Sequence record: PP968062.1
DNA length: 64,000 nt
Reading direction: 5' to 3' (one strand)
Origin: Pseudomonas phage HPP-Temi
Shown here one piece after another: positions 1-64,000 of the stretch. The notes below the pieces were generated by a model. That model did no database searches and had not been told where the DNA came from. It saw only the letters and a list, made by a program, of their open reading frames with translations. A program made the translations under genes and the position numbers. Position 1 is the first letter of the stretch. Each line of letters starts with the position of its first letter.

Positions 1-435
1 TTTGATCATGTCGTCCCAAGTTGCATCCAGGAACTGGAACCAACCAGTAGCCGTAGACGTGCCTGCTTTGACGAGATAATCGAATGCCGATTCAATGGAA
101 GCAAATGTAGCCAGCAATCGAGGTTCGACTCCGGTCATTGCTCCTACCGCATTCAGTGTGGGCATTGCAGCAGCCCGAGATTTGTTAGCAGCCGGTTTAG
201 GAATAGCTTCCCATTTAGCAGGAACTTGTGCAGAAGAGCTCAGTTCAGCCAGAGTTGCAGGCCCAACCTTTCCGTCAACACCCAGACCCCGAGAGGTTTG
301 GAAATCACGAACAGCTTTCTCTGTATCTCCACCGAAGATTCCGTCAGTGCTAACTGCGTATCCTGCGACCCGAAGTTTCATTTGTAGATCTTCCACAGCA
401 GAGCCGCGGTCGCCACGTTTGAGTACAGTACCCAT
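1..435 (-). CDS. Endolysin, phiKZ gp144-like (N-terminal peptidoglycan-binding domain + lytic transglycosylase); 3' part runs off the window start
   Basis: Manual minus-strand translation from the ATG at 435..433 gives MGTVLKRGDRGSAVEDLQMKLRVAGYAVSTDGIFGGDTEKAVRDFQTSRGLGVDGKVGPATLAEL...ANKSRAAAMPTLNAVGAMTGVEPRLLATFASIESAFDYLVKAGTSTATGWFQFLDATW. This follows remembered phiKZ gp144 almost motif for motif (ANKSRAAATPVMNAV...LLTFASIESAFDY...ATGWFQFL). The + strand ORF 95..454 is its antisense artifact. Confidence 0.85.
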   Translation of the reverse strand, partial: MGTVLKRGDRGSAVEDLQMKLRVAGYAVSTDGIFGGDTEKAVRDFQTSRGLGVDGKVGPATLAELSSSAQVPAKWEAIPKPAANKSRAAAMPTLNAVGAMTGVEPRLLATFASIESAFDYLVKAGTSTATGWFQFLDATWDDMIK

Positions 436-450
436 GTCTGTCTCCAGTAA

Positions 451-984
451 TTAATGTTCCAATTCTCGAATTACTCCATCTTCCATCAGACGGTAACCAC
501 CATCTTCCAGGAGACGAGCATATTGGTTGCCTTCTACCATTTCGACAGTAATCATAGTCGAACCGTAGTAAGCGTAACTACCAGTCATCGCGACGAGTTC
601 ATATTGGAACACGTCGTCTTTTGTATTGATAACAGTGGTAGAGAAGGATAGATCGTCCGGACCGAAAGTCATCTTACGGGAGCGGTTGATCTCTTCTGCG
701 ATGGCCGCAGGTGTAGCCACCCCAGATAGCTTAATGGACGGATTAGGTCCAAGGCAGTCAGGGTGAGACAGTTCCAGACGACGATAAACGAACCAGTCTT
801 TGAGACTGGCTTTATTATCGATCATCTCGATATAAGTACGTCCCGGAACACCCGAAGTCGGACTGAAGAACATGTCTTCAAAGTTTACGAATTCGTCTTG
901 AATGTTCTTATGCTTAGACGTTTCCCGAATCAGACGGCACAGGGCCGCACGAGACGGGAGGTTATAAGGAAAACGATCGCTCAT
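451..984 (-). CDS. Hypothetical protein (177 aa) between endolysin and membrane protein; no TM segment
   Basis: Long ORF in the ORF-dense minus strand; no recognisable motifs. Confidence 0.5.
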   Translation of the reverse strand: MSDRFPYNLPSRAALCRLIRETSKHKNIQDEFVNFEDMFFSPTSGVPGRTYIEMIDNKASLKDWFVYRRLELSHPDCLGPNPSIKLSGVATPAAIAEEINRSRKMTFGPDDLSFSTTVINTKDDVFQYELVAMTGSYAYYGSTMITVEMVEGNQYARLLEDGGYRLMEDGVIRELEH

Positions 985-1074
985 TGTTAAACCCTCAATT
1001 GTGGTTTACAAAATTTACTTAACCCACATAGCATTATAAAAGCCCCTCCAATTAAGGAGGGGCTAATATTATTG

Positions 1075-1518
1075 TTACTGAGTAGAAATTACCATCTTTA
1101 AGATCTCAATGAGACCAAGACCTAGGGTCTTAAAGATATCAGCAACTTCACTACTCATCGGTCCGTCTGTATTGATAACGCTTACAACAACACCAGTGGA
1201 CAGAATAGCAAGCAAAGCACTTGCAGTCAAAATGGAACTGCGGTAAGTATCACTAGCTCGATGACCAGTGTATTCCTTTTCCAGTAACACGTTCTGTTTG
1301 CTAAGATCAGACAGCGAATAGATCTCTGTCAGAACTTCATCAGCAGTTGTATTACCGTCAACACGTGCACTACCATCGGCATGCAACATACCGTTCAGGT
1401 ACGCTACGATTTGACGATAGTTAGGAGCCTTCGACAAAGGCTTATTGCCCATGTCACTTAGTATTTGTTCTAGAGTCATAGCTTCTCTCCATCTCCGACT
1501 GTTTTGTATCCCAGTCAC
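1075..1518 (-). CDS. Hypothetical membrane protein with C-terminal TM helix (possible holin/antiholin-like lysis component); start uncertain (1518, 1479 or 1452)
   Basis: C-terminal hydrophobic stretch ILTASALLAILSTGVVVSVI...LGLGLIEIL. Sits between the spanins and the endolysin. The internal Met at 1452 lies 1 nt after the o-spanin stop. Confidence 0.5.
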   Translation of the reverse strand: MTGIQNSRRWREAMTLEQILSDMGNKPLSKAPNYRQIVAYLNGMLHADGSARVDGNTTADEVLTEIYSLSDLSKQNVLLEKEYTGHRASDTYRSSILTASALLAILSTGVVVSVINTDGPMSSEVADIFKTLGLGLIEILKMVISTQ

Positions 1519-1870
1519 GGAGCTTCTCGATTTGTAGATTACACGAACCGAGATAATCGGTTTGGAGTAGCCAGTGATCAGTCATCAGTAGGAAGCGTGC
1601 TTCCCAAGGATCCGTGATACCAGCGACCTTATACCGATCTGGAGCTTTGATGAGGTCATCAGCTGATGGCGGAGGAGCTACGTAGCAAAGTTGTTTGAAG
1701 CTACTTGGTACCGCACTGCGCGTCCAGTCGTTTGGCTTTGCAGTAGTGCTCGTGCATCCTGTTAGCAAGGGTGACAAGAGCAACATCATCAGTAACACCG
1801 CTACTAGTTTCAGCGGTGGAGGTGGGATTTGACCGAATTGGTTCTTCCCTAGCTTTTTCCACAGGGACAT
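1454..1870 (-). CDS. Outer-membrane spanin (o-spanin) lipoprotein, overlapping the i-spanin gene in another frame
   Basis: From the internal Met: MSLWKKLGKNQFGQIPPPPLKLVAVLLMMLLLSPLLTGC. Positively charged N-region, hydrophobic core, lipobox L-T-G-C; proline-rich mature part. Starts inside the i-spanin ORF and extends past it (overlapped architecture). Confidence 0.6.
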   Translation of the reverse strand: MSLWKKLGKNQFGQIPPPPLKLVAVLLMMLLLSPLLTGCTSTTAKPNDWTRSAVPSSFKQLCYVAPPPSADDLIKAPDRYKVAGITDPWEARFLLMTDHWLLQTDYLGSCNLQIEKLRDWDTKQSEMERSYDSRTNTK

Positions 1871-2207
1871 CTTTTTCAGTAGGCCACTTGACCCCTGTTT
1901 GTCCGGATAAGTTAATGTACTCATCAATCACTCCTGCTCGTGATTGTTCTAGCTCTCTCAGCTCATCGACTTTTTGAGTGGTATATTGACTTACGGTTTC
2001 GTCAGTGATGGCAGCAGACTTACCTTGCATTTCCACTTTGACTTCTAGTTGACTATTCTTTTCAACTAGAGCGCCATTGTGAACAAGCTCATCAGTATAC
2101 TGGTTATAGAAGAACCACAGTCCAAGCCCACCGGTGATAACTACACCGATAAACACCCAATTAAACCACTTGATGTTTTTTAACCAGTTGAACATATTAC
2201 CTCTCAC
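1701..2207 (-). CDS. Inner-membrane spanin (i-spanin): N-terminal TM + coiled-coil periplasmic domain
   Basis: N-terminal TM WFNWVFIGVVITGGLGLWFFY, then a charged helical region (ELRELEQSRAG...). The o-spanin is embedded/overlapped; adjacent to the lysis genes. Confidence 0.6.
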   Translation of the reverse strand: MRGNMFNWLKNIKWFNWVFIGVVITGGLGLWFFYNQYTDELVHNGALVEKNSQLEVKVEMQGKSAAITDETVSQYTTQKVDELRELEQSRAGVIDEYINLSGQTGVKWPTEKDVPVEKAREEPIRSNPTSTAETSSGVTDDVALVTLANRMHEHYCKAKRLDAQCGTK

Positions 2208-2774
2208 CTAGAACAACTGTGTAAGGAAGTAGTATCCGATTGCTACGGCATCGATGGAGTGTTCGTCCAGTTGATTATGATCAACCTCACCCCATACAAC
2301 ATCAGTTCTACTTACTAGTGCACGTCGTACGTCTTCTTTATCCGTACCCTTAATCTTCTTCATACCCACATTAGTCTTAACCGTTGTAGGGTCTACCATG
2401 TAAAGCGGTATAAAGGGATCGTACTCAAAAAGAGCACTTCGTATCACAGCAACACATTCCACGAGGGCAGCAAAGCTTGTAGCGAATCTACCTAAGTAGT
2501 TAGATTCTACTATAACTGCGTGTGGACGATGTGTCCTTAAGAAGTCTAGTATCAAATCTCGCATGATCATCAAGCGGACAACTCGACTACCATGCAATTC
2601 CCCAAACGTTGTATAGTCAGGGTGCGTATCTCTAAGAACGGAAGTGTAAGCTGTTTTAACATTCACGCCGACATTCTTAAAGTCGTGTTCCAGCAGAGCC
2701 TGACCCAAGTTGGAAGAACCTGGGTCAAACGATGCTACACGAAATGGTTCATCGCTCTTAGGCACCTGCAACAT
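2208..2774 (-). CDS. RuvC-like Holliday junction resolvase
   Basis: RNase H-fold resolvase motifs: SFDPGSSNLG (first catalytic Asp region), VIVESNY (Glu), DEHSIDAVAIGYYF (C-terminal Asp/His). Length 188 aa. Confidence 0.65.
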   Translation of the reverse strand: MLQVPKSDEPFRVASFDPGSSNLGQALLEHDFKNVGVNVKTAYTSVLRDTHPDYTTFGELHGSRVVRLMIMRDLILDFLRTHRPHAVIVESNYLGRFATSFAALVECVAVIRSALFEYDPFIPLYMVDPTTVKTNVGMKKIKGTDKEDVRRALVSRTDVVWGEVDHNQLDEHSIDAVAIGYYFLTQLF

Positions 2775-2784
2775 AACTAAGTCC

Positions 2785-3681
2785 TTATACGAACTTAGCT
2801 ACGTTTACAGCCTTGTCACCAAGAGTCGGTTCAACGCCGCCGATATCGAAAGTCAGGTTCAGACCGTTCGAGTTATAACCAATCGGGTGGTTAGTAGCGA
2901 TGTGTACGTTTACTTGGCAAGCGATTACTTCGAGATACTGGAACGAACCGCCTGAACCAGCAGGTGCATCAACCTTACGGTCTACACCAGAGCACAGACC
3001 AATTTCCGAGATGATCGGAGAACGAGTCGATGCAGTACGGATACGGTGAGCGTTAGTGATCTCGATGATATCTTCAGCAGACAAGCTTACCTTAACGATA
3101 GCCGATGCAGAGATGTTCTTGTTCGAGCCAATAACAGTGCCGTTGTTCGAGATTGCTGGAGGAACAGGGTTGAGGTCATCAACTGTCGGAGTGTACGGCT
3201 TCGGTGTAGGGATACCGTTGATTACTTCGATTTCCAGAAGCTGAGGTTGCACACCAGTAACGTTGATTCGTAAACCGTAGTAAGCGATGTAGTTCTTACC
3301 ATTATGGGATTCAGGAACCCGCAGGCAGAAACGATCACGCTGGGCCGCTGGAAGATCGTCATTGACTTCACGGAGTACGAAAGGGATGTGGTTATACAGT
3401 GCAGCATGGTTGGAGCGGTGAATACGGTTCTCTACTTCGTCAGAGCCGTCAGCAGCTTTAACAGTGTAGTGACCCATGTTACCGATTACCATGTAGCGGA
3501 CGTTCGGGATTTCACCAGCAGCTGGGGTAATACCATTCTGTACGCCGAACTTCTCGTTAAGAGTAGTGTGAGCGATTACACGGAACGGAGATAGACCGAG
3601 ATACTTGGTGGTTTGCAGATACGATGCATAGCACGTACGTACTACGTTGATAATCTGCTGATCGATAGGGTTGCTAGCCAT
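2785..3681 (-). CDS. Hypothetical protein (298 aa)
   Basis: Long ORF with coding-like composition; function not recognisable. Confidence 0.5.
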
Positions 3682-3764
3682 TCTTTTAATCCTTGACTTA
3701 GAAAGTTCATTGTACCATTGTGTAAGAATTTTTAGCTTGCCTCCCTTTGGGGAGGCTTATGCCG

Positions 3765-4253
3765 TTAGGTGTACTGTTGGAAGTCACCACGTATCATTAC
3801 ACATGCCCACAACTGACCATGGTCGGACTTGGGAATAGCGTGAACGGTACTCAAGTTGAAAGCGATCTGCTCGCCTTTACGAAGTTCAACAAGACGACCG
3901 TTAAGTTGGATAGATTGGCGGTCAGTCAATGCAGTAGCAATGATAGTACCCGAACCAGGTTTATCTACCCAGGTAGTCATCTGATCGAGGAATCCACGTC
4001 CAGCAGGAATATCAAGGAACCAACCCTGAACTGCTTTCTTTTGGATATCTTCGTGGAAACCAATACGGAAGGTTTCACGTTGAGCTGCGGTCCAATCAAA
4101 CCACTTTGCATAATTGTAGATGCTCAGTGCTTTGGTCTTGTTCTTACCGATACGACAACGCGAACCATAGGAATCTTTGTACTTAACCTGACGGGAAAGC
4201 TTTACCAGAGTTTCCACTTCCTCATCGGTAAGGGGTTCGAAATGTTTATACAT
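3765..4253 (-). CDS. Hypothetical protein with HxD...H motif (possible 2OG-Fe(II) oxygenase/cupin-like)
   Basis: GFHEDIQKK ... STVHAIPKS ... MIRGD pattern; weak family assignment. Confidence 0.4.
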   Translation of the reverse strand: MYKHFEPLTDEEVETLVKLSRQVKYKDSYGSRCRIGKNKTKALSIYNYAKWFDWTAAQRETFRIGFHEDIQKKAVQGWFLDIPAGRGFLDQMTTWVDKPGSGTIIATALTDRQSIQLNGRLVELRKGEQIAFNLSTVHAIPKSDHGQLWACVMIRGDFQQYT

Positions 4254-4260
4254 GTCTGTC

Positions 4261-4818
4261 CTACTCGTAGAGATAGATGAGAACGAAACGAAGATGTTTC
4301 ACAGGAGGTACAGAATGCGGTGGAGTTTTGGCAGGGAAGATTACAGCTCTTCCGGGAACGTCTGGGATGAACTCACCATCTAGGTCAAGTCCATCTCCAT
4401 TATCGCACAAAGCAATGACCATATTAAATCGGTACATTGCAATGTCGATATGCTCCGGCATACCAAAACCAACCTCGTACATATTAACACATGCTTCTTT
4501 GGGTTTTATTCCATCGATGGTAGGTGCAATTTCAAACAGATAATCACTAAGCTCTTTTGGCATCTGTCCATTACCAAGGAACCAGTAGTTTGCTTCCACT
4601 GTACCCTTGGTAGGGATACTATTTATCTTCTTGCGATTGTACCATCTTGCACGAGGTAGCGCTTTTAAGTACTCCACCAGTCTTTCACTAACTGGTTGCG
4701 AAAACACGACCGCCTTCGATGTTTCTTGGGCCAATGAGTTCATGGAGACCGCCTTCGAAGGTAGCAGCTCGATCTTCGGCTTCTTGCTCATTGGTAATGT
4801 ATTCGTAGTTGGGATCAT
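4261..4818 (-). CDS. Hypothetical protein, possible 2OG-Fe(II) oxygenase-like (HxD...H); true start probably an internal Met (4791 or 4743) because of a 130-nt overlap with the upstream gene
   Basis: MPEHIDIAMYRF ... PPHSVPPV ... RAVIF motifs. Overlaps ORF 4688..5284 in a different frame. Confidence 0.4.
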   Translation of the reverse strand: MIPTTNTLPMSKKPKIELLPSKAVSMNSLAQETSKAVVFSQPVSERLVEYLKALPRARWYNRKKINSIPTKGTVEANYWFLGNGQMPKELSDYLFEIAPTIDGIKPKEACVNMYEVGFGMPEHIDIAMYRFNMVIALCDNGDGLDLDGEFIPDVPGRAVIFPAKTPPHSVPPVKHLRFVLIYLYE

Positions 4819-5284
4819 TCTGATAGAACTCTTTGTGATTTCGACTAGTATCTTTACAGAGTTTGATATAGTCTAGCATCTCACTAAGTTCAGTAAGTTC
4901 AAGACCGGTCTTCTCTGCAAGAGCCACGATTGCACGCCCAAGCACGTTTACTTGTTCTACGACAGGATAACGTTGAGTGATCTTGTAAGCCATCTGGTTG
5001 TCCAGCTGTGCTTCATAGATCAGACGAGGACCTTCGTTCTCTCCAAGAATAGAGTAGTTCTTTTCCCAGGTTCCATCGTCATTGATGGTGAGGTCACCGA
5101 CAACTCGGTCACCATTAAACAGATCCATGTTGTCTTCAACATAGATCACGTTTGGGTTATCTGGATCGCATTGATCGATAGTCATCGAAGTAGCAACGAT
5201 GAACTTACCATTCAGACGGTTAAAACAAAGGACAACAGGTTTACGACCCTTTTCAGGTTCTGGTACATTATGAAAATCGAACAT
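4688..5284 (-). CDS. Hypothetical protein (198 aa)
   Basis: ORF directly downstream of the tail-fibre array on the same strand. Confidence 0.5.
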   Translation of the reverse strand: MFDFHNVPEPEKGRKPVVLCFNRLNGKFIVATSMTIDQCDPDNPNVIYVEDNMDLFNGDRVVGDLTINDDGTWEKNYSILGENEGPRLIYEAQLDNQMAYKITQRYPVVEQVNVLGRAIVALAEKTGLELTELSEMLDYIKLCKDTSRNHKEFYQNDPNYEYITNEQEAEDRAATFEGGLHELIGPRNIEGGRVFATS

Positions 5285-5296
5285 GTGTAATTTCCT

Positions 5297-6661
5297 TTAG
5301 ACGATTCGAGTGAGACTACTACCGTTACGGCGCATTACAACCATTGTTGGCATTTTGCGACCATTGTTGAAGTCCAGCAAGTATTGAGCAAATCCATAAC
5401 CACCATCAGCAATCTGCGAGATATTTGCCTGGAGAGCACTGATAGCAGCTTGAGCGCTAGCATAACGTCCACCAGCATAATAGTGCCCACGTGCATTGGC
5501 ATTATAAGTCGCAAATAGATCACGGAAGTGAACGATTTGTCCATTACCCATAATGCAGTAGTCAGACGGGATATTTGGACGACCTTGAGGATCAGTTCCA
5601 GTAGGAGGCCATGGAGTTGGGAACGACGTAACGAATTGTTTTAACTCAAAACGAGTGATGTTCCAAATGTTACTAGCGTCAAGGTCAACTCGCGCTGGGA
5701 AATACAATTGTTCCCAACCTACACCAGCTAACAGTTTAGACGTAAATGCACGCTGTGTACGGTGAAGCCGTTGTGCATAGACTGCATCAATCTCGGCTTT
5801 GCTGTACAGGTTCATGATTGCCAGTGTTAACCCATGTGGGTTATTTTGATTACGGATGTGGTCTGTAAGCTTTGGAATCAAAATGGATTGGATTAGATTA
5901 AAGATACCTCCAATTGGCATATACACATTGGTAAGAGTAGTATCTGTTGACTGGGCTTTTGTGGCCATTGGCCAGTTATTAATTAGACCCAACTTAATCT
6001 TTGTCTTATCCGAAGAGTGCGGGTTATTTTCATCGGTTATGTGAGCATTCACCCGATTGATATAGTTTTGCACTTCGTCTTTCGCAAGCTGAACGTAATA
6101 TTTGTAATAGTCCGTACCAGAAGCGAGAATCGCAGTTCGCCCGGCTGCCCATGCATCACCTAAACGGTTAATATTGACAACTGTGGACTCAAGACCATAC
6201 AACTGCCAATACTCATGCATGTGTTCAGATGGAGTATATGCAGTCGGCTTACCGATGATTTCTTCCCAAGTAAACTTAAGATTAGTCTCATCTATTTTCT
6301 CCATCAGTGCTTTGAGTTCTTTTACAGAAACACTGAAGAATCCACCAACTGCATGGTATTCCACTCGAACGACTGGAGTGACAGAAGCATTGGTGATAAC
6401 CACAAGGCCCATCACATTCTGCCCAGTCATTTCAGAAAGCTTTTCGTAGTGATAGGTTAAAACATAGTCCTTACCACGTACGAGTGCTTTACCAGTAGAG
6501 TCCCTTAGTACAAAGCCATTCGTATAGAAACCACCATGGGTACAAACGAACACACGATGCTTCTTACCAGGAACTTGAATTAGAGTGTGTTCCTCACCTT
6601 TAATCCAGTTATCTGGATCTTCACCAGTAAGGTCAAGCTCAAGAAAAGTAATATCGTTCAT
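5297..6661 (-). CDS. Tail fibre-like protein, paralog 1 (shared N-terminal anchor domain + NPH fibre repeats)
   Basis: N-terminal domain shared with ORFs 6662-8068, 8079-9446 and 9864-12152 (L.LD.TG.DP.N..GE.HTL....G.......HGGFY...L.V.D.....L..GKDY.....MVGG). Repeats AHITDENNPHSSDKTKIKLGLINNWPMATKAQ and HIRNQNNPHGLTLA. Confidence 0.6.
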   Translation of the reverse strand: MNDITFLELDLTGEDPDNWIKGEEHTLIQVPGKKHRVFVCTHGGFYTNGFVLRDSTGKALVRGKDYVLTYHYEKLSEMTGQNVMGLVVITNASVTPVVRVEYHAVGGFFSVSVKELKALMEKIDETNLKFTWEEIIGKPTAYTPSEHMHEYWQLYGLESTVVNINRLGDAWAAGRTAILASGTDYYKYYVQLAKDEVQNYINRVNAHITDENNPHSSDKTKIKLGLINNWPMATKAQSTDTTLTNVYMPIGGIFNLIQSILIPKLTDHIRNQNNPHGLTLAIMNLYSKAEIDAVYAQRLHRTQRAFTSKLLAGVGWEQLYFPARVDLDASNIWNITRFELKQFVTSFPTPWPPTGTDPQGRPNIPSDYCIMGNGQIVHFRDLFATYNANARGHYYAGGRYASAQAAISALQANISQIADGGYGFAQYLLDFNNGRKMPTMVVMRRNGSSLTRIV

Positions 6662-8068
6662 TTATACCTTCCAGGAATTTAGCAATGTATCAAACACAGC
6701 GAAACCAACGGAGTTAATATACGTTGTGATTGCACCGTTACCAGTACCGATACCCCAGCCACCAAGATAACGGAAGATGGCCGTTGTACCAGCAGGGTGG
6801 TTCCTACCTAGCACGTTGTTCAACTGAGCTTCAGCGTTTGCACCATTAGGATCGAACGATCCAGCAGCGTAAATAACACTCTTTGGTTTATCGATCCAGG
6901 CTTCTTGAATATCGACCCAATGAAGCCAACTGGCGGCGTCAGCTGATGCAGGAACAAGGAATGCGTAGTTACTGGCCGGTGGGATTACCCCACTTGCAAA
7001 CGTTTGTGGTGGTAACAGACCTGTCTTTATCTGTCCAAGGATTTCGTTTGTGCGAGTGTACTCATAAAGCTCTTGGAATGTCATTCCATTGTTAGTCGTA
7101 TTGTTATTGGCATCTTTAACACCACCAATACGATCAGTACTGTTAACAGTTTCACCACGGTTGTAATAGTTCCCAGCTACTTGCTGGTGTTCTTGAACTG
7201 TATACGTACCGAGTTTGGCGGCTGTCTCTTTGTGAGGGTTATTACGGTCCTCAATGTGCGCTTGTAGAATCGGTATGAAATTCTTATCGATACTTTGTTT
7301 AGCGCGTAATGGCGTAGCATAACGATCAAGGATATCCCCATTGGCTGCTTCAGCTTGATCTTTAGTAGCAATAGCAGCATTCTTCACTTTTTCAAGCTGT
7401 ACTTTTGCAGCTGTGAGTTTGTGAGGGTTATTACGATCGTTAATGTGGGTAGTAAGACGTTGTTCGATGGAGGTAAGCTCATCTCCAACTAAAGCCAGTT
7501 CAGCTTTATATTGATCAAACAGAGCGTCCATATCTTTCTTTACGAACTTCTCACCAGCGGCGGTGATTCGCTTAAGTAGTAATACTTGAGGCGTAAACCC
7601 ATATAGTTCCCACAATGCGTGTAGGTGGCCGTTAGGTTTATAATCATCCGGTTTACCAGTGATGTTGTTCCAATGGATTTTCCGAGTATTGTTGATCAAC
7701 CCAAGTGCTTGGTTAGCGATCGCTTTACCAAGGTTACAGTAAACACCACCGACCATTTGGGCATCAACCCTGATCTCATGGTGAACCCGAGGGTTCTTAA
7801 TGACAATAACTGCAAAAGCTGGAAGACCAGTCTTCTTAGTAATCTCTGGATGCATCTGAGTGCATTGAAAATCGTCCTTCTCTTTTAACACATAGCCACG
7901 ACCATCGATCATGTGCAAGTTGTTATTATAGAAGTACCCTTTATCCAGAACAATCACCCGATATGGCAGACCAGCTTGATCTGCCAAGTTGTGGTATTCT
8001 CCACGCGTGCGGTTATTGAAACAAGTGCCCGTCCCATCATAGGGAAGAGCGTGAAGTAATGGGTTCAT
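6662..8068 (-). CDS. Tail fibre-like protein, paralog 2
   Basis: Same N-terminal domain; repeats THINDRNNPHKLTAAKVQLEKVKNAAIATKDQAEA and AHIEDRNNPHKETAAKLGTYT. Abuts paralog 1 with no gap. Confidence 0.6.
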   Translation of the reverse strand: MNPLLHALPYDGTGTCFNNRTRGEYHNLADQAGLPYRVIVLDKGYFYNNNLHMIDGRGYVLKEKDDFQCTQMHPEITKKTGLPAFAVIVIKNPRVHHEIRVDAQMVGGVYCNLGKAIANQALGLINNTRKIHWNNITGKPDDYKPNGHLHALWELYGFTPQVLLLKRITAAGEKFVKKDMDALFDQYKAELALVGDELTSIEQRLTTHINDRNNPHKLTAAKVQLEKVKNAAIATKDQAEAANGDILDRYATPLRAKQSIDKNFIPILQAHIEDRNNPHKETAAKLGTYTVQEHQQVAGNYYNRGETVNSTDRIGGVKDANNNTTNNGMTFQELYEYTRTNEILGQIKTGLLPPQTFASGVIPPASNYAFLVPASADAASWLHWVDIQEAWIDKPKSVIYAAGSFDPNGANAEAQLNNVLGRNHPAGTTAIFRYLGGWGIGTGNGAITTYINSVGFAVFDTLLNSWKV

Positions 8069-8078
8069 GTTGATTCCT

Positions 8079-9446
8079 TTAGATTGGTACCCAACCTTGA
8101 CCTGGGATATTCATAGAAGCGTAAAGAATGTCGTATACACCGTTCCACGCACCGTTACCAGCACCCCAAGCTTTAGTTTCGCGAATATAGTAGAAAACAA
8201 TACTATTCAAACGCATGTTAGAGAATGGGGGTGTAGTAGCAACCATTGCGTTTGCTTGTGCTTGAGTGATATTGACGTTGAAAGATGCAAATGCAACATC
8301 ACCACTACCGCCTTGAGGTAGAAGCGACAATAGAGCGTCAATATTAGTCCAGTTCCGATTGTTATCGAGAACAGCACGATTATTCAGAATACCACGACCG
8401 AGTCGACCAAGAGGAAGTTTACCTTGATCGTAGTTAGTGAAAGCATTCGCCGGGATGTCTTTACGATACAACTGTAGAATCTGGCTGTATGTCATATCCT
8501 GATTTAACCAGAATCCAAGGTTAGAGTTTTCAACAACCTCATTCCGTAGATATTTGGTATTAGCTAGAGCATTCACTTCTTGCTTGCTATGGGTATTCAA
8601 TTGCGCATTGGTAACACCATGCACATTACCTCGGGCGTCAATGTGTGCTTGTAACGGATCACCACCAAGTTTACTTACTTCAGCAGCTGAAAGCTGTGGG
8701 GTAAGATAAAGCTCGTTAGATAAACCAGCGATAGCCTCAGCAAGACTTGCCACGCGGTAGTTTTCTACAAGTCCTAGACCTACATGTTCTTTTGTATCGA
8801 CGTGCGGGTTTGCTTTATCTTGGATGTGTAAATCGAGTCGATTATTAAAGCGTTGTAAGAAACGATCATATTCGGCTTTTACATCTACTCGAAACTCAGC
8901 TTCTGCGTTACCAAGCTGACCAGTAATCGCACGAGAGATATTCTCAATCTCGTTGTTAAATGGTTGATAAGTATCTAGACGCCAACGCAGTGCAGCGAGT
9001 TCACCGGGACCATAAACTGGTTCAGTACCATTGTAGTCCAGCCACTTAGGAACATAGTCCGATGGTTTGGTTTTCCAGAAGTTAACGTAGTCTTGAATAA
9101 CGGTGAAACTGAATGCTACATCCCCGCCGACCATTTGGGCCGACAGATAGATCTTACCAGTGCGGGTCCGGTCTAAGAAGACGATACCACTAGCAATTTC
9201 CAGACCAAAGAACTCACTCGCCTGCTTATGGAAATAAGTGACGATGTAGTCTTTATTAGGGATGAGCTGAATATATTTCGAATCGAATACCTTGAGACTC
9301 TTTACATAGAAGCCACCATGGTACATCGTAACCATCTTGAACGGGAACCCCGAGATCGGAGTCAACGTTACATCTTCGCTACCTACCAGGTTATTCGGAT
9401 CACGTCCGGTCTTATCTAACGGTAGTTGTACGATTACATCGGACAT
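8079..9446 (-). CDS. Tail fibre-like protein, paralog 3
   Basis: Same N-terminal domain; repeats LHIQDKANPHVDTKEHVGLGLVENYRVASLAEAIAG and AHIDARGNVHGVTNAQLNTHSKQEV. Confidence 0.6.
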   Translation of the reverse strand: MSDVIVQLPLDKTGRDPNNLVGSEDVTLTPISGFPFKMVTMYHGGFYVKSLKVFDSKYIQLIPNKDYIVTYFHKQASEFFGLEIASGIVFLDRTRTGKIYLSAQMVGGDVAFSFTVIQDYVNFWKTKPSDYVPKWLDYNGTEPVYGPGELAALRWRLDTYQPFNNEIENISRAITGQLGNAEAEFRVDVKAEYDRFLQRFNNRLDLHIQDKANPHVDTKEHVGLGLVENYRVASLAEAIAGLSNELYLTPQLSAAEVSKLGGDPLQAHIDARGNVHGVTNAQLNTHSKQEVNALANTKYLRNEVVENSNLGFWLNQDMTYSQILQLYRKDIPANAFTNYDQGKLPLGRLGRGILNNRAVLDNNRNWTNIDALLSLLPQGGSGDVAFASFNVNITQAQANAMVATTPPFSNMRLNSIVFYYIRETKAWGAGNGAWNGVYDILYASMNIPGQGWVPI

Positions 9447-9523
9447 TTATTTTCTCCAAATTGAACAAAAGATAGAACCACCGTGCTTTTACACACAGTG
9501 ATTCCATCTGATGCCAGGGTAAG

Positions 9524-9847
9524 TTACAAACGATCGTAAGCGTCGTTGAACGACTTTTCTATCGCCTTGAAGATATTCTCCTCGGCGTAGTTATCTACCC
9601 GTTTAGGTGTCATGAACGAAGAGTTGTTCGTGCCGCCCTTAGCTTGATCTTGCTGTGCTGGTAGCCAGTCAGGTACGTTACCTAGACCGATGTCGCGAGG
9701 AGTCAGTTCGTGCACGTTACCTTTTGCAAGGATGTGTCCGTTCAGACGATCGCGGCAACTGCGCAACAGGTTGAGAACGATATTGTTAAACTGACCAATA
9801 TTGTTCTTCAACTTATCAAGCTCAACGCGGAATACTGTCATAGTCAT
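9524..9847 (-). CDS. Small protein (107 aa) carrying a single tail-fibre repeat unit
   Basis: GHILAKGNVHELTPRDIGLGNVPDWLPAQQDQAKGGTNNSSFMTPKRV is near-identical in pattern to a repeat of the 762-aa fibre (NAHIAATGNVHGMVPKDIGLGNVPNYPAATPQQAVDPTNNSTLMTPYTV). Confidence 0.5.
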   Translation of the reverse strand: MTMTVFRVELDKLKNNIGQFNNIVLNLLRSCRDRLNGHILAKGNVHELTPRDIGLGNVPDWLPAQQDQAKGGTNNSSFMTPKRVDNYAEENIFKAIEKSFNDAYDRL

Positions 9848-9863
9848 CTTGAAAGTCTCCTAA

Positions 9864-12152
9864 TTAAGGGATCACGATTTCCGTCCCACCTTGCCAGATG
9901 AGAGCGTTAGTCGGAGAGTCACCCCAGAATTCTGCGTAGCCTAGGTTGTTCACAGTTACAGTGTAGCCGTTACCAGCAGCTGCACCATAGAAAGGTGCAG
10001 ACCCGTAAGGAATTTCCAACTGACCGTTTTCGTTACTACCGAATACTGCTACGTCTGTGTCCATGTTCTCAATGTTGGTAGGATCACGGCGGATCGAAAC
10101 AACGTGGTGTCCATATGTACCAGAGATAGAACTAACGTTAACAAGAGTATTCGCTTTTACGAACTTCTGATCTTTAGAAGACCATACGTCCAGAGTGGAG
10201 GTCACTTCAGTCAACTTGAAGGTCGGTGTATAAGTAATCTCGTACACACGGATACGTCCACCTGCCGGAGTGGTGGTGGAGTTAGTGCCGTAGAACACCA
10301 GATACTTAGAACCAAGGCGAATGTCACCAATTTTCCAACCACCGGTCAGCTGTGCAGCCAGAACCGGAGTTGCCGCAGCGACCCAATCAGCAGCACCGAT
10401 AGCAGTATAGGTCGGATCACCGGAAGCCGGAGTCTTCTCTACAATAGCCATCTTACGAGCATCGGCAAGTTCGGTAGCTACCCACATTTCGGTTACCATA
10501 TCGCTCTCGGCATAAACCTGGGTTACTGCTCCACCGGCGATCTTCATGATCTTACCTTCAACGGAGTCGGAACTCGGCTTGACCTGTACGTAGAGCTCGG
10601 TCTTAGAACCCCATATTGCGATCATTGCGTTAGCCTGATTGAAACCAGCACCGGCAGCCCAACCAGCAGGAATAACCAGCTTGGCAGAACCAGCGGAACG
10701 AATACCATCACCTTGCGACCAGGTACCGGCCTGATAATCATACACAGTCGGAACAAGATGGTAATCGGCGTCTTTCAAACTCAACCAAGTCCAGGCACCA
10801 CCTTTAACAGGAGTAGTCGGATAAGCAGCTTTACCAGCAGGCTCAGACATGTACATTGCATCAGCGGCACCGTTAAACAGTGCATATGCAGCGTAGCCAG
10901 ACTGAGCACCTTGGATCTTATTCATACGAGCTTTATCCTGTTCTCCAGGAGGAGTCGGATCATTGAAGCTAATATCGGCAGAAGATGTAATACCTTCCTG
11001 GATCTTAGCAGTCAGCTCTTTCAAGATACCATTGATATCATCGTTCGACGGGAACTTAGCTTCCCATTCAGCAGGAGTTTCTCCACCGAATGTATCCGCG
11101 TCGCCACCCGAACCACCACCAGCGGCGATCTTCTGATCGATCTCTTGCTTGGTATAGGTACCGATCTTACCCGGAGTGATATTGTGCGGGTTGTTATCGG
11201 TAAGGTGCTTGTTGAAATCAATGATCAATTGATCCAGACGCGGGTCACCTTGTACTGCTTGGATAAGCAGAGACACCGTATACGGAGTCATCAAGGTACT
11301 GTTGTTAGTCGGATCAACAGCCTGTTGTGGAGTTGCAGCAGGATAGTTGGGAACGTTACCCAGACCAATGTCTTTCGGAACCATTCCGTGAACGTTACCA
11401 GTTGCTGCAATGTGTGCGTTCAGAGGTTTCAGAGCATACTCTTGAATACCCAGAAGCATACCACGCGGATTTACAAACAGGTCATTACGGTTTGCGTCCT
11501 TGTGCTGTTGGTCCGTTGCCATCGAGAAGTTGGGAACGTTACCCAGAAGGACTTGGGTCTTGTTAACACGGTGAGGGTTATTAAAGTCTTTCAAGTGAGA
11601 CTCAGTGGTACCAGAAGCAGTAGCTTCCATGATATCACCAAGACGCTTCAGAGAATCGTTAATCTCTTTAGAACCCACCAGACTGTCGATCGGTTGATCG
11701 TGGTCAAGAGGCGGGAACGAGGCAGGGAGTACATCGATATTACCCCATGCACGAATCAGCGGGTTATACTGTCGACGAGACAGTTCCGCCAGAATAGCCT
11801 GATCGCTAAAGCCCCACTGCCCACCGATAGTCCGATAGTCAAGACGTGCTTGACCGGCGATAGAGCGTTTCATGAAGCGGATAGAACCAGCGATCGGTCG
11901 ACCAATAGAATCCATTGCTTCGATGAAACGGTGGCCGATCATGTAATCGATGCCTTCTACATACAGAGCACCGGTCTGGTTGTTCCGTACTTTAAGAGAG
12001 TCGACAAAGAAAGGGGCCGCTTTCGGAATAATGAAATAGTAATCGGTAGGGCCGGGTACTTGCAGGGTTTGCACTTCCCCTGTGATGAGGTTAGCGGGGT
12101 TTGTCCCGTGCAGATCCTCGTCATATAGACCAGTTGTACTAACGGTGGACAT
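9864..12152 (-). CDS. Large tail fibre-like protein, paralog 4 (762 aa)
   Basis: Same N-terminal domain as the three upstream paralogs; three NPH/NVH repeats (HLKDFNNPHRVNKTQVLLGNVPNFSMATDQQ; AHIAATGNVHGMVPKDIGLGNVPNYPAATPQQ; KHLTDNNPHNITPGKIGTYTKQEIDQ). Long C-terminal region, Gly/Ala/Thr-rich and probably beta-rich. Confidence 0.65.
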   Translation of the reverse strand: MSTVSTTGLYDEDLHGTNPANLITGEVQTLQVPGPTDYYFIIPKAAPFFVDSLKVRNNQTGALYVEGIDYMIGHRFIEAMDSIGRPIAGSIRFMKRSIAGQARLDYRTIGGQWGFSDQAILAELSRRQYNPLIRAWGNIDVLPASFPPLDHDQPIDSLVGSKEINDSLKRLGDIMEATASGTTESHLKDFNNPHRVNKTQVLLGNVPNFSMATDQQHKDANRNDLFVNPRGMLLGIQEYALKPLNAHIAATGNVHGMVPKDIGLGNVPNYPAATPQQAVDPTNNSTLMTPYTVSLLIQAVQGDPRLDQLIIDFNKHLTDNNPHNITPGKIGTYTKQEIDQKIAAGGGSGGDADTFGGETPAEWEAKFPSNDDINGILKELTAKIQEGITSSADISFNDPTPPGEQDKARMNKIQGAQSGYAAYALFNGAADAMYMSEPAGKAAYPTTPVKGGAWTWLSLKDADYHLVPTVYDYQAGTWSQGDGIRSAGSAKLVIPAGWAAGAGFNQANAMIAIWGSKTELYVQVKPSSDSVEGKIMKIAGGAVTQVYAESDMVTEMWVATELADARKMAIVEKTPASGDPTYTAIGAADWVAAATPVLAAQLTGGWKIGDIRLGSKYLVFYGTNSTTTPAGGRIRVYEITYTPTFKLTEVTSTLDVWSSKDQKFVKANTLVNVSSISGTYGHHVVSIRRDPTNIENMDTDVAVFGSNENGQLEIPYGSAPFYGAAAGNGYTVTVNNLGYAEFWGDSPTNALIWQGGTEIVIP

Positions 12153-12240
12153 CGCGCCCTCCTTTAAAGCGCTAGCGCGCGGTTGTTAGCGTAATGATGT
12201 GAAATTCACATAAGATTGTCCGATCTTTTCTAACGGAGAC

Positions 12241-13527
12241 ATGACAATGTACGTGCTTGTACGTTCTAGGTATCGCGCTAGTCGCCGAGGTGGTCGGTGG
12301 CAGGAAGCGGACTTTACAAATGAGCCAGTTACAACACTGGCTGCAAAATATGGGGATGTCTATCTCTACATCGAATATCCAGGCCAAGGCCAACCTGTAA
12401 CTAAAGCACTGCATTGGGTTAATGTTACTAACTGGTTGAATGGTGTTGGACCGGCAGTTACTGTTCAACAGTGGCTGACTTCTTTAGGGAATACCGCTCT
12501 TCCTTTTGATAAGGAACTCCCTAATGAGAAAATTCGTTTGGTGAAGTATGCCCAGGCATGGCACTGTGGCTATAATTTTACCCCGGTTGCTCGTGGTGGA
12601 CACCCTCTTGACCAAGGGAGTGACTTCCATAAGGAAGATCTCCTTATGACTCACCCGAAGCACCAACCGGCAAAGATCCGAGACTACTCGATGATCTCTG
12701 TCAACGGTTACTTCCATCTCTGTGACTATACCACTGCTGGTGTTCGTATTATCGATGGCAATACAACGCTTCGTAAATGTAACGATAACCAGATTGGTGT
12801 ATATAGCTTCGAGACTATCGGTAAGCTTCAGTTCGTACCTATCGTCGACAACATGATCAGTGGACTCAATCCTACTGCTCCTCTGTGGGACGGTGCTTAT
12901 CTTACTATGCCTGCCAATATCGACATCAAGAACAAAACTGTACTACTGGTTACTGGTGGTTATCTGAACGTTCTGTCGAGTGTGTATAACCGTGTTGGTG
13001 AAAGGACCTGGCGAGTACAGTTCGGGAACATGATGTTCTTGGATCGTTATTTGGAATCCTATCACGCTATGGATTTGTCTTCCCTTGGGTTGACTATTGA
13101 TCCAGAGAACCCGACTCTATTCAATGTCGATGAACTTAAAGATAACGAAGTCATTCGCAAGTACCTGACCTTGAGTCAGAGCTTCTTTGTGATCGTTGAT
13201 TCTATTTCGTTCTTCCAAGAGTACGAAGCAATTGAGTATCTCAATCTACCTGGCCGTTATTTTGATAACAAATACGATCGTGCTCCTCTGGTTGGCGCGT
13301 ACGGTAGAATGCTAGATTATCACACCATCAAAGAACCTCATAAGGAGGGTATCTATCCTCAACATGAGAATATGTACGTTTACTGTGCTGTGTTGAACCG
13401 TCGGAATGCTTACGATGCAAATACACGCGCATGGCCTAAACAACAGTCTGTAGATGGTGGTCGTTATCCAGCTCATCCGTATCGCGATGAGACGGCATAT
13501 TACCGTATTCTCGGTGTTGAAGGCTAA
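12241..13527 (+). CDS. Hypothetical protein (428 aa), lone plus-strand gene between fibre array and portal
   Basis: Long ORF, followed by a bidirectional terminator hairpin at 13539-13557. Confidence 0.55.
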   Translation: MTMYVLVRSRYRASRRGGRWQEADFTNEPVTTLAAKYGDVYLYIEYPGQGQPVTKALHWVNVTNWLNGVGPAVTVQQWLTSLGNTALPFDKELPNEKIRLVKYAQAWHCGYNFTPVARGGHPLDQGSDFHKEDLLMTHPKHQPAKIRDYSMISVNGYFHLCDYTTAGVRIIDGNTTLRKCNDNQIGVYSFETIGKLQFVPIVDNMISGLNPTAPLWDGAYLTMPANIDIKNKTVLLVTGGYLNVLSSVYNRVGERTWRVQFGNMMFLDRYLESYHAMDLSSLGLTIDPENPTLFNVDELKDNEVIRKYLTLSQSFFVIVDSISFFQEYEAIEYLNLPGRYFDNKYDRAPLVGAYGRMLDYHTIKEPHKEGIYPQHENMYVYCAVLNRRNAYDANTRAWPKQQSVDGGRYPAHPYRDETAYYRILGVEG

Positions 13528-13538
13528 GACAACATATT

Positions 13539-13557
13539 GCCCGGCTCAAGGCCGGGC
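13539..13557. terminator. Bidirectional terminator hairpin between convergent genes (GCCCGGC tcaag GCCGGGC), followed by TTTATGTCG
   Basis: Perfect 7-bp GC stem between the stop of 12241..13527 (+) and the stop of 13567..16293 (-). Confidence 0.6.
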
Positions 13558-13566
13558 TTTATGTCG

Positions 13567-16293
13567 TTAGCGGAAGTCAGATGTATCTTCTTCTTCCTCT
13601 TCATCCTTTTCAGCAGCCGCCATCGGATCTTCAAGACCTTCAGGGTTAGGCTTATCTTCAGGATTGACGTCTTCAGAAGGACTATCACTAAAATCCATGT
13701 CGTCTTCTGGGGTATCGGTAGGTGTATCACCAGTGCCGCCATCAACACCCAGATCGGTTTGATCGTCAGGCATATCGGAGAACGAGTCATCTTGTCCACC
13801 GGTATCAGAACTATCGTCACCACCTGCGTTCCAATCACCGCCACCTCCACCACCCATGTCGTCAGCACCTTCAATGGTGGACTTATATTTGGCTTCGAGG
13901 CGTTTCTTGGATTCTTGTTGATGCTTAGCGTAACTAAGGATTGCAGAACCCACAGTTTCCTGTTGTACGTTCAGCCAGTCAAGCAGGCTGAACGCAGGCT
14001 TATCCCCATCCATCTCTGTAAGGACGTTAAGTTCCGGAAGGATATTGTGGGTAGCCATGAACTTACGTTTAAACAGGGCTTTAAGCTGAACCATCACTTG
14101 GTCAGACAGACCGGGAATAGAAGTGAACTCATCAGGGAAGAGCTCGCTAGTGATGTAGTTTTCGAGACCCATAGTCAGCAGTCGATCGTAAGCATCCATC
14201 GATTCAGCTTGACGTTCATGTTGAGTGTTGTCCGGTGCAGGCAGGGATACTTCAATTGCCGTAATGAACTCATCAACTACTTCTTCTACAGTTAGCGGTT
14301 TAAGCTCAGGAGAAGTGAGCATGTCAACATTGTCTTGAACGATCTTGTACATTTGGTTACGCAGGATAGAGCTGTGCGTTACAAACGACTTAACGAACTT
14401 AGATAGGTGTTGGCAGAACGCCTTTTGTTTCTCTTTAACACGACGGGACATTACCAGGTCGTTTTGCACAACAGAGGTAGCGAAGTCAGGAGAAGACATC
14501 GGGTCCACTTTCTCCGGAGGAACGCCCATACCGGAAATGTGCATACGGCGCAGGCGATCCTGAAGATCAGGGTTACCAGCGTTGACGTTAGTATTGTAGT
14601 CGTCGTATTGTACTTTGGTCTCTGCGTAGTCAGCACCGTTAGTGTTGATCTCAAAGTCAAAGCCCGAACGAATCAGGTGATCCATTGCCTGAGTGGGGTC
14701 AGGTGCAGCCAGAGGGAAACTCCGGTGAGCGGATTCCATGATGTTCGATTGAATGTTACTGATCGTTTGTTCCGGGTCAGTATCATCCGGGTCTAGAGTA
14801 ATGCTAACACGTTTACGACCTACTGCGTTACGCATACCACCAATAGCTTCTGCCATCAACAGAGTAGAACGCATGGTTGCGATTACTTTCGAACGAGACA
14901 GCAGGGTTTCACCAATACCGTTTTCGTTATAGTCGAATGCAATATAAACCAGAAGCTCGGCTGGAATGAATACCAGTTGGGTGTGTTTAGCTTTCCAGGA
15001 GCGGTACAACATGATCCGTTGGATTTCTTCAGTCAGACCGATTTCAATCTCTTGGTCATACATGCCGTTACGTAGACGGTTATTTAGATCGTTTACGATA
15101 ATGGCGTTATATGTTTGTTGGATCTCATCCACTTCGAAGTCTTGCTTAGAAGTGTTAGCACCCATTGCTTCCCGAGTAAGACGAAGAACCTCAGAACTGT
15201 TGTCGTTGTTCTTACCACCTTTCCATCCCGATTGGAGTTCGCCGTAGAAGTCACGTGTCGAATCCTTAGAGAGAGGGTAGCCATGTTGGTCGACTAGGAG
15301 GAAATAACCGATGTGTTCATGAGGTCGCCCTTGAATGAATACCGGAACAATAGACTCCATTGGCAAAGGCAGAGTCAGCGGATGACCTACCGATGGACGG
15401 TTCATGTACTTAGGCGAAGTAATTACCTGAGTGTGTTCAGTACCACCCAGACGATTTTGATACAGTTGTTCAATCTCTGCGTTACCGAACTTGTGGACAG
15501 CATTCTCCATAGAGATCTGATTACCACGAAGCTTACGAGCAATGTTCATTTCACGAACACGCTGAGACATAGACGGGACTTTGAGGATATTGAAATTGTC
15601 GGTTACAGTGAGTAGCTTGTCACCGCGAATACGGTTAACAGAAGCATTATCATGGTAACCTTCCAGAGAGATATTGTTCTTCTCAGGATGACCTAAGAAA
15701 CCAAGGTTTTCAGTCGTGGTGTTTTGGACACGATCTCTAATAGAAGAAAAGGTTTCCATCGACACCTGACGACGACCATTGATAAGGTTATCTAGAACGT
15801 TCTCTGGGAGAACTGCAAGAATCGAAGCCCCTTTACGGAACAAGCAATCCCGAAGGATCAGGTCCAGGCGGTCGTTAATCTTATAGTCTCGTTTAAAGTA
15901 CGTTTCAACTGGCTCTAACAATAGCTTAGAAATTTCACTATCAAAGATAGCTGGGTCGATAGCAAATGTAAGGTCCGTATCCGAAAGTGCTTTAGGATCG
16001 ATGATACTACCGACATATACAGTTTCTACCAGCTCTAAGTCTGGCAGCAATTGCATAATAGAGTCGGAGTCAACGATCTCTTGCAAAGTATCACGCGACA
16101 CCTTATCTAATGTGAAACGGTTTACGTTCACACGAGGCTTAGCTGCTTCGCTGCCAATTGCGTTCGGGTCCTTACGCAACAGGTTGAGGAGGGCGTTAGT
16201 CGGAGTTGCTTTCGATCCTAGTCGGAGCGTTTGCAACTTTGGGTACGCTACCTCATTCGTTTGTCGAGCCATTTGAAGCTCCTCGTTTAACAA
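13567..16293 (-). CDS. Large virion protein (908 aa) with poly-Gly/Asp/Glu acidic C-terminal tail; putative portal protein
   Basis: Size and position (about nine genes from the putative major capsid gene, as in phiKZ gp120-gp129 from memory). C-terminus DDMGGGGGGDWNAGGDDSSDTGGQDDSFSDMPDD...EKDEEEEEDTSDFR. No diagnostic motif; the portal call is an inference. Confidence 0.4.
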   Translation of the reverse strand: MLNEELQMARQTNEVAYPKLQTLRLGSKATPTNALLNLLRKDPNAIGSEAAKPRVNVNRFTLDKVSRDTLQEIVDSDSIMQLLPDLELVETVYVGSIIDPKALSDTDLTFAIDPAIFDSEISKLLLEPVETYFKRDYKINDRLDLILRDCLFRKGASILAVLPENVLDNLINGRRQVSMETFSSIRDRVQNTTTENLGFLGHPEKNNISLEGYHDNASVNRIRGDKLLTVTDNFNILKVPSMSQRVREMNIARKLRGNQISMENAVHKFGNAEIEQLYQNRLGGTEHTQVITSPKYMNRPSVGHPLTLPLPMESIVPVFIQGRPHEHIGYFLLVDQHGYPLSKDSTRDFYGELQSGWKGGKNNDNSSEVLRLTREAMGANTSKQDFEVDEIQQTYNAIIVNDLNNRLRNGMYDQEIEIGLTEEIQRIMLYRSWKAKHTQLVFIPAELLVYIAFDYNENGIGETLLSRSKVIATMRSTLLMAEAIGGMRNAVGRKRVSITLDPDDTDPEQTISNIQSNIMESAHRSFPLAAPDPTQAMDHLIRSGFDFEINTNGADYAETKVQYDDYNTNVNAGNPDLQDRLRRMHISGMGVPPEKVDPMSSPDFATSVVQNDLVMSRRVKEKQKAFCQHLSKFVKSFVTHSSILRNQMYKIVQDNVDMLTSPELKPLTVEEVVDEFITAIEVSLPAPDNTQHERQAESMDAYDRLLTMGLENYITSELFPDEFTSIPGLSDQVMVQLKALFKRKFMATHNILPELNVLTEMDGDKPAFSLLDWLNVQQETVGSAILSYAKHQQESKKRLEAKYKSTIEGADDMGGGGGGDWNAGGDDSSDTGGQDDSFSDMPDDQTDLGVDGGTGDTPTDTPEDDMDFSDSPSEDVNPEDKPNPEGLEDPMAAAEKDEEEEEDTSDFR

Positions 16294-16307
16294 GTGAGTA
16301 AATTACC

Positions 16308-18476
16308 ATGAGTAGCATGTATTTTGGAGTTTACCGTGACGATGTCATGCGACTAGCAAGGTCGGTGATTATCAAGTTTTCTGAAATCGCGAATCAGATT
16401 AATTCCCGGCTTAAAGAAGTCGGTCACGAAGCTGATCCAGCACGACCGGAAACTTGGAAATATTACAAGAACCTTGCTGGTGAATATCATGAAACAGATG
16501 TCATGATGACCGTGCGTTCCGCGGATACTCTTGAAATAATCGATTTCACAAAAGAAAATCTGGCGCTTCACCGCGCTACTGCGCGAGAGTATATTCCGGG
16601 TAGCGTTCTGTATAACAGTCTCGTAAGACAGTTCCCAGAACAGGCCGGTTTGATCACCGGAATCCTATATCCAATTGACATCCAAACGGCAATAGATTCA
16701 AATGATGGGGATATTTTGTACTTTGATCCGAAGTATGTGGAGGATAACGAATACTCGTTCTTCCATCAACTACAATCGTGGGTCAACGTATTTATCACCC
16801 GGTGGTATAACGCTCAGTTTAACTTGACTGACGATCTATACCTTGCAAACTTCCTTGGGCACCTTTATACAAGGTTGCCTGTAGCGATTATGTTGATTCG
16901 TCTACGTAATGCCAAGACTAATGAAGCACACAGTTATCACGTAACCGAGTATCTCGCCTCGCACCAAGGCTTGGATGAATTCATTCCTTATCTCTCTCTG
17001 GAGCAACGCTTGTGGCTCTACCGGAACATTGCCTTCCTGGAACGTAACGCCGGTAAGAAAGAGATTTGGCAACGGCTGGTTAAGAATATTCTGACTCCCC
17101 GCGGTATTCCGCTTATTAGCTTCACCATTGAGCAGAACAGTTCCAAGATGCCTGAACAACATCGACCATCCGTGGACATGGTTAAGCACGACGTTAACTT
17201 CCCGATCGTTCAAGAAGGCCAAGAGACCACTACGGTAGCTGACGTACTGGAACGTGAAGACGATCTAGCCCGTGAGAACCCGTTAGTACGCTTTGATGCT
17301 GAACAAGAGATCACTGATAAGATGGGCTCTGATCAGTACAGTTGGCTTCGTACTAAAGTGCTGGACTCTGAGGTCATTGACCGTTCGAATAGTTCTGTAC
17401 GTTCTCTCATGAGCGTTCTACTTAATGAGTGGTTGCATCTGGCTTCTAGCGACAAATATCGTGCTTATGTTCAGATCCCTAACCCAAGGACCGGCGAGTT
17501 CATGACCATGACTGTAAAGGATGCGTTCATCGTAATGCTTTACACTTATGCCAAAGCTCGTGATATCCCAACGGATAACATTCCTAGTCTTGTGGCCTAT
17601 GAGGTTCTTCGTGACAAGCTTCCGACGTTTGCTGAACTACGTCCTGCTGTAGATAAACGGATCGTTAAAGATAAGTTGATCACAGCTGTACAGGATATGG
17701 TTACTCCGATGGGTAACTATATCTCTACCGAACAGTTCTACTTGGATTGCGTGCGGTTGCATAAGGAATACCTATTGCAATGGGAGATGTATTCGTTCCA
17801 AGAACACCCAGCTGGACGTTCCTATTGCGAGCAACTGGTTAAGTTCCATTACATGCACCGGATGTGTAAATTAGCTCCTCCGAATACTAAGTTCGAAGAC
17901 TACTTCAAGAAGGCGTCGTTTGATATTCTTAATCTGAATAAGACCGAAGCTGAACAAATGTGCATGGACTGTATCAACATTGCAACTGGTTCTAACTTGG
18001 TACGTGTGATTACTCTGGGTGAGGTTCAACGTGAGCTGCTTCGTCTGATGGGTCGTCTGTCCAGCTATCCGCTTCAGTATTTACGTAATGTTAGCTTCAC
18101 TGATTTCCATATCCTCGGTATGGTTGTGCCGCGCGTAGGCGATATCAGTGTAGACGCAGCCGGTAACTATATTTGTAACGTTGCTGTACAGAACGTTAAA
18201 GCTTATCGCACTCAGGCCGGACATACTTACCGCATTGTGGATGACTCGACATCACCGTATGTTGATTATGTTTATTCTCAGTACGACAAGTTCTGGATAA
18301 ATCCATTTGTAGAAGTACGTGATCTCAGTTATGCTAATGCTCACTACTATATCCCTGTTAACGGTGTAAACGTTTCGAACGTGGTTATCGAAACCATTGA
18401 CAATCCGAATACCACTGGTGATCTGGATAACTACAAGAACTCCACTGATCCAGCTTGGCCCAAACTTAAGGAGTAA
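16308..18476 (+). CDS. Hypothetical protein (722 aa), probable virion/structural component
   Basis: Long ORF, first gene of a three-gene plus-strand operon (16308-19794) that ends at a terminator. Confidence 0.55.
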   Translation: MSSMYFGVYRDDVMRLARSVIIKFSEIANQINSRLKEVGHEADPARPETWKYYKNLAGEYHETDVMMTVRSADTLEIIDFTKENLALHRATAREYIPGSVLYNSLVRQFPEQAGLITGILYPIDIQTAIDSNDGDILYFDPKYVEDNEYSFFHQLQSWVNVFITRWYNAQFNLTDDLYLANFLGHLYTRLPVAIMLIRLRNAKTNEAHSYHVTEYLASHQGLDEFIPYLSLEQRLWLYRNIAFLERNAGKKEIWQRLVKNILTPRGIPLISFTIEQNSSKMPEQHRPSVDMVKHDVNFPIVQEGQETTTVADVLEREDDLARENPLVRFDAEQEITDKMGSDQYSWLRTKVLDSEVIDRSNSSVRSLMSVLLNEWLHLASSDKYRAYVQIPNPRTGEFMTMTVKDAFIVMLYTYAKARDIPTDNIPSLVAYEVLRDKLPTFAELRPAVDKRIVKDKLITAVQDMVTPMGNYISTEQFYLDCVRLHKEYLLQWEMYSFQEHPAGRSYCEQLVKFHYMHRMCKLAPPNTKFEDYFKKASFDILNLNKTEAEQMCMDCINIATGSNLVRVITLGEVQRELLRLMGRLSSYPLQYLRNVSFTDFHILGMVVPRVGDISVDAAGNYICNVAVQNVKAYRTQAGHTYRIVDDSTSPYVDYVYSQYDKFWINPFVEVRDLSYANAHYYIPVNGVNVSNVVIETIDNPNTTGDLDNYKNSTDPAWPKLKE

Positions 18477-18478
18477 TC

Positions 18479-19357
18479 ATGTACATCACGAGAGACTACC
18501 TCCAGTCTACTCCTTGGACATCCATCATTGACATGATTAATGATGCTTGTTTTACCCAGCTGTTTCCGGGTAGTACCAAGCTTGAGAAGTTCGAACCTTT
18601 GAATGGGACCAAGACTCGTATTGTCATTAGTGTTAATCGCAGTGAGGCTCCCGGCAATCTGTTGCCGGAAGTCCCGCTCGATACTTATACGTACGATAGA
18701 CTGGATCTAACTACGTTCTTCCGTCAAACTCAAGTTCTGGATATTTCCGGGATTGATGTTCCATTCTCCTCGATGGATATCGTAGAGAAGCTATCGGAGT
18801 TGAACAACATTGTTTTTGATGTGGATGACTTCGAACACACTGAGTATAATGTCTTCAATCAAGAGTTCATTCTACGGGCTAACAAAGAGTCTCTACGTTT
18901 CGTGGGGTTCTTAAGAGTACGTCTTATCAATACAATCCGTGTTGATCTTTCTGTACAATCCAAGGTTGAATTCCCTACCGTAGGTAAACCAGACAACGTT
19001 ACTGCTGGTGACGTTACTCTAATCAATGGGACCTACTACATCACTGGTTATGACTTCTCTGCACATAGAGAATACCTACGTCATCAGACTAAGGCTGGTA
19101 CACATCCAGATCCTAAGAAGATGGCAGCTATTCTCGCTGAGGTGACGAAGAAGCCTTGGACTGCGGTAAAGACACCAGCTTCGCACAACATCGCTTATAC
19201 AGAAGAATTCGGGGTATTAAAGTATCGCGTCATTTATAACGGTGTCGTACTTCCACGCTTCACTAAGCGGACTGATATTCAAAACGTTCTAGTCATCGAA
19301 CTGCACAAGACTCTGTGTCAAGATGTGGTTGGTGAAATTCGTATTCACTATAACTAG
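18479..19357 (+). CDS. Hypothetical protein (292 aa)
   Basis: Tightly coupled to the upstream gene (start 3 nt after its stop). Confidence 0.55.
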   Translation: MYITRDYLQSTPWTSIIDMINDACFTQLFPGSTKLEKFEPLNGTKTRIVISVNRSEAPGNLLPEVPLDTYTYDRLDLTTFFRQTQVLDISGIDVPFSSMDIVEKLSELNNIVFDVDDFEHTEYNVFNQEFILRANKESLRFVGFLRVRLINTIRVDLSVQSKVEFPTVGKPDNVTAGDVTLINGTYYITGYDFSAHREYLRHQTKAGTHPDPKKMAAILAEVTKKPWTAVKTPASHNIAYTEEFGVLKYRVIYNGVVLPRFTKRTDIQNVLVIELHKTLCQDVVGEIRIHYN

Positions 19358-19359
19358 GA

Positions 19360-19794
19360 GTGATTATGCACGTATCAAACATGCGGGTTAAACTACTCCA
19401 GCAGTTTAGTCTACAGAACAAACTAGAACCCGCGATTCGACCTGAAGATGTTATCTGGACAAACATTGAAATCTGGTTAGAGAATGGTAATAACTCAAGA
19501 GCTACCATTCAAGCTCTGGCAAGTAGTAATCATTTCAAAGGACAGCGTACTATCAATTTCAATCGATACAGAATCGAAGAAGCATTGCGTGGCGTTGTTA
19601 TTCCCGGAAAACGTTCTGACTACTCGACTATCCACGATGTAGTTAAAGTACTGCGGGATAAGGTTACTGCACCAGTAGATACCGAAGAATTCCTTGATGG
19701 TCCTCTTGTTGGTAACACGGTTATTCTGAAGCCGACTATTCGCTCCATGGCGTACATTCCTACGTCGCAGATCGAACTAAGCTTCGCTGAATAA
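19360..19794 (+). CDS. Hypothetical protein (144 aa)
   Basis: Tightly coupled; followed by an A-run and a GC hairpin. Confidence 0.55.
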   Translation: MIMHVSNMRVKLLQQFSLQNKLEPAIRPEDVIWTNIEIWLENGNNSRATIQALASSNHFKGQRTINFNRYRIEEALRGVVIPGKRSDYSTIHDVVKVLRDKVTAPVDTEEFLDGPLVGNTVILKPTIRSMAYIPTSQIELSFAE

Positions 19795-19815
19795 AAAAAA
19801 AAAATAAAAGCAGCT

Positions 19816-19837
19816 GCCCTCTCCCGAAGGAGAGGGC
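19816..19837. terminator. Bidirectional rho-independent terminator (GCCCTCTCC cgaa GGAGAGGGC) flanked by an A12 run on the left and TTATGCCGTT on the right
   Basis: Perfect 9-bp stem with tetraloop between convergent genes. A/T run gives a U-tract for minus-strand transcripts. Confidence 0.7.
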
Positions 19838-19871
19838 TTATGCCGTTATTGCCTTTGTTCAATGATAGTCT

Positions 19872-20573
19872 TTACACGAGCGCCACGAAAGTACCGTCTT
19901 TGAAACCGACCTTACACTTAGCTTCATCGTACCACACGTCCACACCCATACGAGCGAGACCTTCGATAACGTACTTGTCGTAGTTACCTTTACCGCGCAT
20001 CACCGACTTCAGTTGGCGGGTCAACATGGTGTGGTTTGTAGACATGAACATACCCGGAACATCCAAGTCTTTCACACGCAGGTTACGCGGCAGCAGAGAC
20101 TCCATGGTGATGTTCAGGAGTTCCATGCGACGCAGGTCTTCGCGGAGAGCGCGGACGTTGTACACCATGGCCAGGCGAATGTCACCGCCGTTGCGGAGAT
20201 GTTCTTCGGTCAGGTGAGGTAGAGTTGCAGTGGGATCGACCAGAAGAGCACGTTCACCGGTGGTGTGTACTACAGGATCGAGGTAGGGATTGTGAACAAC
20301 GTATTCGCCATTGACCCAGCGATACAGATCCAGCGTGGAGGTAACCTTATAAATCATTTCCGGATCACCGCGCAGGGGCAGGTCGTCTACGGACAGTACG
20401 TCGATGGTCATGCTCTCTCCTTTAGCTTTCTGAAGTACAACCGGTTCATCGGCGACGTCGATGATAGTATCGAAGAAATCCGGAGATTGTTCTTCGTCAC
20501 GCAGAGCATTGCCAAATAGCTGGCGATGGGACGGAACGAAGATGGATTTAACAGCGTCGATTACTTGGTTCAT
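19872..20573 (-). CDS. Hypothetical protein (233 aa)
   Basis: ORF with an early-promoter-like motif just upstream at 20609-20640. Confidence 0.5.
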   Translation of the reverse strand: MNQVIDAVKSIFVPSHRQLFGNALRDEEQSPDFFDTIIDVADEPVVLQKAKGESMTIDVLSVDDLPLRGDPEMIYKVTSTLDLYRWVNGEYVVHNPYLDPVVHTTGERALLVDPTATLPHLTEEHLRNGGDIRLAMVYNVRALREDLRRMELLNITMESLLPRNLRVKDLDVPGMFMSTNHTMLTRQLKSVMRGKGNYDKYVIEGLARMGVDVWYDEAKCKVGFKDGTFVALV

Positions 20574-20608
20574 TTTGCAATTTCCTTTTGATTAGGGGAG
20601 TTATATCA

Positions 20609-20640
20609 CCTCTGTGATATAGGCTTTATTTATCTTTAAA
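20609..20640 (-). promoter_or_regulatory. Candidate phage early-type promoter (gene strand: TTTAAAGATAAATAAAGCCTATATCACAGAG)
   Basis: Matches the recurring motif TTTnAAA-N2-6-CTATAT(T/C)ACA, which occurs five times in this window. An inverted copy, TTATATCAC, lies at 20601-20609. Confidence 0.4.
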
Positions 20641-21165
20641 TACAGGGTTATCGAAATCGTCTTTATAGAGGATGTCGAAACCCACGATATCAGCCACGTG
20701 CTCACGCTCATTCAACTGGTAACGGAAACCAATAGTCAGAGGCAGGAGATCGTACAGGTCGTTCATATCACGTGCCAGGGGACCAGCCGAGGTAATATCC
20801 AGGATCAGTGCGTTTGAGACGTCGATGCCATTACCTTGTCGGATATGCCAGTTATCGAGAGTGGCACATACGCGATTAGCATCAACAACCAGTGCACGGA
20901 GGATCATGTTTTCTGGGGAAGACACTGCTACCTTCGGATGACCCAGTTCAATACCAGACAACAGGAGTTCATTCTTCTTAACGAAGGACGAGTTCTCCCA
21001 GAGGTACAGCTGGCTCAACGTTCGAGCATGTTCTACAACCGCTTCAACACGTCCTTTACCCAATTGAGCCATGTCACGACGAAGACCTTCAACCATGCGC
21101 TGGCGCATCTCTTCAAAAGAGATAGTTACACGAAACTTTGCACTCGGAAGTTTTTCGAATTTCAT
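20626..21165 (-). CDS. Hypothetical protein (179 aa)
   Basis: ORF in the capsid-proximal block. Confidence 0.5.
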   Translation of the reverse strand: MKFEKLPSAKFRVTISFEEMRQRMVEGLRRDMAQLGKGRVEAVVEHARTLSQLYLWENSSFVKKNELLLSGIELGHPKVAVSSPENMILRALVVDANRVCATLDNWHIRQGNGIDVSNALILDITSAGPLARDMNDLYDLLPLTIGFRYQLNEREHVADIVGFDILYKDDFDNPVFKDK

Positions 21166-21188
21166 TTCATTCTCCTAGAGGGACATAA

Positions 21189-21208
21189 AGCCCCTCTAAT
21201 GAGGGGCT
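21189..21208. terminator. Intergenic hairpin AGCCCCTC taat GAGGGGCT with CATAAA left arm
   Basis: Member of the CATAAAG-hairpin-CTTTATG family. Confidence 0.5.
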
Positions 21209-21213
21209 AATTA

Positions 21214-21624
21214 TCAATCGGACAATATATCGAACGTGATGATTTCTTTCAGGATACCATCTACGTTCTTAAGGCCACGGACACCCAGACGCATTGGGAT
21301 ACCATTTTTGATCATCGCGCGTATCCGATCATGGAACGGACCGAATGGACGGATATACACATTGAAGCCGATGAGTTTAGCCTTTTCGTGTACTGGATCA
21401 ATACCGATTACTAAAGCGGCACCGTTATTGCAATTAATAGACGTGGCTCGTTTGTAATCTGTTTCGGTGTTGCCTGTCAGTTTCGGATGTCCGTACTCAC
21501 AAGCAATAGTACCATCGCGTACAGCGTTACTGAACTTAGAGCTTTCGTAATCTGTACGCATGTATTCGGGGAGGCGATTCAAAGCGATGAACTCTGTACC
21601 TACTCCATTGTCAAATGACAGCAT
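21214..21624 (-). CDS. Hypothetical protein (136 aa)
   Basis: ORF; no motif recognised. Confidence 0.5.
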   Translation of the reverse strand: MLSFDNGVGTEFIALNRLPEYMRTDYESSKFSNAVRDGTIACEYGHPKLTGNTETDYKRATSINCNNGAALVIGIDPVHEKAKLIGFNVYIRPFGPFHDRIRAMIKNGIPMRLGVRGLKNVDGILKEIITFDILSD

Positions 21625-21643
21625 GTACTGCTCCTCTAAAGAA

Positions 21644-21668
21644 GCCCCTCCGAAGAGGGGCCTTTATG
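21644..21668. terminator. Intergenic hairpin GCCCCTC cgaa GAGGGGC followed by CTTTATG
   Basis: GC stem plus conserved TTTATG arm. Confidence 0.5.
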
Positions 21669-21669
21669 T

Positions 21670-23736
21670 TTACTTCAGACGTTTCAGCAGAACAGCTTTC
21701 TCAGTCAGACGACCACGGATCACTTCCAGATAAACACCATCCAGAGTAATCAGACGCATGCGGACGTTTGCCAGACCATTTGCAGTTGCACGAGTGATCA
21801 TGCCTTTCAGTACTTCACGAACAGTCGGGTGGGTACCTTCAGATACCAGAACTGCTTTCTCGTTCAGGATGTTCAGAGTAGCCAGTTGTTCCAGAGTCCA
21901 ACCTACCTGGAAGTTGGTGAACTGGTCGGCTACGCCACGGGTGTTGTCTACTTCGGCCATAGTTACGGCACGGGAGATGATCTGCGCAGCACAAGCCTTC
22001 ACGATTTGCAGAATGTTGGAACCTTTCTTGGTGTTGATGTAATCCAGCAGCTCACCGATGTCATGAGCGAAGTCGTCGATGGTGATGTTCATCGACAGGC
22101 TATCGGCCAGGAAGTCATTGATGGACTTGGTCAGACGATCATTCAAGAAGCGGAAGTAACGAATACTCAGATGACCATTGGTTACCAGTTCTTTCAGTTC
22201 AGTTGCTACGCCGATCAGATCGGTATAGTTAACTAGCTGGCTCAGCTGGTCGAAGGTCTCATCGCTAACGTCCATGTGGTGAACGTTCATCGATTTGTAT
22301 TCATGAGCAGGAATCTCCACGCTCATGGATTCTTCGTCATCTTCGATACCCAGTAGTTCACGCATTGCTGCGCGTACTTCGGATTCGACTTCCAGATCAG
22401 TTGCACCCATGAACACTTGGTTGTCCAGAACTACCGGACGACTTGCTACGGCAGCAAGGCCACCATCTTGCACCAGGCTGGCCACTTCCTCACTAGCCAG
22501 TGCATTGCCACCAATAGTGGAGACGGGAGTTTGTGCAGCGTATACAACGCCGTTAGGACGATATTCACGACGACGCAGGTCATCGTTCAGTTCATGCTTC
22601 AGGTATTCCATTTGCGGGTTCCATTCAACGAATTTCTCTTTTACCACGCCATCCGGGAAACGGACGTAGAAGCGGCAGTAGTGTTCCGGATCAACCAGAG
22701 CACTGTACGGATCTTCGTCACCGACGGTACGTTCCCAATCAACCTGATGTGCCGGTTTGATCAGAACGCCACCGGGATTATGGATCTCATCATACGGACG
22801 GGCGATGTCTACACGGAAACCGGTGGGTTGGTAATACATCGGATCGATCATTACCTGACTGACATCGATCGGTGCCGGCAAATCGGTATCTTCAATTACA
22901 GCAGGTTGCCGCGCTTGAGTCTGGGGTTGTTGAGTGTACATCGGTTGTTGCTCCTGGTTATTGGAGTAGCCACCGTAGATATCAGTACTGACCTCTTCTT
23001 TCGGCATCAAAGGAGCCTGAGAAGGAGTATCATCGTAATACGAACTGGTGGTGCTCGACGTGGTGTTGTTTGTAGTGGTCTGATAGGTGCCAGCCGGCTG
23101 TGCGAACTGTGCCTGAGACGTGGTAGCGAACTGACCCATGTTACCCGGATTGATCGGAGGCAGGTTGCCTGCCATCTGGATACCATTGCCCTGTTGGTAC
23201 ATACCCATCTGCTGTTGTTGCTGCGGACGGTAGTTACCAGACTTGTACGCTTGGATGTCTTGCAGGATCTGCTGGTACATGCCTTGGGCAGTTTGCAGAC
23301 CTTGGAACATGTGCTGAGGAACAGCACCCATTTGTACTAGAGCCGGATAAGATGCTACGCACTGACCCAGGAAGGCTTCGTACATACGCTGAGCGCCCCT
23401 AGGCACTGCATCAGTTTGACTATAGTTCTTGCAGACGCACAGGAACTCGACGAAGTCAACGAGATGTTGACACCACTGCTGGAAGATCTGGTTTTGGAAC
23501 CAGTTCGAGGACAGCAGGTTGTAGGCAAAGATGTGGAGGTTACCTTTGCCAACCGACGATTGTGCAAGCCCACGGAACAGACCAACTGCCTGGAGTACCA
23601 GCTGTTGGTTATTCATCAGGTTCTGGCTAAGTTGGAGTTGAGGTACCCGATCATTACCAGCCGGCAGATTACCATTGAAGGTGCTCTGATCGACTTGTTG
23701 GCAGGAGACCGGGAGTTGAGCTTGTTGGTTGTACAT
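21670..23736 (-). CDS. Q/N-rich low-complexity (prion-like) protein, 688 aa, probable head/virion-associated
   Basis: N-terminal ~270 aa rich in Q/N/G/M/T (PQQQQQMGMYQQGNGIQMAGNLPPINPGNMGQF...TTTNNTTSSTTSSYY...NNQEQQPMYTQQPQTQARQP), then a globular C-terminal half. Confidence 0.55.
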   Translation of the reverse strand: MYNQQAQLPVSCQQVDQSTFNGNLPAGNDRVPQLQLSQNLMNNQQLVLQAVGLFRGLAQSSVGKGNLHIFAYNLLSSNWFQNQIFQQWCQHLVDFVEFLCVCKNYSQTDAVPRGAQRMYEAFLGQCVASYPALVQMGAVPQHMFQGLQTAQGMYQQILQDIQAYKSGNYRPQQQQQMGMYQQGNGIQMAGNLPPINPGNMGQFATTSQAQFAQPAGTYQTTTNNTTSSTTSSYYDDTPSQAPLMPKEEVSTDIYGGYSNNQEQQPMYTQQPQTQARQPAVIEDTDLPAPIDVSQVMIDPMYYQPTGFRVDIARPYDEIHNPGGVLIKPAHQVDWERTVGDEDPYSALVDPEHYCRFYVRFPDGVVKEKFVEWNPQMEYLKHELNDDLRRREYRPNGVVYAAQTPVSTIGGNALASEEVASLVQDGGLAAVASRPVVLDNQVFMGATDLEVESEVRAAMRELLGIEDDEESMSVEIPAHEYKSMNVHHMDVSDETFDQLSQLVNYTDLIGVATELKELVTNGHLSIRYFRFLNDRLTKSINDFLADSLSMNITIDDFAHDIGELLDYINTKKGSNILQIVKACAAQIISRAVTMAEVDNTRGVADQFTNFQVGWTLEQLATLNILNEKAVLVSEGTHPTVREVLKGMITRATANGLANVRMRLITLDGVYLEVIRGRLTEKAVLLKRLK

Positions 23737-23759
23737 CTGACTTTTCCTATTTAAGAAGT

Positions 23760-25388
23760 TTAAGAGACGAAGCGTTGTTGCGCTTTGTCAATAAGTTCAC
23801 GATCTTCTTCACGTCGTTCAACCAATCCGTCGTATCTCACGTTGACGAAGAGGTTGAGTCGGCCACGACCATCCGGGTTGTTCTTCGGTTGGTTTTTATA
23901 CTGACCCACTTCCGCAATCGAAGCGTGGATGAGACGAGAGCTATCGCCGATAAGCGACTTGTTGTGCGCCTTGGATGTCTTAGCGCGATCCTGCGGTACA
24001 AGAATTGAAGTTACCTTAATAACCTTGCTATCACCAGGAGACGACAGCGTATCGAGCTCGCCGTGTTCACTGGTGAGTTTCTTGATGCAGGTGTTGAGCT
24101 TAAACGAACGTTTCAGGGCATCGTTGATTTCCTGTCCAGTCCATTCTTTATCTTTACGGCCTTGGAAGGTATACGCAAACATAGAGACAGCATAGTTAAA
24201 CTCTGCCATCACATACCGGAGAATACTCAGGCGTTTGTCGTACATGCTGGTTTCATCGATGTCGGTGGCGTAAAGGTGGTGCGCCATGTCCGTCATGATT
24301 GCATACAGCAGTTCCCAGATAGTGTTAACCTTCACTCCAACAGAACGAAGTTCTTCGATGGTCATCTCATCGAGCGAGTTGTTGAAACTATCCAGGTGGG
24401 ATTCGATGTTCTCTGCAATCTTACCCTGGTGCTCGAAGTCACCAAAGATCATCAGACCCAGGATGATCCGCCACAGCTGTTTGTTATCCATGTAGCTCGG
24501 CTCATAGAACCGGCTTGGGAAAGCATCCACAACGTACCAGAAACCTGCGACCAATCGACGAATGAAATCCGTCTCTTTCTCTTTAGGTAGAACCAGTACC
24601 ATGTCCCCAGTTGGATGGCGACGTTTCAGAACAGCGGATTCGTAAACGTTCCACTGATCACGAGGATACTCAGACTCAGGGAAGTCTTTCAGATAACCAA
24701 TTTGTACATCTACTCCACCCCAGCGCTTGAACGTTTCAACAACGCCAAACTCACAGAAGAAGTAATGAGCCAGACACGACTCAATGTGCTGTCGGTTATC
24801 AAGATCACGTTTGGTACGCTTGGACATCTCGTTGTGAATCTGAGACCAGATCACGTACATCACTTCACGCTGACCATTGCACATGTAGTGGTGGTCAACT
24901 TGTTTGAACGTGAGTTTAGCTCGACGGAACGGAATGAAGATACTACCATTCAGAACCGAGAAGCCTACGTCAGTCAATACCGGGGAGATCGAATAGGTAG
25001 CACCGTTCAGAGTGCAGATACCGCCATCACGAACATAAGGTAGAAGTACCCGACGTGGGAACATCATTTCGCCTTTATAGCTCGTGATCAATTCGATCAT
25101 GTACGTGTTGCTCTCTGCGATATTGGCTACTCGCTTCGAACCGTACTCACGGGTGATCTCTTCGAAATGTACCTCAGGTTTACACAGACGGTTTCCATGA
25201 TACTTGAAGTCAGCAGGGAACAGCGCCGAGTTGATCTCGAACAACTTATCTACATAGGCACGAGTTGCGTTCATGCCTGTATCAGGGTTGATCTCCATCA
25301 TGTGCTTTACTGCAAGACCGTTGGCTAGGTCTTTGTTGAGCTTAGGTGTGACACCATCAATCCTGCCGATTACATACGGGTCCATCAC
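23760..25388 (-). CDS. Hypothetical protein (542 aa)
   Basis: Long ORF between the Q-rich protein and the capsid gene; RNAP beta/beta-prime signature motifs not seen. Confidence 0.55.
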   Translation of the reverse strand: MMDPYVIGRIDGVTPKLNKDLANGLAVKHMMEINPDTGMNATRAYVDKLFEINSALFPADFKYHGNRLCKPEVHFEEITREYGSKRVANIAESNTYMIELITSYKGEMMFPRRVLLPYVRDGGICTLNGATYSISPVLTDVGFSVLNGSIFIPFRRAKLTFKQVDHHYMCNGQREVMYVIWSQIHNEMSKRTKRDLDNRQHIESCLAHYFFCEFGVVETFKRWGGVDVQIGYLKDFPESEYPRDQWNVYESAVLKRRHPTGDMVLVLPKEKETDFIRRLVAGFWYVVDAFPSRFYEPSYMDNKQLWRIILGLMIFGDFEHQGKIAENIESHLDSFNNSLDEMTIEELRSVGVKVNTIWELLYAIMTDMAHHLYATDIDETSMYDKRLSILRYVMAEFNYAVSMFAYTFQGRKDKEWTGQEINDALKRSFKLNTCIKKLTSEHGELDTLSSPGDSKVIKVTSILVPQDRAKTSKAHNKSLIGDSSRLIHASIAEVGQYKNQPKNNPDGRGRLNLFVNVRYDGLVERREEDRELIDKAQQRFVS

Positions 25389-25393
25389 CCCTC

Positions 25394-26431
25394 CTATCGC
25401 TTTCGGAAAATCTTTTCGAGCAATGCATCTGCCTTGGCTACTTCTGCAATGAAGTCCACGACAGTTCCGACAGAGATATCTCTAAACAGAATGATATCTC
25501 TGATTGCCAAAGGTTCTGGCTCTTCGTCATACAGATGTCGATGGAACATATCGAAACAATCCATTCTACGCTGAGCGTCCTCTTTGGACATTCCTTTCGT
25601 TCCCTCCTTTACAGCTTCTCTCCATTCACGTAGACTGGAATAGATGCCATACTTTTTAAAGTCTCCAGGCTTGATAACAATTGCTTTCGCATTATCTCGC
25701 CTTGCCGCAAACGTCACATTACCCCTTAGGTTAATATGAATACCAACTGGCATATCTGGCATGAAGACAGGCTTCACTTCTAGCAAGTCGCTGCCGAAAG
25801 GCATAAACACGCTTTCAGTTATTCGCTCATCGTCTACAAAGTAGGCGACCGTAGTTGTGGTTGTCCAGATGATATCCTCTTGTCGATAGAGATCATCATT
25901 CTTAGAGAAGAAACAATCACGAGGGAAGAACGTTGTCTTCTTAACTCGATCAGTGGACACCACTTGTACGTTTAGCGCTTCGATCCAAAGCCCATACGGA
26001 TCAGTATCAATGTGATCTAGATCAACGATGAAATAGAAGTCCAGTTCACATGGAGTATTGGTTCCTTTGTTCTTGACAGAGTTAACCAGTTTCTCCAGAT
26101 ACTCTTGGGATAGGTTAGGCCAATGCTTGAGCATAGCACCTACGTTCAACTTAACGTCACCACCCCAAGTGAAGTTGATGCAGACTACAAGTCTGTTCTC
26201 AATTCGGTTTGTTCCAGGTAGATCTAATACCACACCACTACCATCGATGATGCTGATCTCGTGGGTCGACTGATTCAGGTATCGAACTCGTTTGTCAACA
26301 AGCCCTTGTCCGAAGAAGATGTTTTGGAAGACAGATGTTTGCCACCTGTCCATGTAAGACGTGTCCAGAGGACAGTCCAATACAGGATCGTCCTCAATGT
26401 GTCCCGCTCGGGAACGGTTGATCTGTACCAT
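25394..26431 (-). CDS. Hypothetical protein (345 aa)
   Basis: ORF; its N-terminus overlaps the upstream basic-protein ORF by 38 nt. Confidence 0.5.
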   Translation of the reverse strand: MVQINRSRAGHIEDDPVLDCPLDTSYMDRWQTSVFQNIFFGQGLVDKRVRYLNQSTHEISIIDGSGVVLDLPGTNRIENRLVVCINFTWGGDVKLNVGAMLKHWPNLSQEYLEKLVNSVKNKGTNTPCELDFYFIVDLDHIDTDPYGLWIEALNVQVVSTDRVKKTTFFPRDCFFSKNDDLYRQEDIIWTTTTTVAYFVDDERITESVFMPFGSDLLEVKPVFMPDMPVGIHINLRGNVTFAARRDNAKAIVIKPGDFKKYGIYSSLREWREAVKEGTKGMSKEDAQRRMDCFDMFHRHLYDEEPEPLAIRDIILFRDISVGTVVDFIAEVAKADALLEKIFRKR

Positions 26432-26873
26432 TTAAAACTATCCTATCCAATCTCATCTCTACTGGACGCCCTTGACGCCTACTCCGTTCTTGACGAGGCT
26501 TATATCGATCCGTCGTTGATACTTCCGGATTTCTATAATCTCTTCCTCCACGTTTCCCGTGCGCAACACGCGTTTTACCTTTACCCTTCCGCGTGCTGCG
26601 CGTACGCTGTTTTTCTTCAGGGTTACCTCCTGATTCTTTACAGCGTCCATTGGCAATATTAACCTGACGCATTTGCTTCTCGAATCGATTAGCAAAACGG
26701 GTCATATTCTCATCCTGACTAGGATGAAGTTTTTTGGTCGGTTGAGAGTTGGATTGGTAAGACGTATCATTACCAACAGTAGTATCTTTTTCCTGGACGA
26801 CAATGTCGCCGGGATTCATTTGGGTTTCACTGAGCTCTCGCTCAACATGACTCCCGTGTGCACTCCAGAACAT
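26394..26873 (-). CDS. Highly basic small protein (159 aa; Arg/Lys-rich C-terminal half), possible DNA-binding/internal head protein
   Basis: EEKQRTRSTRKGKGKTRVAHGKRGGRDYRNPEVSTTDRYKPRQERSRRQGRPVEMR; directly downstream of the capsid gene. Confidence 0.45.
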   Translation of the reverse strand: MFWSAHGSHVERELSETQMNPGDIVVQEKDTTVGNDTSYQSNSQPTKKLHPSQDENMTRFANRFEKQMRQVNIANGRCKESGGNPEEKQRTRSTRKGKGKTRVAHGKRGGRDYRNPEVSTTDRYKPRQERSRRQGRPVEMRLDRIVLNGTDQPFPSGTH

Positions 26874-26907
26874 TGTCTGATCCTCTAATTGGGGAATATT
26901 TCATCAT

Positions 26908-26939
26908 CACTGTAATATAGATTTGAAATATTTTTTAAT
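26908..26939 (-). promoter_or_regulatory. Candidate early-type promoter (gene strand: CATTAAAAAATATTTCAAATCTATATTACAGTG)
   Basis: TTTCAAA-N1-CTATATTACA motif upstream of gene 26394..26873. Confidence 0.4.
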
Positions 26940-26944
26940 GACGA

Positions 26945-26978
26945 CATAAAGCCTCTACCCGAAGGTAGAGGCTTTATG
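26945..26978. terminator. Extended palindromic hairpin CATAAAGCCTCTACC cgaa GGTAGAGGCTTTATG (15-bp stem)
   Basis: Perfect inverted repeat downstream of the capsid gene stop (27089); best example of the CATAAAG...CTTTATG element. Confidence 0.65.
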
Positions 26979-27088
26979 CCAGCAGTCAGCTTTACACTTC
27001 CGCTTTACCGCTCCAGGCGGCGGGCCACTCCGTCTTCAAGATAACGGGTAGTTCCATTCTCAAGCTTACGGAAGGTTCCCTTTCCAGT

Positions 27089-29314
27089 TCAACCCTTAAC
27101 GGCGTCGACCAGGGGCTTGTTCCACTGAGACTCACCCATCACTTCTTCGAAGCCAGTAACGTCGAATTCGAGAGCGAACGGGATGTTGTTTACGTGCAGG
27201 TTGAACGGAATCGCAGCGATTTCGCGAGTAACTTGCTGGCCACCACGGGTGATCGGCAGGTCGGCGATTACGGTCGATACGTAGTAGAATTGACCGAAGC
27301 TGAGGATGTCGTTCTCTTGCGGGTTCTTACGAGTCGGAACCACTACCAGTTTACCGTCGAACAGTTCGTTGTTGGTCGATACCAGGTCGTATTCCAGGTA
27401 AGCGCCCAGGGTACGATCGTCGCCCTTGGTCATCAGGTAGTTAGCGATCTCTTTGTCCGAGCAGAACAGGAACATCGGACGCTCGTCTTGGTTGCCGGAG
27501 ATCACACGGAAGGCTGCTTCGATGTTGGATTCACGGTAGGCCGGGAACAGTACACCTTTAACAGCGTTCAGGATTGCCGAGCAGACATCTTCCCAACGGT
27601 CTTGCGACTTCAGGGTGTCGATCATGTCAGGCAGGTGCAGCTTCTTGTAGCGGTAGGTCGGACGCATTACTGCGGACAGAGCACCTTCAACAGCACCGAA
27701 CTGCGGACGGTCGAAACCGTTAGCGGTTACTTCTTTCAGCTGAGCCAGGTAGTTCAGCAGGCGCTTAACAGCGTTGTTGCTGTTACGGATGTTGGTGTTG
27801 ACAGTCAGAGCCTTAACAACTTCGCCCGGACCTTCTTCGTCCATGGTGCTCAGCGGCAGGGTTACCGGAGCGTGCATCGGAATCGGGTGACGGAATTGCA
27901 GGGCACGAGTTTGCAGCAGGTGACCACGCTGACGACGGTTGGTGTTGGTGAAGCGGGTATCGAGGTCGAAACCAACGATTTCCATTTCGCCAATGCTGTC
28001 GACCAGTGCTTTACCATCGCCAGTTTCCAGATCGATACGACGCTTGTCTTCGTCCAGGATACGGTCGATAGTTACTTCACCAATGGTGAAGCGGCTGTCG
28101 CCACGGCTCAGGCTAACGTGACCGCTGAATTGCATGCTCAGACGCAGAACCCACTTACGTTGTTCCAGTTCTTTCATGCCAGCAGTTTGAGCTGCATCAG
28201 TAGTACGAGTAACGGCCGATACGGTCAGGTCGTCAGACCAGAAGTCGATCTTGGCGCCACGGGTATCACCAACCAGGTCCGGCTGGAACACTGCGCGCGG
28301 CAGACGTTCGGTTTGGAACTTGATGACTTTACCTTGGAACTTCACGTACAGAGCCTTCAGGCGGCCCGACGGATCGATGGTGTCCGAAATGTCCAGCATG
28401 CCTTTGTTGATCAGCAGGTTGGCGTTCGAGTTACCCATCAGGTCCAGTTTAACGCCCGGCTTCAGCGGAGCAGTTTCGATGGACATGTTTTGTTCGTTGA
28501 TAACGGTTACCGGAGGCAGCAGAGCCGGATCAGCGAAGTACTTCAGGTTGGTACCAGCAGGATCGATGGCCGGGATCAGTGCAGTGCACTCGTCGTCCAG
28601 GATGGACGGATCACGATAGGCTTCAACCATGTTGACTTCTTGGTTGTCGAGCTTCTGACCGGAAACAGCGTGGTAAACGTCTTTCATTACCGCGATGTAC
28701 GGCAGTACCTGAACCACACCGCCCTCGATCGGGTTGATTACGGTGGTCGGATAGATACGCTCAGCGAACTCGTCCTGACGGGAAGCAGCCAGGTTATAAC
28801 CAACGGTCACAACGCGGAAGTCACGCTGGGATTTCTCGTTGTAGTTTTCCAGACCAACGCCAGCAGCAGCTTCGAAAGTTTGGATCGAACCAGCCGGGCC
28901 ATCAAAGCGGTGTTCTACCGAAATGACGTTCTTGTCAGTGGAAGCAATTTTCTTACCAACTTGTTTCAGAGCCTTAACGTACTCAGTGGAGTTGGACATT
29001 GCCAGAGCAGCCATGGTAGCGGCCGACAGTTGGTTCTCGCCTACACGGCTTGCAGCGCCTTCGAAGGATTCGAAGCCACAGGTACGGGCGATCTTTTGCA
29101 GGCTAGCGTACATGCCAGCAGCGCTTTGAGCATCTTCGTCGCTCAGTTGACCGAAGGATTCCAGGCCGATTTTACTGATCAGTTTGCTACCGGCAGACAG
29201 AACGCTGTCACCGTAGTCTTTTTCCAGATCCAGTTTACCCAGGAAGTTTTCCATGGAGAAACGAGTCAGGTTTTGTTCGCCGTTCACTTTGAACAGAGCT
29301 TTAAGGTCTTTCAT
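27089..29314 (-). CDS. Putative major capsid protein (741 aa), phiKZ gp120-like by size and context
   Basis: Length 741 aa (remembered phiKZ gp120 about 747 aa). Strong long hairpin terminator downstream; neighbouring head/inner-body genes. The + strand ORF 27194..29320 is an antisense artifact. Confidence 0.55.
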   Translation of the reverse strand: MKDLKALFKVNGEQNLTRFSMENFLGKLDLEKDYGDSVLSAGSKLISKIGLESFGQLSDEDAQSAAGMYASLQKIARTCGFESFEGAASRVGENQLSAATMAALAMSNSTEYVKALKQVGKKIASTDKNVISVEHRFDGPAGSIQTFEAAAGVGLENYNEKSQRDFRVVTVGYNLAASRQDEFAERIYPTTVINPIEGGVVQVLPYIAVMKDVYHAVSGQKLDNQEVNMVEAYRDPSILDDECTALIPAIDPAGTNLKYFADPALLPPVTVINEQNMSIETAPLKPGVKLDLMGNSNANLLINKGMLDISDTIDPSGRLKALYVKFQGKVIKFQTERLPRAVFQPDLVGDTRGAKIDFWSDDLTVSAVTRTTDAAQTAGMKELEQRKWVLRLSMQFSGHVSLSRGDSRFTIGEVTIDRILDEDKRRIDLETGDGKALVDSIGEMEIVGFDLDTRFTNTNRRQRGHLLQTRALQFRHPIPMHAPVTLPLSTMDEEGPGEVVKALTVNTNIRNSNNAVKRLLNYLAQLKEVTANGFDRPQFGAVEGALSAVMRPTYRYKKLHLPDMIDTLKSQDRWEDVCSAILNAVKGVLFPAYRESNIEAAFRVISGNQDERPMFLFCSDKEIANYLMTKGDDRTLGAYLEYDLVSTNNELFDGKLVVVPTRKNPQENDILSFGQFYYVSTVIADLPITRGGQQVTREIAAIPFNLHVNNIPFALEFDVTGFEEVMGESQWNKPLVDAVKG

Positions 29315-29387
29315 GTTTGATTCCTACGCAGGATGGGTTTTGGTTATTACAAAATATCTTGTCAAACAAAGCTGGTATTTTCCGGAT

Positions 29388-29924
29388 TCAGCTTTGCGAC
29401 TCCAGATAATAAGTGAAGAGATTTGTTGCCATTACTTGCTCAAATGGGCAAGCTCTAGTCAGCTCGCTAATCATACTATCAAAGAAAGTATGGTTAGCCT
29501 TGATTGTGAGCCGGTCAGGATCGCTTGAACCAGTGTGCAGACTCTTCTGCACCGCAACCCAAAGATACTCATCTACAGGATAAAGGCTATAAACACTGAT
29601 ATAATCAGAGTCGTTAGCTTTACGTAGTGCCAAGTTAGCAATACGTTCCCCTAAACGATTATGCAATTCTTGCATCTTGAATTGATTTTCGTCTTCGGTG
29701 GTTGCCACTTGGGCGATCCCGACTATCGGACTGTCGGCTTTCTCGATCTGAGTGCCTTGACAGAACCGGAAGGGGAATTCATTGATAGCAGCGTCGATCT
29801 CCGCAAGGTCATTTACCGAGCTTACGGAAGCTATATAGTTGGGGCAGAGTAGCTTAGTAAACTGCACGCCATCAGCTTTGTACTGATCATAGACTGCTTC
29901 GGGGATAACAAGTAACTTGATCAT
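29388..29924 (-). CDS. Hypothetical protein (178 aa)
   Basis: ORF on the minus side of a divergent intergenic region (29925-30061). Confidence 0.5.
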   Translation of the reverse strand: MIKLLVIPEAVYDQYKADGVQFTKLLCPNYIASVSSVNDLAEIDAAINEFPFRFCQGTQIEKADSPIVGIAQVATTEDENQFKMQELHNRLGERIANLALRKANDSDYISVYSLYPVDEYLWVAVQKSLHTGSSDPDRLTIKANHTFFDSMISELTRACPFEQVMATNLFTYYLESQS

Positions 29925-30061
29925 CGGGATATTGACCTATTGTGGGACCAAGGCTATTAAGTGTCTACATAGGAATATATACTTAATTCGGAGACAAATT
30001 ACTTACGATAAAAATGATACACGGTACATCATTTTAAATTTACTAAAAGGATGCGGTTCAA

Positions 30062-31600
30062 ATGTCCTCCCCAAAACAGCTTCTTGTCAGTTGCGTTACC
30101 CTACTTTGCCTGGAACATCGCCCTGATTCTCCAGCTTCTCCTTCTACCGAACTGATAGACAAAATCGTTGGTTCTCTTGAAATTAAAGAAACTACCGTAG
30201 ACCACGATCATGGTCGTCAGACTTTCCTTGAACTGCGTAAGTTGGTTCAAGATCTTAATAAGAAGGTTAAGCACGAATTCCCGAGCATTGCTGAAGTTCT
30301 GCAATCTGTGCAAGTAAGTTGCCGTGAAGAGAACTATCTGTACGAAGCCGTGCTGAATGGTGTTAATGAGAACTTCCCAGATGGGATGGCCATTATGCAT
30401 CGGATTAACTCCTATCGCCGTTCGCTTAATGAATACATCAACGATGAAACTATTAAAGCGATCATGAAGGAGTATTCTGCTAAGCTTCTGTTTAACCGTG
30501 GTGGCGGTAATGATATCGCTGGTATGATCAACGAGATGGGCGCTAAGCTTGATCCTTATGTAAAGGCTCGTGCTGAAAGTCGACATCCCGCTGAAATGGG
30601 TTGCCTTGATTTTGACAACCCTGAAGGTGTAGAAGAATTCTTCGAAGCTGTACAAACTACTTTGTCTGCTGATGGTGCATTCAAATTAGGTTGGAAAGGT
30701 TTCAACCGAGTATTGGGTAGTTTGGGTGCTTTCCGTCGTGGTGAGTTCATTACCACTGCGGCACTGCAACACAACTTTAAGTCTTACCTGGTTATGCTGT
30801 TGTTCGTTCACGTGGCTCTGTTCAACAAGCCGTATATGCGTGACAAGTCTAAGAAGCCTCTGCTTCTGTTTGCAACTCTTGAAAACGAAATCGCTGACAA
30901 CCTTCTGACCATCTACAAATACATCCGTGAAAACGAAACGGGTGAGGAAGTCATTGTTAAGGACATCGACAAGCGTGAAGCAGCTGCTTATGTTTGTGCT
31001 CGTCTGGAAGAGAATGGCTTCAAAGTTAAGATGGTTCGTTTCGACCCAACCGAGTTTACCATTGGTGGTTTCACTAACTACCTTGATGGTCTGCAAAGCC
31101 AAGGTTACGAACTTCAGTTCCTGGTAGTTGATTACCTGAACATGCTGCCTAAAACTGGTCTGGATGCGAAAGTAGCTGGTGACGACATTCGTCTGTTGTT
31201 CCGTCGGATGCGTAACTATACTACTCCTCGTGGTATTACTTTCATTAGTCCTCATCAGCTAGGTTCTGACGCTCTGCAACTTATGCGTGAGAACACTGAA
31301 GACTTTGTTAAGGTAGTAGCGAACAAAGGTTACTACGATGGATGTCGTCGTCTGGGTCAAGAACCTGACCTAGAACTGTTCCACCACATCATCCGCCATA
31401 AGGGCAAAGCGTATCTCGCTATTCAGCGAGGTAAACACCGTAACACTGTAACTGGTGAAGAGGATCAGTATGTCCTGTTGCCATTCAGTAACATCGGTAC
31501 GATCCCATGGGACATTGATAAAGAAGAAGACTACTCGATGAAAGTTGTACCGGGTTCGGTAATCGGTGGTGATCTTGATTCTGACGCTTGGTCCATCTAA
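30062..31600 (+). CDS. DnaB-family helicase-like protein with degenerate Walker A (512 aa)
   Basis: C-terminal RecA-fold motifs of DnaB type: LQFLVVDYLNML (DnaB H2 / Walker B, IDYLQLM-like), DIRLLFRRMRNYTTPRGITFISPHQLGS (H3-like), DLELFHHIIRHKGKAYLAIQRG (H4-like). The expected P-loop position reads GSLGAFRRGEFITTAALQHNFKSY, with no GKT/S. Confidence 0.45.
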   Translation: MSSPKQLLVSCVTLLCLEHRPDSPASPSTELIDKIVGSLEIKETTVDHDHGRQTFLELRKLVQDLNKKVKHEFPSIAEVLQSVQVSCREENYLYEAVLNGVNENFPDGMAIMHRINSYRRSLNEYINDETIKAIMKEYSAKLLFNRGGGNDIAGMINEMGAKLDPYVKARAESRHPAEMGCLDFDNPEGVEEFFEAVQTTLSADGAFKLGWKGFNRVLGSLGAFRRGEFITTAALQHNFKSYLVMLLFVHVALFNKPYMRDKSKKPLLLFATLENEIADNLLTIYKYIRENETGEEVIVKDIDKREAAAYVCARLEENGFKVKMVRFDPTEFTIGGFTNYLDGLQSQGYELQFLVVDYLNMLPKTGLDAKVAGDDIRLLFRRMRNYTTPRGITFISPHQLGSDALQLMRENTEDFVKVVANKGYYDGCRRLGQEPDLELFHHIIRHKGKAYLAIQRGKHRNTVTGEEDQYVLLPFSNIGTIPWDIDKEEDYSMKVVPGSVIGGDLDSDAWSI

Positions 31601-31610
31601 TGACATAAAT

Positions 31611-31630
31611 GCCTTCCCTCCGGGGAAGGC
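31611..31630 (+). terminator. Hairpin GCCTTCCC tccg GGGAAGGC followed by TTTATTCAC, after the DnaB-like gene
   Basis: Perfect 8-bp GC stem 11 nt after the stop; CATAAAT on the left. Confidence 0.6.
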
Positions 31631-31660
31631 TTTATTCACAAATTCACAAGAGTAAATAGC

Positions 31661-32062
31661 ATGAGTTGTATTGACGCACTGATTGATAACCTAAAGGGTT
31701 ACCTTCGTTTCAATCTACAACAACGTCATGGTACTACTGTTCTGGTACATGTGGCATCCCAAAACCTCTATAAAGTAAAATTCGAAGTAGCTAAGCTTTT
31801 CATTAATGCATTAGATGGCATGGAAGTTGACTTCCTTACAATGTCCGCCAATGAGATCATGGAGAAGGGTGAGCGTTATCGAGCATCCCTGTTCTTTAGT
31901 CATCATCTCCATATCGACATTAAGCAGAAAGCTGCCCCATATCCAGATGGTGATTTCCTTGGAGTGGACGTAACCAACTATTCCAAATACTTCTACGATA
32001 CAGACCCGTGTCAAGAAGGTCAGGCTATGTTGGCTAACTATCTCGAAGAACGTAAGACCTAA
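31661..32062 (+). CDS. Hypothetical protein (133 aa)
   Basis: ORF followed by hairpin GCTCCC tacg GGGAGC TTTATGTCGTC at 32069-32095. Confidence 0.5.
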   Translation: MSCIDALIDNLKGYLRFNLQQRHGTTVLVHVASQNLYKVKFEVAKLFINALDGMEVDFLTMSANEIMEKGERYRASLFFSHHLHIDIKQKAAPYPDGDFLGVDVTNYSKYFYDTDPCQEGQAMLANYLEERKT

Positions 32063-32118
32063 CATACTGCTCCCTACGGGGAGCTTTATGTCGTCACAAT
32101 CTTATAACACTAATTAAC

Positions 32119-33135
32119 ATGGAATTCATCATGTTCGGACAAGACGAAAATAATATCTGGTTAGAATACCCTAGTACTGGCTTTGAAGATATCGAAAACG
32201 CGCGTAAAGTCGCTAACAGTTTGGATAGCCTGGCATTTAAGGTACGCAGTGCCCCTGTAGCGTCGCTGGAAGCATTTTGTATTGCTTTTAATGCCATCGT
32301 AGGCGAAGACTTCAAACCCTCTAGAACGGTCTCTTTGGAGGGCTTTAGTGGGGCTCCGTCTCCTATGCATCATCTGGCTACTCGTATTACCCAACATAGT
32401 AACAACATGCACGGAGCAATTAACCTTGCTTTAGAAGATTTCAACAAAGATGCTCTAGCTAAGTTTAAAGAAATCGTTGATGGTTATCGGAAAGCCCGTG
32501 CTCAATTGGATCATGTGAAGACAGATCTTGAGCCTACTGATAGCGTCGTTAAGATCAATCACGAGCGCGTCTGGAAACTGTTTAACAAGAATAACAAATT
32601 CGTTAAACCCGAATCCATTAAAGAAGATGTGATGGATGTTGGTAAGATCGTAGGTACTATCAAAGATGCAGCTGTTAGACTTAGCTCTGGTCGCCCTGTT
32701 CAACTAGATCCCGCTAAGTACGAACTGATGATGAACACTTTCGTTGTGATTAAGGATAACTCCATTACGTTCGAGTCTCCTGAACCTCCGAAACCCAAAG
32801 ACGAATACAGTGCTGGTGACATCGCTTGGATCGTTGGTTGGAGTGTCATGTTTAACGTTGTTGGTCTTATCGGTTCTCTGATTTTCAAGAAGAAGACTGC
32901 TTCTGAAGCTGATCGGAAACGTGGCGTTAATGAAATGCTTGCTTTCATCAATACGATCAAAGGTTTCGATCGGAGTATCACTGAGATTGAAAGTGCAATC
33001 AAAGCACTACAGCAAACTGAAGAGAACAAAGAGATGTCAGCTATGCTGATCAATAGTGCTATCAAGCTTACCAAACATATCACAGACGTCACTTACGGTG
33101 CTGCTGTGTTGTTCACTAAGATTTCTAAGAGTTAA
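32119..33135 (+). CDS. Hypothetical protein with one TM segment (338 aa)
   Basis: Hydrophobic segment IAWIVGWSVMFNVVGLIGSLIF; followed by terminator GGCGAGG tttgg GCCTCGCC at 33145-33164. Confidence 0.5.
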   Translation: MEFIMFGQDENNIWLEYPSTGFEDIENARKVANSLDSLAFKVRSAPVASLEAFCIAFNAIVGEDFKPSRTVSLEGFSGAPSPMHHLATRITQHSNNMHGAINLALEDFNKDALAKFKEIVDGYRKARAQLDHVKTDLEPTDSVVKINHERVWKLFNKNNKFVKPESIKEDVMDVGKIVGTIKDAAVRLSSGRPVQLDPAKYELMMNTFVVIKDNSITFESPEPPKPKDEYSAGDIAWIVGWSVMFNVVGLIGSLIFKKKTASEADRKRGVNEMLAFINTIKGFDRSITEIESAIKALQQTEENKEMSAMLINSAIKLTKHITDVTYGAAVLFTKISKS

Positions 33136-33144
33136 AATATTAAT

Positions 33145-33164
33145 GGCGAGGTTTGGGCCTCGCC
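33145..33164 (+). terminator. Rho-independent terminator (GGCGAGG tttgg GCCTCGCC + TTATTATTT)
   Basis: GC hairpin plus T-rich tail directly after the stop of 32119..33135. Confidence 0.65.
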
Positions 33165-33360
33165 TTATTATTTCGTCATAGACTCTAAAGCAGGAATAAG
33201 GATTAAAGAGGTTTATAATTAGAATAAGGAAATACCTTCGGTATTGTTTATTACTAAATAAAACCCCCCTCCTCCGGAGGTACCTTTTCCTCGCTCTACA
33301 GATTTATTAAACACCCTAGTAAAACTTCTAAATCGATAAAAAAAAAATAAACTAAGTAAA

Positions 33361-33383
33361 GCCCTCTCCACAAGGAAGAGGGC
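33361..33383 (-). terminator. Rho-independent terminator for the minus-strand island (GCCCTCT...AGAGGGC, with a T10 tract on the minus strand)
   Basis: The A-run 33338-33360 becomes the U-tract on the minus strand. Directly downstream of the stop of 33392..33676. Confidence 0.65.
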
Positions 33384-33391
33384 AATTGAGG

Positions 33392-33676
33392 TTAAGCTGC
33401 TCTAGTAAACAAAAGATTACTAGAGTTAGATTTAATATGATAGTTCGATGATCCATCAATCCATTTAGCTTCGGAAAGCTCGTTCACAAGTCTCCCATTG
33501 CCAATGTAACCTAGGAACATCTTACCATCGTATACAGCAACTTTGATTTGCTCATTTCGTCCGTAGACTAGTGGCTTACCATTGAATGCTGTTACCTCTA
33601 GACCTGTTAGATATCCACGGTTGGGATCAGGTCTGGACCTTGTTTCAAAGACTTTCATTAGAAGTCTCCTCTGCAA
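33392..33676 (-). CDS. Hypothetical small protein (94 aa)
   Basis: ORF; hairpin AGCCCTCCTG tgcaa CAGGAGGGCT (33723-33748), then ATATGTCGTC on the gene strand, lies upstream. Confidence 0.45.
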   Translation of the reverse strand: MQRRLLMKVFETRSRPDPNRGYLTGLEVTAFNGKPLVYGRNEQIKVAVYDGKMFLGYIGNGRLVNELSEAKWIDGSSNYHIKSNSSNLLFTRAA

Positions 33677-33930
33677 GAAAGCCCACTTGGGCGAAAAGTC
33701 AAGCTTAAACTTGACGACATATAGCCCTCCTGTGCAACCAGGAGGGCTAATCTTTTCAGAACGTACGGTGTTGTTATAATACTGCTAGCGAAAATGCCCA
33801 CGAGGGGTAAGTAGCTAATCCGCAGTTCTCTTGGACGACACCTACTGACAGTGTAGTCGCGAATGCACTGTTTGGAGCCCCATTGGTTTAGCGGCCAATG
33901 GGGATTTCCTTTTTATGCCGCTTCGGACTT

Positions 33931-34350
33931 CTATTTAATAGGTTTCTTGTACTTCCATTTGTACAGTTGGTGCAGGATGAAACTCAGAACACCTAAAGCC
34001 AGTACACCTGCAATAGCCGTACCGACGATCTCTTGGGGAGTGATTGCATTGAACTCGGTACCGAAAACAACCCGAGTAATGATAATGAGCATCAAACCGA
34101 TCAGAGTGGTGACCCAGAGACGCGGGTGCAAGGAACGACTCAGACGAAGACCTGGAACAGAAACACGTTCCATCCGAGTGGACCAGGTGTGGTTACGGTA
34201 GTACATCATGTCAGTGAAGTAATCACTGTAGATGTGCAGTAGTTCCCCACGCTGATCGCCGGTACCATGAGCCAAGCCATGGTAGTAGTAAATACCACCA
34301 TCTTCTTTGTGGGTGTAAAGTTCAGCGTTGTCTTTGGTATACATCGACAT
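33931..34350 (-). CDS. Membrane protein (139 aa, two C-terminal TM helices)
   Basis: LWVTTLIGLMLIIITRVVFG and IVGTAIAGVLALGVLSFIL hydrophobic helices. Confidence 0.5.
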   Translation of the reverse strand: MSMYTKDNAELYTHKEDGGIYYYHGLAHGTGDQRGELLHIYSDYFTDMMYYRNHTWSTRMERVSVPGLRLSRSLHPRLWVTTLIGLMLIIITRVVFGTEFNAITPQEIVGTAIAGVLALGVLSFILHQLYKWKYKKPIK

Positions 34351-34355
34351 TTTTA

Positions 34356-34622
34356 TTACTCCGGCATTCCAGTGTGCACAAGAGAATTGAAACGAACATC
34401 GAACGTGTCGTACATGTCGGCAGTCAGTTCTTCGAAGACTGGACTATCCATGAAGGATTCAAGTGCACGACGAGCCGCAAGACGCTTATCACCTTCACCA
34501 TTAGCTCCGGGATAAACCGAATTACCCTCACCTGGCTTAGCAAAGCCATCAAAAACATGTGACTCACCTTCACGGTCAGTCACAGTTGCTTTAACGGAAT
34601 AGCCTGCGTAACGGAGTCCCAT
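34356..34622 (-). CDS. Hypothetical small protein (88 aa)
   Basis: ORF in the early island. Confidence 0.4.
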   Translation of the reverse strand: MGLRYAGYSVKATVTDREGESHVFDGFAKPGEGNSVYPGANGEGDKRLAARRALESFMDSPVFEELTADMYDTFDVRFNSLVHTGMPE

Positions 34623-34864
34623 TAGTCATCCCATCCTTTTACTTCGTACCATAGACAGGCACGATTGTATTCAACAATGTAACCGTCTTTACGGAGAATT
34701 TCCGCTTGACGATCATTCATCTTCCCTTCAACAGGCGTGTTCTCGTTGCTGTAATCGAAGTTTACCTCTGAGTCGCCAGCGAGCGCCCGTTGCTTAATTT
34801 TAGCATGGATAGATTCCATACCGGCTTCTTTATAAAGAAGTTCACGCAGTTCTTGTAATGTCAT
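34622..34864 (-). CDS. Hypothetical small protein (about 80 aa from MTLQELREL...); translationally coupled (ATGA overlap) to the upstream gene
   Basis: Internal Met at 34864 overlaps the stop TGA of ORF 34861..35070, so the ORF-track start at 34981 is probably too long. Confidence 0.4.
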   Translation of the reverse strand: MTLQELRELLYKEAGMESIHAKIKQRALAGDSEVNFDYSNENTPVEGKMNDRQAEILRKDGYIVEYNRACLWYEVKGWDD

Positions 34865-35070
34865 GTAACTACCCCTACAATAAAGACTCGACTGATTTCG
34901 TTGAGATAAGCGAGTACTAGAAGAATACCTGACCAGATAGCGATATTCATTGTAGTACGCTTTTCTTCCAATCCAGGACAAGTGGAATTAACTATTCGAT
35001 GACAGAAAGCACCGAATAGACCAAGTCCCATCGCGACAAAGATGATGGTAAACCAACCAAGATAGATCAT
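34861..35070 (-). CDS. Small membrane protein (69 aa)
   Basis: Hydrophobic throughout (IIFVAMGLGLFGAFCHRIV...ILLVLAYL). Confidence 0.4.
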   Translation of the reverse strand: MIYLGWFTIIFVAMGLGLFGAFCHRIVNSTCPGLEEKRTTMNIAIWSGILLVLAYLNEISRVFIVGVVT

Positions 35071-35621
35071 TGCTGTTGTACCGGTGTCAGTTGTTTGAGA
35101 GCATTGATGATACGGTGAACAGTATCACGTGCCAGTTCTCGGGTATGGAAGTTATTGGATATTTGGTAACGCAGTTCGACTTCCCCAGTTTCAGAGTTAC
35201 GGTCGAAATCTTTTACGATGTATTCACTATCCAGAATAGCTTCCACCATTTCTTTGTTGAGGTCGAACTCAGCGATAGTTGGTGAAACCAAACGACCCTG
35301 GAGATTTCTGATTACCTCATTGCGGAATGCAATGGCGCCTTCGGCAATCTCCAGTCGCTCTTCGATGGCGATAAACGGATTCTTCCAGAGTTCGGTTTCC
35401 ATGGTAGGACGAACAGAGGCTTTCTCCCATGCAATGCACCAGTAGTACCAACGTTCTTGGATTTCTTCGTTGGCTTTATCGAATGCAGCTATCGCGTTTT
35501 TATTACGATGGCAATCCAGAGGACGAGTATCCTTCGGAAGCCAGGTGTCAGTCTTCTCGTGGTAAACGAAACGATCAACACCGGGAGTTACGGCTTGGAA
35601 TTCCTTCAATTTTTTATCCAT
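35067..35621 (-). CDS. Hypothetical protein (184 aa)
   Basis: ORF overlapping the downstream gene by 4 nt. Confidence 0.5.
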   Translation of the reverse strand: MDKKLKEFQAVTPGVDRFVYHEKTDTWLPKDTRPLDCHRNKNAIAAFDKANEEIQERWYYWCIAWEKASVRPTMETELWKNPFIAIEERLEIAEGAIAFRNEVIRNLQGRLVSPTIAEFDLNKEMVEAILDSEYIVKDFDRNSETGEVELRYQISNNFHTRELARDTVHRIINALKQLTPVQQQ

Positions 35622-35750
35622 GTGAAATAATACCTATTGGTTGATAGTATGTAAGAAGATTACGCGTTATTTCTTATTCCTACTGCTGGGTGTTTGCCCG
35701 AAACGCGCAATGCTTGAGACGAACTCTTGGGCGAAAAGAGATGGTATTTA

Positions 35751-35783
35751 GCCCCTACCTTCGGGTAGGGGCTTTATGCCGTT
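35751..35783. terminator. Hairpin GCCCCTACC ttcg GGTAGGGGC followed by TTTATGCCGTT
   Basis: Perfect 9-bp stem; member of the conserved element family. Confidence 0.55.
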
Positions 35784-36066
35784 AACCGACAATAAGACCC
35801 TCAAGCATTAGGGTTTCGGTGTCGGACGCAGGTTGAGTCAGACGAGTTACACGAATGTAGTTCGTCCAGTCACTCCTGTCATAACAACAGCTGCAACCAC
35901 GGACCTTGATGTTGACAGCTTCGATTTCGAAATCATCGAGCTTGATTTCTTTACCGAAGTGATCGACCATGCGTTGGAACAACTTACCGAAGGAGAACGT
36001 TTCGTACTCGCAATCGATGTGGAGGACATCGACAGTGTCCACCGGGGGATTGTAACTACTGCTCAT
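35782..36066 (-). CDS. Hypothetical small protein (about 94 aa from MSSSYNPP...; longer ORF-track start at 36108 overlaps the neighbour)
   Basis: Cys-rich (CEYETF...GCSCCYDRSDW). Start chosen to limit overlap. Confidence 0.4.
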   Translation of the reverse strand: MSSSYNPPVDTVDVLHIDCEYETFSFGKLFQRMVDHFGKEIKLDDFEIEAVNIKVRGCSCCYDRSDWTNYIRVTRLTQPASDTETLMLEGLIVG

Positions 36067-36394
36067 TAGCCATCTCCTTACGTTTGTTTTTGGCCCAGTT
36101 CTTTTCATACTTCGAACTGATGAATTTCGCAGCGCCTGCGTTCAGCCAGTAGCGTTCGCCTTTGAGATAGCGTTCACGTTTGGCACGGGTCAGGCGAAGA
36201 GGGTCGAACATGTCCTGCTGGTCACACATGTATCGATTCCGCAGGAAGCAGTTGTCGTTCAGAATGCGAACGCTGTACAACTGACCGAGTCGGCAATTCG
36301 CAAGAATTGCTTTCTCAGTACGCAGACGACGTTCGTATTCCTGGGCATCTGCTTTACGAGAACGAGGATGCTTTCTTCCGAGTTTCTGAGACAT
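36056..36394 (-). CDS. Highly basic small protein (112 aa), possible nucleic-acid binding
   Basis: K/R-rich (RKHPRSRK...KRERYLKGERYW...KNKRKE). Confidence 0.4.
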   Translation of the reverse strand: MSQKLGRKHPRSRKADAQEYERRLRTEKAILANCRLGQLYSVRILNDNCFLRNRYMCDQQDMFDPLRLTRAKRERYLKGERYWLNAGAAKFISSKYEKNWAKNKRKEMANEQ

Positions 36395-36405
36395 TGTGGT
36401 TTTTC

Positions 36406-36711
36406 CTATTCCGTTGGTTTACGAAAAATCTTATCATGGAAAGTCATCGCTAACACGACACCTACGGAGCCACCTAGTCCACTGGATATAATAGCGGGAA
36501 GACCCACTATTACAAATAGACCAATGGTGGTTAGCTCAAGGGTACTGATACCCCACGAGGTGAAGAAAGCTGCTTTTTTGTATCCATGAAAGATGTTTCT
36601 TTGTTGAAAGGTTTTTACAAAGGCGTAGATGAACGACGTGGCCGTACTTAACAGTAGTAATACCCAGACAGGTAGATCATGATTAATGTTAATCACTTCT
36701 CTTGTTCCCAC
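36406..36711 (-). CDS. Integral membrane protein (101 aa, about 3 TM)
   Basis: WVLLLLSTATSFIYAFV, TIGLFVIVGLPAIISSGLGGSVGVVLA hydrophobic segments. Confidence 0.45.
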   Translation of the reverse strand: MGTREVININHDLPVWVLLLLSTATSFIYAFVKTFQQRNIFHGYKKAAFFTSWGISTLELTTIGLFVIVGLPAIISSGLGGSVGVVLAMTFHDKIFRKPTE

Positions 36712-37721
36712 TTGGTAGGTTCACGTTTACTACGTTGGACTTTATGGATACCTTCCAATTGGTAACCACGGCCAGTTGCTTTGTAGCTGTGTTCCTGATC
36801 CACACGTGCATGGAAAGCCAGGAGGGCTTCGATCGGAGCTTCCACCGGGAAGTACTCGGTGTTGTTGCAGTCCCAACCGAATTCCCACACACCTTCGCGA
36901 ACTTCGTAGCTGTTATCGGTGAGGTAGGTGATGTTGATCGTGTGTGTAGTAGCATTGGCACCGTTGAAGAAAAACGAACCTTCGGTAGCACGAACATCAA
37001 TGCGACCATCATCGATGGTATCCTGATAGTAGAAGCCACGCTTGAAGAAGAACTGAAGCATTGCATTGAAGTAACTGTTCAATACAGCCACTGCGTTAGC
37101 ATCTTCGACTACCCATTTACCATCAACAATCTTGTTCAGATAGTCGCGGTCATGTTGGATACCGAAGTCATTCACGATATCGGCATACAGCTTGTGGTGT
37201 TGAGCAACTTCATACAGACGCTCCAGGGTAGCCCAACGGAGCACACCAGTGGGATGGAGACCCAGCATGATGCGACCGATGTTCCACATGCCAGCACCGT
37301 TGGCTTTGTAGCTCTCGTCCAGGTAGCCTTTGACTTGGGCACCGGGAGAGAGTTCGTCAGCCGGGAAACCAGATGCAGTACGAATGCGGATAACGTTCAG
37401 TACCGCTTCGGGTTCTTTCATGTCCAGCAGGTCAACGCCGAAGGTAGTCCAGCTACCACGGATCTTGTGCTGATACGCAACGCGAACGGTCCCACCGAAC
37501 GGAGTAACGAACCAACGGGCGTCTTCATTGATGACCATGTGGACACCACAGTTCCACAGCGCAGCCAGAGGATCAGTGGATGCCAGGATACGCTTGGTAT
37601 CGTTCTCTTCGCTTTCGGTAGCTTCAGGGCTGGCGCGGAGATGAGTCAAGAGGAACAGGATGGCGGAGTCGTTGGTTTGGGTATTGAGCATTGCACGAGT
37701 CAGGGATGCATTGATGATCAT
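36693..37721 (-). CDS. Hypothetical protein (342 aa), largest gene of the early island; possible enzyme
   Basis: Globular composition. Weak resemblances only (WNCGVHMV, EVREGVWEFGWD), not assignable. Confidence 0.5.
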   Translation of the reverse strand: MIINASLTRAMLNTQTNDSAILFLLTHLRASPEATESEENDTKRILASTDPLAALWNCGVHMVINEDARWFVTPFGGTVRVAYQHKIRGSWTTFGVDLLDMKEPEAVLNVIRIRTASGFPADELSPGAQVKGYLDESYKANGAGMWNIGRIMLGLHPTGVLRWATLERLYEVAQHHKLYADIVNDFGIQHDRDYLNKIVDGKWVVEDANAVAVLNSYFNAMLQFFFKRGFYYQDTIDDGRIDVRATEGSFFFNGANATTHTINITYLTDNSYEVREGVWEFGWDCNNTEYFPVEAPIEALLAFHARVDQEHSYKATGRGYQLEGIHKVQRSKREPTKWEQEK

Positions 37722-37736
37722 TTCGTAATTTCCTTT

Positions 37737-37937
37737 TTACAGAGTGTTGAGGGTGATGAAGGTATACTGTCCCAGGGCGAAAGCACCGAAGAGGCAGAAT
37801 CCGAATTGGGCTATATCCCGACCACCATTTTTCTCATTGGAACTGAGATAGGTGAGGACCCCGCAGCAGAAGCAGAGGATACCAAGGATGACGAACAGGG
37901 CATAATGGAAAATTCCTACAGTTTCACACATTTTCAA
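37737..37937 (-). CDS. Small membrane protein (66 aa, 2 TM)
   Basis: GIFHYALFVILGILCFCCGVLTYL and FGFCLFGAFALGQYTFI. Confidence 0.45.
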   Translation of the reverse strand: MKMCETVGIFHYALFVILGILCFCCGVLTYLSSNEKNGGRDIAQFGFCLFGAFALGQYTFITLNTL

Positions 37938-37982
37938 TTTCCTTTTTGCGTTATAAAAGAGACACGGTATAAAAATAAAAAA

Positions 37983-38000
37983 GGGGACCCGAAGGTCCCC
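37983..38000 (-). terminator. Rho-independent terminator (GGGGACC cgaa GGTCCCC, followed by TTTTTTATTTTTAT on the minus strand)
   Basis: Perfect stem plus U-tract immediately after the stop of 38006..38638. Confidence 0.7.
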
Positions 38001-38005
38001 TGGTG

Positions 38006-38638
38006 TTACGCGGCTACCTGAGTGTAGGCCAAAGCATTACACTTCGGCTTACTCGGAGAGACCTCACTGAAGAACATCACGCGATCGTTGATGTACTCGC
38101 GGGCCAGTTCTTCAGATTCGAAGAACATACCCATGGACAGTTTATCTTTCGCATCTTCCATTGCAACCGGCGTACCACGTGCTTCGATCACCACAGACCA
38201 GACACGACCACCGGTATCCATTACGGTTACCAGATGGAAGAAGATCTTGGTCGGATTAGGTAGAGCAGCGGTAGCGGGTTTGGACCACTCCGTTACAGTA
38301 CCCAGGGCCTGGACGGTCATGTCAGCAGTATTGCGCTGATGCATCCAACCTTCCACAGTCGGTACACCGTTTTTCAGGACGATGATATCATACCAGCTCG
38401 CGTTGTTACGTACGACACATCGTTCGTATTTACCACCGGCATTGACGTTACCCATGATCAACACATCGTGAAGCGGAACTTCGATGTGAGTGATCTTGGA
38501 GGTGTAATCAGGAATCAGACGATCATCGACTTTCACCCAGTTAGCTGCACGAGGATGCGCCAGTGTAGCACGAACAACGCCTTTGACAGCTTGTTCTTTG
38601 AGAGCAGCCATTACCAGAACTGCTTGAACGACGTCCAT
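38006..38638 (-). CDS. Hypothetical protein (210 aa)
   Basis: ORF; no motif recognised. Confidence 0.5.
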   Translation of the reverse strand: MDVVQAVLVMAALKEQAVKGVVRATLAHPRAANWVKVDDRLIPDYTSKITHIEVPLHDVLIMGNVNAGGKYERCVVRNNASWYDIIVLKNGVPTVEGWMHQRNTADMTVQALGTVTEWSKPATAALPNPTKIFFHLVTVMDTGGRVWSVVIEARGTPVAMEDAKDKLSMGMFFESEELAREYINDRVMFFSEVSPSKPKCNALAYTQVAA

Positions 38639-38822
38639 AATTACTCCTTAATGCATGTTTTCTATTTTGACAATATCCCACTGTGACAATTCAGTGTCAC
38701 GGTAGAACATTTGAAGTGCATCATCGATTCCCATTTGAGAGGGAGCCTCCCAGACGGTACCATTGTAACACGTGATTTTCCAGAGCATGACTACTCCATG
38801 TTAAAAGTTCTTAGGGGGCGAA

Positions 38823-40004
38823 TTATTTGATAACAACCGCTTCCGAGAGAGTTTCCATACTACCGATAACCAGTTTGGATTTCTCTTCATCGGGTTCTTC
38901 CATTGCTTCACGCAGGAGTTCACCGATAGTTTTGGGTTGAACGTCATCGCTGATTTCACGAGAACATGCCGAGTCTTCGAACATGTCGGTCATCCCGAAG
39001 TCGTCATCAAAACCAGAGTCGTAGTACGAGTCTTCCATGGAGTAACTCGATTCATCGGAAGAGTCCGAAGACTCACCGTACATCTCGTCGAAGTCATGTT
39101 CCATTTCTTTCTCGTACATCTCGCTCATCGCTTTGTTATCTTCTTCCTGTGCTTTACGACGAGAAGTCTTGTAGAACGGCAGCAGGCGTTGCAGGACTTT
39201 ATGGAACTTCTTCTTGTTGATCAACCAGCTACTGGAATAACGAGACAGTTTTACTTCAGCTGCCTTGATAGTCGGATCAGCATACATCGCTGCTATCAAT
39301 TTCTCCAGATCGTACAGATGATCCTTCGAAGGGTTGGTATACGCGGGATGCTCTTGGAGAGCGAACATCACGAACGTACGCATGTCAGTGATGAAGTACT
39401 GGTTGTGGTGCTTGTTGATCTCGACGTAGACCGGATCGGTATGACGATGGTAGTCGAACTCTTCAGCCCATGTCAGGTTGCGAACCTTAGTGGGACGAGG
39501 ACCTTCTACCCAACGAACAGTCGGATGTTTCTCACGGATGTTCCAACCATGCATGCGGTCGTATTCAGTCGGTTCTTCTTTGAACCAGGTGAAGTTACCT
39601 TCGCCACGTTCGAGGATCTTTTTACACCAGCTAATGTTGATGCTGTACTTGCGTCCTTCGATCAAGTTGCAGGGTTTATCCAGAACAGCGACATAGCTGT
39701 CATGACCATTGGCCACGATACCAAGAACGGTAGCTTCGAAGGTTTCATAACGCTGACCGGGATACACGCGTTCATTTTCGTCCAGGAAACGGAGAGAACA
39801 GGACTCGAAGATTGCACGGGTACCAGCAGGGAAATGAGCGCGGCCGAAGGGGCTCTCGGCTTTACGTTCCTTGCGACGTTCGATAACCCATTCCAGTTTT
39901 TCTTTGGTCAGACGGGTGGTGGGTTCGCGATATTGTTTCATGGTAATTTCCTTTTTACATTTGGGTTTAGTTGAGTACATCTCAATGCATCCTTTCCAAG
40001 ACAC
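38823..40004 (-). CDS. Hypothetical protein (393 aa) with acidic Ser/Asp/Glu-rich C-terminal tail
   Basis: C-terminus ESSDSSDESSYSMEDSYYDSGFDDDFGMTDMFEDS. The + strand ORF 38937..39974 is antisense. Confidence 0.5.
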   Translation of the reverse strand: MSWKGCIEMYSTKPKCKKEITMKQYREPTTRLTKEKLEWVIERRKERKAESPFGRAHFPAGTRAIFESCSLRFLDENERVYPGQRYETFEATVLGIVANGHDSYVAVLDKPCNLIEGRKYSINISWCKKILERGEGNFTWFKEEPTEYDRMHGWNIREKHPTVRWVEGPRPTKVRNLTWAEEFDYHRHTDPVYVEINKHHNQYFITDMRTFVMFALQEHPAYTNPSKDHLYDLEKLIAAMYADPTIKAAEVKLSRYSSSWLINKKKFHKVLQRLLPFYKTSRRKAQEEDNKAMSEMYEKEMEHDFDEMYGESSDSSDESSYSMEDSYYDSGFDDDFGMTDMFEDSACSREISDDVQPKTIGELLREAMEEPDEEKSKLVIGSMETLSEAVVIK

Positions 40005-40036
40005 ATTGAGATGGGGTCTCCGAAGAGACCCATCTA

Positions 40037-40639
40037 TTATTCCTGGGTCAGTTCCCCAAGACGACCTTCAGCTTTCATACGGCGGATCTCCGAAATGGAC
40101 TTACCGTATTTTGCAGCCAGTTCCTTTACGGTGCCTTCAGGGGCAGGTTTACTCATGTTGCGAAAGTTTTGCTTGGCGATGTTGTAGTTTTGAGCCTGAA
40201 GAGTTCTCAGCTCAGAACGAACCAAAGCATTGCCAATGCACTGAGAGGTGAAAGTGACCATGAAAGACTTCAGCTTATCACGGTACGTATTGACCCATGC
40301 ACAGGATTCATCCACGTGCGTGCACATGTACTCGGCGGCTTTGGCATATTCCAACAAGCCGACTGCATCTGGTCCAACATCCTGGTAAACCATTTTGTTG
40401 AAAAGGCCCAGTGCGATATCAGATGCACGTTCAGCTGTAATGAAATCGATTGCATCATTAATGATCAACGTTTCCAGATCTTTGAACTTAACCGCATCGT
40501 TTTTGATCAACGCCAGCATAGCGTCAACCTTTACGGTCAACATCATGTCTTCATTACGACGATTGACCAGTTCATTGGTCTGCTCTTGGGTGAACACATG
40601 GTCCACGTTTTGGAAGACTTTCGACAGACGACTATCCAT
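40037..40639 (-). CDS. Hypothetical protein (200 aa) with C-terminal helix-turn-helix resembling sigma region 4
   Basis: C-terminus GTVKELAAKYGKSISEIRRMKAEGRLGEL resembles the sigma-70 region 4 / HTH pattern. Confidence 0.4.
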   Translation of the reverse strand: MDSRLSKVFQNVDHVFTQEQTNELVNRRNEDMMLTVKVDAMLALIKNDAVKFKDLETLIINDAIDFITAERASDIALGLFNKMVYQDVGPDAVGLLEYAKAAEYMCTHVDESCAWVNTYRDKLKSFMVTFTSQCIGNALVRSELRTLQAQNYNIAKQNFRNMSKPAPEGTVKELAAKYGKSISEIRRMKAEGRLGELTQE

Positions 40640-40812
40640 TTATTTATCCTCATTTACAGTGAATGCAAACATAGTACATTTCGGTTTAGCCGGATGTTGA
40701 CACCATTCCTTCGAAACCTTACCATCGGGTTTGGTCAGTTCATAATAGAACTCACCGCAAGCAGCAGCGAGTCCCATCAGAACTGCAAGAAAACCTACAC
40801 CTATTTTGGTTT

Positions 40813-41199
40813 TCACTTAGCGATGATCCGTTGTACGAAATGTTGGAGATTTGCAACCAGCCGATCGAACTCTTCCTCGGTCAGCTGATCACGATGAGAT
40901 TCCAGAAGTACTTCTACCTCCGGAAGAACGTTCAGAGCGATGTCCAGCTGGATACGCGAAATGAACTCTGCGACATCCAGTTCACGATCACGCCTGAGCC
41001 GATTCACCAACTTGCGATGTTGATCACTATTACGGTAGGCCGAGATCTTATCGATCAGGATGTCCGATATACTGCTTTCGATCTGCTGTACTTCGGTCGG
41101 ACCTTCTTCCTTGTAGGCTGCTTTTACCGCCAGAACAGCTGCTACTGCGGTAGAGGCAACAGCGACTGCAATGAGACCATACTTGATGTAGTTTTCCAT
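40813..41199 (-). CDS. Single-pass membrane protein (128 aa; N-terminal TM + helical domain)
   Basis: N-terminal GLIAVAVASTAVAAVLAV, then a charged helical region. Confidence 0.45.
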   Translation of the reverse strand: MENYIKYGLIAVAVASTAVAAVLAVKAAYKEEGPTEVQQIESSISDILIDKISAYRNSDQHRKLVNRLRRDRELDVAEFISRIQLDIALNVLPEVEVLLESHRDQLTEEEFDRLVANLQHFVQRIIAK

Positions 41200-41204
41200 G
41201 ATAT

Positions 41205-41531
41205 TTACTCCCAGCCCATTTCGGCTTTGAATTCATCAACGCGGGTATCAACGATGGCTTTATATTCGCCATCGCTATCACGCATCTCTAGTGCCATCTT
41301 GATACGAAGGCCCAGCAGGCGTCGTGAGAAATCCCTGCGCACCTTGAACTCTTGTTCACTTTCAGCGTTGATGCGAGTAATTTCGAAGAGAGCCTCCAGC
41401 TTCTTCGAGAACTCGTTGAAGTAGATCTTGTCCGTGACTTTCTGAGCCAGGATATCTACACCGATCATGATACCAGCTACGGCGAAACCAATGCCAACAC
41501 CGATCGCTACTTCTTTGAGAGTCTGGTTCAT
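41205..41531 (-). CDS. Single-pass membrane protein (about 108 aa from MNQTLKEVAIGVGIGFAVAGIMIGV...); same architecture as 40813..41199
   Basis: The internal Met at 41531 gives an N-terminal TM + helical domain. The longer ORF-track N-terminus (from 41690) overlaps a small upstream ORF. Confidence 0.4.
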   Translation of the reverse strand: MNQTLKEVAIGVGIGFAVAGIMIGVDILAQKVTDKIYFNEFSKKLEALFEITRINAESEQEFKVRRDFSRRLLGLRIKMALEMRDSDGEYKAIVDTRVDEFKAEMGWE

Positions 41532-41568
41532 TTTATATTTTCCTATTTTCGAATTTGGGGGATATTGC

Positions 41569-41721
41569 TTAACGCAGTTCAGCTTTGGGCTTTGCAGCTT
41601 CTTCCTTAGCTTTACGACGTTCTTCCAGCCAGTTGTTGTGGTACATGGCAACGCCAGCGAAGCCAACAACGGCGACGGCGATAAGGCCAAGTTCCAATGC
41701 GTTTTCTTTAATGAAGCTCAT
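41569..41721 (-). CDS. Small single-TM peptide (50 aa), not in ORF track
   Basis: Manual translation: MSFIKENALELGLIAVAVVGFAGVAMYHNNWLEERRKAKEEAAKPKAELR. Cognate stop TAA at 41569-41571. Confidence 0.35.
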   Translation of the reverse strand: MSFIKENALELGLIAVAVVGFAGVAMYHNNWLEERRKAKEEAAKPKAELR

Positions 41722-41726
41722 GGTGA

Positions 41727-42068
41727 TTATCCCTTCAGAGTGCTGTCGGCATTGAAGACATCGGGACCAACCGAGAGACTTCCCAGAAGATCCGGCGCGA
41801 GGTATACGGAGTTGAGAGTTTCGTAAACACCGGCAACGGCATCTACTTTGACCAGACTAGAACTACGCAGGGAAACCCACTCACCGTTGCGATAGGTTTC
41901 ACCGACCAGTACACGAACGTCATCGACGTCGTTACGGTGTGGCCACAGTACCTTGCCTTCCACCACTTCTACGTTACGTGCATGGTAGACCAGTTTACCG
42001 TTCATGCGCGCAACGATGTTCGGACGCTGAAGATCATCGATAACTTTAACAGCGACTGCCTTTTCCAT
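41727..42068 (-). CDS. Hypothetical protein (113 aa)
   Basis: ORF; no TM. Confidence 0.45.
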   Translation of the reverse strand: MEKAVAVKVIDDLQRPNIVARMNGKLVYHARNVEVVEGKVLWPHRNDVDDVRVLVGETYRNGEWVSLRSSSLVKVDAVAGVYETLNSVYLAPDLLGSLSVGPDVFNADSTLKG

Positions 42069-42079
42069 TTTGTATCTCC

Positions 42080-42235
42080 TTATTTAGTTACAAGCATTTC
42101 TTGGCCATTCGGCCCGATACGATGACCGAGGATAACCTCGGATTCTTTTTCAACTTTCGGAGCTTCATAGGAACCACCGTAAACAACAGCAGCACCCAGA
42201 ACCATACCAACCAGAATCATTACGATAGCTTTCAT
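42080..42235 (-). CDS. Small secreted/membrane peptide (51 aa), not in ORF track
   Basis: Manual translation: MKAIVMILVGMVLGAAVVYGGSYEAPKVEKESEVILGHRIGPNGQEMLVTK. Signal-peptide-like N-terminus; sits directly downstream of promoter motif 42267-42303. Confidence 0.35.
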   Translation of the reverse strand: MKAIVMILVGMVLGAAVVYGGSYEAPKVEKESEVILGHRIGPNGQEMLVTK

Positions 42236-42266
42236 GTTGAGTTTCCTTCTCAGAATAGGGGTTTAT

Positions 42267-42303
42267 CACATTTGTAATATACGTTTCAAATGGATTAAAA
42301 TGT
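42267..42303 (-). promoter_or_regulatory. Candidate early-type promoter (gene strand: CATTTTAATCCATTTGAAACGTATATTACAAATGTG)
   Basis: TTTGAAA-N2-TATATTACA motif, 30-70 nt upstream of the small ORF start at 42235. Confidence 0.45.
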
Positions 42304-42326
42304 ACATTCGAATGAGATAAAGGAAA

Positions 42327-42342
42327 GGGCTCCTAAGAGCCC
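42327..42342 (-). terminator. Hairpin GGGCTC ctaa GAGCCC after the stop of 42349..42630
   Basis: Short GC stem immediately after the stop codon, followed on the minus strand by CTTTCCTTTATCTC. Confidence 0.4.
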
Positions 42343-42348
42343 ATCCAG

Positions 42349-42630
42349 TTACAGCTTGTTGAGGAACTTGCGGATCTCTTCACGCAGCTCGCGCAGAGTT
42401 GCGGTCATGAGGATCTTTTCTTCTGCATCGCTGATCAGCCTTTCAGCCAGCCCTTCCAGTTCGATCTTGCGTTCGTCACTGGTGTAATGAGTCGGCAGAC
42501 GATCGTTTGCATCGCGCAGTTGTTGCAGAATTTCTTCCGCGGTGTTTTCGTCGGTCCAGGTGATAGCGATCATAGAGAGAACGCCACCGATGAGAACGCA
42601 GCCGAGACCTTTAGCGATATTGGAAAACAT
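42349..42630 (-). CDS. Single-pass membrane protein (93 aa)
   Basis: N-terminal TM GLGCVLIGGVLSMIAITW + helical domain. Confidence 0.45.
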   Translation of the reverse strand: MFSNIAKGLGCVLIGGVLSMIAITWTDENTAEEILQQLRDANDRLPTHYTSDERKIELEGLAERLISDAEEKILMTATLRELREEIRKFLNKL

Positions 42631-42658
42631 GGTAAATCCTTACAGTTGGAAGTATATG

Positions 42659-42859
42659 TTAAGAGGTTGCTTCTTCGGGAGTAGCTTCGGTCGGTTCCGA
42701 TTCCGGAGTAGCGGGCGCTTCGGTTTCAGCCTCGGGTTCTGTGGCGGGGGTTTCAGCTTCCACCGGTTCCGCAGACAGGGTATCATACAACTTGTAAGCA
42801 GCGGTACCCAGAGCGAGGACAGCTGCAACAGCACCAGAGGCGATCAGAATCTTTTTCAT
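42659..42859 (-). CDS. Small single-TM protein with acidic E/P/T/A-repeat tail (66 aa)
   Basis: MKKILIASGAVAAVLALGTAAY..., then EPVEAETPATEPEAETEAPATPESEPTEATPEEATS. Confidence 0.45.
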   Translation of the reverse strand: MKKILIASGAVAAVLALGTAAYKLYDTLSAEPVEAETPATEPEAETEAPATPESEPTEATPEEATS

Positions 42860-42873
42860 GGGCGGTTTTCCTT

Positions 42874-43203
42874 TTAAGGCAGGTCTTTGTATATGACCTG
42901 TTTGATGTAATGGTCGATCCGCGGTTCAGCGGTCTTCCTGATTGGTTCGTATTCCTTGGAGAGGATTACGGTTACTTCCTCCCAACAAGCATCACGTAAT
43001 AACTCGTAACGCTTCTCGGGAGTTCCAACAAGGTACTGGCTCCTACGGAGCAAGACACAGTGATAGCTATCAATAATCTTACCAGCATCATTAACAACCT
43101 TGTTCACCATGTCGATATGGCGCTGCATCAGATAGGCAGTTCCAGCACAACAGGCTACAACCACGCCAGTCACTACAGCGCCGATGACGTAGACGGTTCT
43201 CAC
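42874..43203 (-). CDS. Single-pass membrane protein (109 aa), apparent GTG start overlapping the upstream stop
   Basis: N-terminal TM VIGAVVTGVVVACCAGTAYL. The rev-comp of 43201-43203 is GTG, inside a GTGA overlap. Confidence 0.4.
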   Translation of the reverse strand: MRTVYVIGAVVTGVVVACCAGTAYLMQRHIDMVNKVVNDAGKIIDSYHCVLLRRSQYLVGTPEKRYELLRDACWEEVTVILSKEYEPIRKTAEPRIDHYIKQVIYKDLP

Positions 43204-43295
43204 GAACCTACTACTTCGTCGTAGATGGCACCTGCAATGTTCATTGCCATGATACCAACGGTTACCACGAAGACGGTCTTGAAGAGAGTGTTCAT
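43200..43295 (-). CDS. Tiny hydrophobic peptide (31 aa), not in ORF track
   Basis: Manual translation: MNTLFKTVFVVTVGIMAMNIAGAIYDEVVGS. ATGA overlap with the upstream peptide gene. Confidence 0.3.
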   Translation of the reverse strand: MNTLFKTVFVVTVGIMAMNIAGAIYDEVVGS

Positions 43296-43402
43296 ACTTG
43301 TTCTCCTTGAGCAGCGTTGAAGACTTCGTCTACAGCCCAGCAGGCAGCGTTGACGACGATGATGCAAGCAGCGAGTTTAACACAGAAACGTGCAAGGTCC
43401 AT
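43292..43402 (-). CDS. Tiny hydrophobic peptide (36 aa), not in ORF track
   Basis: Manual translation: MDLARFCVKLAACIIVVNAACWAVDEVFNAAQGEQV. Start about 35 nt downstream of promoter motif 43436-43469. Confidence 0.3.
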   Translation of the reverse strand: MDLARFCVKLAACIIVVNAACWAVDEVFNAAQGEQV

Positions 43403-43435
43403 GGTGAATCTCCTTGATTTGATTGGCTATTATCA

Positions 43436-43469
43436 CACTTGTAATATAGCCTTTAAATTGGTTTGAATG
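43436..43469 (-). promoter_or_regulatory. Candidate early-type promoter (gene strand: CATTCAAACCAATTTAAAGGCTATATTACAAGTG)
   Basis: TTTAAA-N2-CTATATTACAAG; best match to the window consensus. Confidence 0.45.
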
Positions 43470-43476
43470 TAATCGG

Positions 43477-43911
43477 TTAAACTACCGACTTGCGGGTAAT
43501 GCGTTCGATCAGGTTCTGATCAGTGATGAAGTGACCCAGTACACGACCGATGATATCATCGGCCATGTGTTCGTTGTGGATGTTCACATCAGTGCACAGG
43601 TTGTTGATCAGGCCAGCTTGGCGCTGAAGACCTTGAGTGTTAGCGATGGACTTCTTGCGATATTCCTTGATCACTTCAACGAACTGACGTTCACCGGTAA
43701 TGAAGCGACTGTTCAGACTGGAATAACGCAGGATGTTTTCCATCTTGCCGATCATGTTGTCCATGGTCGACATGTGCCACTTCCAGATATCGGACTTGAT
43801 ATCCTTGGCCAGTTCACGTTGATGGTTCATGTAGATGGCATAAGACATGTAAGCGATGAAGGCGATTACACTCAGGGCTACGATTACGTTGATTGCGATA
43901 TTCATTTTCAA
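43477..43911 (-). CDS. Single-pass membrane protein (144 aa)
   Basis: N-terminal TM NIAINVIVALSVIAFIAYMSYAIYM. Confidence 0.45.
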   Translation of the reverse strand: MKMNIAINVIVALSVIAFIAYMSYAIYMNHQRELAKDIKSDIWKWHMSTMDNMIGKMENILRYSSLNSRFITGERQFVEVIKEYRKKSIANTQGLQRQAGLINNLCTDVNIHNEHMADDIIGRVLGHFITDQNLIERITRKSVV

Positions 43912-43978
43912 TTTCCTTTTGGGTTGGAGTGAAGCGACATAAAGCCCTGATCGGAATGACCAGGACTTTTAAGTTTGG

Positions 43979-44452
43979 TTAAGCAAGGGCCGCCATCCAG
44001 GGCGGTACAACGACCACCATCTCGTTTGGGATATGACCGCTGAATAGTTCTAATGCTTGTTTCACATCAGGCCATTTCAACATGCCGTTTCCGCAACCGA
44101 GCGGGGGTACAACGATCTTCCACTTAGGGTCGATCCCATCTTCTACATCAATGTTGTCGACGATCCATTGAAGACCGTCATTGATGTAGCTTAACTGTGA
44201 ATCATCTTGCCACCGATCTTTAGTCGGGAACATCATGTAACGTTTACCATCATCACCTAGATAGATGGCTGGGTTACCGATTGTGATGATACGGTACTTG
44301 CAGTCATGCTTGTACTTCTGATACAGCTCGGGGAACTTATCGCGAAACCTCTCGGCTAGACCAGTTCCCATTACGCCTCGGGTGTTAACAGTGATAAGGT
44401 AAAGATCCCCAGGCTCTTTAAAGATGTCTTTACCTATTACGAATTCAGCCAT
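43979..44452 (-). CDS. Macrodomain protein, TARG1/OARD1/DarG-like (putative ADP-ribosyl hydrolase; candidate anti-defence factor)
   Basis: LYLITVNTRGVMGTGLAERFRDKFPE parallels the TARG1 N-terminal motif (C-x-MGAGIA-x-x-FK-x-KF), and VVPPLGCGNGMLKWPDVKQALELF parallels the TARG1 region (MPRIGCGLDRLQWENV). Length 157 aa fits a stand-alone macrodomain. Confidence 0.6.
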   Translation of the reverse strand: MAEFVIGKDIFKEPGDLYLITVNTRGVMGTGLAERFRDKFPELYQKYKHDCKYRIITIGNPAIYLGDDGKRYMMFPTKDRWQDDSQLSYINDGLQWIVDNIDVEDGIDPKWKIVVPPLGCGNGMLKWPDVKQALELFSGHIPNEMVVVVPPWMAALA

Positions 44453-44521
44453 AGTGAATGGCTCCTTTGCCCTACAAAAATCTAATGGTCATGAGACCAC
44501 AACTCATCAGATTGTGCAAGA

Positions 44522-44686
44522 TTAGGCGAACTCGTTTACCGCCTTTTTTACTGCTATAGTTAGGGTAATTGCAGCGGTTATCATCGCGAGTCCAGCGGTT
44601 GCATATTGGAGCAGTTCACGGTTGTGCGCATACTCGCGTCTGGATTTCTCGTTGTCTTCGTGGGACTTTTTGTGATCGTAGAACAT
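44522..44686 (-). CDS. Small single-TM peptide (54 aa), not in ORF track
   Basis: Manual translation: MFYDHKKSHEDNEKSRREYAHNRELLQYATAGLAMITAAITLTIAVKKAVNEFA. Confidence 0.3.
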   Translation of the reverse strand: MFYDHKKSHEDNEKSRREYAHNRELLQYATAGLAMITAAITLTIAVKKAVNEFA

Positions 44687-44695
44687 GATGTATCC

Positions 44696-44839
44696 TTAGA
44701 GACCGTTAAAGATCAAAGTGAGAATCAAAGCAACTGCAAAGGTAGCGATTACGCCTTCGAGTGTAATCCAGCTCGGAGGTGTGTTGGGGTCATTACGCTT
44801 TTCACGGGGGAACATTTCTTCCTTAGCTTGTTCTTGCAT
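44696..44839 (-). CDS. Small single-TM peptide (47 aa), not in ORF track
   Basis: Manual translation: MQEQAKEEMFPREKRNDPNTPPSWITLEGVIATFAVALILTLIFNGL. About 30 nt downstream of promoter motif 44868-44900. Confidence 0.3.
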   Translation of the reverse strand: MQEQAKEEMFPREKRNDPNTPPSWITLEGVIATFAVALILTLIFNGL

Positions 44840-44846
44840 AAAGCAC

Positions 44847-45278
44847 CTAATAGAACTGGTTTATTCCCTCTTGTGATATAGGGTTTAAAATGCTTTGAAT
44901 GCAAGGTGGACATTCACGCAGTTCTATAATCAACGCTTCTATGTTACCTTCTTCATTACAATACGTTTGTACATTAGTTATTTCCCCATTTAGACTATTG
45001 AATGCTAGCCTGTGGTGATGATACAGATCTCTGAAGTGCCCTTCAAAGTAACTAGCCGATACCGGATAACGCTGGAGTTCCATTAGGATGTATTGATAAC
45101 CCTTATTGAACTCTTGGGCATTATGGTTGTAAATGAAGTTGTGTTGCAGTTTGATGTATTCAGTTGCCAAAGAGTACAGATGGTTTATTACATCCATGTT
45201 GAGGTCAATGAACCCCTTTAAAGATCCAATATAGTTGTATGACCATACGTGGTCAATACGAAAGAGCACGTTCTGCAT
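44847..45278 (-). CDS. Hypothetical protein (143 aa)
   Basis: ORF; His/Tyr/Asn-rich; preceded by terminator hairpin 45300-45321. Confidence 0.45.
   Translation of the reverse strand: MQNVLFRIDHVWSYNYIGSLKGFIDLNMDVINHLYSLATEYIKLQHNFIYNHNAQEFNKGYQYILMELQRYPVSASYFEGHFRDLYHHHRLAFNSLNGEITNVQTYCNEEGNIEALIIELRECPPCIQSILNPISQEGINQFY
44868..44900 (-). promoter_or_regulatory. Candidate early-type promoter (gene strand: GCATTCAAAGCATTTTAAACCCTATATCACAAGAG), embedded in the 3' end of ORF 44847..45278
   Basis: TTTTAAA-N3-CTATATCACAAG motif. Confidence 0.4.
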
Positions 45279-45299
45279 ATGGTCCTACCTAAATAAAAA

Positions 45300-45321
45300 C
45301 CCACCCCAATTAAGGGGTGGG
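45300..45321 (-). terminator. Rho-independent terminator (CCCACCCC aattaa GGGGTGGG, with a U-tract on the minus strand); stop codon of the upstream gene lies in the loop
   Basis: Perfect 8-bp stem; the preceding A-rich run gives TTTTTATTTAGG on the minus strand. Confidence 0.65.
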
Positions 45322-46695
45322 ATCTATACCGTCTTCTGTTACTTCGAAACGGTTAATGAAAACGCCCAGCGTTACAATACCGACGTGGCGATTGACTGTG
45401 GCCCCAGCGTCAGCACTCTTACGTTGTTCGTTTACACCTAATAACACACCGTGGTATGTTTTAACCTTGTTATCAGAGATCGTCTGAAATTTGACAGGCA
45501 TCCCAGGATACAGAAGATCCGGATTACCATAAGTCCATTCGAGTTTAATCTCTTGTCCCTGTTTCCTAGCCATATCGCTGTATTGCTTGAACGGGTTAGA
45601 AGTCAACCGATCCTTAGCCCAGCGTACATTATTGAAACCGGTATCCAGATCCTTCATCTTGACTTCAAATAAGTTAGTAGCCCGATCAACGAGCATCTTA
45701 TTATCTTTATCAATAGCAAAGTCCTGGAAAATTTTACGTGCATCACCAAAGCGGAACGAGTTACCGTTCTGAATCTGCTCTGCAAGGCCACTATCAAGCG
45801 AACTAGCGTCACCCGTGGCCAAGACAGTAATGTGTCGCATCGTGTTTCTAAACGTCTTTTCGGCGCCTTTATAGCGGTCGTTAGGAACGTTGATCAGGTT
45901 GAGTACTTTCGTATTCTTACCGTATCGAGTTGTATCGTAAAGAGGATAGAAATAGATGATCTGGTTCTGGATATATCGACCCATTCCAGTTGCATAGATT
46001 CCACCTTCTTTATCTTGAAGGAACCTGTGAACATCCTTCAGAGGCATCCCATCGGGAATGATAATTTGGTTACGTTCTTCTTGGCTATAACCATCGGCTA
46101 CATCCATAGCAATTAAACGTTGATCATCTGCCCCACCTACCAATTGACCAAACTGAGTCCAGATAGACTGCAAGGCATTCATGGTAGTTGTAATGCGATA
46201 CGTGGTACCGCAGGTAACCATCATCATTTTGTACGTCAGTTCATCTACTAACTGCATCTGAACTTTAATCATACCGATTTGGTTCATCGCCTCACGAGAT
46301 TTCAGGTTAGAGTGTTTACCGGATAGTGCCGGGTTATCATCACCACTAACAGAAATAAATCCACGATAACGCTTTGTAACAGCCTTACGTTCAACATCAC
46401 GTGTAGAGATAGTATCGAGCAGAGGAAGCTCGGACAAATCCACCTGTAGATTATCACGGTAAGGAACGATGTCATGAACGTAGTCACCATAACCGATCAG
46501 AAATTGCACTTCACGAAAATCACCTAACTGGCCACTCCCATAGTCCCTCTGTAAATACAGAAAATCGAGACGGATGGGAGTAATCCATTTTTTGTTAGCG
46601 AGGATCTTAATCTCATTACGGAAGTTAGCGTAGCTTTCGCCGATCTCAGTTACCTGCTCTACTTCACGCATTAATAGCGTGCTATCGACAGACAT
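45310..46695 (-). CDS. Hypothetical protein (461 aa), probable virion structural component
   Basis: Long ORF at the start of the late/structural gene block. Confidence 0.55.
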   Translation of the reverse strand: MSVDSTLLMREVEQVTEIGESYANFRNEIKILANKKWITPIRLDFLYLQRDYGSGQLGDFREVQFLIGYGDYVHDIVPYRDNLQVDLSELPLLDTISTRDVERKAVTKRYRGFISVSGDDNPALSGKHSNLKSREAMNQIGMIKVQMQLVDELTYKMMMVTCGTTYRITTTMNALQSIWTQFGQLVGGADDQRLIAMDVADGYSQEERNQIIIPDGMPLKDVHRFLQDKEGGIYATGMGRYIQNQIIYFYPLYDTTRYGKNTKVLNLINVPNDRYKGAEKTFRNTMRHITVLATGDASSLDSGLAEQIQNGNSFRFGDARKIFQDFAIDKDNKMLVDRATNLFEVKMKDLDTGFNNVRWAKDRLTSNPFKQYSDMARKQGQEIKLEWTYGNPDLLYPGMPVKFQTISDNKVKTYHGVLLGVNEQRKSADAGATVNRHVGIVTLGVFINRFEVTEDGIDPTP

Positions 46696-47267
46696 TATTC
46701 GGCCTCCACAACGTAACGCTCAATCTGATCAACGATAGATACGTAAGGTTTCAACTTACCATCAACTTCAGCACGACCTTGCAACCACTTGTTAGTAGAT
46801 GCCAGGTTCCGACGACGGTTCATTGCTACCAGAGAGTCAAAGATTTGACTACGTACGTCTTCACGCGGTTCCAGCTTCTTAGCCAGTTCGTATACCTCAA
46901 TTGCCAAAGCTTCGAATAAACGAAGATCTTCAATTGGAGGGAATCCATCTGGATGTGCATGGAATAGAGTTTGTTCACGCCAGTCACCCAGATGCTTCTG
47001 AATATCAGAATAGATCTGAGCGCAGTCTTTATAGTTAACCAGGCCAACCGTGTAACCTTCACCTAGTAACATTGCCATGCCAGCCGCAGTCTGTTGACCG
47101 CGGGACATGTGCATTGCCCGTTCCCGGTCGACTTGTTTGTCGCCAGTTACGTTGATGTGGTTATTACGGAGGTAGTTGGTACTATAAGCTGCAAGGTCTG
47201 GGACAACAACTTCATAGCGGAGATGGAACAAACGCCATGCCGCAGTGTATCGTTCACAGAGTTGCAT
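46695..47267 (-). CDS. Hypothetical protein (190 aa)
   Basis: ORF, 1-nt overlap with the downstream gene. Confidence 0.5.
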   Translation of the reverse strand: MQLCERYTAAWRLFHLRYEVVVPDLAAYSTNYLRNNHINVTGDKQVDRERAMHMSRGQQTAAGMAMLLGEGYTVGLVNYKDCAQIYSDIQKHLGDWREQTLFHAHPDGFPPIEDLRLFEALAIEVYELAKKLEPREDVRSQIFDSLVAMNRRRNLASTNKWLQGRAEVDGKLKPYVSIVDQIERYVVEAE

Positions 47268-47273
47268 TGGAGA

Positions 47274-48680
47274 TTACCTCGTTGCGTATTTAAGTAGAGC
47301 AATCAGGACAGGGTGATAATAGAAGCGTTCCAAGTTATCCCAAGAGAGGCAGCACTTAGTAACTTTCCTCAACTGGTTCATGTCCATCGGTTTGCGGTTG
47401 ATCATTTGCCAAGCTAGCATTTCCAACTTTGTTTGTAGCTTAGCGTCTTCGGTGTAGAATGCTTCGGTGAATACGTAGAAGTTATCACGTACTACTGGAG
47501 CGATATCAGCTGGTCGATCCCAAGCACTATCTTGTTTGATAGTGTTCGGGTCAGCACGCTTGAACCATTCAAGATCTCGTTCTTCCTGAGTCTTGTATGG
47601 CGTCTGTGGACGACGGGGTTGTCCTTCATGGAAAGGAATACCTTCCGGACGAGCACGGTCTTCACCATCGTACTGGGAGTCTACATCAGTAGGAGCATCC
47701 ATCGGGAATACGAAACGTGGGATACCGGTATAACCGATAGCTTGAAGTTCAGGACGCCAGCGAGAGATTCGTGTAGCTACAAGATGAGCGCGCTCAGTAG
47801 AACCACACAGACGTGTAGCGTCTTGCCGGAGAATAGCATCCCACACAGTAGGCTGTTTCATTACCGGTTCAGACATCACGTTCAGAAGCTTAACGTTCAT
47901 CATCCGACGGTCAGCTTTCATATCAACCATCATTATCATTGCTTTAGTAACGAAGTGGTCGTATGTCTTCATCAGCTGATCCGGTACAAGGAACGTACTG
48001 TGCTCAACAGAGAAGAAGTCACTGATATAACGACGGATGATTTCTTTACGGAGAGCAACGAAGTCTTTCTGATCTTGTTGTTCTTGTTCCGTAACGAAAG
48101 GACCGCAACCACTGGTCAGAGAACTGGCCGAGTAGTAATAGGTCAGAATGGTTTTGCGTTCAAGGTCAGCAATCTGTTGTTCAGTCAGTTTGCTAACCAT
48201 CTTCCATTCAATGGCGTAAGTCGAATCACGCAGGAAGGTTTCACGACGAGCAGCCGTGATAGTAAACAGACCCAGTACGCCGTCACCGATGTTACCGATG
48301 AACATGTCTCCGACGTTAGGTACTAGGAACGGATACGTGTGACCAGCACCAGTTACCGAGAACGTACGAATGCGTTCATCCTGAGAGATATCCAGAGACT
48401 GGTTTACTTTCAGGTCCATTCCTTTAATGCAGCGATACTGCTGATAAGGAGGCTGACGGTGCAGGGCTAGCGGAGTCGGTTCTTGAGTCGTGTCCAGAAC
48501 CTGAGAGAAGTACGTGACGTTCCAGTTAGAGCCGTTGATCCATGCAAGCATAGAACTCTTCGGTACGAACTTGGTGTCAATGGCAATACCCCTATAAACA
48601 TCGGGACGTGCTTTAACTTCGATCGGGTTAACTTCTGGACTCTGAGGAGCGACTTCTTCCTCGTCTACAAAAAGAGACAT
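47274..48680 (-). CDS. Hypothetical protein (468 aa), probable structural
   Basis: Long ORF. Confidence 0.55.
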
Positions 48681-48682
48681 CG

Positions 48683-50368
48683 TTAACTCCTAATGTCGGA
48701 AATGATGTGTGCAAACAATACGTTCAATGGACCGACTTTATGTTGATCTATATAACCACCACCTGGTCCAACTTCTGCAATGATCTTGTCTTGCTCTTCA
48801 CGAGCTTTAGCAATATCACCCCATTTCACGATACCACGTTTAAACGTATTAGGTAATTCAGACGTGATAGGTGTAGTACCTTCACCTGGAGCTTCTGGGT
48901 TTTCTGGACGAGGGCCACTTAGGCCCAGTAGTTTCATCTTCTCGATCGGGTTACGACCAATACTAACACGGAACAACCGGAACAGACTCCAACAAGTAGT
49001 TGGATAACGGCGAATCATCTCCCAGTACTTATCATGGATACCATAGAAGTTCTTAGAGAGACTGATTTGGATGTGGTAATACTTCAGCGGATCTAATGGG
49101 AATGTTGTTCTCAGAAGAGTAGTTCCAGGATCAATCGTCATCGGTACACGTAACCGTTCGTTATTTTGGTACAGACGGATTTCAAAGAAAGAACCATCTG
49201 CAATTGCAGCTGTTCCTAATGTCTTAATAAACTCAAGCCAATACGGGTTGAATGTAAACCGACCTAGGTTCTTGAAGTCCATCAGAGATGTCAGGTCATC
49301 CTTACTCAAACACAGCAGTCCGTTAAAGAACGTGAAGCGGTGAATAGGAATCTGATCGGTATGCCAATCATCGACATCTGGATGTTGAATGTAGGGCAGC
49401 CCCATGTCACGCATCAGAAGGAACTGATGGTCAAGGGTACCACGCAGAGAAGTTGTCTTACGATCAACAGCCTGATAGTTCTGATAACGATATTCAGGAC
49501 GGAAGATCTTCGGGATCACACACTGGTTCATCAGCATCGGGTAAGATACCCGCATGTGAGTTGGCCGCTCGTAACGACAGAGATAACTGAAGTTAACAGT
49601 GTAGCCACCAGCATTGTCAGAAGACTTCTGTGGAGTATCAGGAGACGAACTGAAATCGAACCAACCTACCACGTCAACTTGTCGTTCGTAGATAGTCAGC
49701 GTCGGATGGGTATCGATAAGAGTAGCCATCTCAGTCTGCGGTTGGCACCAATGAGCTTCCATCCATTCTTGGAAGGATTGATCACTTGGCCAATTAGACT
49801 TCTGCATCGTATCGTACAGACCTTTCATAAGGCCCAGTAGAGACGGAGGAACGTTGTAGTGATAAGTCAACGACATAGTCATCTCAGCACCACCAGCAGA
49901 ACAACGAATACGTTGATCGTCTAACCAGCGTTGAGCCAGTACTACGTTAGGTGCCTGATACTCGATGTCAATCCTGAAATCAACAAAGCGTCGAATAGGA
50001 CGAATTGTAATATCGTGAGTCTCGTCTACAAATAGAGGGAAGTTCTCGTTATTGTAAACAGAGGTGGAAAGAGTAAAGTTCTCTTCCGCTATTTCTTCAT
50101 AGGACACTACAATCCTTTCTTCTGGATCGAAGTGTACTGCGTCAGCTGCATCACAGCAGTTACCGAACATACCGTCGTTCATTGGAACTGTATCGATACG
50201 ACCTGGGAGTAGAACTCTGGTTGCACCGGGTAACTGCATCATGGTAGCAATCTGTCGAACAGCATCAACAGACACCTTCCGCATTACGGTTTCGTATACG
50301 TCTGGCAAGGGGATAGTTGCATGGGGCATGGTAACCACCTCATGGTTTAAGATCATAAGATCCGGCAT
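48683..50368 (-). CDS. Hypothetical protein (561 aa), probable structural
   Basis: Long ORF. Preceded by hairpin 50372-50393 (CATAAAGCCCTGCC tttttg GGCAGGGC GATATG). Confidence 0.55.
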
Positions 50369-50406
50369 AAAGCCCTGCCTTTTTGGGCAGGGCGATATGT
50401 TGTTAC

Positions 50407-52983
50407 TTACAGAGCTTTGCGAACAGCGCCAACGATACCATCAGCCATGTCGAGTGCGTGTTGAGTTGTGAACTTGTACGCATCAACGTGAGCGTGGGAT
50501 ACCTTCAGCATTGCAGAAGCCAGATCGTCGAGATCAGCTTGCTCGTTCCAACCCGATGCACGAGAAGTAGTATCGAATTCACTGGAACCCGTACTCAGAG
50601 CACGGTTACGAGTAACATCAAGATTAATGATGTCATCGATCGCTTTGGAACCAACCGAGTCAGCGAGTTTATCAGCCAGAGCAACGTAAGCCTTAGCCAT
50701 CTTCAGCATGTTAGCCAGATCAGCTTTTGTTACATCGAAGGAAGTAACACGATCAGCTACTTTGACTTTCTTGAACACAGGAACAAGAGTGTAGCCAATA
50801 GCTTCGATACCACTGTCACGACCACGTGCACCTTTCTCGTACTCAATAGCCCAACCACCCATGAGGGCGTTAGCCATGTTTTCCGGATACTTGGCAGGTT
50901 TGATGTTCAGAGCAGTCTTAACCAGCGGACCAGTCTTCTCGTAACCACCTTCGGTAACAGCCTTGTTGATTACACCTACTACTTCTTGCAGAGCACGTTC
51001 AGAGTCTTTGATACCCTTAACAGCGATCTCGGAAGTAACACGCAGGTCTTTAGCAACAGCCTGTACCAGGTTACCATCTTTGGTAGCCAGATCAGCGGAG
51101 ATACCTTTAATGGTTTCACGACCGATGTTGGATTGACTGAGTTTGGTCAGGGCCAGGTCTACATCTTTGTTAAGAGCGTTCGCACGTTTCTTAACTTTAG
51201 TGACCAGAGGACCTTCCCACCATTTGATCAACTTCTCGTTCAGAGCACGCTTCAGGCCAGTAATACGACTAAGGAAACCACGGAAGGATTCCAGCGAGGC
51301 ATTGTAGTACTTGTCGAGATCGTCTTTACCATAGTTTTCCATGGAAGGAATGGCAGGAGCTGCATTACCGAATGCCTTAGCGAGTTCATCCAGTTTAGAC
51401 TGAGTCAGAACCAAAGTCTGAACACTGTAGCTTTCGTTAGACAGACCATACTTCAGGATCTCCATGAAGCCTTCAACAGACTCTTTCTCTCTCTGAAGAT
51501 CTTCGATGGTACGAGAAGCATCAACGGCTTCTTCTTCATCAGCGTTAGCATCTTCTTCAGCTTCGTCTGCTTCTTTTGTGGCTTCGGCTACATCGTCCTC
51601 AGTGACATCAGTGTCAACGTCTTCGATATCCAGTTCACCTTCGTCAAAGTCAGCTTCGCCATCTGCGTCGATTTCTCCATCGGGAGCGTCTTCTTCGATT
51701 TCTTGGAGGACGGGCTCTTCTTCGGTGGATTCACTCTCAGACTCATTTGGAGTCTCATCGGTAGACTCGGGTTCTTCAGCTGGTGCATCTTCAACCTCCG
51801 TCTCAGTTTCGGCAGGAGTCTCTTCTTCGATAACAGGTTCGTCCGCAGGTGTCTCTTCGACTTCTTCAGTCTCAGTAGCACTGGGTTCTTCCAGTTCAAC
51901 CGGCGGTTCTTCCGCAGTAGACTCCTCAACAGGAGTTTCGCTTTCTTCTACAACGGGCTCTTCGAGTTCAGCTTCAGTCTCTGGGACTTGTTCTTCAACC
52001 GGAGTTTCCTCAGCAGGAATATCGGTGCCAGTATCTTCCGCAACTTCCTCAGTGGTCTCTTCAGTCTCAACTACGTCGGCAGCAACTTCTTCCTCGGTAG
52101 TTTCCGCAATTGATTCCTCTACCTGAGGTTCAGATACTTCGCCAGCTTCTTCTTCCAGTTCAGGAGTAGATACACCGTCTACGGGAGCATTAGCGTCGTC
52201 AGTAGCCTCGGGTTCCAGTTCCGGCATTTCTTCCTCTTCGCCACCTAGAGTCTCACCACCTTCAACAGCAGCAGGTTCTTCATTGGTAGCTTCAGGAGCA
52301 GCGTCACCAACATCGCCTACTTCAGACAGATCTGCCGAGGAGGTTTCATCGGTAGCTTCAACCGGAGCCTCAGGAGCTTCACCTATAGTTTCAGCTTCAG
52401 CGGTTTCACCAGCGTCATCAACTGTAGTTTCAGTATTCAAGGATTCGATGTCACCAGTCTGTTCGGAAGCACCGGTTTCACCGGAGTTCTCGATATCAAC
52501 ACCGGAATCACCTTGTTCGTCAGTAGCCGGAGTATTACCGTTTACATCGACATCACCGGACTCGATAGCTTGGGCATCGGAAGCAGCTGCATCAACAGTT
52601 TCTTGTTGAGTGGCTTGGATCTGCTCAGCTTGTTCGGTGAGTTGCTGTACTTCAGCAGCCTGAGCTTGTTCAGCTTGGCTAGCCGCAGCTTCAGCAGCGG
52701 TTTCGTTAGTAGTAGCCATCGGTTCAGGAATGCCAGTAGACTCATCGTTGGTCTCGCCAACGACAGGTTCTTCTACTACTTCCAGATCGCCATCAGGTTT
52801 TACTTCTTCGGTAGGGGTAGCTTGAGCCAGTTCATCACCAGCTTCAACCACATCATTTTCCGGAGTTGCAGATGCTTCTACGTTAGTAGCATCTACAGTT
52901 TCAACAGTCTCGGGCTTGTCTTCGGTGGAGCTCTCATCGAAGTCTTCGAGACTGGTGATATATTTGTGGATGTTCTTCAACAT
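50407..52983 (-). CDS. Inner-body-like head protein, paralog family member with about 450-aa hyper-acidic E/T/A/P-rich disordered region (858 aa)
   Basis: N-terminus MLKNIHKYITSLEDF, shared with 54249..55676. Conserved core LEAY-like region (FMEILKYGLSNESYSVQ...) aligned with four neighbouring paralogs. Long acidic low-complexity N-terminal half. The + strand ORFs 50383..52113 and 51506..52126 are antisense artifacts. Confidence 0.6.
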   Translation of the reverse strand: MLKNIHKYITSLEDFDESSTEDKPETVETVDATNVEASATPENDVVEAGDELAQATPTEEVKPDGDLEVVEEPVVGETNDESTGIPEPMATTNETAAEAAASQAEQAQAAEVQQLTEQAEQIQATQQETVDAAASDAQAIESGDVDVNGNTPATDEQGDSGVDIENSGETGASEQTGDIESLNTETTVDDAGETAEAETIGEAPEAPVEATDETSSADLSEVGDVGDAAPEATNEEPAAVEGGETLGGEEEEMPELEPEATDDANAPVDGVSTPELEEEAGEVSEPQVEESIAETTEEEVAADVVETEETTEEVAEDTGTDIPAEETPVEEQVPETEAELEEPVVEESETPVEESTAEEPPVELEEPSATETEEVEETPADEPVIEEETPAETETEVEDAPAEEPESTDETPNESESESTEEEPVLQEIEEDAPDGEIDADGEADFDEGELDIEDVDTDVTEDDVAEATKEADEAEEDANADEEEAVDASRTIEDLQREKESVEGFMEILKYGLSNESYSVQTLVLTQSKLDELAKAFGNAAPAIPSMENYGKDDLDKYYNASLESFRGFLSRITGLKRALNEKLIKWWEGPLVTKVKKRANALNKDVDLALTKLSQSNIGRETIKGISADLATKDGNLVQAVAKDLRVTSEIAVKGIKDSERALQEVVGVINKAVTEGGYEKTGPLVKTALNIKPAKYPENMANALMGGWAIEYEKGARGRDSGIEAIGYTLVPVFKKVKVADRVTSFDVTKADLANMLKMAKAYVALADKLADSVGSKAIDDIINLDVTRNRALSTGSSEFDTTSRASGWNEQADLDDLASAMLKVSHAHVDAYKFTTQHALDMADGIVGAVRKAL

Positions 52984-53078
52984 GTTGTTTACCTTTCTGT
53001 ACAGAATACGAGTAGCGCTGTTCGTCCTAAACGCTACTCATGGACGAAACACTGTTTCAGATTATTGAACGCCATGGC

Positions 53079-54200
53079 TTACTTAATGTTGGCACTGCAT
53101 ACATTAAGAGTAGCGTTAAGATTACGCCCGGCAAGAGCCAAGACACCCAAATAAGGATTAGCAAGCCAATCAATGTAGCGCTCAAGCACTTCAACAAACT
53201 GACGTAGAACTGTTTCATCTACTCCCTCGATTTGGTCATTGGCAACCTGATTACGGATTCCTTTAACAATTGCAAGCATTGCACGGATCCGTTCCTTACG
53301 ACGATGACGAATGTTCATGCCACTAGCACGTCCAAACATTTCAGCCATCTTCTCTACTTGGCGCAATACAGAGATCTGTACAGGACCGCCAAAATGTTGG
53401 AACTTGATCACACTAGGAATCGGAAGCGGGTCACGCTCGGAGTTATCTAGCTTAACGCTGATACCCATCATTCGTTCGTAACCAGTAGCCTCTGGTGCCT
53501 TATCAAGGACGACCATTTGGTAATTACCCATTAGGTGTAGAGACTCATGGCGGTAACCGCGATGGTTGTACAGCGGATTGGATGCAACCATCTTAACAGG
53601 GTTATTCAACATGATGGTTTCAATGAGCTTCTTCAGTTCCTCAGTCGACTTGATAGTGGTAGGGATATGGAATGCAGCTCGAATGAGTTCTTCGTTGTTA
53701 TAGTCAAAGAACTGTTTACCGATTTGTTCTAGGTTCTTTAGGTTTGCAATTAAAGCCTGAACTTCGTTAATAGCCTTATACCGAACACACAGGTTCTGGA
53801 TACGTGTAGCTACTTCGAAGGTAGGTTCCTTAGAACGACGTGCAGTAGTACGAGTGAGCGTACTTAGTTCTTCTACACGGAGAAGGATCTTATCGAAGGC
53901 AAGAGACAATGCAAGACTACCATCAAACATGTCTTCCATGATTCGAGTAAGGAAAGCAATGATCTTATCCAGAATACCGACTACGGTACCTTTAAAGTCT
54001 TCACAACCTAGATCCAGTAGATGAGCTTCTCTTTGGAAAACGGGATAGTTCTCAAATCCACCAATGAGATCGAGAATCCGATTAGCAGTTGCTTCATCTT
54101 TTTCCAGTAGTGCACTAAGAGCCGCAGGAGAATCATCGAATACTACGGTTTCCTCTTGCGGTGGGATTTCCACTTCGAGAGGGATAGTTTGTGTTTCCAT
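53079..54200 (-). CDS. Hypothetical protein (373 aa), head-module
   Basis: Long ORF between paralog-family genes. Confidence 0.5.
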   Translation of the reverse strand: METQTIPLEVEIPPQEETVVFDDSPAALSALLEKDEATANRILDLIGGFENYPVFQREAHLLDLGCEDFKGTVVGILDKIIAFLTRIMEDMFDGSLALSLAFDKILLRVEELSTLTRTTARRSKEPTFEVATRIQNLCVRYKAINEVQALIANLKNLEQIGKQFFDYNNEELIRAAFHIPTTIKSTEELKKLIETIMLNNPVKMVASNPLYNHRGYRHESLHLMGNYQMVVLDKAPEATGYERMMGISVKLDNSERDPLPIPSVIKFQHFGGPVQISVLRQVEKMAEMFGRASGMNIRHRRKERIRAMLAIVKGIRNQVANDQIEGVDETVLRQFVEVLERYIDWLANPYLGVLALAGRNLNATLNVCSANIK

Positions 54201-54248
54201 ATTAACTCCTGAACATAAGACGGGACTCCGAAGAGCCCCGTCGATGTC

Positions 54249-55676
54249 TTAGTCTTTTGCCGGCGCTTTATGCATGGCGACTTCTTGCATGTAGACAGAA
54301 GCGTAGGCTGCAACAGTGCGGGTAACGTACCGAATGATTTCACGAGAACGCGGGTTGGATTCGCGAATCATTTCCAGAGCGGTTTGAGTTACTTTGCGAG
54401 CAGCTGCTTTAGAAGCTTCGTCCAGATCAGCGGAGGTCAGTTGACCTTCGATCTTCTCAACGGCTTTCTTAATAGCTTCGGCACCTTCTTTGATCTTACC
54501 GTGTTCGTCACGAGCCTTCTTCAGGATCTCGATAACGTTACGCAGATTCTTGGTGTTCTTACGCAGAGTGCTCGGATCAGATACCTTCACTTCGAATTCA
54601 GCTGGAGCTTCTTTCGCAGAAGCAGCTGGACCGATACCGTAGACGATACCATCAGCATGCAGTTCTACACGCATATTGCCAGGGAACACATCGTGGTTAG
54701 CACCATAGATATCATCCAGCGGAGCGATAGCGTGACGGAGTTTATCCGACATTTCATCGCCATCACCTTTGACAACACTGTAGCTGTTCAGCAGCTTAGC
54801 CAGGTTCTCGTAATACTTCTTAACTGCGCTCGGATAAACGTAAGCAGAGAAGTGAGCCAGACCCGAGAGAGCTTTGGTATCGTTCAGTTTGGATTTACCG
54901 TTAGCAAACACAGGACCCGGATTACTCAGGATAAAGGTCTTACCGGTACCACTCCAAACATTACCACCCGCTTCAAGAGCTTCTTCTACTTTAGCAACAG
55001 CGTTATCTGCTTTGGTGATACCAGTCATCAGATTCTCAACGCCATCAAGGATAGCGGTAACAATCTTAGCGATGATCTCTTTCAGTTTCTCGAACGCCTT
55101 GTTAGCGTACTCTTTGATATCTTCAACAGAGATCTCAGCACGCAGGATAGCAGAACGATCACCGGCATCATACGATTCGAGACCAGTGGAAATTTTATTG
55201 GTACCCAGGACACGTTCAACTTGTTTGATACCTACACGGAGGAAGGCAGCAGTTTGTTGAGAGATATCACCACGAGCTTGACGCAGGAGACCAGTATAAG
55301 CTTCCAGAGCGTGTTGTGTTTCGATCAGTTCGTCAGCACGTTGTTCCAAGATCTCTTTCTCAACATGAGCATGAGAAACAGCATCGAGAACGCCAGCGGC
55401 TTCAGTTACATCGATAGGACCTTCAACCGGAACGATCTCGACAGGGACTTCAGTCGGAACAGGTTCAACAACATCTGCACCTACGGCACCGATTTCAGGA
55501 ACCGGAGTAGGAACAGGGAGTTCTTCAGGAACAGTGGTACCAACCACCGGAGTCTCTACGACTTCAACGGGTTGGGTTTCGATAGGAGCTTCTGCAACGG
55601 CAGCAACTTCTGGAGTAACCGGAGCTTCTTGGAACTCTTCCAGGCTACTGGTATACTTATGGATGGATCGTAGCAT
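54249..55676 (-). CDS. Inner-body-like head protein, paralog family member (475 aa)
   Basis: N-terminus MLRSIHKYTSSLEEF. Core ALEAYTGLLRQARGDISQQTAAFLRVGIKQVERVLG...TGLESYD, aligned with the paralogs. Confidence 0.6.
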   Translation of the reverse strand: MLRSIHKYTSSLEEFQEAPVTPEVAAVAEAPIETQPVEVVETPVVGTTVPEELPVPTPVPEIGAVGADVVEPVPTEVPVEIVPVEGPIDVTEAAGVLDAVSHAHVEKEILEQRADELIETQHALEAYTGLLRQARGDISQQTAAFLRVGIKQVERVLGTNKISTGLESYDAGDRSAILRAEISVEDIKEYANKAFEKLKEIIAKIVTAILDGVENLMTGITKADNAVAKVEEALEAGGNVWSGTGKTFILSNPGPVFANGKSKLNDTKALSGLAHFSAYVYPSAVKKYYENLAKLLNSYSVVKGDGDEMSDKLRHAIAPLDDIYGANHDVFPGNMRVELHADGIVYGIGPAASAKEAPAEFEVKVSDPSTLRKNTKNLRNVIEILKKARDEHGKIKEGAEAIKKAVEKIEGQLTSADLDEASKAAARKVTQTALEMIRESNPRSREIIRYVTRTVAAYASVYMQEVAMHKAPAKD

Positions 55677-55736
55677 TACATTTTCCTCAGAGGAGAATCA
55701 TCGCGCGATGATGATTGTTGATAACCATAGAATTGG

Positions 55737-56897
55737 TTAAGATGCGGCACTGAGCTCCATCTCACAGACCTTGTTACGGATGTCTGTAATCGAGTTGATG
55801 CGTGCAACAATAGGACCGTAGCTAGGACGGAGTTTAGGGATGAAGTCCATCACGATGCTGGATACCTGATCCAGAGCTTCACGAGACTTCTTCCAAACGG
55901 TTTCCCCACGGCGATCTTCAAGCTTGATAAGATCCTGAGTCAGACACTTCATCTGGTCATAAATCTTAGCCTCTTCCTTAAACAGCTCACCCAGATTGTT
56001 AGTAACCTGCAAGTTGTGTTTAAGAGTGCGTTCAATTTCAAGACGGCTACGTACGTGATGTTCGTACTCATGTGGACCTTCAGTCATCTCATCGTCATGT
56101 ATAACGTAAGGACCTAGGGAGTCATGGCGGAAACGAATCAGGTAGTTACCAGGAAGGACAATGTCTTTCATGGGGTAGACGATACTGGTATGCTTACCAA
56201 TGAACTCTGAGTTTGCTTCAAAGGTCGTAATGTCACCAGTTTCTACATCATAGCTCTTGAGCGATTTGCATAGGCGATTGATGTTATCAATGACGTACTT
56301 CGGATACGTTTGCACGAAGAACTTCATTACAGCGGTTTCAGCTTTGAAATCGTCCAGGCAGAACTCAGAGCCTGCAAAAAGTTTTGTTGCTCCACTGATA
56401 GTGATCGTAGTGTCACCATTGTGGAATTCCATGCTCGTCTTCCGAGAAGGAGATTGACGAGTCAGTTTCAAGAGTTCTTCTGTTTTCTTTTCAGTACGAG
56501 TAAGACCGCTCGTTACTCGTTGAGCAAGTTGCTTAGCTTCTTCGATGATCTTTTCGATCAACTCAAGAATCTTCTTACCGATTTCTTTTAACTTATCAAC
56601 AAGAGACTCTTGCGATACAGTCGGATCAGTTAACAGGGCTTCAAGCGATACACGTTCTTTCTTACCCAGTACGTGATCAATGTGTTCAAGGCCAACAGCC
56701 ATGAACTTACGGGTTTGTAAACTAAGACCATCTCGACCAGCATCAGTCAGTTGGTCGAGATAGTTTTCAACAGCAATGTGCGCTTCAAACAGTTCTCGGA
56801 ATTCATGTTCGTGATCATTGATGATCATGTCAGGATATTCTTCTTGGGGACTGTCTTTCAACTGAGGGCGGTTAGCCGGGTTTTGACGGGTGTCCAT
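55737..56897 (-). CDS. Inner-body-like head protein, paralog family member (386 aa)
   Basis: Core AVENYLDQLTDAGRDGLSLQTRKFMAVGLEHIDHVLG...SLEAL, aligned with the paralogs. Confidence 0.55.
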   Translation of the reverse strand: MDTRQNPANRPQLKDSPQEEYPDMIINDHEHEFRELFEAHIAVENYLDQLTDAGRDGLSLQTRKFMAVGLEHIDHVLGKKERVSLEALLTDPTVSQESLVDKLKEIGKKILELIEKIIEEAKQLAQRVTSGLTRTEKKTEELLKLTRQSPSRKTSMEFHNGDTTITISGATKLFAGSEFCLDDFKAETAVMKFFVQTYPKYVIDNINRLCKSLKSYDVETGDITTFEANSEFIGKHTSIVYPMKDIVLPGNYLIRFRHDSLGPYVIHDDEMTEGPHEYEHHVRSRLEIERTLKHNLQVTNNLGELFKEEAKIYDQMKCLTQDLIKLEDRRGETVWKKSREALDQVSSIVMDFIPKLRPSYGPIVARINSITDIRNKVCEMELSAAS

Positions 56898-56940
56898 TGT
56901 ACGGTCTCATTGAGTTAAACATAGAATTTGGCAAGACAGT

Positions 56941-56971
56941 CATAAAGCCCTCCTTCGGGAGGGCTTTTATG
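56941..56971. terminator. Extended palindromic hairpin CATAAAGCCCTCC ttcg GGAGGGCTTTTATG
   Basis: 13-bp arm palindrome between paralog genes. Confidence 0.6.
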
Positions 56972-58234
56972 TTAGTACTTAGTAAGCTCGTGTTTAGCGA
57001 TAGTCAGCTTGGCGTAAACAGAGGTTACGATCTGACGTTCAACTTGAGCGATTACATCCAGCGAACGGATCTTAGTGATCAGATTGGAGATAGCACCGAA
57101 TACAGCAGGATCATCCAGTTCAACGGTCAACTTAGCGCCGAGGTCATTGGATAGTTGTTGCAGTTCAGCATTGTGGCGATTCACAGCTGCATCATCAGTC
57201 ATGATACTCAGAACGCTTTCGCATTCTTGAGCAAACTTGGTGATAGCACTGGCAGGACGCAGTTCAACTTCGATAGGACCTTCAGCATCTGTACCTTTGA
57301 TGATCTTGAAGCCGAGGTTATCCATATCCCAGGACAGACGAATACTACCCGGAAGGAAGTCTTGACCAACAGAAGCTTGAGTGACGTTAGTCATCTCAGT
57401 GTGGGTATGATCCAGAACACTTTCGATGTATTCTTGAGCACTACCTTTACCAACGTTGTTAGTAGCGAATTTCATTACCGACATCAGAGCTTTCGGTAGA
57501 CGATCGTACAGGAATACAACATAAGCTTTCTCGTTAGCAATCGTATCATAGGTGTTCTCACCATCGGCTACGATGTTACGGGTATCTTCGATCTTGACTT
57601 TGGTAGACTCTTCATCAACATCGCCCTTACGAGCTTGAATCTCTTCAGCTTTCTTACGTAGATCTTCCGAAACATTGTCCGGTACTGAACCACGCATCTT
57701 ACCGCCAGGATAAGCGGGGAATGCACGAGAAGCCAACATAAGTTGTTGAGCAGCTTGTTTGGTTTTAGCCTTAGGACCAGCCAGTTTCTGATAAACAGCC
57801 TTAGCACGTTCGATCAGTTTAGCAATGAACTCCATGATACGCTTGCCAAGGGCCTGTACACGCTCTTTAACGTCCTCAATCGACACAGTGGTAGTCTGCA
57901 AGCCGTCACGCAGAGAACACGTCTTAAACGCTTCCAGAGACAGTGCTTCGCGCTGGATACCAAGACTAGCATCGATCTGTTTCATACCAATCCGCATCAT
58001 GGCAGCGGACTGTTTGGTGATACCTTTATCACCAGCTTGTTTCAGGAGTTGAGAATATGCTTCGAGGGATTCAGCGACACCTTCGAGTTCTTCGGATTCA
58101 ACTACTTCTTGTTCTGCAACTTCATTTTGGAAGTCGGATACGTCTTCAATCTCGACCTGGATATCCTCAGCAGGTTCGATGATCGTGTCAGCGGGTTCTG
58201 TATTTACGTTACAGGGCATTTCGGTGTCTAACAT
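56972..58234 (-). CDS. Inner-body-like head protein, paralog family member (420 aa)
   Basis: Core SLEAYSQLLKQAGDKGITKQSAAMMRIGMKQIDASLG...SLEAF. Confidence 0.6.
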   Translation of the reverse strand: MLDTEMPCNVNTEPADTIIEPAEDIQVEIEDVSDFQNEVAEQEVVESEELEGVAESLEAYSQLLKQAGDKGITKQSAAMMRIGMKQIDASLGIQREALSLEAFKTCSLRDGLQTTTVSIEDVKERVQALGKRIMEFIAKLIERAKAVYQKLAGPKAKTKQAAQQLMLASRAFPAYPGGKMRGSVPDNVSEDLRKKAEEIQARKGDVDEESTKVKIEDTRNIVADGENTYDTIANEKAYVVFLYDRLPKALMSVMKFATNNVGKGSAQEYIESVLDHTHTEMTNVTQASVGQDFLPGSIRLSWDMDNLGFKIIKGTDAEGPIEVELRPASAITKFAQECESVLSIMTDDAAVNRHNAELQQLSNDLGAKLTVELDDPAVFGAISNLITKIRSLDVIAQVERQIVTSVYAKLTIAKHELTKY

Positions 58235-58272
58235 GATTGCCTCGAAAAGGGAGTTGGATTACATAGCATAAA

Positions 58273-58288
58273 GGGAGCCGAAGCTCCC
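58273..58288. terminator. Hairpin GGGAGC cgaa GCTCCC with CATAAA arm; the gene-strand downstream reads TTTATGCTATGTAATCCAACTC
   Basis: GC stem with tetraloop; the downstream 22-mer is duplicated at 61001-61023. Confidence 0.5.
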
Positions 58289-58295
58289 CATGCTT

Positions 58296-60983
58296 TTAAC
58301 GAGTGGATGCATCCATCCAGTTCATCAGACCACGGATGTAAGTGAAGTAGAACTCCCACTGCCCACCACCGGCCTTGAAGAATGTAGCTTCGCCATCGTT
58401 ACCAAACTCGGCAATCTTACTTGCCAGTTTGACACACCATTTCTGAGTGTCATCTTTGGTATACTGAGCGATGTTACGGATGACATCAGTGTACTTACCA
58501 GTGCCAGCCATGTGAGCAGGAACGAAACGACTAAACAGACCGTGTTCGTTTACGACGTTGAAGGTTTCCCACCAAGTCTTACCCATAGAAGCTTCCCAAT
58601 AACCTTCTACGTAATCGATAGCTTTAATGATTTCAGCAGCAGCTTCAGCAACCTGTTCTTGGGTCATTGCAGGGAGAGTAACTTCAGCGTAAGAGTGAGC
58701 CATACCGGAGTTGTACTTAACCGGTTTGAACTTCTCAGCATCGAAGCTCGGCATTGCGTCGTACATCTTCTGCGCTTTCTCAGGATGGGTGCGATACTCC
58801 ATCTTGATCAGATAGTCGGTATACGGTTTAACAGATGCCGCTGCACGAGTGAATACAGATGCGTTACCACGAAGGGTTTGATTCAGGTGGCCAACCGCTT
58901 TAGCAATAACCTGTTTGAAATTATCATCCAGAGACGGGTCACCTTTGAACTTAACCTCACCTTCTACGAAGCGACGATTCTTCAGCCAGTTCGGATCAGC
59001 AAAAGTCTTAGCGATCTTTTCTTTGGCGGCAAGGTAACGTTCAGGTTGTAAATCTTCTTTGCGACCATGAATCATCGCATTGAAGAAATGACCTACTTCG
59101 TCGAAGAAACCTTCGTTAGAGAATACCAGGGGGTCATGGGACTCCATACCGGCACCTTTAACTTTCAGGTTGTTCAGGCATGCTTCCAGATACATCGCTT
59201 TACCGGACGAAGTATAGGTGACAAGAGTTGTAACCATTTGCAGGTTCATTTCTTGGATCATCTTAGTGATAGTACTAACGTACAGTTGTTGCAGTTCTTG
59301 AGTGTAACGTTCATCACCACCAGTACGGGCAGCTTTGATAGCTTCCTGAGACTTCTTCTGAGCGGAATCAACAATGCGAGTAATACGATCAGACTTACCA
59401 GCATTCTGATAGAACTTCTGGAGTGCCTTCAATTGAGTTTCAATCTGACCACGTTCAAGAGCATCGAGTTCTTCGCCAACGCGATCATCAGTAGCACGCT
59501 CAAGAATCAGTGCATGCCCTTCACGGATAATCTTACCACCACCAGGCAGAGCTTTCTCAACTTTGTCTTTGTTGGATTCGAGGCGTTGTTCAATGATAGC
59601 TTTGAACTCAGCTACGCCTTCACTCGAAGCTTCCATCTTAGCCAGTTGCTGACCAAGGAAGACAACGTTGGATTGCATAGCCATCGCGGCAGATACAGCC
59701 AGATCGATTACAGCTACTTCAGCAGAGGTATCAGTACCTACGAACTTACCGTCGGCATAGAAAAAGCGAGCTTTAGAAACTTTGATCTTCTCGTTTTCGG
59801 CGTAAGCGTTACGAGGCGTCTCAGCGATTGCGGTCAATGCCTTCTGTACACGGTCTTCAGCGCGGCTACGTTCGAAATCGAAGTTCTTCAGGTACTCAAC
59901 GAGCTTAGCCCAAAGTTCTTGGATCTTCTTGTAAATAGCACCACCGATTTGTTTCATACGACCAGTGATGGTATCTTCATTGACGTCTACCGATTCCATA
60001 GCGGAACGAGGAGTAGTGTCGAAAGATTCCAGACCAGTTGCTTTAGTCTTCAGACCAAATGTACGATCGATGTGCATCAGACTCGAATGCAGTACAGCAG
60101 CCGATTGCTTGGAGATACGACCGGACTTAACGATATCGTGATAAGCTTCTAGTGCAGTCTGTGCATCATGGAGCGAATCAATACTGGAAGATACTTGTTC
60201 GATACGATCGTGCGCCAGTTGAGTGGATTCATCCATTTCAACATCAGCAGCAGTCATCGGTTCAGCAGGAGCAATTTCTTCGATCGGATGAGCTAGAGGT
60301 TCGCCTTCAATGTTTTCATTCGAGGGCTTCTCTTCTTCCGAGGTTTCGCTTTCTTGAATTTCTTCACTGGCAGCTGCTTCATGGGCTTCTACCTGCTCAT
60401 GAGCTGTGGGTTCTTCAGCAGGAGTCTCGGACTCTACTTCAGATTCAGCTTCTGTTTCAGAAACGGGGGTTTCCATTTGAGTGCTGGGAGCAGCGGGATT
60501 CTCAATTGGCTCAGGAAGAGCATTCTCTTCAACCACTTCGGTGTCCGTGGATTCTTCGCTAACTTCCTCACTAGGAGTTTCGTTAACAGCGGGTTCAGTA
60601 GCCGCACCAACATCTTCAGGAGTAATAGCAGGTTCATCGCTGTTCTCGCGTACTACTTCAGACTCGGAACGTTGAGCTTCGATATTCGGCTTCTCACCGG
60701 TACCGTCCCATAGGGGTTCATGAGCATCACCGAAGTCTTCATGACCATAGATGCCTTGACGAGTAACCCACTCACCTTTAACGAATACCCAGTCAACACC
60801 GTTAACGTGGTATACCGCACCTTCTTCCGGATTCTCGGGAAGGTCTTTGGTAGTGGTCAGTGCTTTTACAGACGTCTCTACGGATTCAACCGGAACATCA
60901 TGGGCGACACCGTCGCCAATCGATTCGTTAGAAAGAGTGGCTTTACCACCACCCAGGTGCTTTTGCAGATTATGAATAGACAT
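58296..60983 (-). CDS. Inner-body-like head protein, paralog family member (895 aa) with acidic E/T/S-rich region
   Basis: Core ALEAYHDIVKSGRISKQSAAVLHSSLMHIDRTFG...TGLESFD; acidic low-complexity N-terminal third. The + strand ORF 59067..60152 is antisense. Confidence 0.6.
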   Translation of the reverse strand: MSIHNLQKHLGGGKATLSNESIGDGVAHDVPVESVETSVKALTTTKDLPENPEEGAVYHVNGVDWVFVKGEWVTRQGIYGHEDFGDAHEPLWDGTGEKPNIEAQRSESEVVRENSDEPAITPEDVGAATEPAVNETPSEEVSEESTDTEVVEENALPEPIENPAAPSTQMETPVSETEAESEVESETPAEEPTAHEQVEAHEAAASEEIQESETSEEEKPSNENIEGEPLAHPIEEIAPAEPMTAADVEMDESTQLAHDRIEQVSSSIDSLHDAQTALEAYHDIVKSGRISKQSAAVLHSSLMHIDRTFGLKTKATGLESFDTTPRSAMESVDVNEDTITGRMKQIGGAIYKKIQELWAKLVEYLKNFDFERSRAEDRVQKALTAIAETPRNAYAENEKIKVSKARFFYADGKFVGTDTSAEVAVIDLAVSAAMAMQSNVVFLGQQLAKMEASSEGVAEFKAIIEQRLESNKDKVEKALPGGGKIIREGHALILERATDDRVGEELDALERGQIETQLKALQKFYQNAGKSDRITRIVDSAQKKSQEAIKAARTGGDERYTQELQQLYVSTITKMIQEMNLQMVTTLVTYTSSGKAMYLEACLNNLKVKGAGMESHDPLVFSNEGFFDEVGHFFNAMIHGRKEDLQPERYLAAKEKIAKTFADPNWLKNRRFVEGEVKFKGDPSLDDNFKQVIAKAVGHLNQTLRGNASVFTRAAASVKPYTDYLIKMEYRTHPEKAQKMYDAMPSFDAEKFKPVKYNSGMAHSYAEVTLPAMTQEQVAEAAAEIIKAIDYVEGYWEASMGKTWWETFNVVNEHGLFSRFVPAHMAGTGKYTDVIRNIAQYTKDDTQKWCVKLASKIAEFGNDGEATFFKAGGGQWEFYFTYIRGLMNWMDASTR

Positions 60984-61023
60984 ATCGATTCTCTGACTTG
61001 TGAATTGGATAACATAGCATAAA

Positions 61024-61043
61024 GGGGAACCGCGTGGTTCCCC
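61024..61043. terminator. Hairpin GGGGAACC gcgt GGTTCCCC with CATAAA arm; the gene-strand downstream reads TTTATGCTATGTTATCCAATTC
   Basis: Perfect 8-bp stem; flanks duplicated with the 58273-58288 element. Confidence 0.55.
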
Positions 61044-61052
61044 GATATGACG

Positions 61053-62351
61053 TCAACGCAGACGCTTCTGTTCTTCTTCCGTAGGTTTACGAAGAGGAGC
61101 TTGATAAGCCTTAAGTTCCAAGTCAGCTACAAGAGCAAGACTTGCGATCAGGCGAATCATTCCAGCGAGTGTGTTGTTATAGTCGATGATCATCCGCATG
61201 ACGTTATTGAGAATCATGGTTAGATCGTTAACAACGTTGGATACGGCTGGGCGAGCTTCATCACGCTCCTCTTCACCCGGTTTCTTACGACCTTGGCTCT
61301 GGCGGAGTTGGCCAGCTTTAACACGGATCTTCTCGGCAGATTGTTCCAGCTTCCGTAGTTGCACGGAGATCTTCTGGTCATAACCTTTACGGGATTGGAG
61401 ACGCTTAGCCAGTCCAAGCAATACACCTAGACGTTGACGGATAGCGTTTACAGGAGATACCTGAATAACATTATCACCATCGTTCATTGGCTTCTGTTCA
61501 GGGACCGTGTAATACTTAAAACGGAAGTCACGGATAGAGTTAACCATGAACTGCCAGTCTTTAAGTTTCTCGGTTTTGGTCTCGCTAGGTCCAGAGAAAT
61601 AAATGGCCTTGTTACCCTGAGTAAGTCCAGAACGGAATAACGTTGCATTAACCCGGAATCGGTCGTCTTGTTCTACTTCAATAGCACCCTTCATCCAGCG
61701 CTTGGCGTTGAAGATCTCAAACCGGATGGTAGAGTCATCAGTCCACTCTTCGTCTAGAGTAAGTGTATTGAAGGTCTTATCAATTGCAACAAGATAAGGA
61801 ATAAAGACTTTGTCATAGAAGTCGATGGTGTTCTGGGTTTGTTCCAGAGCAGGACGAATCTCTGTCGGAGAGAACTCGCCATTGATATTGAACTTCTTCG
61901 CTTTCCTCAGTTCGATCTCAGGTTTGAATGGTTTCGTCTCATTCAAGTTAGAGGCCATTTCGTAAAGCATATTGATGCGCTCTACGGTTCGATCGATACC
62001 AGCCATCAGTACTTTAGCATAGCCGTATAGATCACTGTTCGCTCTTTTAATTTCTACTTTTGTGCGTTCCCAAACCTGCCTGCTAGAATCACTAATATCC
62101 TCGGTAGAAATAACATTAGTGAAGCCGAATTTATCAACTGCATAAGCAAGCATCTCAGGGCTAGTGGTCTCGTAGTTATTCTGAATAAAAGTATCCAGAC
62201 GTTCTAGAGATTCCATCCCAGTGAAAAGCTTATCCAGTTTTTCTGCGCAAACATCGAACTCGTTGAAGTCAGCTTCAATCGAGACGGACAGATCGACGGG
62301 TGTTACCCCGTCGACTGCGTTAGGTTGGGAATGGTCAACTGAGTCAACCAT
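61053..62351 (-). CDS. Hypothetical head-module protein (432 aa)
   Basis: Long ORF upstream of the paralog array. Confidence 0.5.
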   Translation of the reverse strand: MVDSVDHSQPNAVDGVTPVDLSVSIEADFNEFDVCAEKLDKLFTGMESLERLDTFIQNNYETTSPEMLAYAVDKFGFTNVISTEDISDSSRQVWERTKVEIKRANSDLYGYAKVLMAGIDRTVERINMLYEMASNLNETKPFKPEIELRKAKKFNINGEFSPTEIRPALEQTQNTIDFYDKVFIPYLVAIDKTFNTLTLDEEWTDDSTIRFEIFNAKRWMKGAIEVEQDDRFRVNATLFRSGLTQGNKAIYFSGPSETKTEKLKDWQFMVNSIRDFRFKYYTVPEQKPMNDGDNVIQVSPVNAIRQRLGVLLGLAKRLQSRKGYDQKISVQLRKLEQSAEKIRVKAGQLRQSQGRKKPGEEERDEARPAVSNVVNDLTMILNNVMRMIIDYNNTLAGMIRLIASLALVADLELKAYQAPLRKPTEEEQKRLR

Positions 62352-62361
62352 GGACCCCTCC

Positions 62362-62901
62362 TCAGTTATTTATCTTTTCAGGGACACTACCAAACAACAT
62401 GTTCAGTGTGTACATGAGATCGTCAAAGCCACCTTTCCGTTTCAGCCATGCTTGAAGCATTGCATCTACATCCGGAGACAGACCGTAGCTCAGGAACAGC
62501 TCAGCGATATCACGACGGTCTTCGATCAGTTGAAGACCAGCCGGCGGCTCAGCAGTAAGAAGCATCGGCCAGGAATGAATGCTCATCCGACGTGTACCAG
62601 TTGCAATGAAGCGAACGGTATCTTTCAGGAAAGCGTAGTTGTGATCAGCGATCAGTGCGTTGTTGTCTTGACGGATGAACCAGTTATAGTTACCATCAAA
62701 CTTAACACGTGCTAGGTCGATTACACGCTTACGGAATTCCCAATAGACGGTACGACGAGGGAAGTTGGTATACTCGATCATCAGCTCAACTACCCGAGGA
62801 TCACCTTGACGCATGGTGAAACGTTGAGTAGCTTTAGCTTGACCACCGGAATACTCACGGCTAGCATCGAAAGGTTTGACTGCATTAGTAGGCATGGTCA
62901 A
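62362..62901 (-). CDS. Hypothetical protein (179 aa)
   Basis: ORF. Confidence 0.5.
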   Translation of the reverse strand: MTMPTNAVKPFDASREYSGGQAKATQRFTMRQGDPRVVELMIEYTNFPRRTVYWEFRKRVIDLARVKFDGNYNWFIRQDNNALIADHNYAFLKDTVRFIATGTRRMSIHSWPMLLTAEPPAGLQLIEDRRDIAELFLSYGLSPDVDAMLQAWLKRKGGFDDLMYTLNMLFGSVPEKINN

Positions 62902-62905
62902 CTCC

Positions 62906-63799
62906 TTAGTTTACGCCGGCACGTTCTTCGATCTTAGCGATCTCGTATTCGTAGGCGGAGATACGACGCTCGTAAGCTTCGATTTGTTTCTGAAGTACAG
63001 GGCTGGTCGGTTCTTTAGCCAGAAGAGCACGCAGTTCTTCCAGACGAAGCTGGAGACCGTAGTATTCTTCTTGAGCTACGTTGTAACGTTCAGCTTGCAT
63101 TTCAGCAATCAGCTTGCCGATAATCAGGAACGGGTTTTGACGAGGCGAGAAGCCAGCCATACCCAGCGGGTCAGTCTTAGTCAGACCGAGGTTCTGTTGA
63201 GCGACTTGGAAAGTAGCTTCGTCAACAGTAGCATTAGAAGCAGCATTCAGCTTAGACTTCAGAGCTTGAGGTTGCAGAACCATTGCCGGGTACAGAGCAG
63301 CAAACTGCTCCATGTTGGTTTCGATCCAATCGGATTCCGCCGAGGTCCAAGCGGCACGGGTAGCTTTACCATGAAGGGCAGCTTCTTGGGCAACAAGGAA
63401 CAGAAGGTACTTACGACCGAAGCGAATGTAGAAAGCCAGACCTTCAATGAACTTGAGCATGTTAGCCCGGTCGAAGGTCAGGTTGGTGTTGGTGAACTGG
63501 ATAGAGAACAAGCTACGGATTTCTTTACGGATAACTTCGAAGTTACCACGGATGTTGTCCAGAGAACCGAGCATCAGATCGATAGCCGGAGAGTTAAAGT
63601 TAATCCCACGGCGCAGTACCATTTCCATCCGCTTAGCGAGATTGGATTTCAGGGGAATACCCTGGAAGGCCTCCCGAACGTCTGCAACGATCGGGGCCAG
63701 TGTATCGTCATATTCAGTCTGGAGTTGATCCAGAACGTTCAGCAGTTGACGACGCTCCATTACAGGTGCAAGCTGCTGGACATAGTTAAGAATACTCAT
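62906..63799 (-). CDS. Hypothetical protein (297 aa)
   Basis: ORF. Confidence 0.5.
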   Translation of the reverse strand: MSILNYVQQLAPVMERRQLLNVLDQLQTEYDDTLAPIVADVREAFQGIPLKSNLAKRMEMVLRRGINFNSPAIDLMLGSLDNIRGNFEVIRKEIRSLFSIQFTNTNLTFDRANMLKFIEGLAFYIRFGRKYLLFLVAQEAALHGKATRAAWTSAESDWIETNMEQFAALYPAMVLQPQALKSKLNAASNATVDEATFQVAQQNLGLTKTDPLGMAGFSPRQNPFLIIGKLIAEMQAERYNVAQEEYYGLQLRLEELRALLAKEPTSPVLQKQIEAYERRISAYEYEIAKIEERAGVN

Positions 63800-63816
63800 C
63801 TGTCATGTCCTTAGTT

Positions 63817-64000
63817 AAATGTTGGTTTGCATCTGTTTGCTGAACATCTTGAAGATTTCAGTGATGTCCTGACCTTTGGATTTCTCGGCCATCTTGATTT
63901 CGTCGATACGGAAGCTCGAAGAGATATCCACACCACGATGATAGATGGTCACACGCTGCCAGCGCTCGTCAACAACGATCAGCATCAACAGGTAGCTGTT
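63817..64000 (-). CDS. C-terminal part of a minus-strand gene running off the window end
   Basis: Open minus-strand frame ending ...EIFKMFSKQMQTNI with stop TAA at 63817-63819. Confidence 0.4.

Follow-up and report, generated by a model that had tools for sequence, protein, structure and literature searches.

The protein encoded by ORF 50407-52983 appears to be made as an inner-body precursor of the phiKZ gp97 type, in which a greatly expanded, disordered acidic tract probably serves as a pro-region. Removal of this tract by the head protease during capsid maturation, and not its retention as a DNA mimic, is the most likely reading of the sequence data. A preliminary description of the 64-kb window (the whole stretch of DNA analysed here) had suggested that the packaged polyanion could mimic DNA or serve as a counter-ion in the head, or be ejected into the host as a decoy. 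In fact, the tract is bracketed by conserved protease motifs and phiKZ gp97 is proteolysed, and we now consider the DNA-mimic and decoy idea unlikely.

A gp97-type inner-body gene

The window comes from a phiKZ-like Pseudomonas jumbo phage with ~85% nucleotide identity to the Pawinskivirus phages PS119XW/PA1C (measured over a 25-kb stretch). ORF 50407-52983 is intact, starts with ATG and shares ~82% nucleotide identity with its nearest relative across the alignable part. It sits in the inner-body cluster, between a gp96-like gene (53079-54200) and a gp98-like gene (48683-50368), and this order recurs in PS119XW (gp103-105), phiKZ (096-098), PhiPA3 (101-103) and 201phi2-1 (158-161). Over the C-terminal ~370 aa, tblastn detects homology to PS119XW (82% aa identity), PhiPA3 (54%, E 6e-120), 201phi2-1 (38%, 1e-58) and phiKZ (26.5%, 2e-19). 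By homology and gene order, the ORF is thus the syntenic ortholog of phiKZ gp97 (PHIKZ097), as befits the inner-body protein that it had been taken for; the other orthologs are PhiPA3 gp102, 201phi2-1 gp159, Phabio gp143 and PS119XW gp104. Its leader of the form MxxxIHKYxxSLE and the long acidic N-region behind it are those of the gp97 group. In fact, phiKZ gp97 and its orthologs have in common with it the leader, an acidic region of 470-590 aa, an acidic motif and a homologous C-domain, and a comparison revealed differences of sequence only and none of architecture. More widely, an exhaustive phmmer search with the C-domain recovered 65 family representatives, where a word-indexed protein search with it gave 0 matches.

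phiKZ gp97 is a high-copy inner-body protein, with 100-200 copies per virion (PMC13282480), which is "proteolyzed during packaging" (bioRxiv 10.1101/2024.03.24.586471; PMC10449902). When tagged at its C-terminus it is packaged and ejected into the host (bioRxiv 10.1101/2022.09.17.508391), and orf97 knock-outs and deletions are viable, making the gene non-essential. These properties have been demonstrated for phiKZ; the conserved motifs suggest that the product of ORF 50407-52983 would likewise be a high-copy, protease-cleaved virion protein whose C-terminal part is ejected. In the relevant literature that we searched, the acidity of the gp97 N-region is not mentioned.

Table 1. Features of the gp97-like gene and of one paralog, in window coordinates.
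Feature	Position	Strand	Description
Whole gene	50407..52983	-	858-aa precursor, 91.6 kDa, pI 4.05, net -169; tblastn and synteny
N-terminal leader MLKNIHKYITSLE, residues 1-13, ending in S-x-E	52945..52983	-	Candidate capsid-targeting leader, putatively cut after Glu13
Hyper-acidic tract, predicted disordered, residues 14-447	51643..52944	-	434 aa, 45.4 kDa, net -151
Conserved acidic motif EGELDIEDVDTDVTEDDVAEATKEADEA, residues 448-475	51559..51642	-	Ortholog alignment and family representatives
Site A, SVE-504, start of helical domain	51472..51480	-	S/A/G-x-E in 57/62 representatives
Site B, SME-549	51337..51345	-	S/A/G-x-E in 62/62 representatives
Site C, SLE-565, putative maturation cut	51289..51297	-	S/A/G-x-E in 59/62 representatives
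Predicted mature inner-body domain, residues 566-858	50410..51288	-	293 aa, 31.6 kDa, net +8, pI 9.4
Shorter acidic stretch in PF12699 paralog ORF 58296-60983	60189..60701	-	171 aa, net -47

A polyanion joined to a basic domain

Residues 30-480 contain 120 E and 43 D (163 D+E, or 36%), set against 2 K and no R or H, for a net charge of -161; a single F is the only aromatic residue, W and Y being absent, and 32 of the 451 residues are Pro. The preliminary description had recognized this region of ~450 aa, nearly free of basic and aromatic residues, and its E/T/A/P/V richness is matched by a composition in the order E>A>T>D>V>P. The span given for it, 51500-52900, was right as to location but slightly narrow: the full tract runs from residue 14 to ~504 (51472-52944), with a net charge of -174 and a mass of 51.7 kDa. 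The remainder of the protein (residues 520-858) has an ordinary composition, with a net charge of +5 and 20 aromatic residues. The suggested charge and disorder profiling separates the two parts cleanly on a charge-hydropathy plot, where the tract lies on the disordered side of the boundary (mean hydropathy 0.396 vs 0.543) and the C-terminal domain on the folded side. On the opposite strand, the long ORFs 50383-52113 and 51506-52126 are rich in Ser and Phe, because the coding strand is rich in GAA/GAG, and we regard them as by-products.

Growth of the tract by tandem duplication, another earlier suggestion, finds no support at either level. TRF returns only two tiny arrays in the DNA, of 22 and 49 nt, and a wider repeat search only families of 18-41 nt with 60-89% identity, typical of biased codon content, while self-alignment of the tract protein is no better than that of shuffles (z = 0.8 global, 2.4 block). 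Thus, no recent duplication is detectable by these three approaches.

For the C-terminal domain, an alignment-based AF2 model of residues 490-858 reached a pLDDT of 90.5 and was used in place of a single-sequence model, which gave an unusable pLDDT of 40. Residues 566-858 are predicted to form a helical bundle with the fold of jumbo-phage internal head proteins. Compared with BFVD by Foldseek, the model has 102 matches at E<=1e-3; the best 50 of the 102 are all jumbo-phage proteins, and the named entries among these 50 are annotated as virion or internal head proteins. In the PDB, the fold search yielded no solved homolog (the best Foldseek match, SmhA, has a non-significant E of 0.53) and the sequence search matched acidic tails, among them those of PELP1, ANP32B and ASF1, by composition alone. 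The acidic tract has no match in Pfam.

A direct assignment to PF12699 (phiKZ_IP) failed, with no match to the full protein or to the C-domain alone even at E<=10 (the gathering score is 27 bits). Homology of the gp97-type C-domain to this family is visible through intermediates, the family profile and the fold only. P0015 and P0047, two members of the family that match the query at E 2e-37 and 2e-9, score 56.8 and 68.6 bits against PF12699. The gp97-family HMM matches two paralogs in the window, 54249-55676 at 30.3 bits and 56972-58234 at 26.5 bits, as well as phiKZ gp93/gp94 (~34 bits), in each case collinearly; a shallow hhalign comparison of 7 orthologs with 6 paralogs was not significant. 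Six neighbouring ORFs of the window match PF12699 themselves, at 32-225 bits. Among the PF12699 matches is ORF 58296-60983, rightly described at the outset as a paralog with a shorter acidic version: it is a true, if distant, paralog, in which residues ~95-265 hold 52 D+E vs 5 K+R.

Charge and length are conserved, sequence is not

An acidic region is present in 7/7 orthologs compared, with a length of 470-590 aa, a net charge of -153 to -199 and a D+E density of 0.34-0.38. These regions are mostly unalignable, yet length and charge density are maintained across genera whose C-domains are 26-54% identical. Among 61 distant representatives sharing <=50% mutual identity, the N-terminal part is acidic without exception (-20 to -211 net), its charge scaling with its length at -0.36 charge per residue (r = -0.98). 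In 95% of them, the C-terminal fragment (~300 aa) has a basic pI, above 7.5 and mostly 8.4-10.3. An architecture that recurs in all seven orthologs and, in shorter form, in 61 distant representatives cannot be put down to chance. In the comparison of lengths among relatives that was proposed earlier, N-extensions vary from 50 to 570 aa across the family; the entire Noxifer ortholog is only 465 aa long, and that of Psa21 has 704 aa.

The tract evolves fast, with 71-73% amino-acid identity to the nearest relative vs 89% in the C-domain, and many indels. Its dN/dS is 0.156 vs PS119XW, and none of the seven orthologs compared has a broken reading frame, which shows that the tract is translated; an untranslated or frameshifted region can be discarded on the same grounds. 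Within residues 14-447, the Pseudomonas-phage orthologs keep the islands DVVEAGD..QATP, PEPMATT, DVNGN and IPAEE. The motif at 448-475 is far more constrained, with 14 invariant columns across the 7 orthologs and a dN/dS of 0.08. Short and long members of the family alike carry it ~50 aa before site A, its strict core occurs in 28/65 representatives vs a chance rate of 0.4%, and it is absent from gp93/94/95-type paralogs.

Conserved protease motifs flank the tract

The acidic region is flanked by S/A/G-x-E sites (SLE-13, SVE-504, SME-549 and SLE-565), as in substrates of the gp175/T4-gp21-type prohead protease. At the leader, E13 is invariant in 7/7 orthologs and an S/A/G-x-E site is found in 62/64 representatives, ending at position 9-25, mostly 10-17. 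The same leader is carried by phiKZ gp93/94/95/97, and gp93 is cleaved between Glu13 and Ser14 (PMC11297242). On the other side, a 44-sequence alignment of the C-terminal domain has just four invariant positions, E504, E549, Y560 and E565. In phiKZ, 20 semi-tryptic cleavages were mapped across gp93/95/97, with the LSxE motif enriched (PMC10449902). A gp175-type protease gene is absent from the 64-kb window; in the closest relatives, PA1C and phiHQ, it is found at 58.8% identity, ~85 kb from the gp97-like gene.

The tract contains 23 further S/A/G-x-E sites. In five orthologs, however, [SAG]xE is mildly depleted there, with 95 observed vs 124.9 expected (z = -3.5) and control motifs at expectation. 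This is unexpected for a region designed for shredding: the enrichment in protease motifs that a "shred-me" propeptide should show is not seen.

A cut at SLE-565 would turn the precursor into a basic protein of about a third of its mass (Table 1), and the homologous cut in phiKZ gp97, at SLE-532, would take it from 87.8 to 30.7 kDa, a 65.0% reduction (computed masses; the phiKZ gp90 precursor computes to 35.9 kDa). According to Thomas in 2012, phiKZ precursors of 36-88 kDa are reportedly reduced by up to 65% to mature proteins of 26-31 kDa, and the 88 kDa gp97 precursor is said to end at ~31 kDa. A cut of phiKZ gp97 at SLE-532 fits these masses. Removal as a propeptide, which the preliminary description had held against its own proposal, is thus favoured by the conserved flanking motifs and the literature on gp97 proteolysis, and a cut at SLE-565 would agree with the reported masses.

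A proposed maturation pathway

To account for this layout we propose that a precursor made of a 13-residue leader ending in SLE, a polyanion of ~490 residues and a helical internal-head-protein domain of ~350 residues, which opens with three conserved S/A/G-x-E sites, would be incorporated into the prohead. There, a gp175-type protease would cut at the leader site and at SVE-504, SME-549 and SLE-565, and probably also at some of the 23 sites within the tract. These cuts would detach the polyanion and convert a precursor of net -169 and pI 4.05 into a ~31.6 kDa product of net +8 and pI 9.4, which may remain with the DNA as inner-body material until it is ejected into the host. The acidic tract would thus be active solely at the precursor/prohead stage. 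It may mask the basic domain and keep it soluble, like the acidic tails of histone chaperones, and it may take up space in the prohead as a self-repelling polyelectrolyte that is displaced, in fragments, upon DNA packaging; we infer both the charge-masking and the space-filling role. The motif at 448-475 would probably be a docking element for assembly. Since orf97 can be deleted from phiKZ, any role in assembly must be dispensable or redundant.

Could the polyanion instead stay in the mature head, attached or as large fragments, and act as a DNA mimic, an electrostatic modulator or a co-ejected decoy, for example by titrating DNA-binding proteins of the host's defence once inside the early infection vesicle? 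We consider this unlikely, even though the T4 head retains small acidic internal peptides and the tract has kept its length and charge under purifying selection. The depletion of [SAG]xE, with controls at expectation, is consistent with the release of large pieces. In addition, trypsin would leave a single peptide of 463 aa (residues 8-470), probably too large for standard virion proteomics to detect, so that a failure to observe it would not argue against its presence. The paralog gp93 even holds its acidic N-terminal fragment in the mature phiKZ capsid (PMC11297242), and acidic N-regions are therefore not always discarded. However, the same cryo-EM study assigned fragments of gp93 and gp162 in the capsid and none of gp97 (PMC11297242). 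The invariant cleavage sites lie between the tract and the domain known to be ejected, and the published ejection data all rest on C-terminal tags. A 50 kDa polyanion in 100-200 copies (PMC13282480) would bring ~17,000-35,000 negative charges into densely packed DNA. Moreover, the tract drifts quickly in sequence (71% identity vs 89% in the C-domain), and it is predicted to be disordered and lacks a Pfam match, whereas known DNA mimics such as Ocr and ArdA display their carboxylates in a pattern on a rigid fold. A more specific version seems rather improbable as well: the excised polyanion would persist in the filled capsid as large fragments (tens of kDa), which trypsin-based proteomics would probably miss, and would pass with the genome into the early infection vesicle, to serve there as a decoy resembling nucleic acid or as an electrostatic modulator of DNA ejection. 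If it were true, the depletion of protease motifs in the tract would reflect selection for large fragments.

It is quite unlikely that part of the N-region remains bound to the inside of the shell and acts there as a minor capsid or cement component, in the manner of gp93(14-84) and gp162N, with the C-domain freed by the protease. An anchor of this kind might be provided by the conserved islands, or else by the motif ELDI(P)DVD..TEDDV, in which V and E alternate as in a strand. gp93 does have the same leader and the same architecture, an acidic N-region then a helical domain, and a strongly constrained motif (dN/dS 0.08) does lie inside the tract. But this motif is missing from gp93/94/95, the high-resolution phiKZ capsid structure showed gp93 and gp162 fragments and not gp97 (PMC11297242), and a disordered expansion of 434 aa is unnecessary for anchoring. 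Finally, a functionless low-complexity expansion, a neutral spacer driven by slippage and tolerated as it is cut off anyway, would suit the fast divergence and many indels, the variable N-extensions (with the Noxifer and Psa21 extremes) and the non-essential phiKZ gene, but is very unlikely given a dN/dS well below 1, DNA and protein free of tandem repeats and thus of any sign of recent slippage, length and D+E density held across genera, and the near-total exclusion of K, R and aromatics, which points to selection on composition.

Comparison with known systems

gp97 has been known for two decades, and a new ortholog on its own adds little. What emerges is a comparative picture that may be useful for work on jumbo-phage heads, in which the gp97 family would consist of acidic precursors that yield a basic protein of ~300 aa through three sites with invariant Glu, the acidic part being inflated four- to ten-fold in Pseudomonas phages, with K, R and aromatics excluded. 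At the phiKZ figure of 100-200 copies, the pro-region would amount to ~5-10 MDa and the 17,000-35,000 negative charges computed above per prohead, which is on a par with a substantial part of the inner body. The fate of this pro-region, whether expelled or retained, bears on what acts as scaffold or core in the proheads of giant phages, and also on the cargo delivered to the early infection vesicle.

Among the closest known systems, besides phiKZ gp97 and its orthologs, are the PF12699 proteins (phiKZ gp93, gp95 and gp162; window ORFs 53079-62351), which share the leader with its cleavage site at ~Glu13, an acidic N-region followed by a helical domain, conserved G/S/A-L-E sites and the same predicted fold; they are gp175-processed and packaged in high copy, and most are ejected. 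In contrast, the gp97-type proteins have an acidic region 4-10 times longer, a motif of their own that gp93/94/95 lack, and a C-domain below the Pfam threshold.

In T4, internal proteins likewise carry a short leader, the capsid-targeting sequence, that is removed after Glu by a related prohead protease. However, these leaders of 10-20 residues have no long polyanion behind them, and the T4 proteins have no sequence homology to the product of ORF 50407-52983. When gp21 cuts the T4 core/scaffold proteins gp22/gp67/gp68, most of the resulting pieces escape from the head (PMC5694885, PMC7411985), and giant phages have no confirmed scaffold counterpart (PMC5694885). Unlike T4 gp22, phiKZ orf97 is dispensable: as judged from the literature on this ortholog, its viable deletions set it apart from an essential scaffold or core protein.

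The DNA mimics T7 Ocr and ArdA resemble the tract in their very high carboxylate density, but they are rigid, folded mimics of B-DNA. The tract is not homologous to them: it is predicted to be disordered, is poorly conserved in sequence and has no Pfam or PDB homolog. The acidic tails of histone chaperones (ANP32, ASF1, nucleoplasmin) offer a functional analogy only, that of an acidic tail shielding a basic, DNA-associated partner.

A gp97 ortholog closing the inner-body cluster

The window comes from a phiKZ-like (Chimalliviridae) Pseudomonas jumbo phage and is ~82-85% identical in nucleotide sequence to the Pawinskivirus group (PS119XW, PA1C, phiHQ); our search of a phage collection returned no record closer than this group. 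ORF 50407-52983 (-) is intact, encodes 858 aa and has syntenic orthologs in PS119XW (gp104), PhiPA3 (gp102), 201phi2-1 (gp159), Phabio (gp143) and phiKZ (gp97). It closes the inner-body cluster, and each of the six ORFs upstream of it (53079-62351) has a hit to Pfam PF12699, 'phiKZ-like phage internal head proteins'. Synteny and position thus bear out its preliminary description as an inner-body-like protein.

In phiKZ, gp97 is among six high-copy inner-body proteins, at 100-200 per virion (PMC13282480), and undergoes proteolysis during packaging (bioRxiv 10.1101/2024.03.24.586471; PMC10449902). When tagged at the C-terminus, it is packaged, ejected along with the DNA and remains with the phage nucleus, and orf97 can be deleted (bioRxiv 10.1101/2022.09.17.508391). 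The gp97-like protein adds one more ortholog to a known family, an ordinary finding in itself, and the acidic region is already present in sequences public since 2002. Primary proteomics papers aside, the literature we searched does not use 'acidic' for this region. Our additions are modest: a family-wide charge switch, invariant P1 glutamates, a conserved acidic motif and a likely proteomics blind spot.

An expanded acidic tract

Residues 30-480 contain 120 E and 43 D (36% D+E) but just 2 K and a single aromatic residue, with R and H absent altogether. The net charge is -161, in agreement with the hyper-acidic region, nearly devoid of basic and aromatic residues, first noticed in the sequence. 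Residues 520-858 are of ordinary composition (net +5, 20 aromatic residues). The charge and disorder profiles proposed as a check concur: on a charge-hydropathy plot the tract falls deep within the disordered field (H 0.396 vs a boundary of 0.543) and the C-domain, the helical C-terminal part, in the folded field. Opposite the tract run two antisense ORFs, 50383-52113 (+) (576 aa, Phe/Ser-rich) and 51506-52126 (+) (206 aa, Ser-rich), by-products of the GAA/GAG/GAC-rich coding strand that could get mis-called as genes.

Between the window and PS119XW, length changes in the ORF are all in-frame and dN/dS, approximate because dS is near saturation, is 0.156 in the tract (73% aa identity), 0.08 in the motif at residues 448-475 and 0.105 in the C-domain (89% aa identity). 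An untranslated or frameshifted region, the case named against the preliminary description, is ruled out by the intact ORF, this tract dN/dS and the in-frame changes. The tract is coding sequence, then, and purifying selection acts on it, chiefly to preserve its composition, its length and a few islands. Growth by tandem duplication, also proposed, finds no support, as neither a tandem array nor internal repeats beyond composition are detectable at the DNA or protein level.

All seven orthologs carry the acidic region (~470-590 aa, net -153 to -199), which is mostly unalignable. Among 61 family representatives of <=50% mutual identity, the part N-terminal to a conserved site is acidic in every one (net -20 to -211), its charge scaling with length (-0.36 per residue, r = -0.98), and in 95% the ~300 aa that follow are basic (pI >7.5; most 8.4-10.3; mean net +11). 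The length comparison suggested at the outset reveals a continuum of N-extensions from ~50 to ~570 aa; the full-length protein of Pseudomonas phages measures 465 aa in Noxifer, 704 aa in Psa21 and 933 aa in Viktualia. The acidic region is a trait of the whole family that has been expanded here.

Two elements are family-wide. The leader (M..L(K)xYLSxE-like; here MLKNIHKYITSLE) has a Glu13 that is invariant in orthologs, and an S/A/G-x-E ending around positions 10-17 occurs in 62/64 representatives. The second is an acidic motif, EGELDIEDVDTDVTEDDVAEA in this phage, which precedes the helical domain by ~50 aa and whose strict core is found in 28/65 representatives vs a chance rate of 0.4%. This motif is conserved in gp97-family members of many jumbo phages, regardless of how long the acidic region is; gp93/94/95-type paralogs lack it. 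It lies within the tract's longest stretch free of protease motifs (residues 422-474). Because both elements are conserved family-wide, the expansion falls between them, at residues 14-447.

Features of the gp97-like protein and of the composite protein of the inner-body cluster
Feature	ORF (strand)	Residues	Window	Details
Acidic tract	50407-52983 (-)	14 to ~504	51472-52944	491 aa, 51.7 kDa, net -174
Acidic motif	50407-52983 (-)	448-475	51559-51642	E-L-D-I-(P/E)-D-V-D-x-x-v-T-E-D-D-V-x-E-A
N-terminal module	58296-60983 (-)	37-86		PHROG 22140, small
Acidic linker	58296-60983 (-)			171 aa
PF12699 domain	58296-60983 (-)	249-589		
Extra C-terminal module	58296-60983 (-)	618-894		PHROG 28891

Paralogs and the C-domain

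The 895-aa product of ORF 58296-60983 is a composite protein whose acidic linker is indeed a shorter version of the tract. It lacks the MLxxIHKY..SLE leader present in 50407-52983 and 54249-55676. The latter (-), a PF12699 paralog, carries MLRSIHKYTSSLEEF followed by a ~100-aa acidic stretch rich in Pro/Val/Glu; its near-exact match to the gp97-like leader suggests that paralogs either exchange the leader module or have conserved it.

No Pfam HMM match to PF12699 was obtained with the full-length gp97-like protein or the C-domain alone, and a shallow profile-profile comparison with the PF12699 paralogs found no link. A word-indexed protein search with the C-domain returned no relatives, vs 65 cluster representatives, one 89% identical, by exhaustive phmmer (query residues 490-858); indexed-search negatives are therefore unreliable for this family. 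Two of the 65 (P0015, P0047) exceed the Pfam threshold for PF12699, and a profile built from all 65 aligns collinearly with window paralogs 54249-55676 (30 bits) and 56972-58234 (26 bits) and with phiKZ gp93/gp94 (~34 bits). A confident AlphaFold2 model from 44 family sequences (pLDDT 90.5, pTM 0.82) has 102 matches in BFVD at E<=1e-3; the best 50 of these belong without exception to jumbo phages, and the named ones are virion or internal head proteins. Sequence and fold searches of the PDB gave no match for the C-domain. Given the PF12699 hits, the profile matches and the BFVD folds, the C-domain is a diverged member of the internal-head-protein superfamily, and in that sense calling ORF 58296-60983 a paralog was right.

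Protease motifs bracket the tract

Cleavage by gp175, the head protease of phiKZ, follows S/A/G-x-E (PMC9026906, PMC5694885), a motif narrowed to LSxE by later proteomics (PMC10449902). Three S/A/G-x-E sites lie where the helical domain starts, SVE-504, SME-549 and SLE-565, with conformity in 57/62, 62/62 and 59/62 representatives; in a 44-sequence alignment, no residue of the entire domain is invariant other than E504, E549, Y560 and E565. The leader recurs in phiKZ gp93, as MSLLKMLDKLSLE followed by S, and cleavage of gp93 is reported between Glu13 and Ser14 (PMC11297242). With the leader site SLE-13 and these three sites so conserved, the tract is bracketed by the family's best-conserved protease motifs. 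A gp175 homolog exists in the closest relatives (58.8% identity) and is absent from the 64-kb window, as expected given map distance.

By computation, the precursor (91.6 kDa, net -169, pI 4.05) cut at SLE-565 is predicted to yield a product of 293 aa, 31.6 kDa, net +8 and pI 9.4. The phiKZ precursors compute to 35.9 kDa (gp90) and 87.8 kDa (gp97), and cutting gp97 at the homologous SLE-532 leaves 30.7 kDa, a 65.0% reduction. These values match the figures that Thomas et al. 2012 reportedly give in their abstract: precursors of '36-88 kDa', 'reduced 35-65%, mature 26-31 kDa'.

Fate of the polyanion

In our view the tract is probably the acidic pro-region of the precursor in expanded form, and the prohead protease separates it from the basic inner-body domain. 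The pro-region would act at the precursor/prohead stage, where it may mask charge, keeping the basic domain soluble, and may fill volume as a polyelectrolyte that then yields to DNA; the 448-475 motif could be a docking element.

That the polyanion is instead retained as a DNA mimic or decoy, the first idea put forward for it, strikes us as improbable with cleavage motifs on both sides, and two observations keep it alive. Residues 8-470 form a single tryptic peptide, so that, judging from its size, trypsin-based virion proteomics could not report on the tract. In addition, [SAG]xE is depleted inside the tracts (95 observed vs 124.9 expected, z = -3.5; five non-redundant orthologs pooled, expectation from 25-aa block shuffles), only suggestively because the test is post hoc, over seven motifs and related sequences. 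Control motifs of the same composition ([SAG]xxE, Ex[SAG]) are at expectation; [TVP]xE, a non-cleavable analog, occurs more often than expected (z = +5.4). The depletion may reflect selection against internal cleavage or a preferred T/V/P-x-E periodicity. The window protein has 23 internal S/A/G-x-E sites, leaving fragments of <=53 aa if all are cut. Retention also has a precedent in the acidic N-fragment of phiKZ gp93, which stays on the capsid wall (PMC11297242). Slightly less probable is partial retention of the N-region as a capsid-wall anchor, modelled on gp93N and gp162N of phiKZ. A neutral junk spacer is the least credible reading: the dN/dS speaks against it, as do the maintenance of length and charge and the fact that K, R and aromatic residues are excluded.

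We regard an essential scaffold function, such as T4 gp22 has, as unlikely, since orf97 is deletable in phiKZ.
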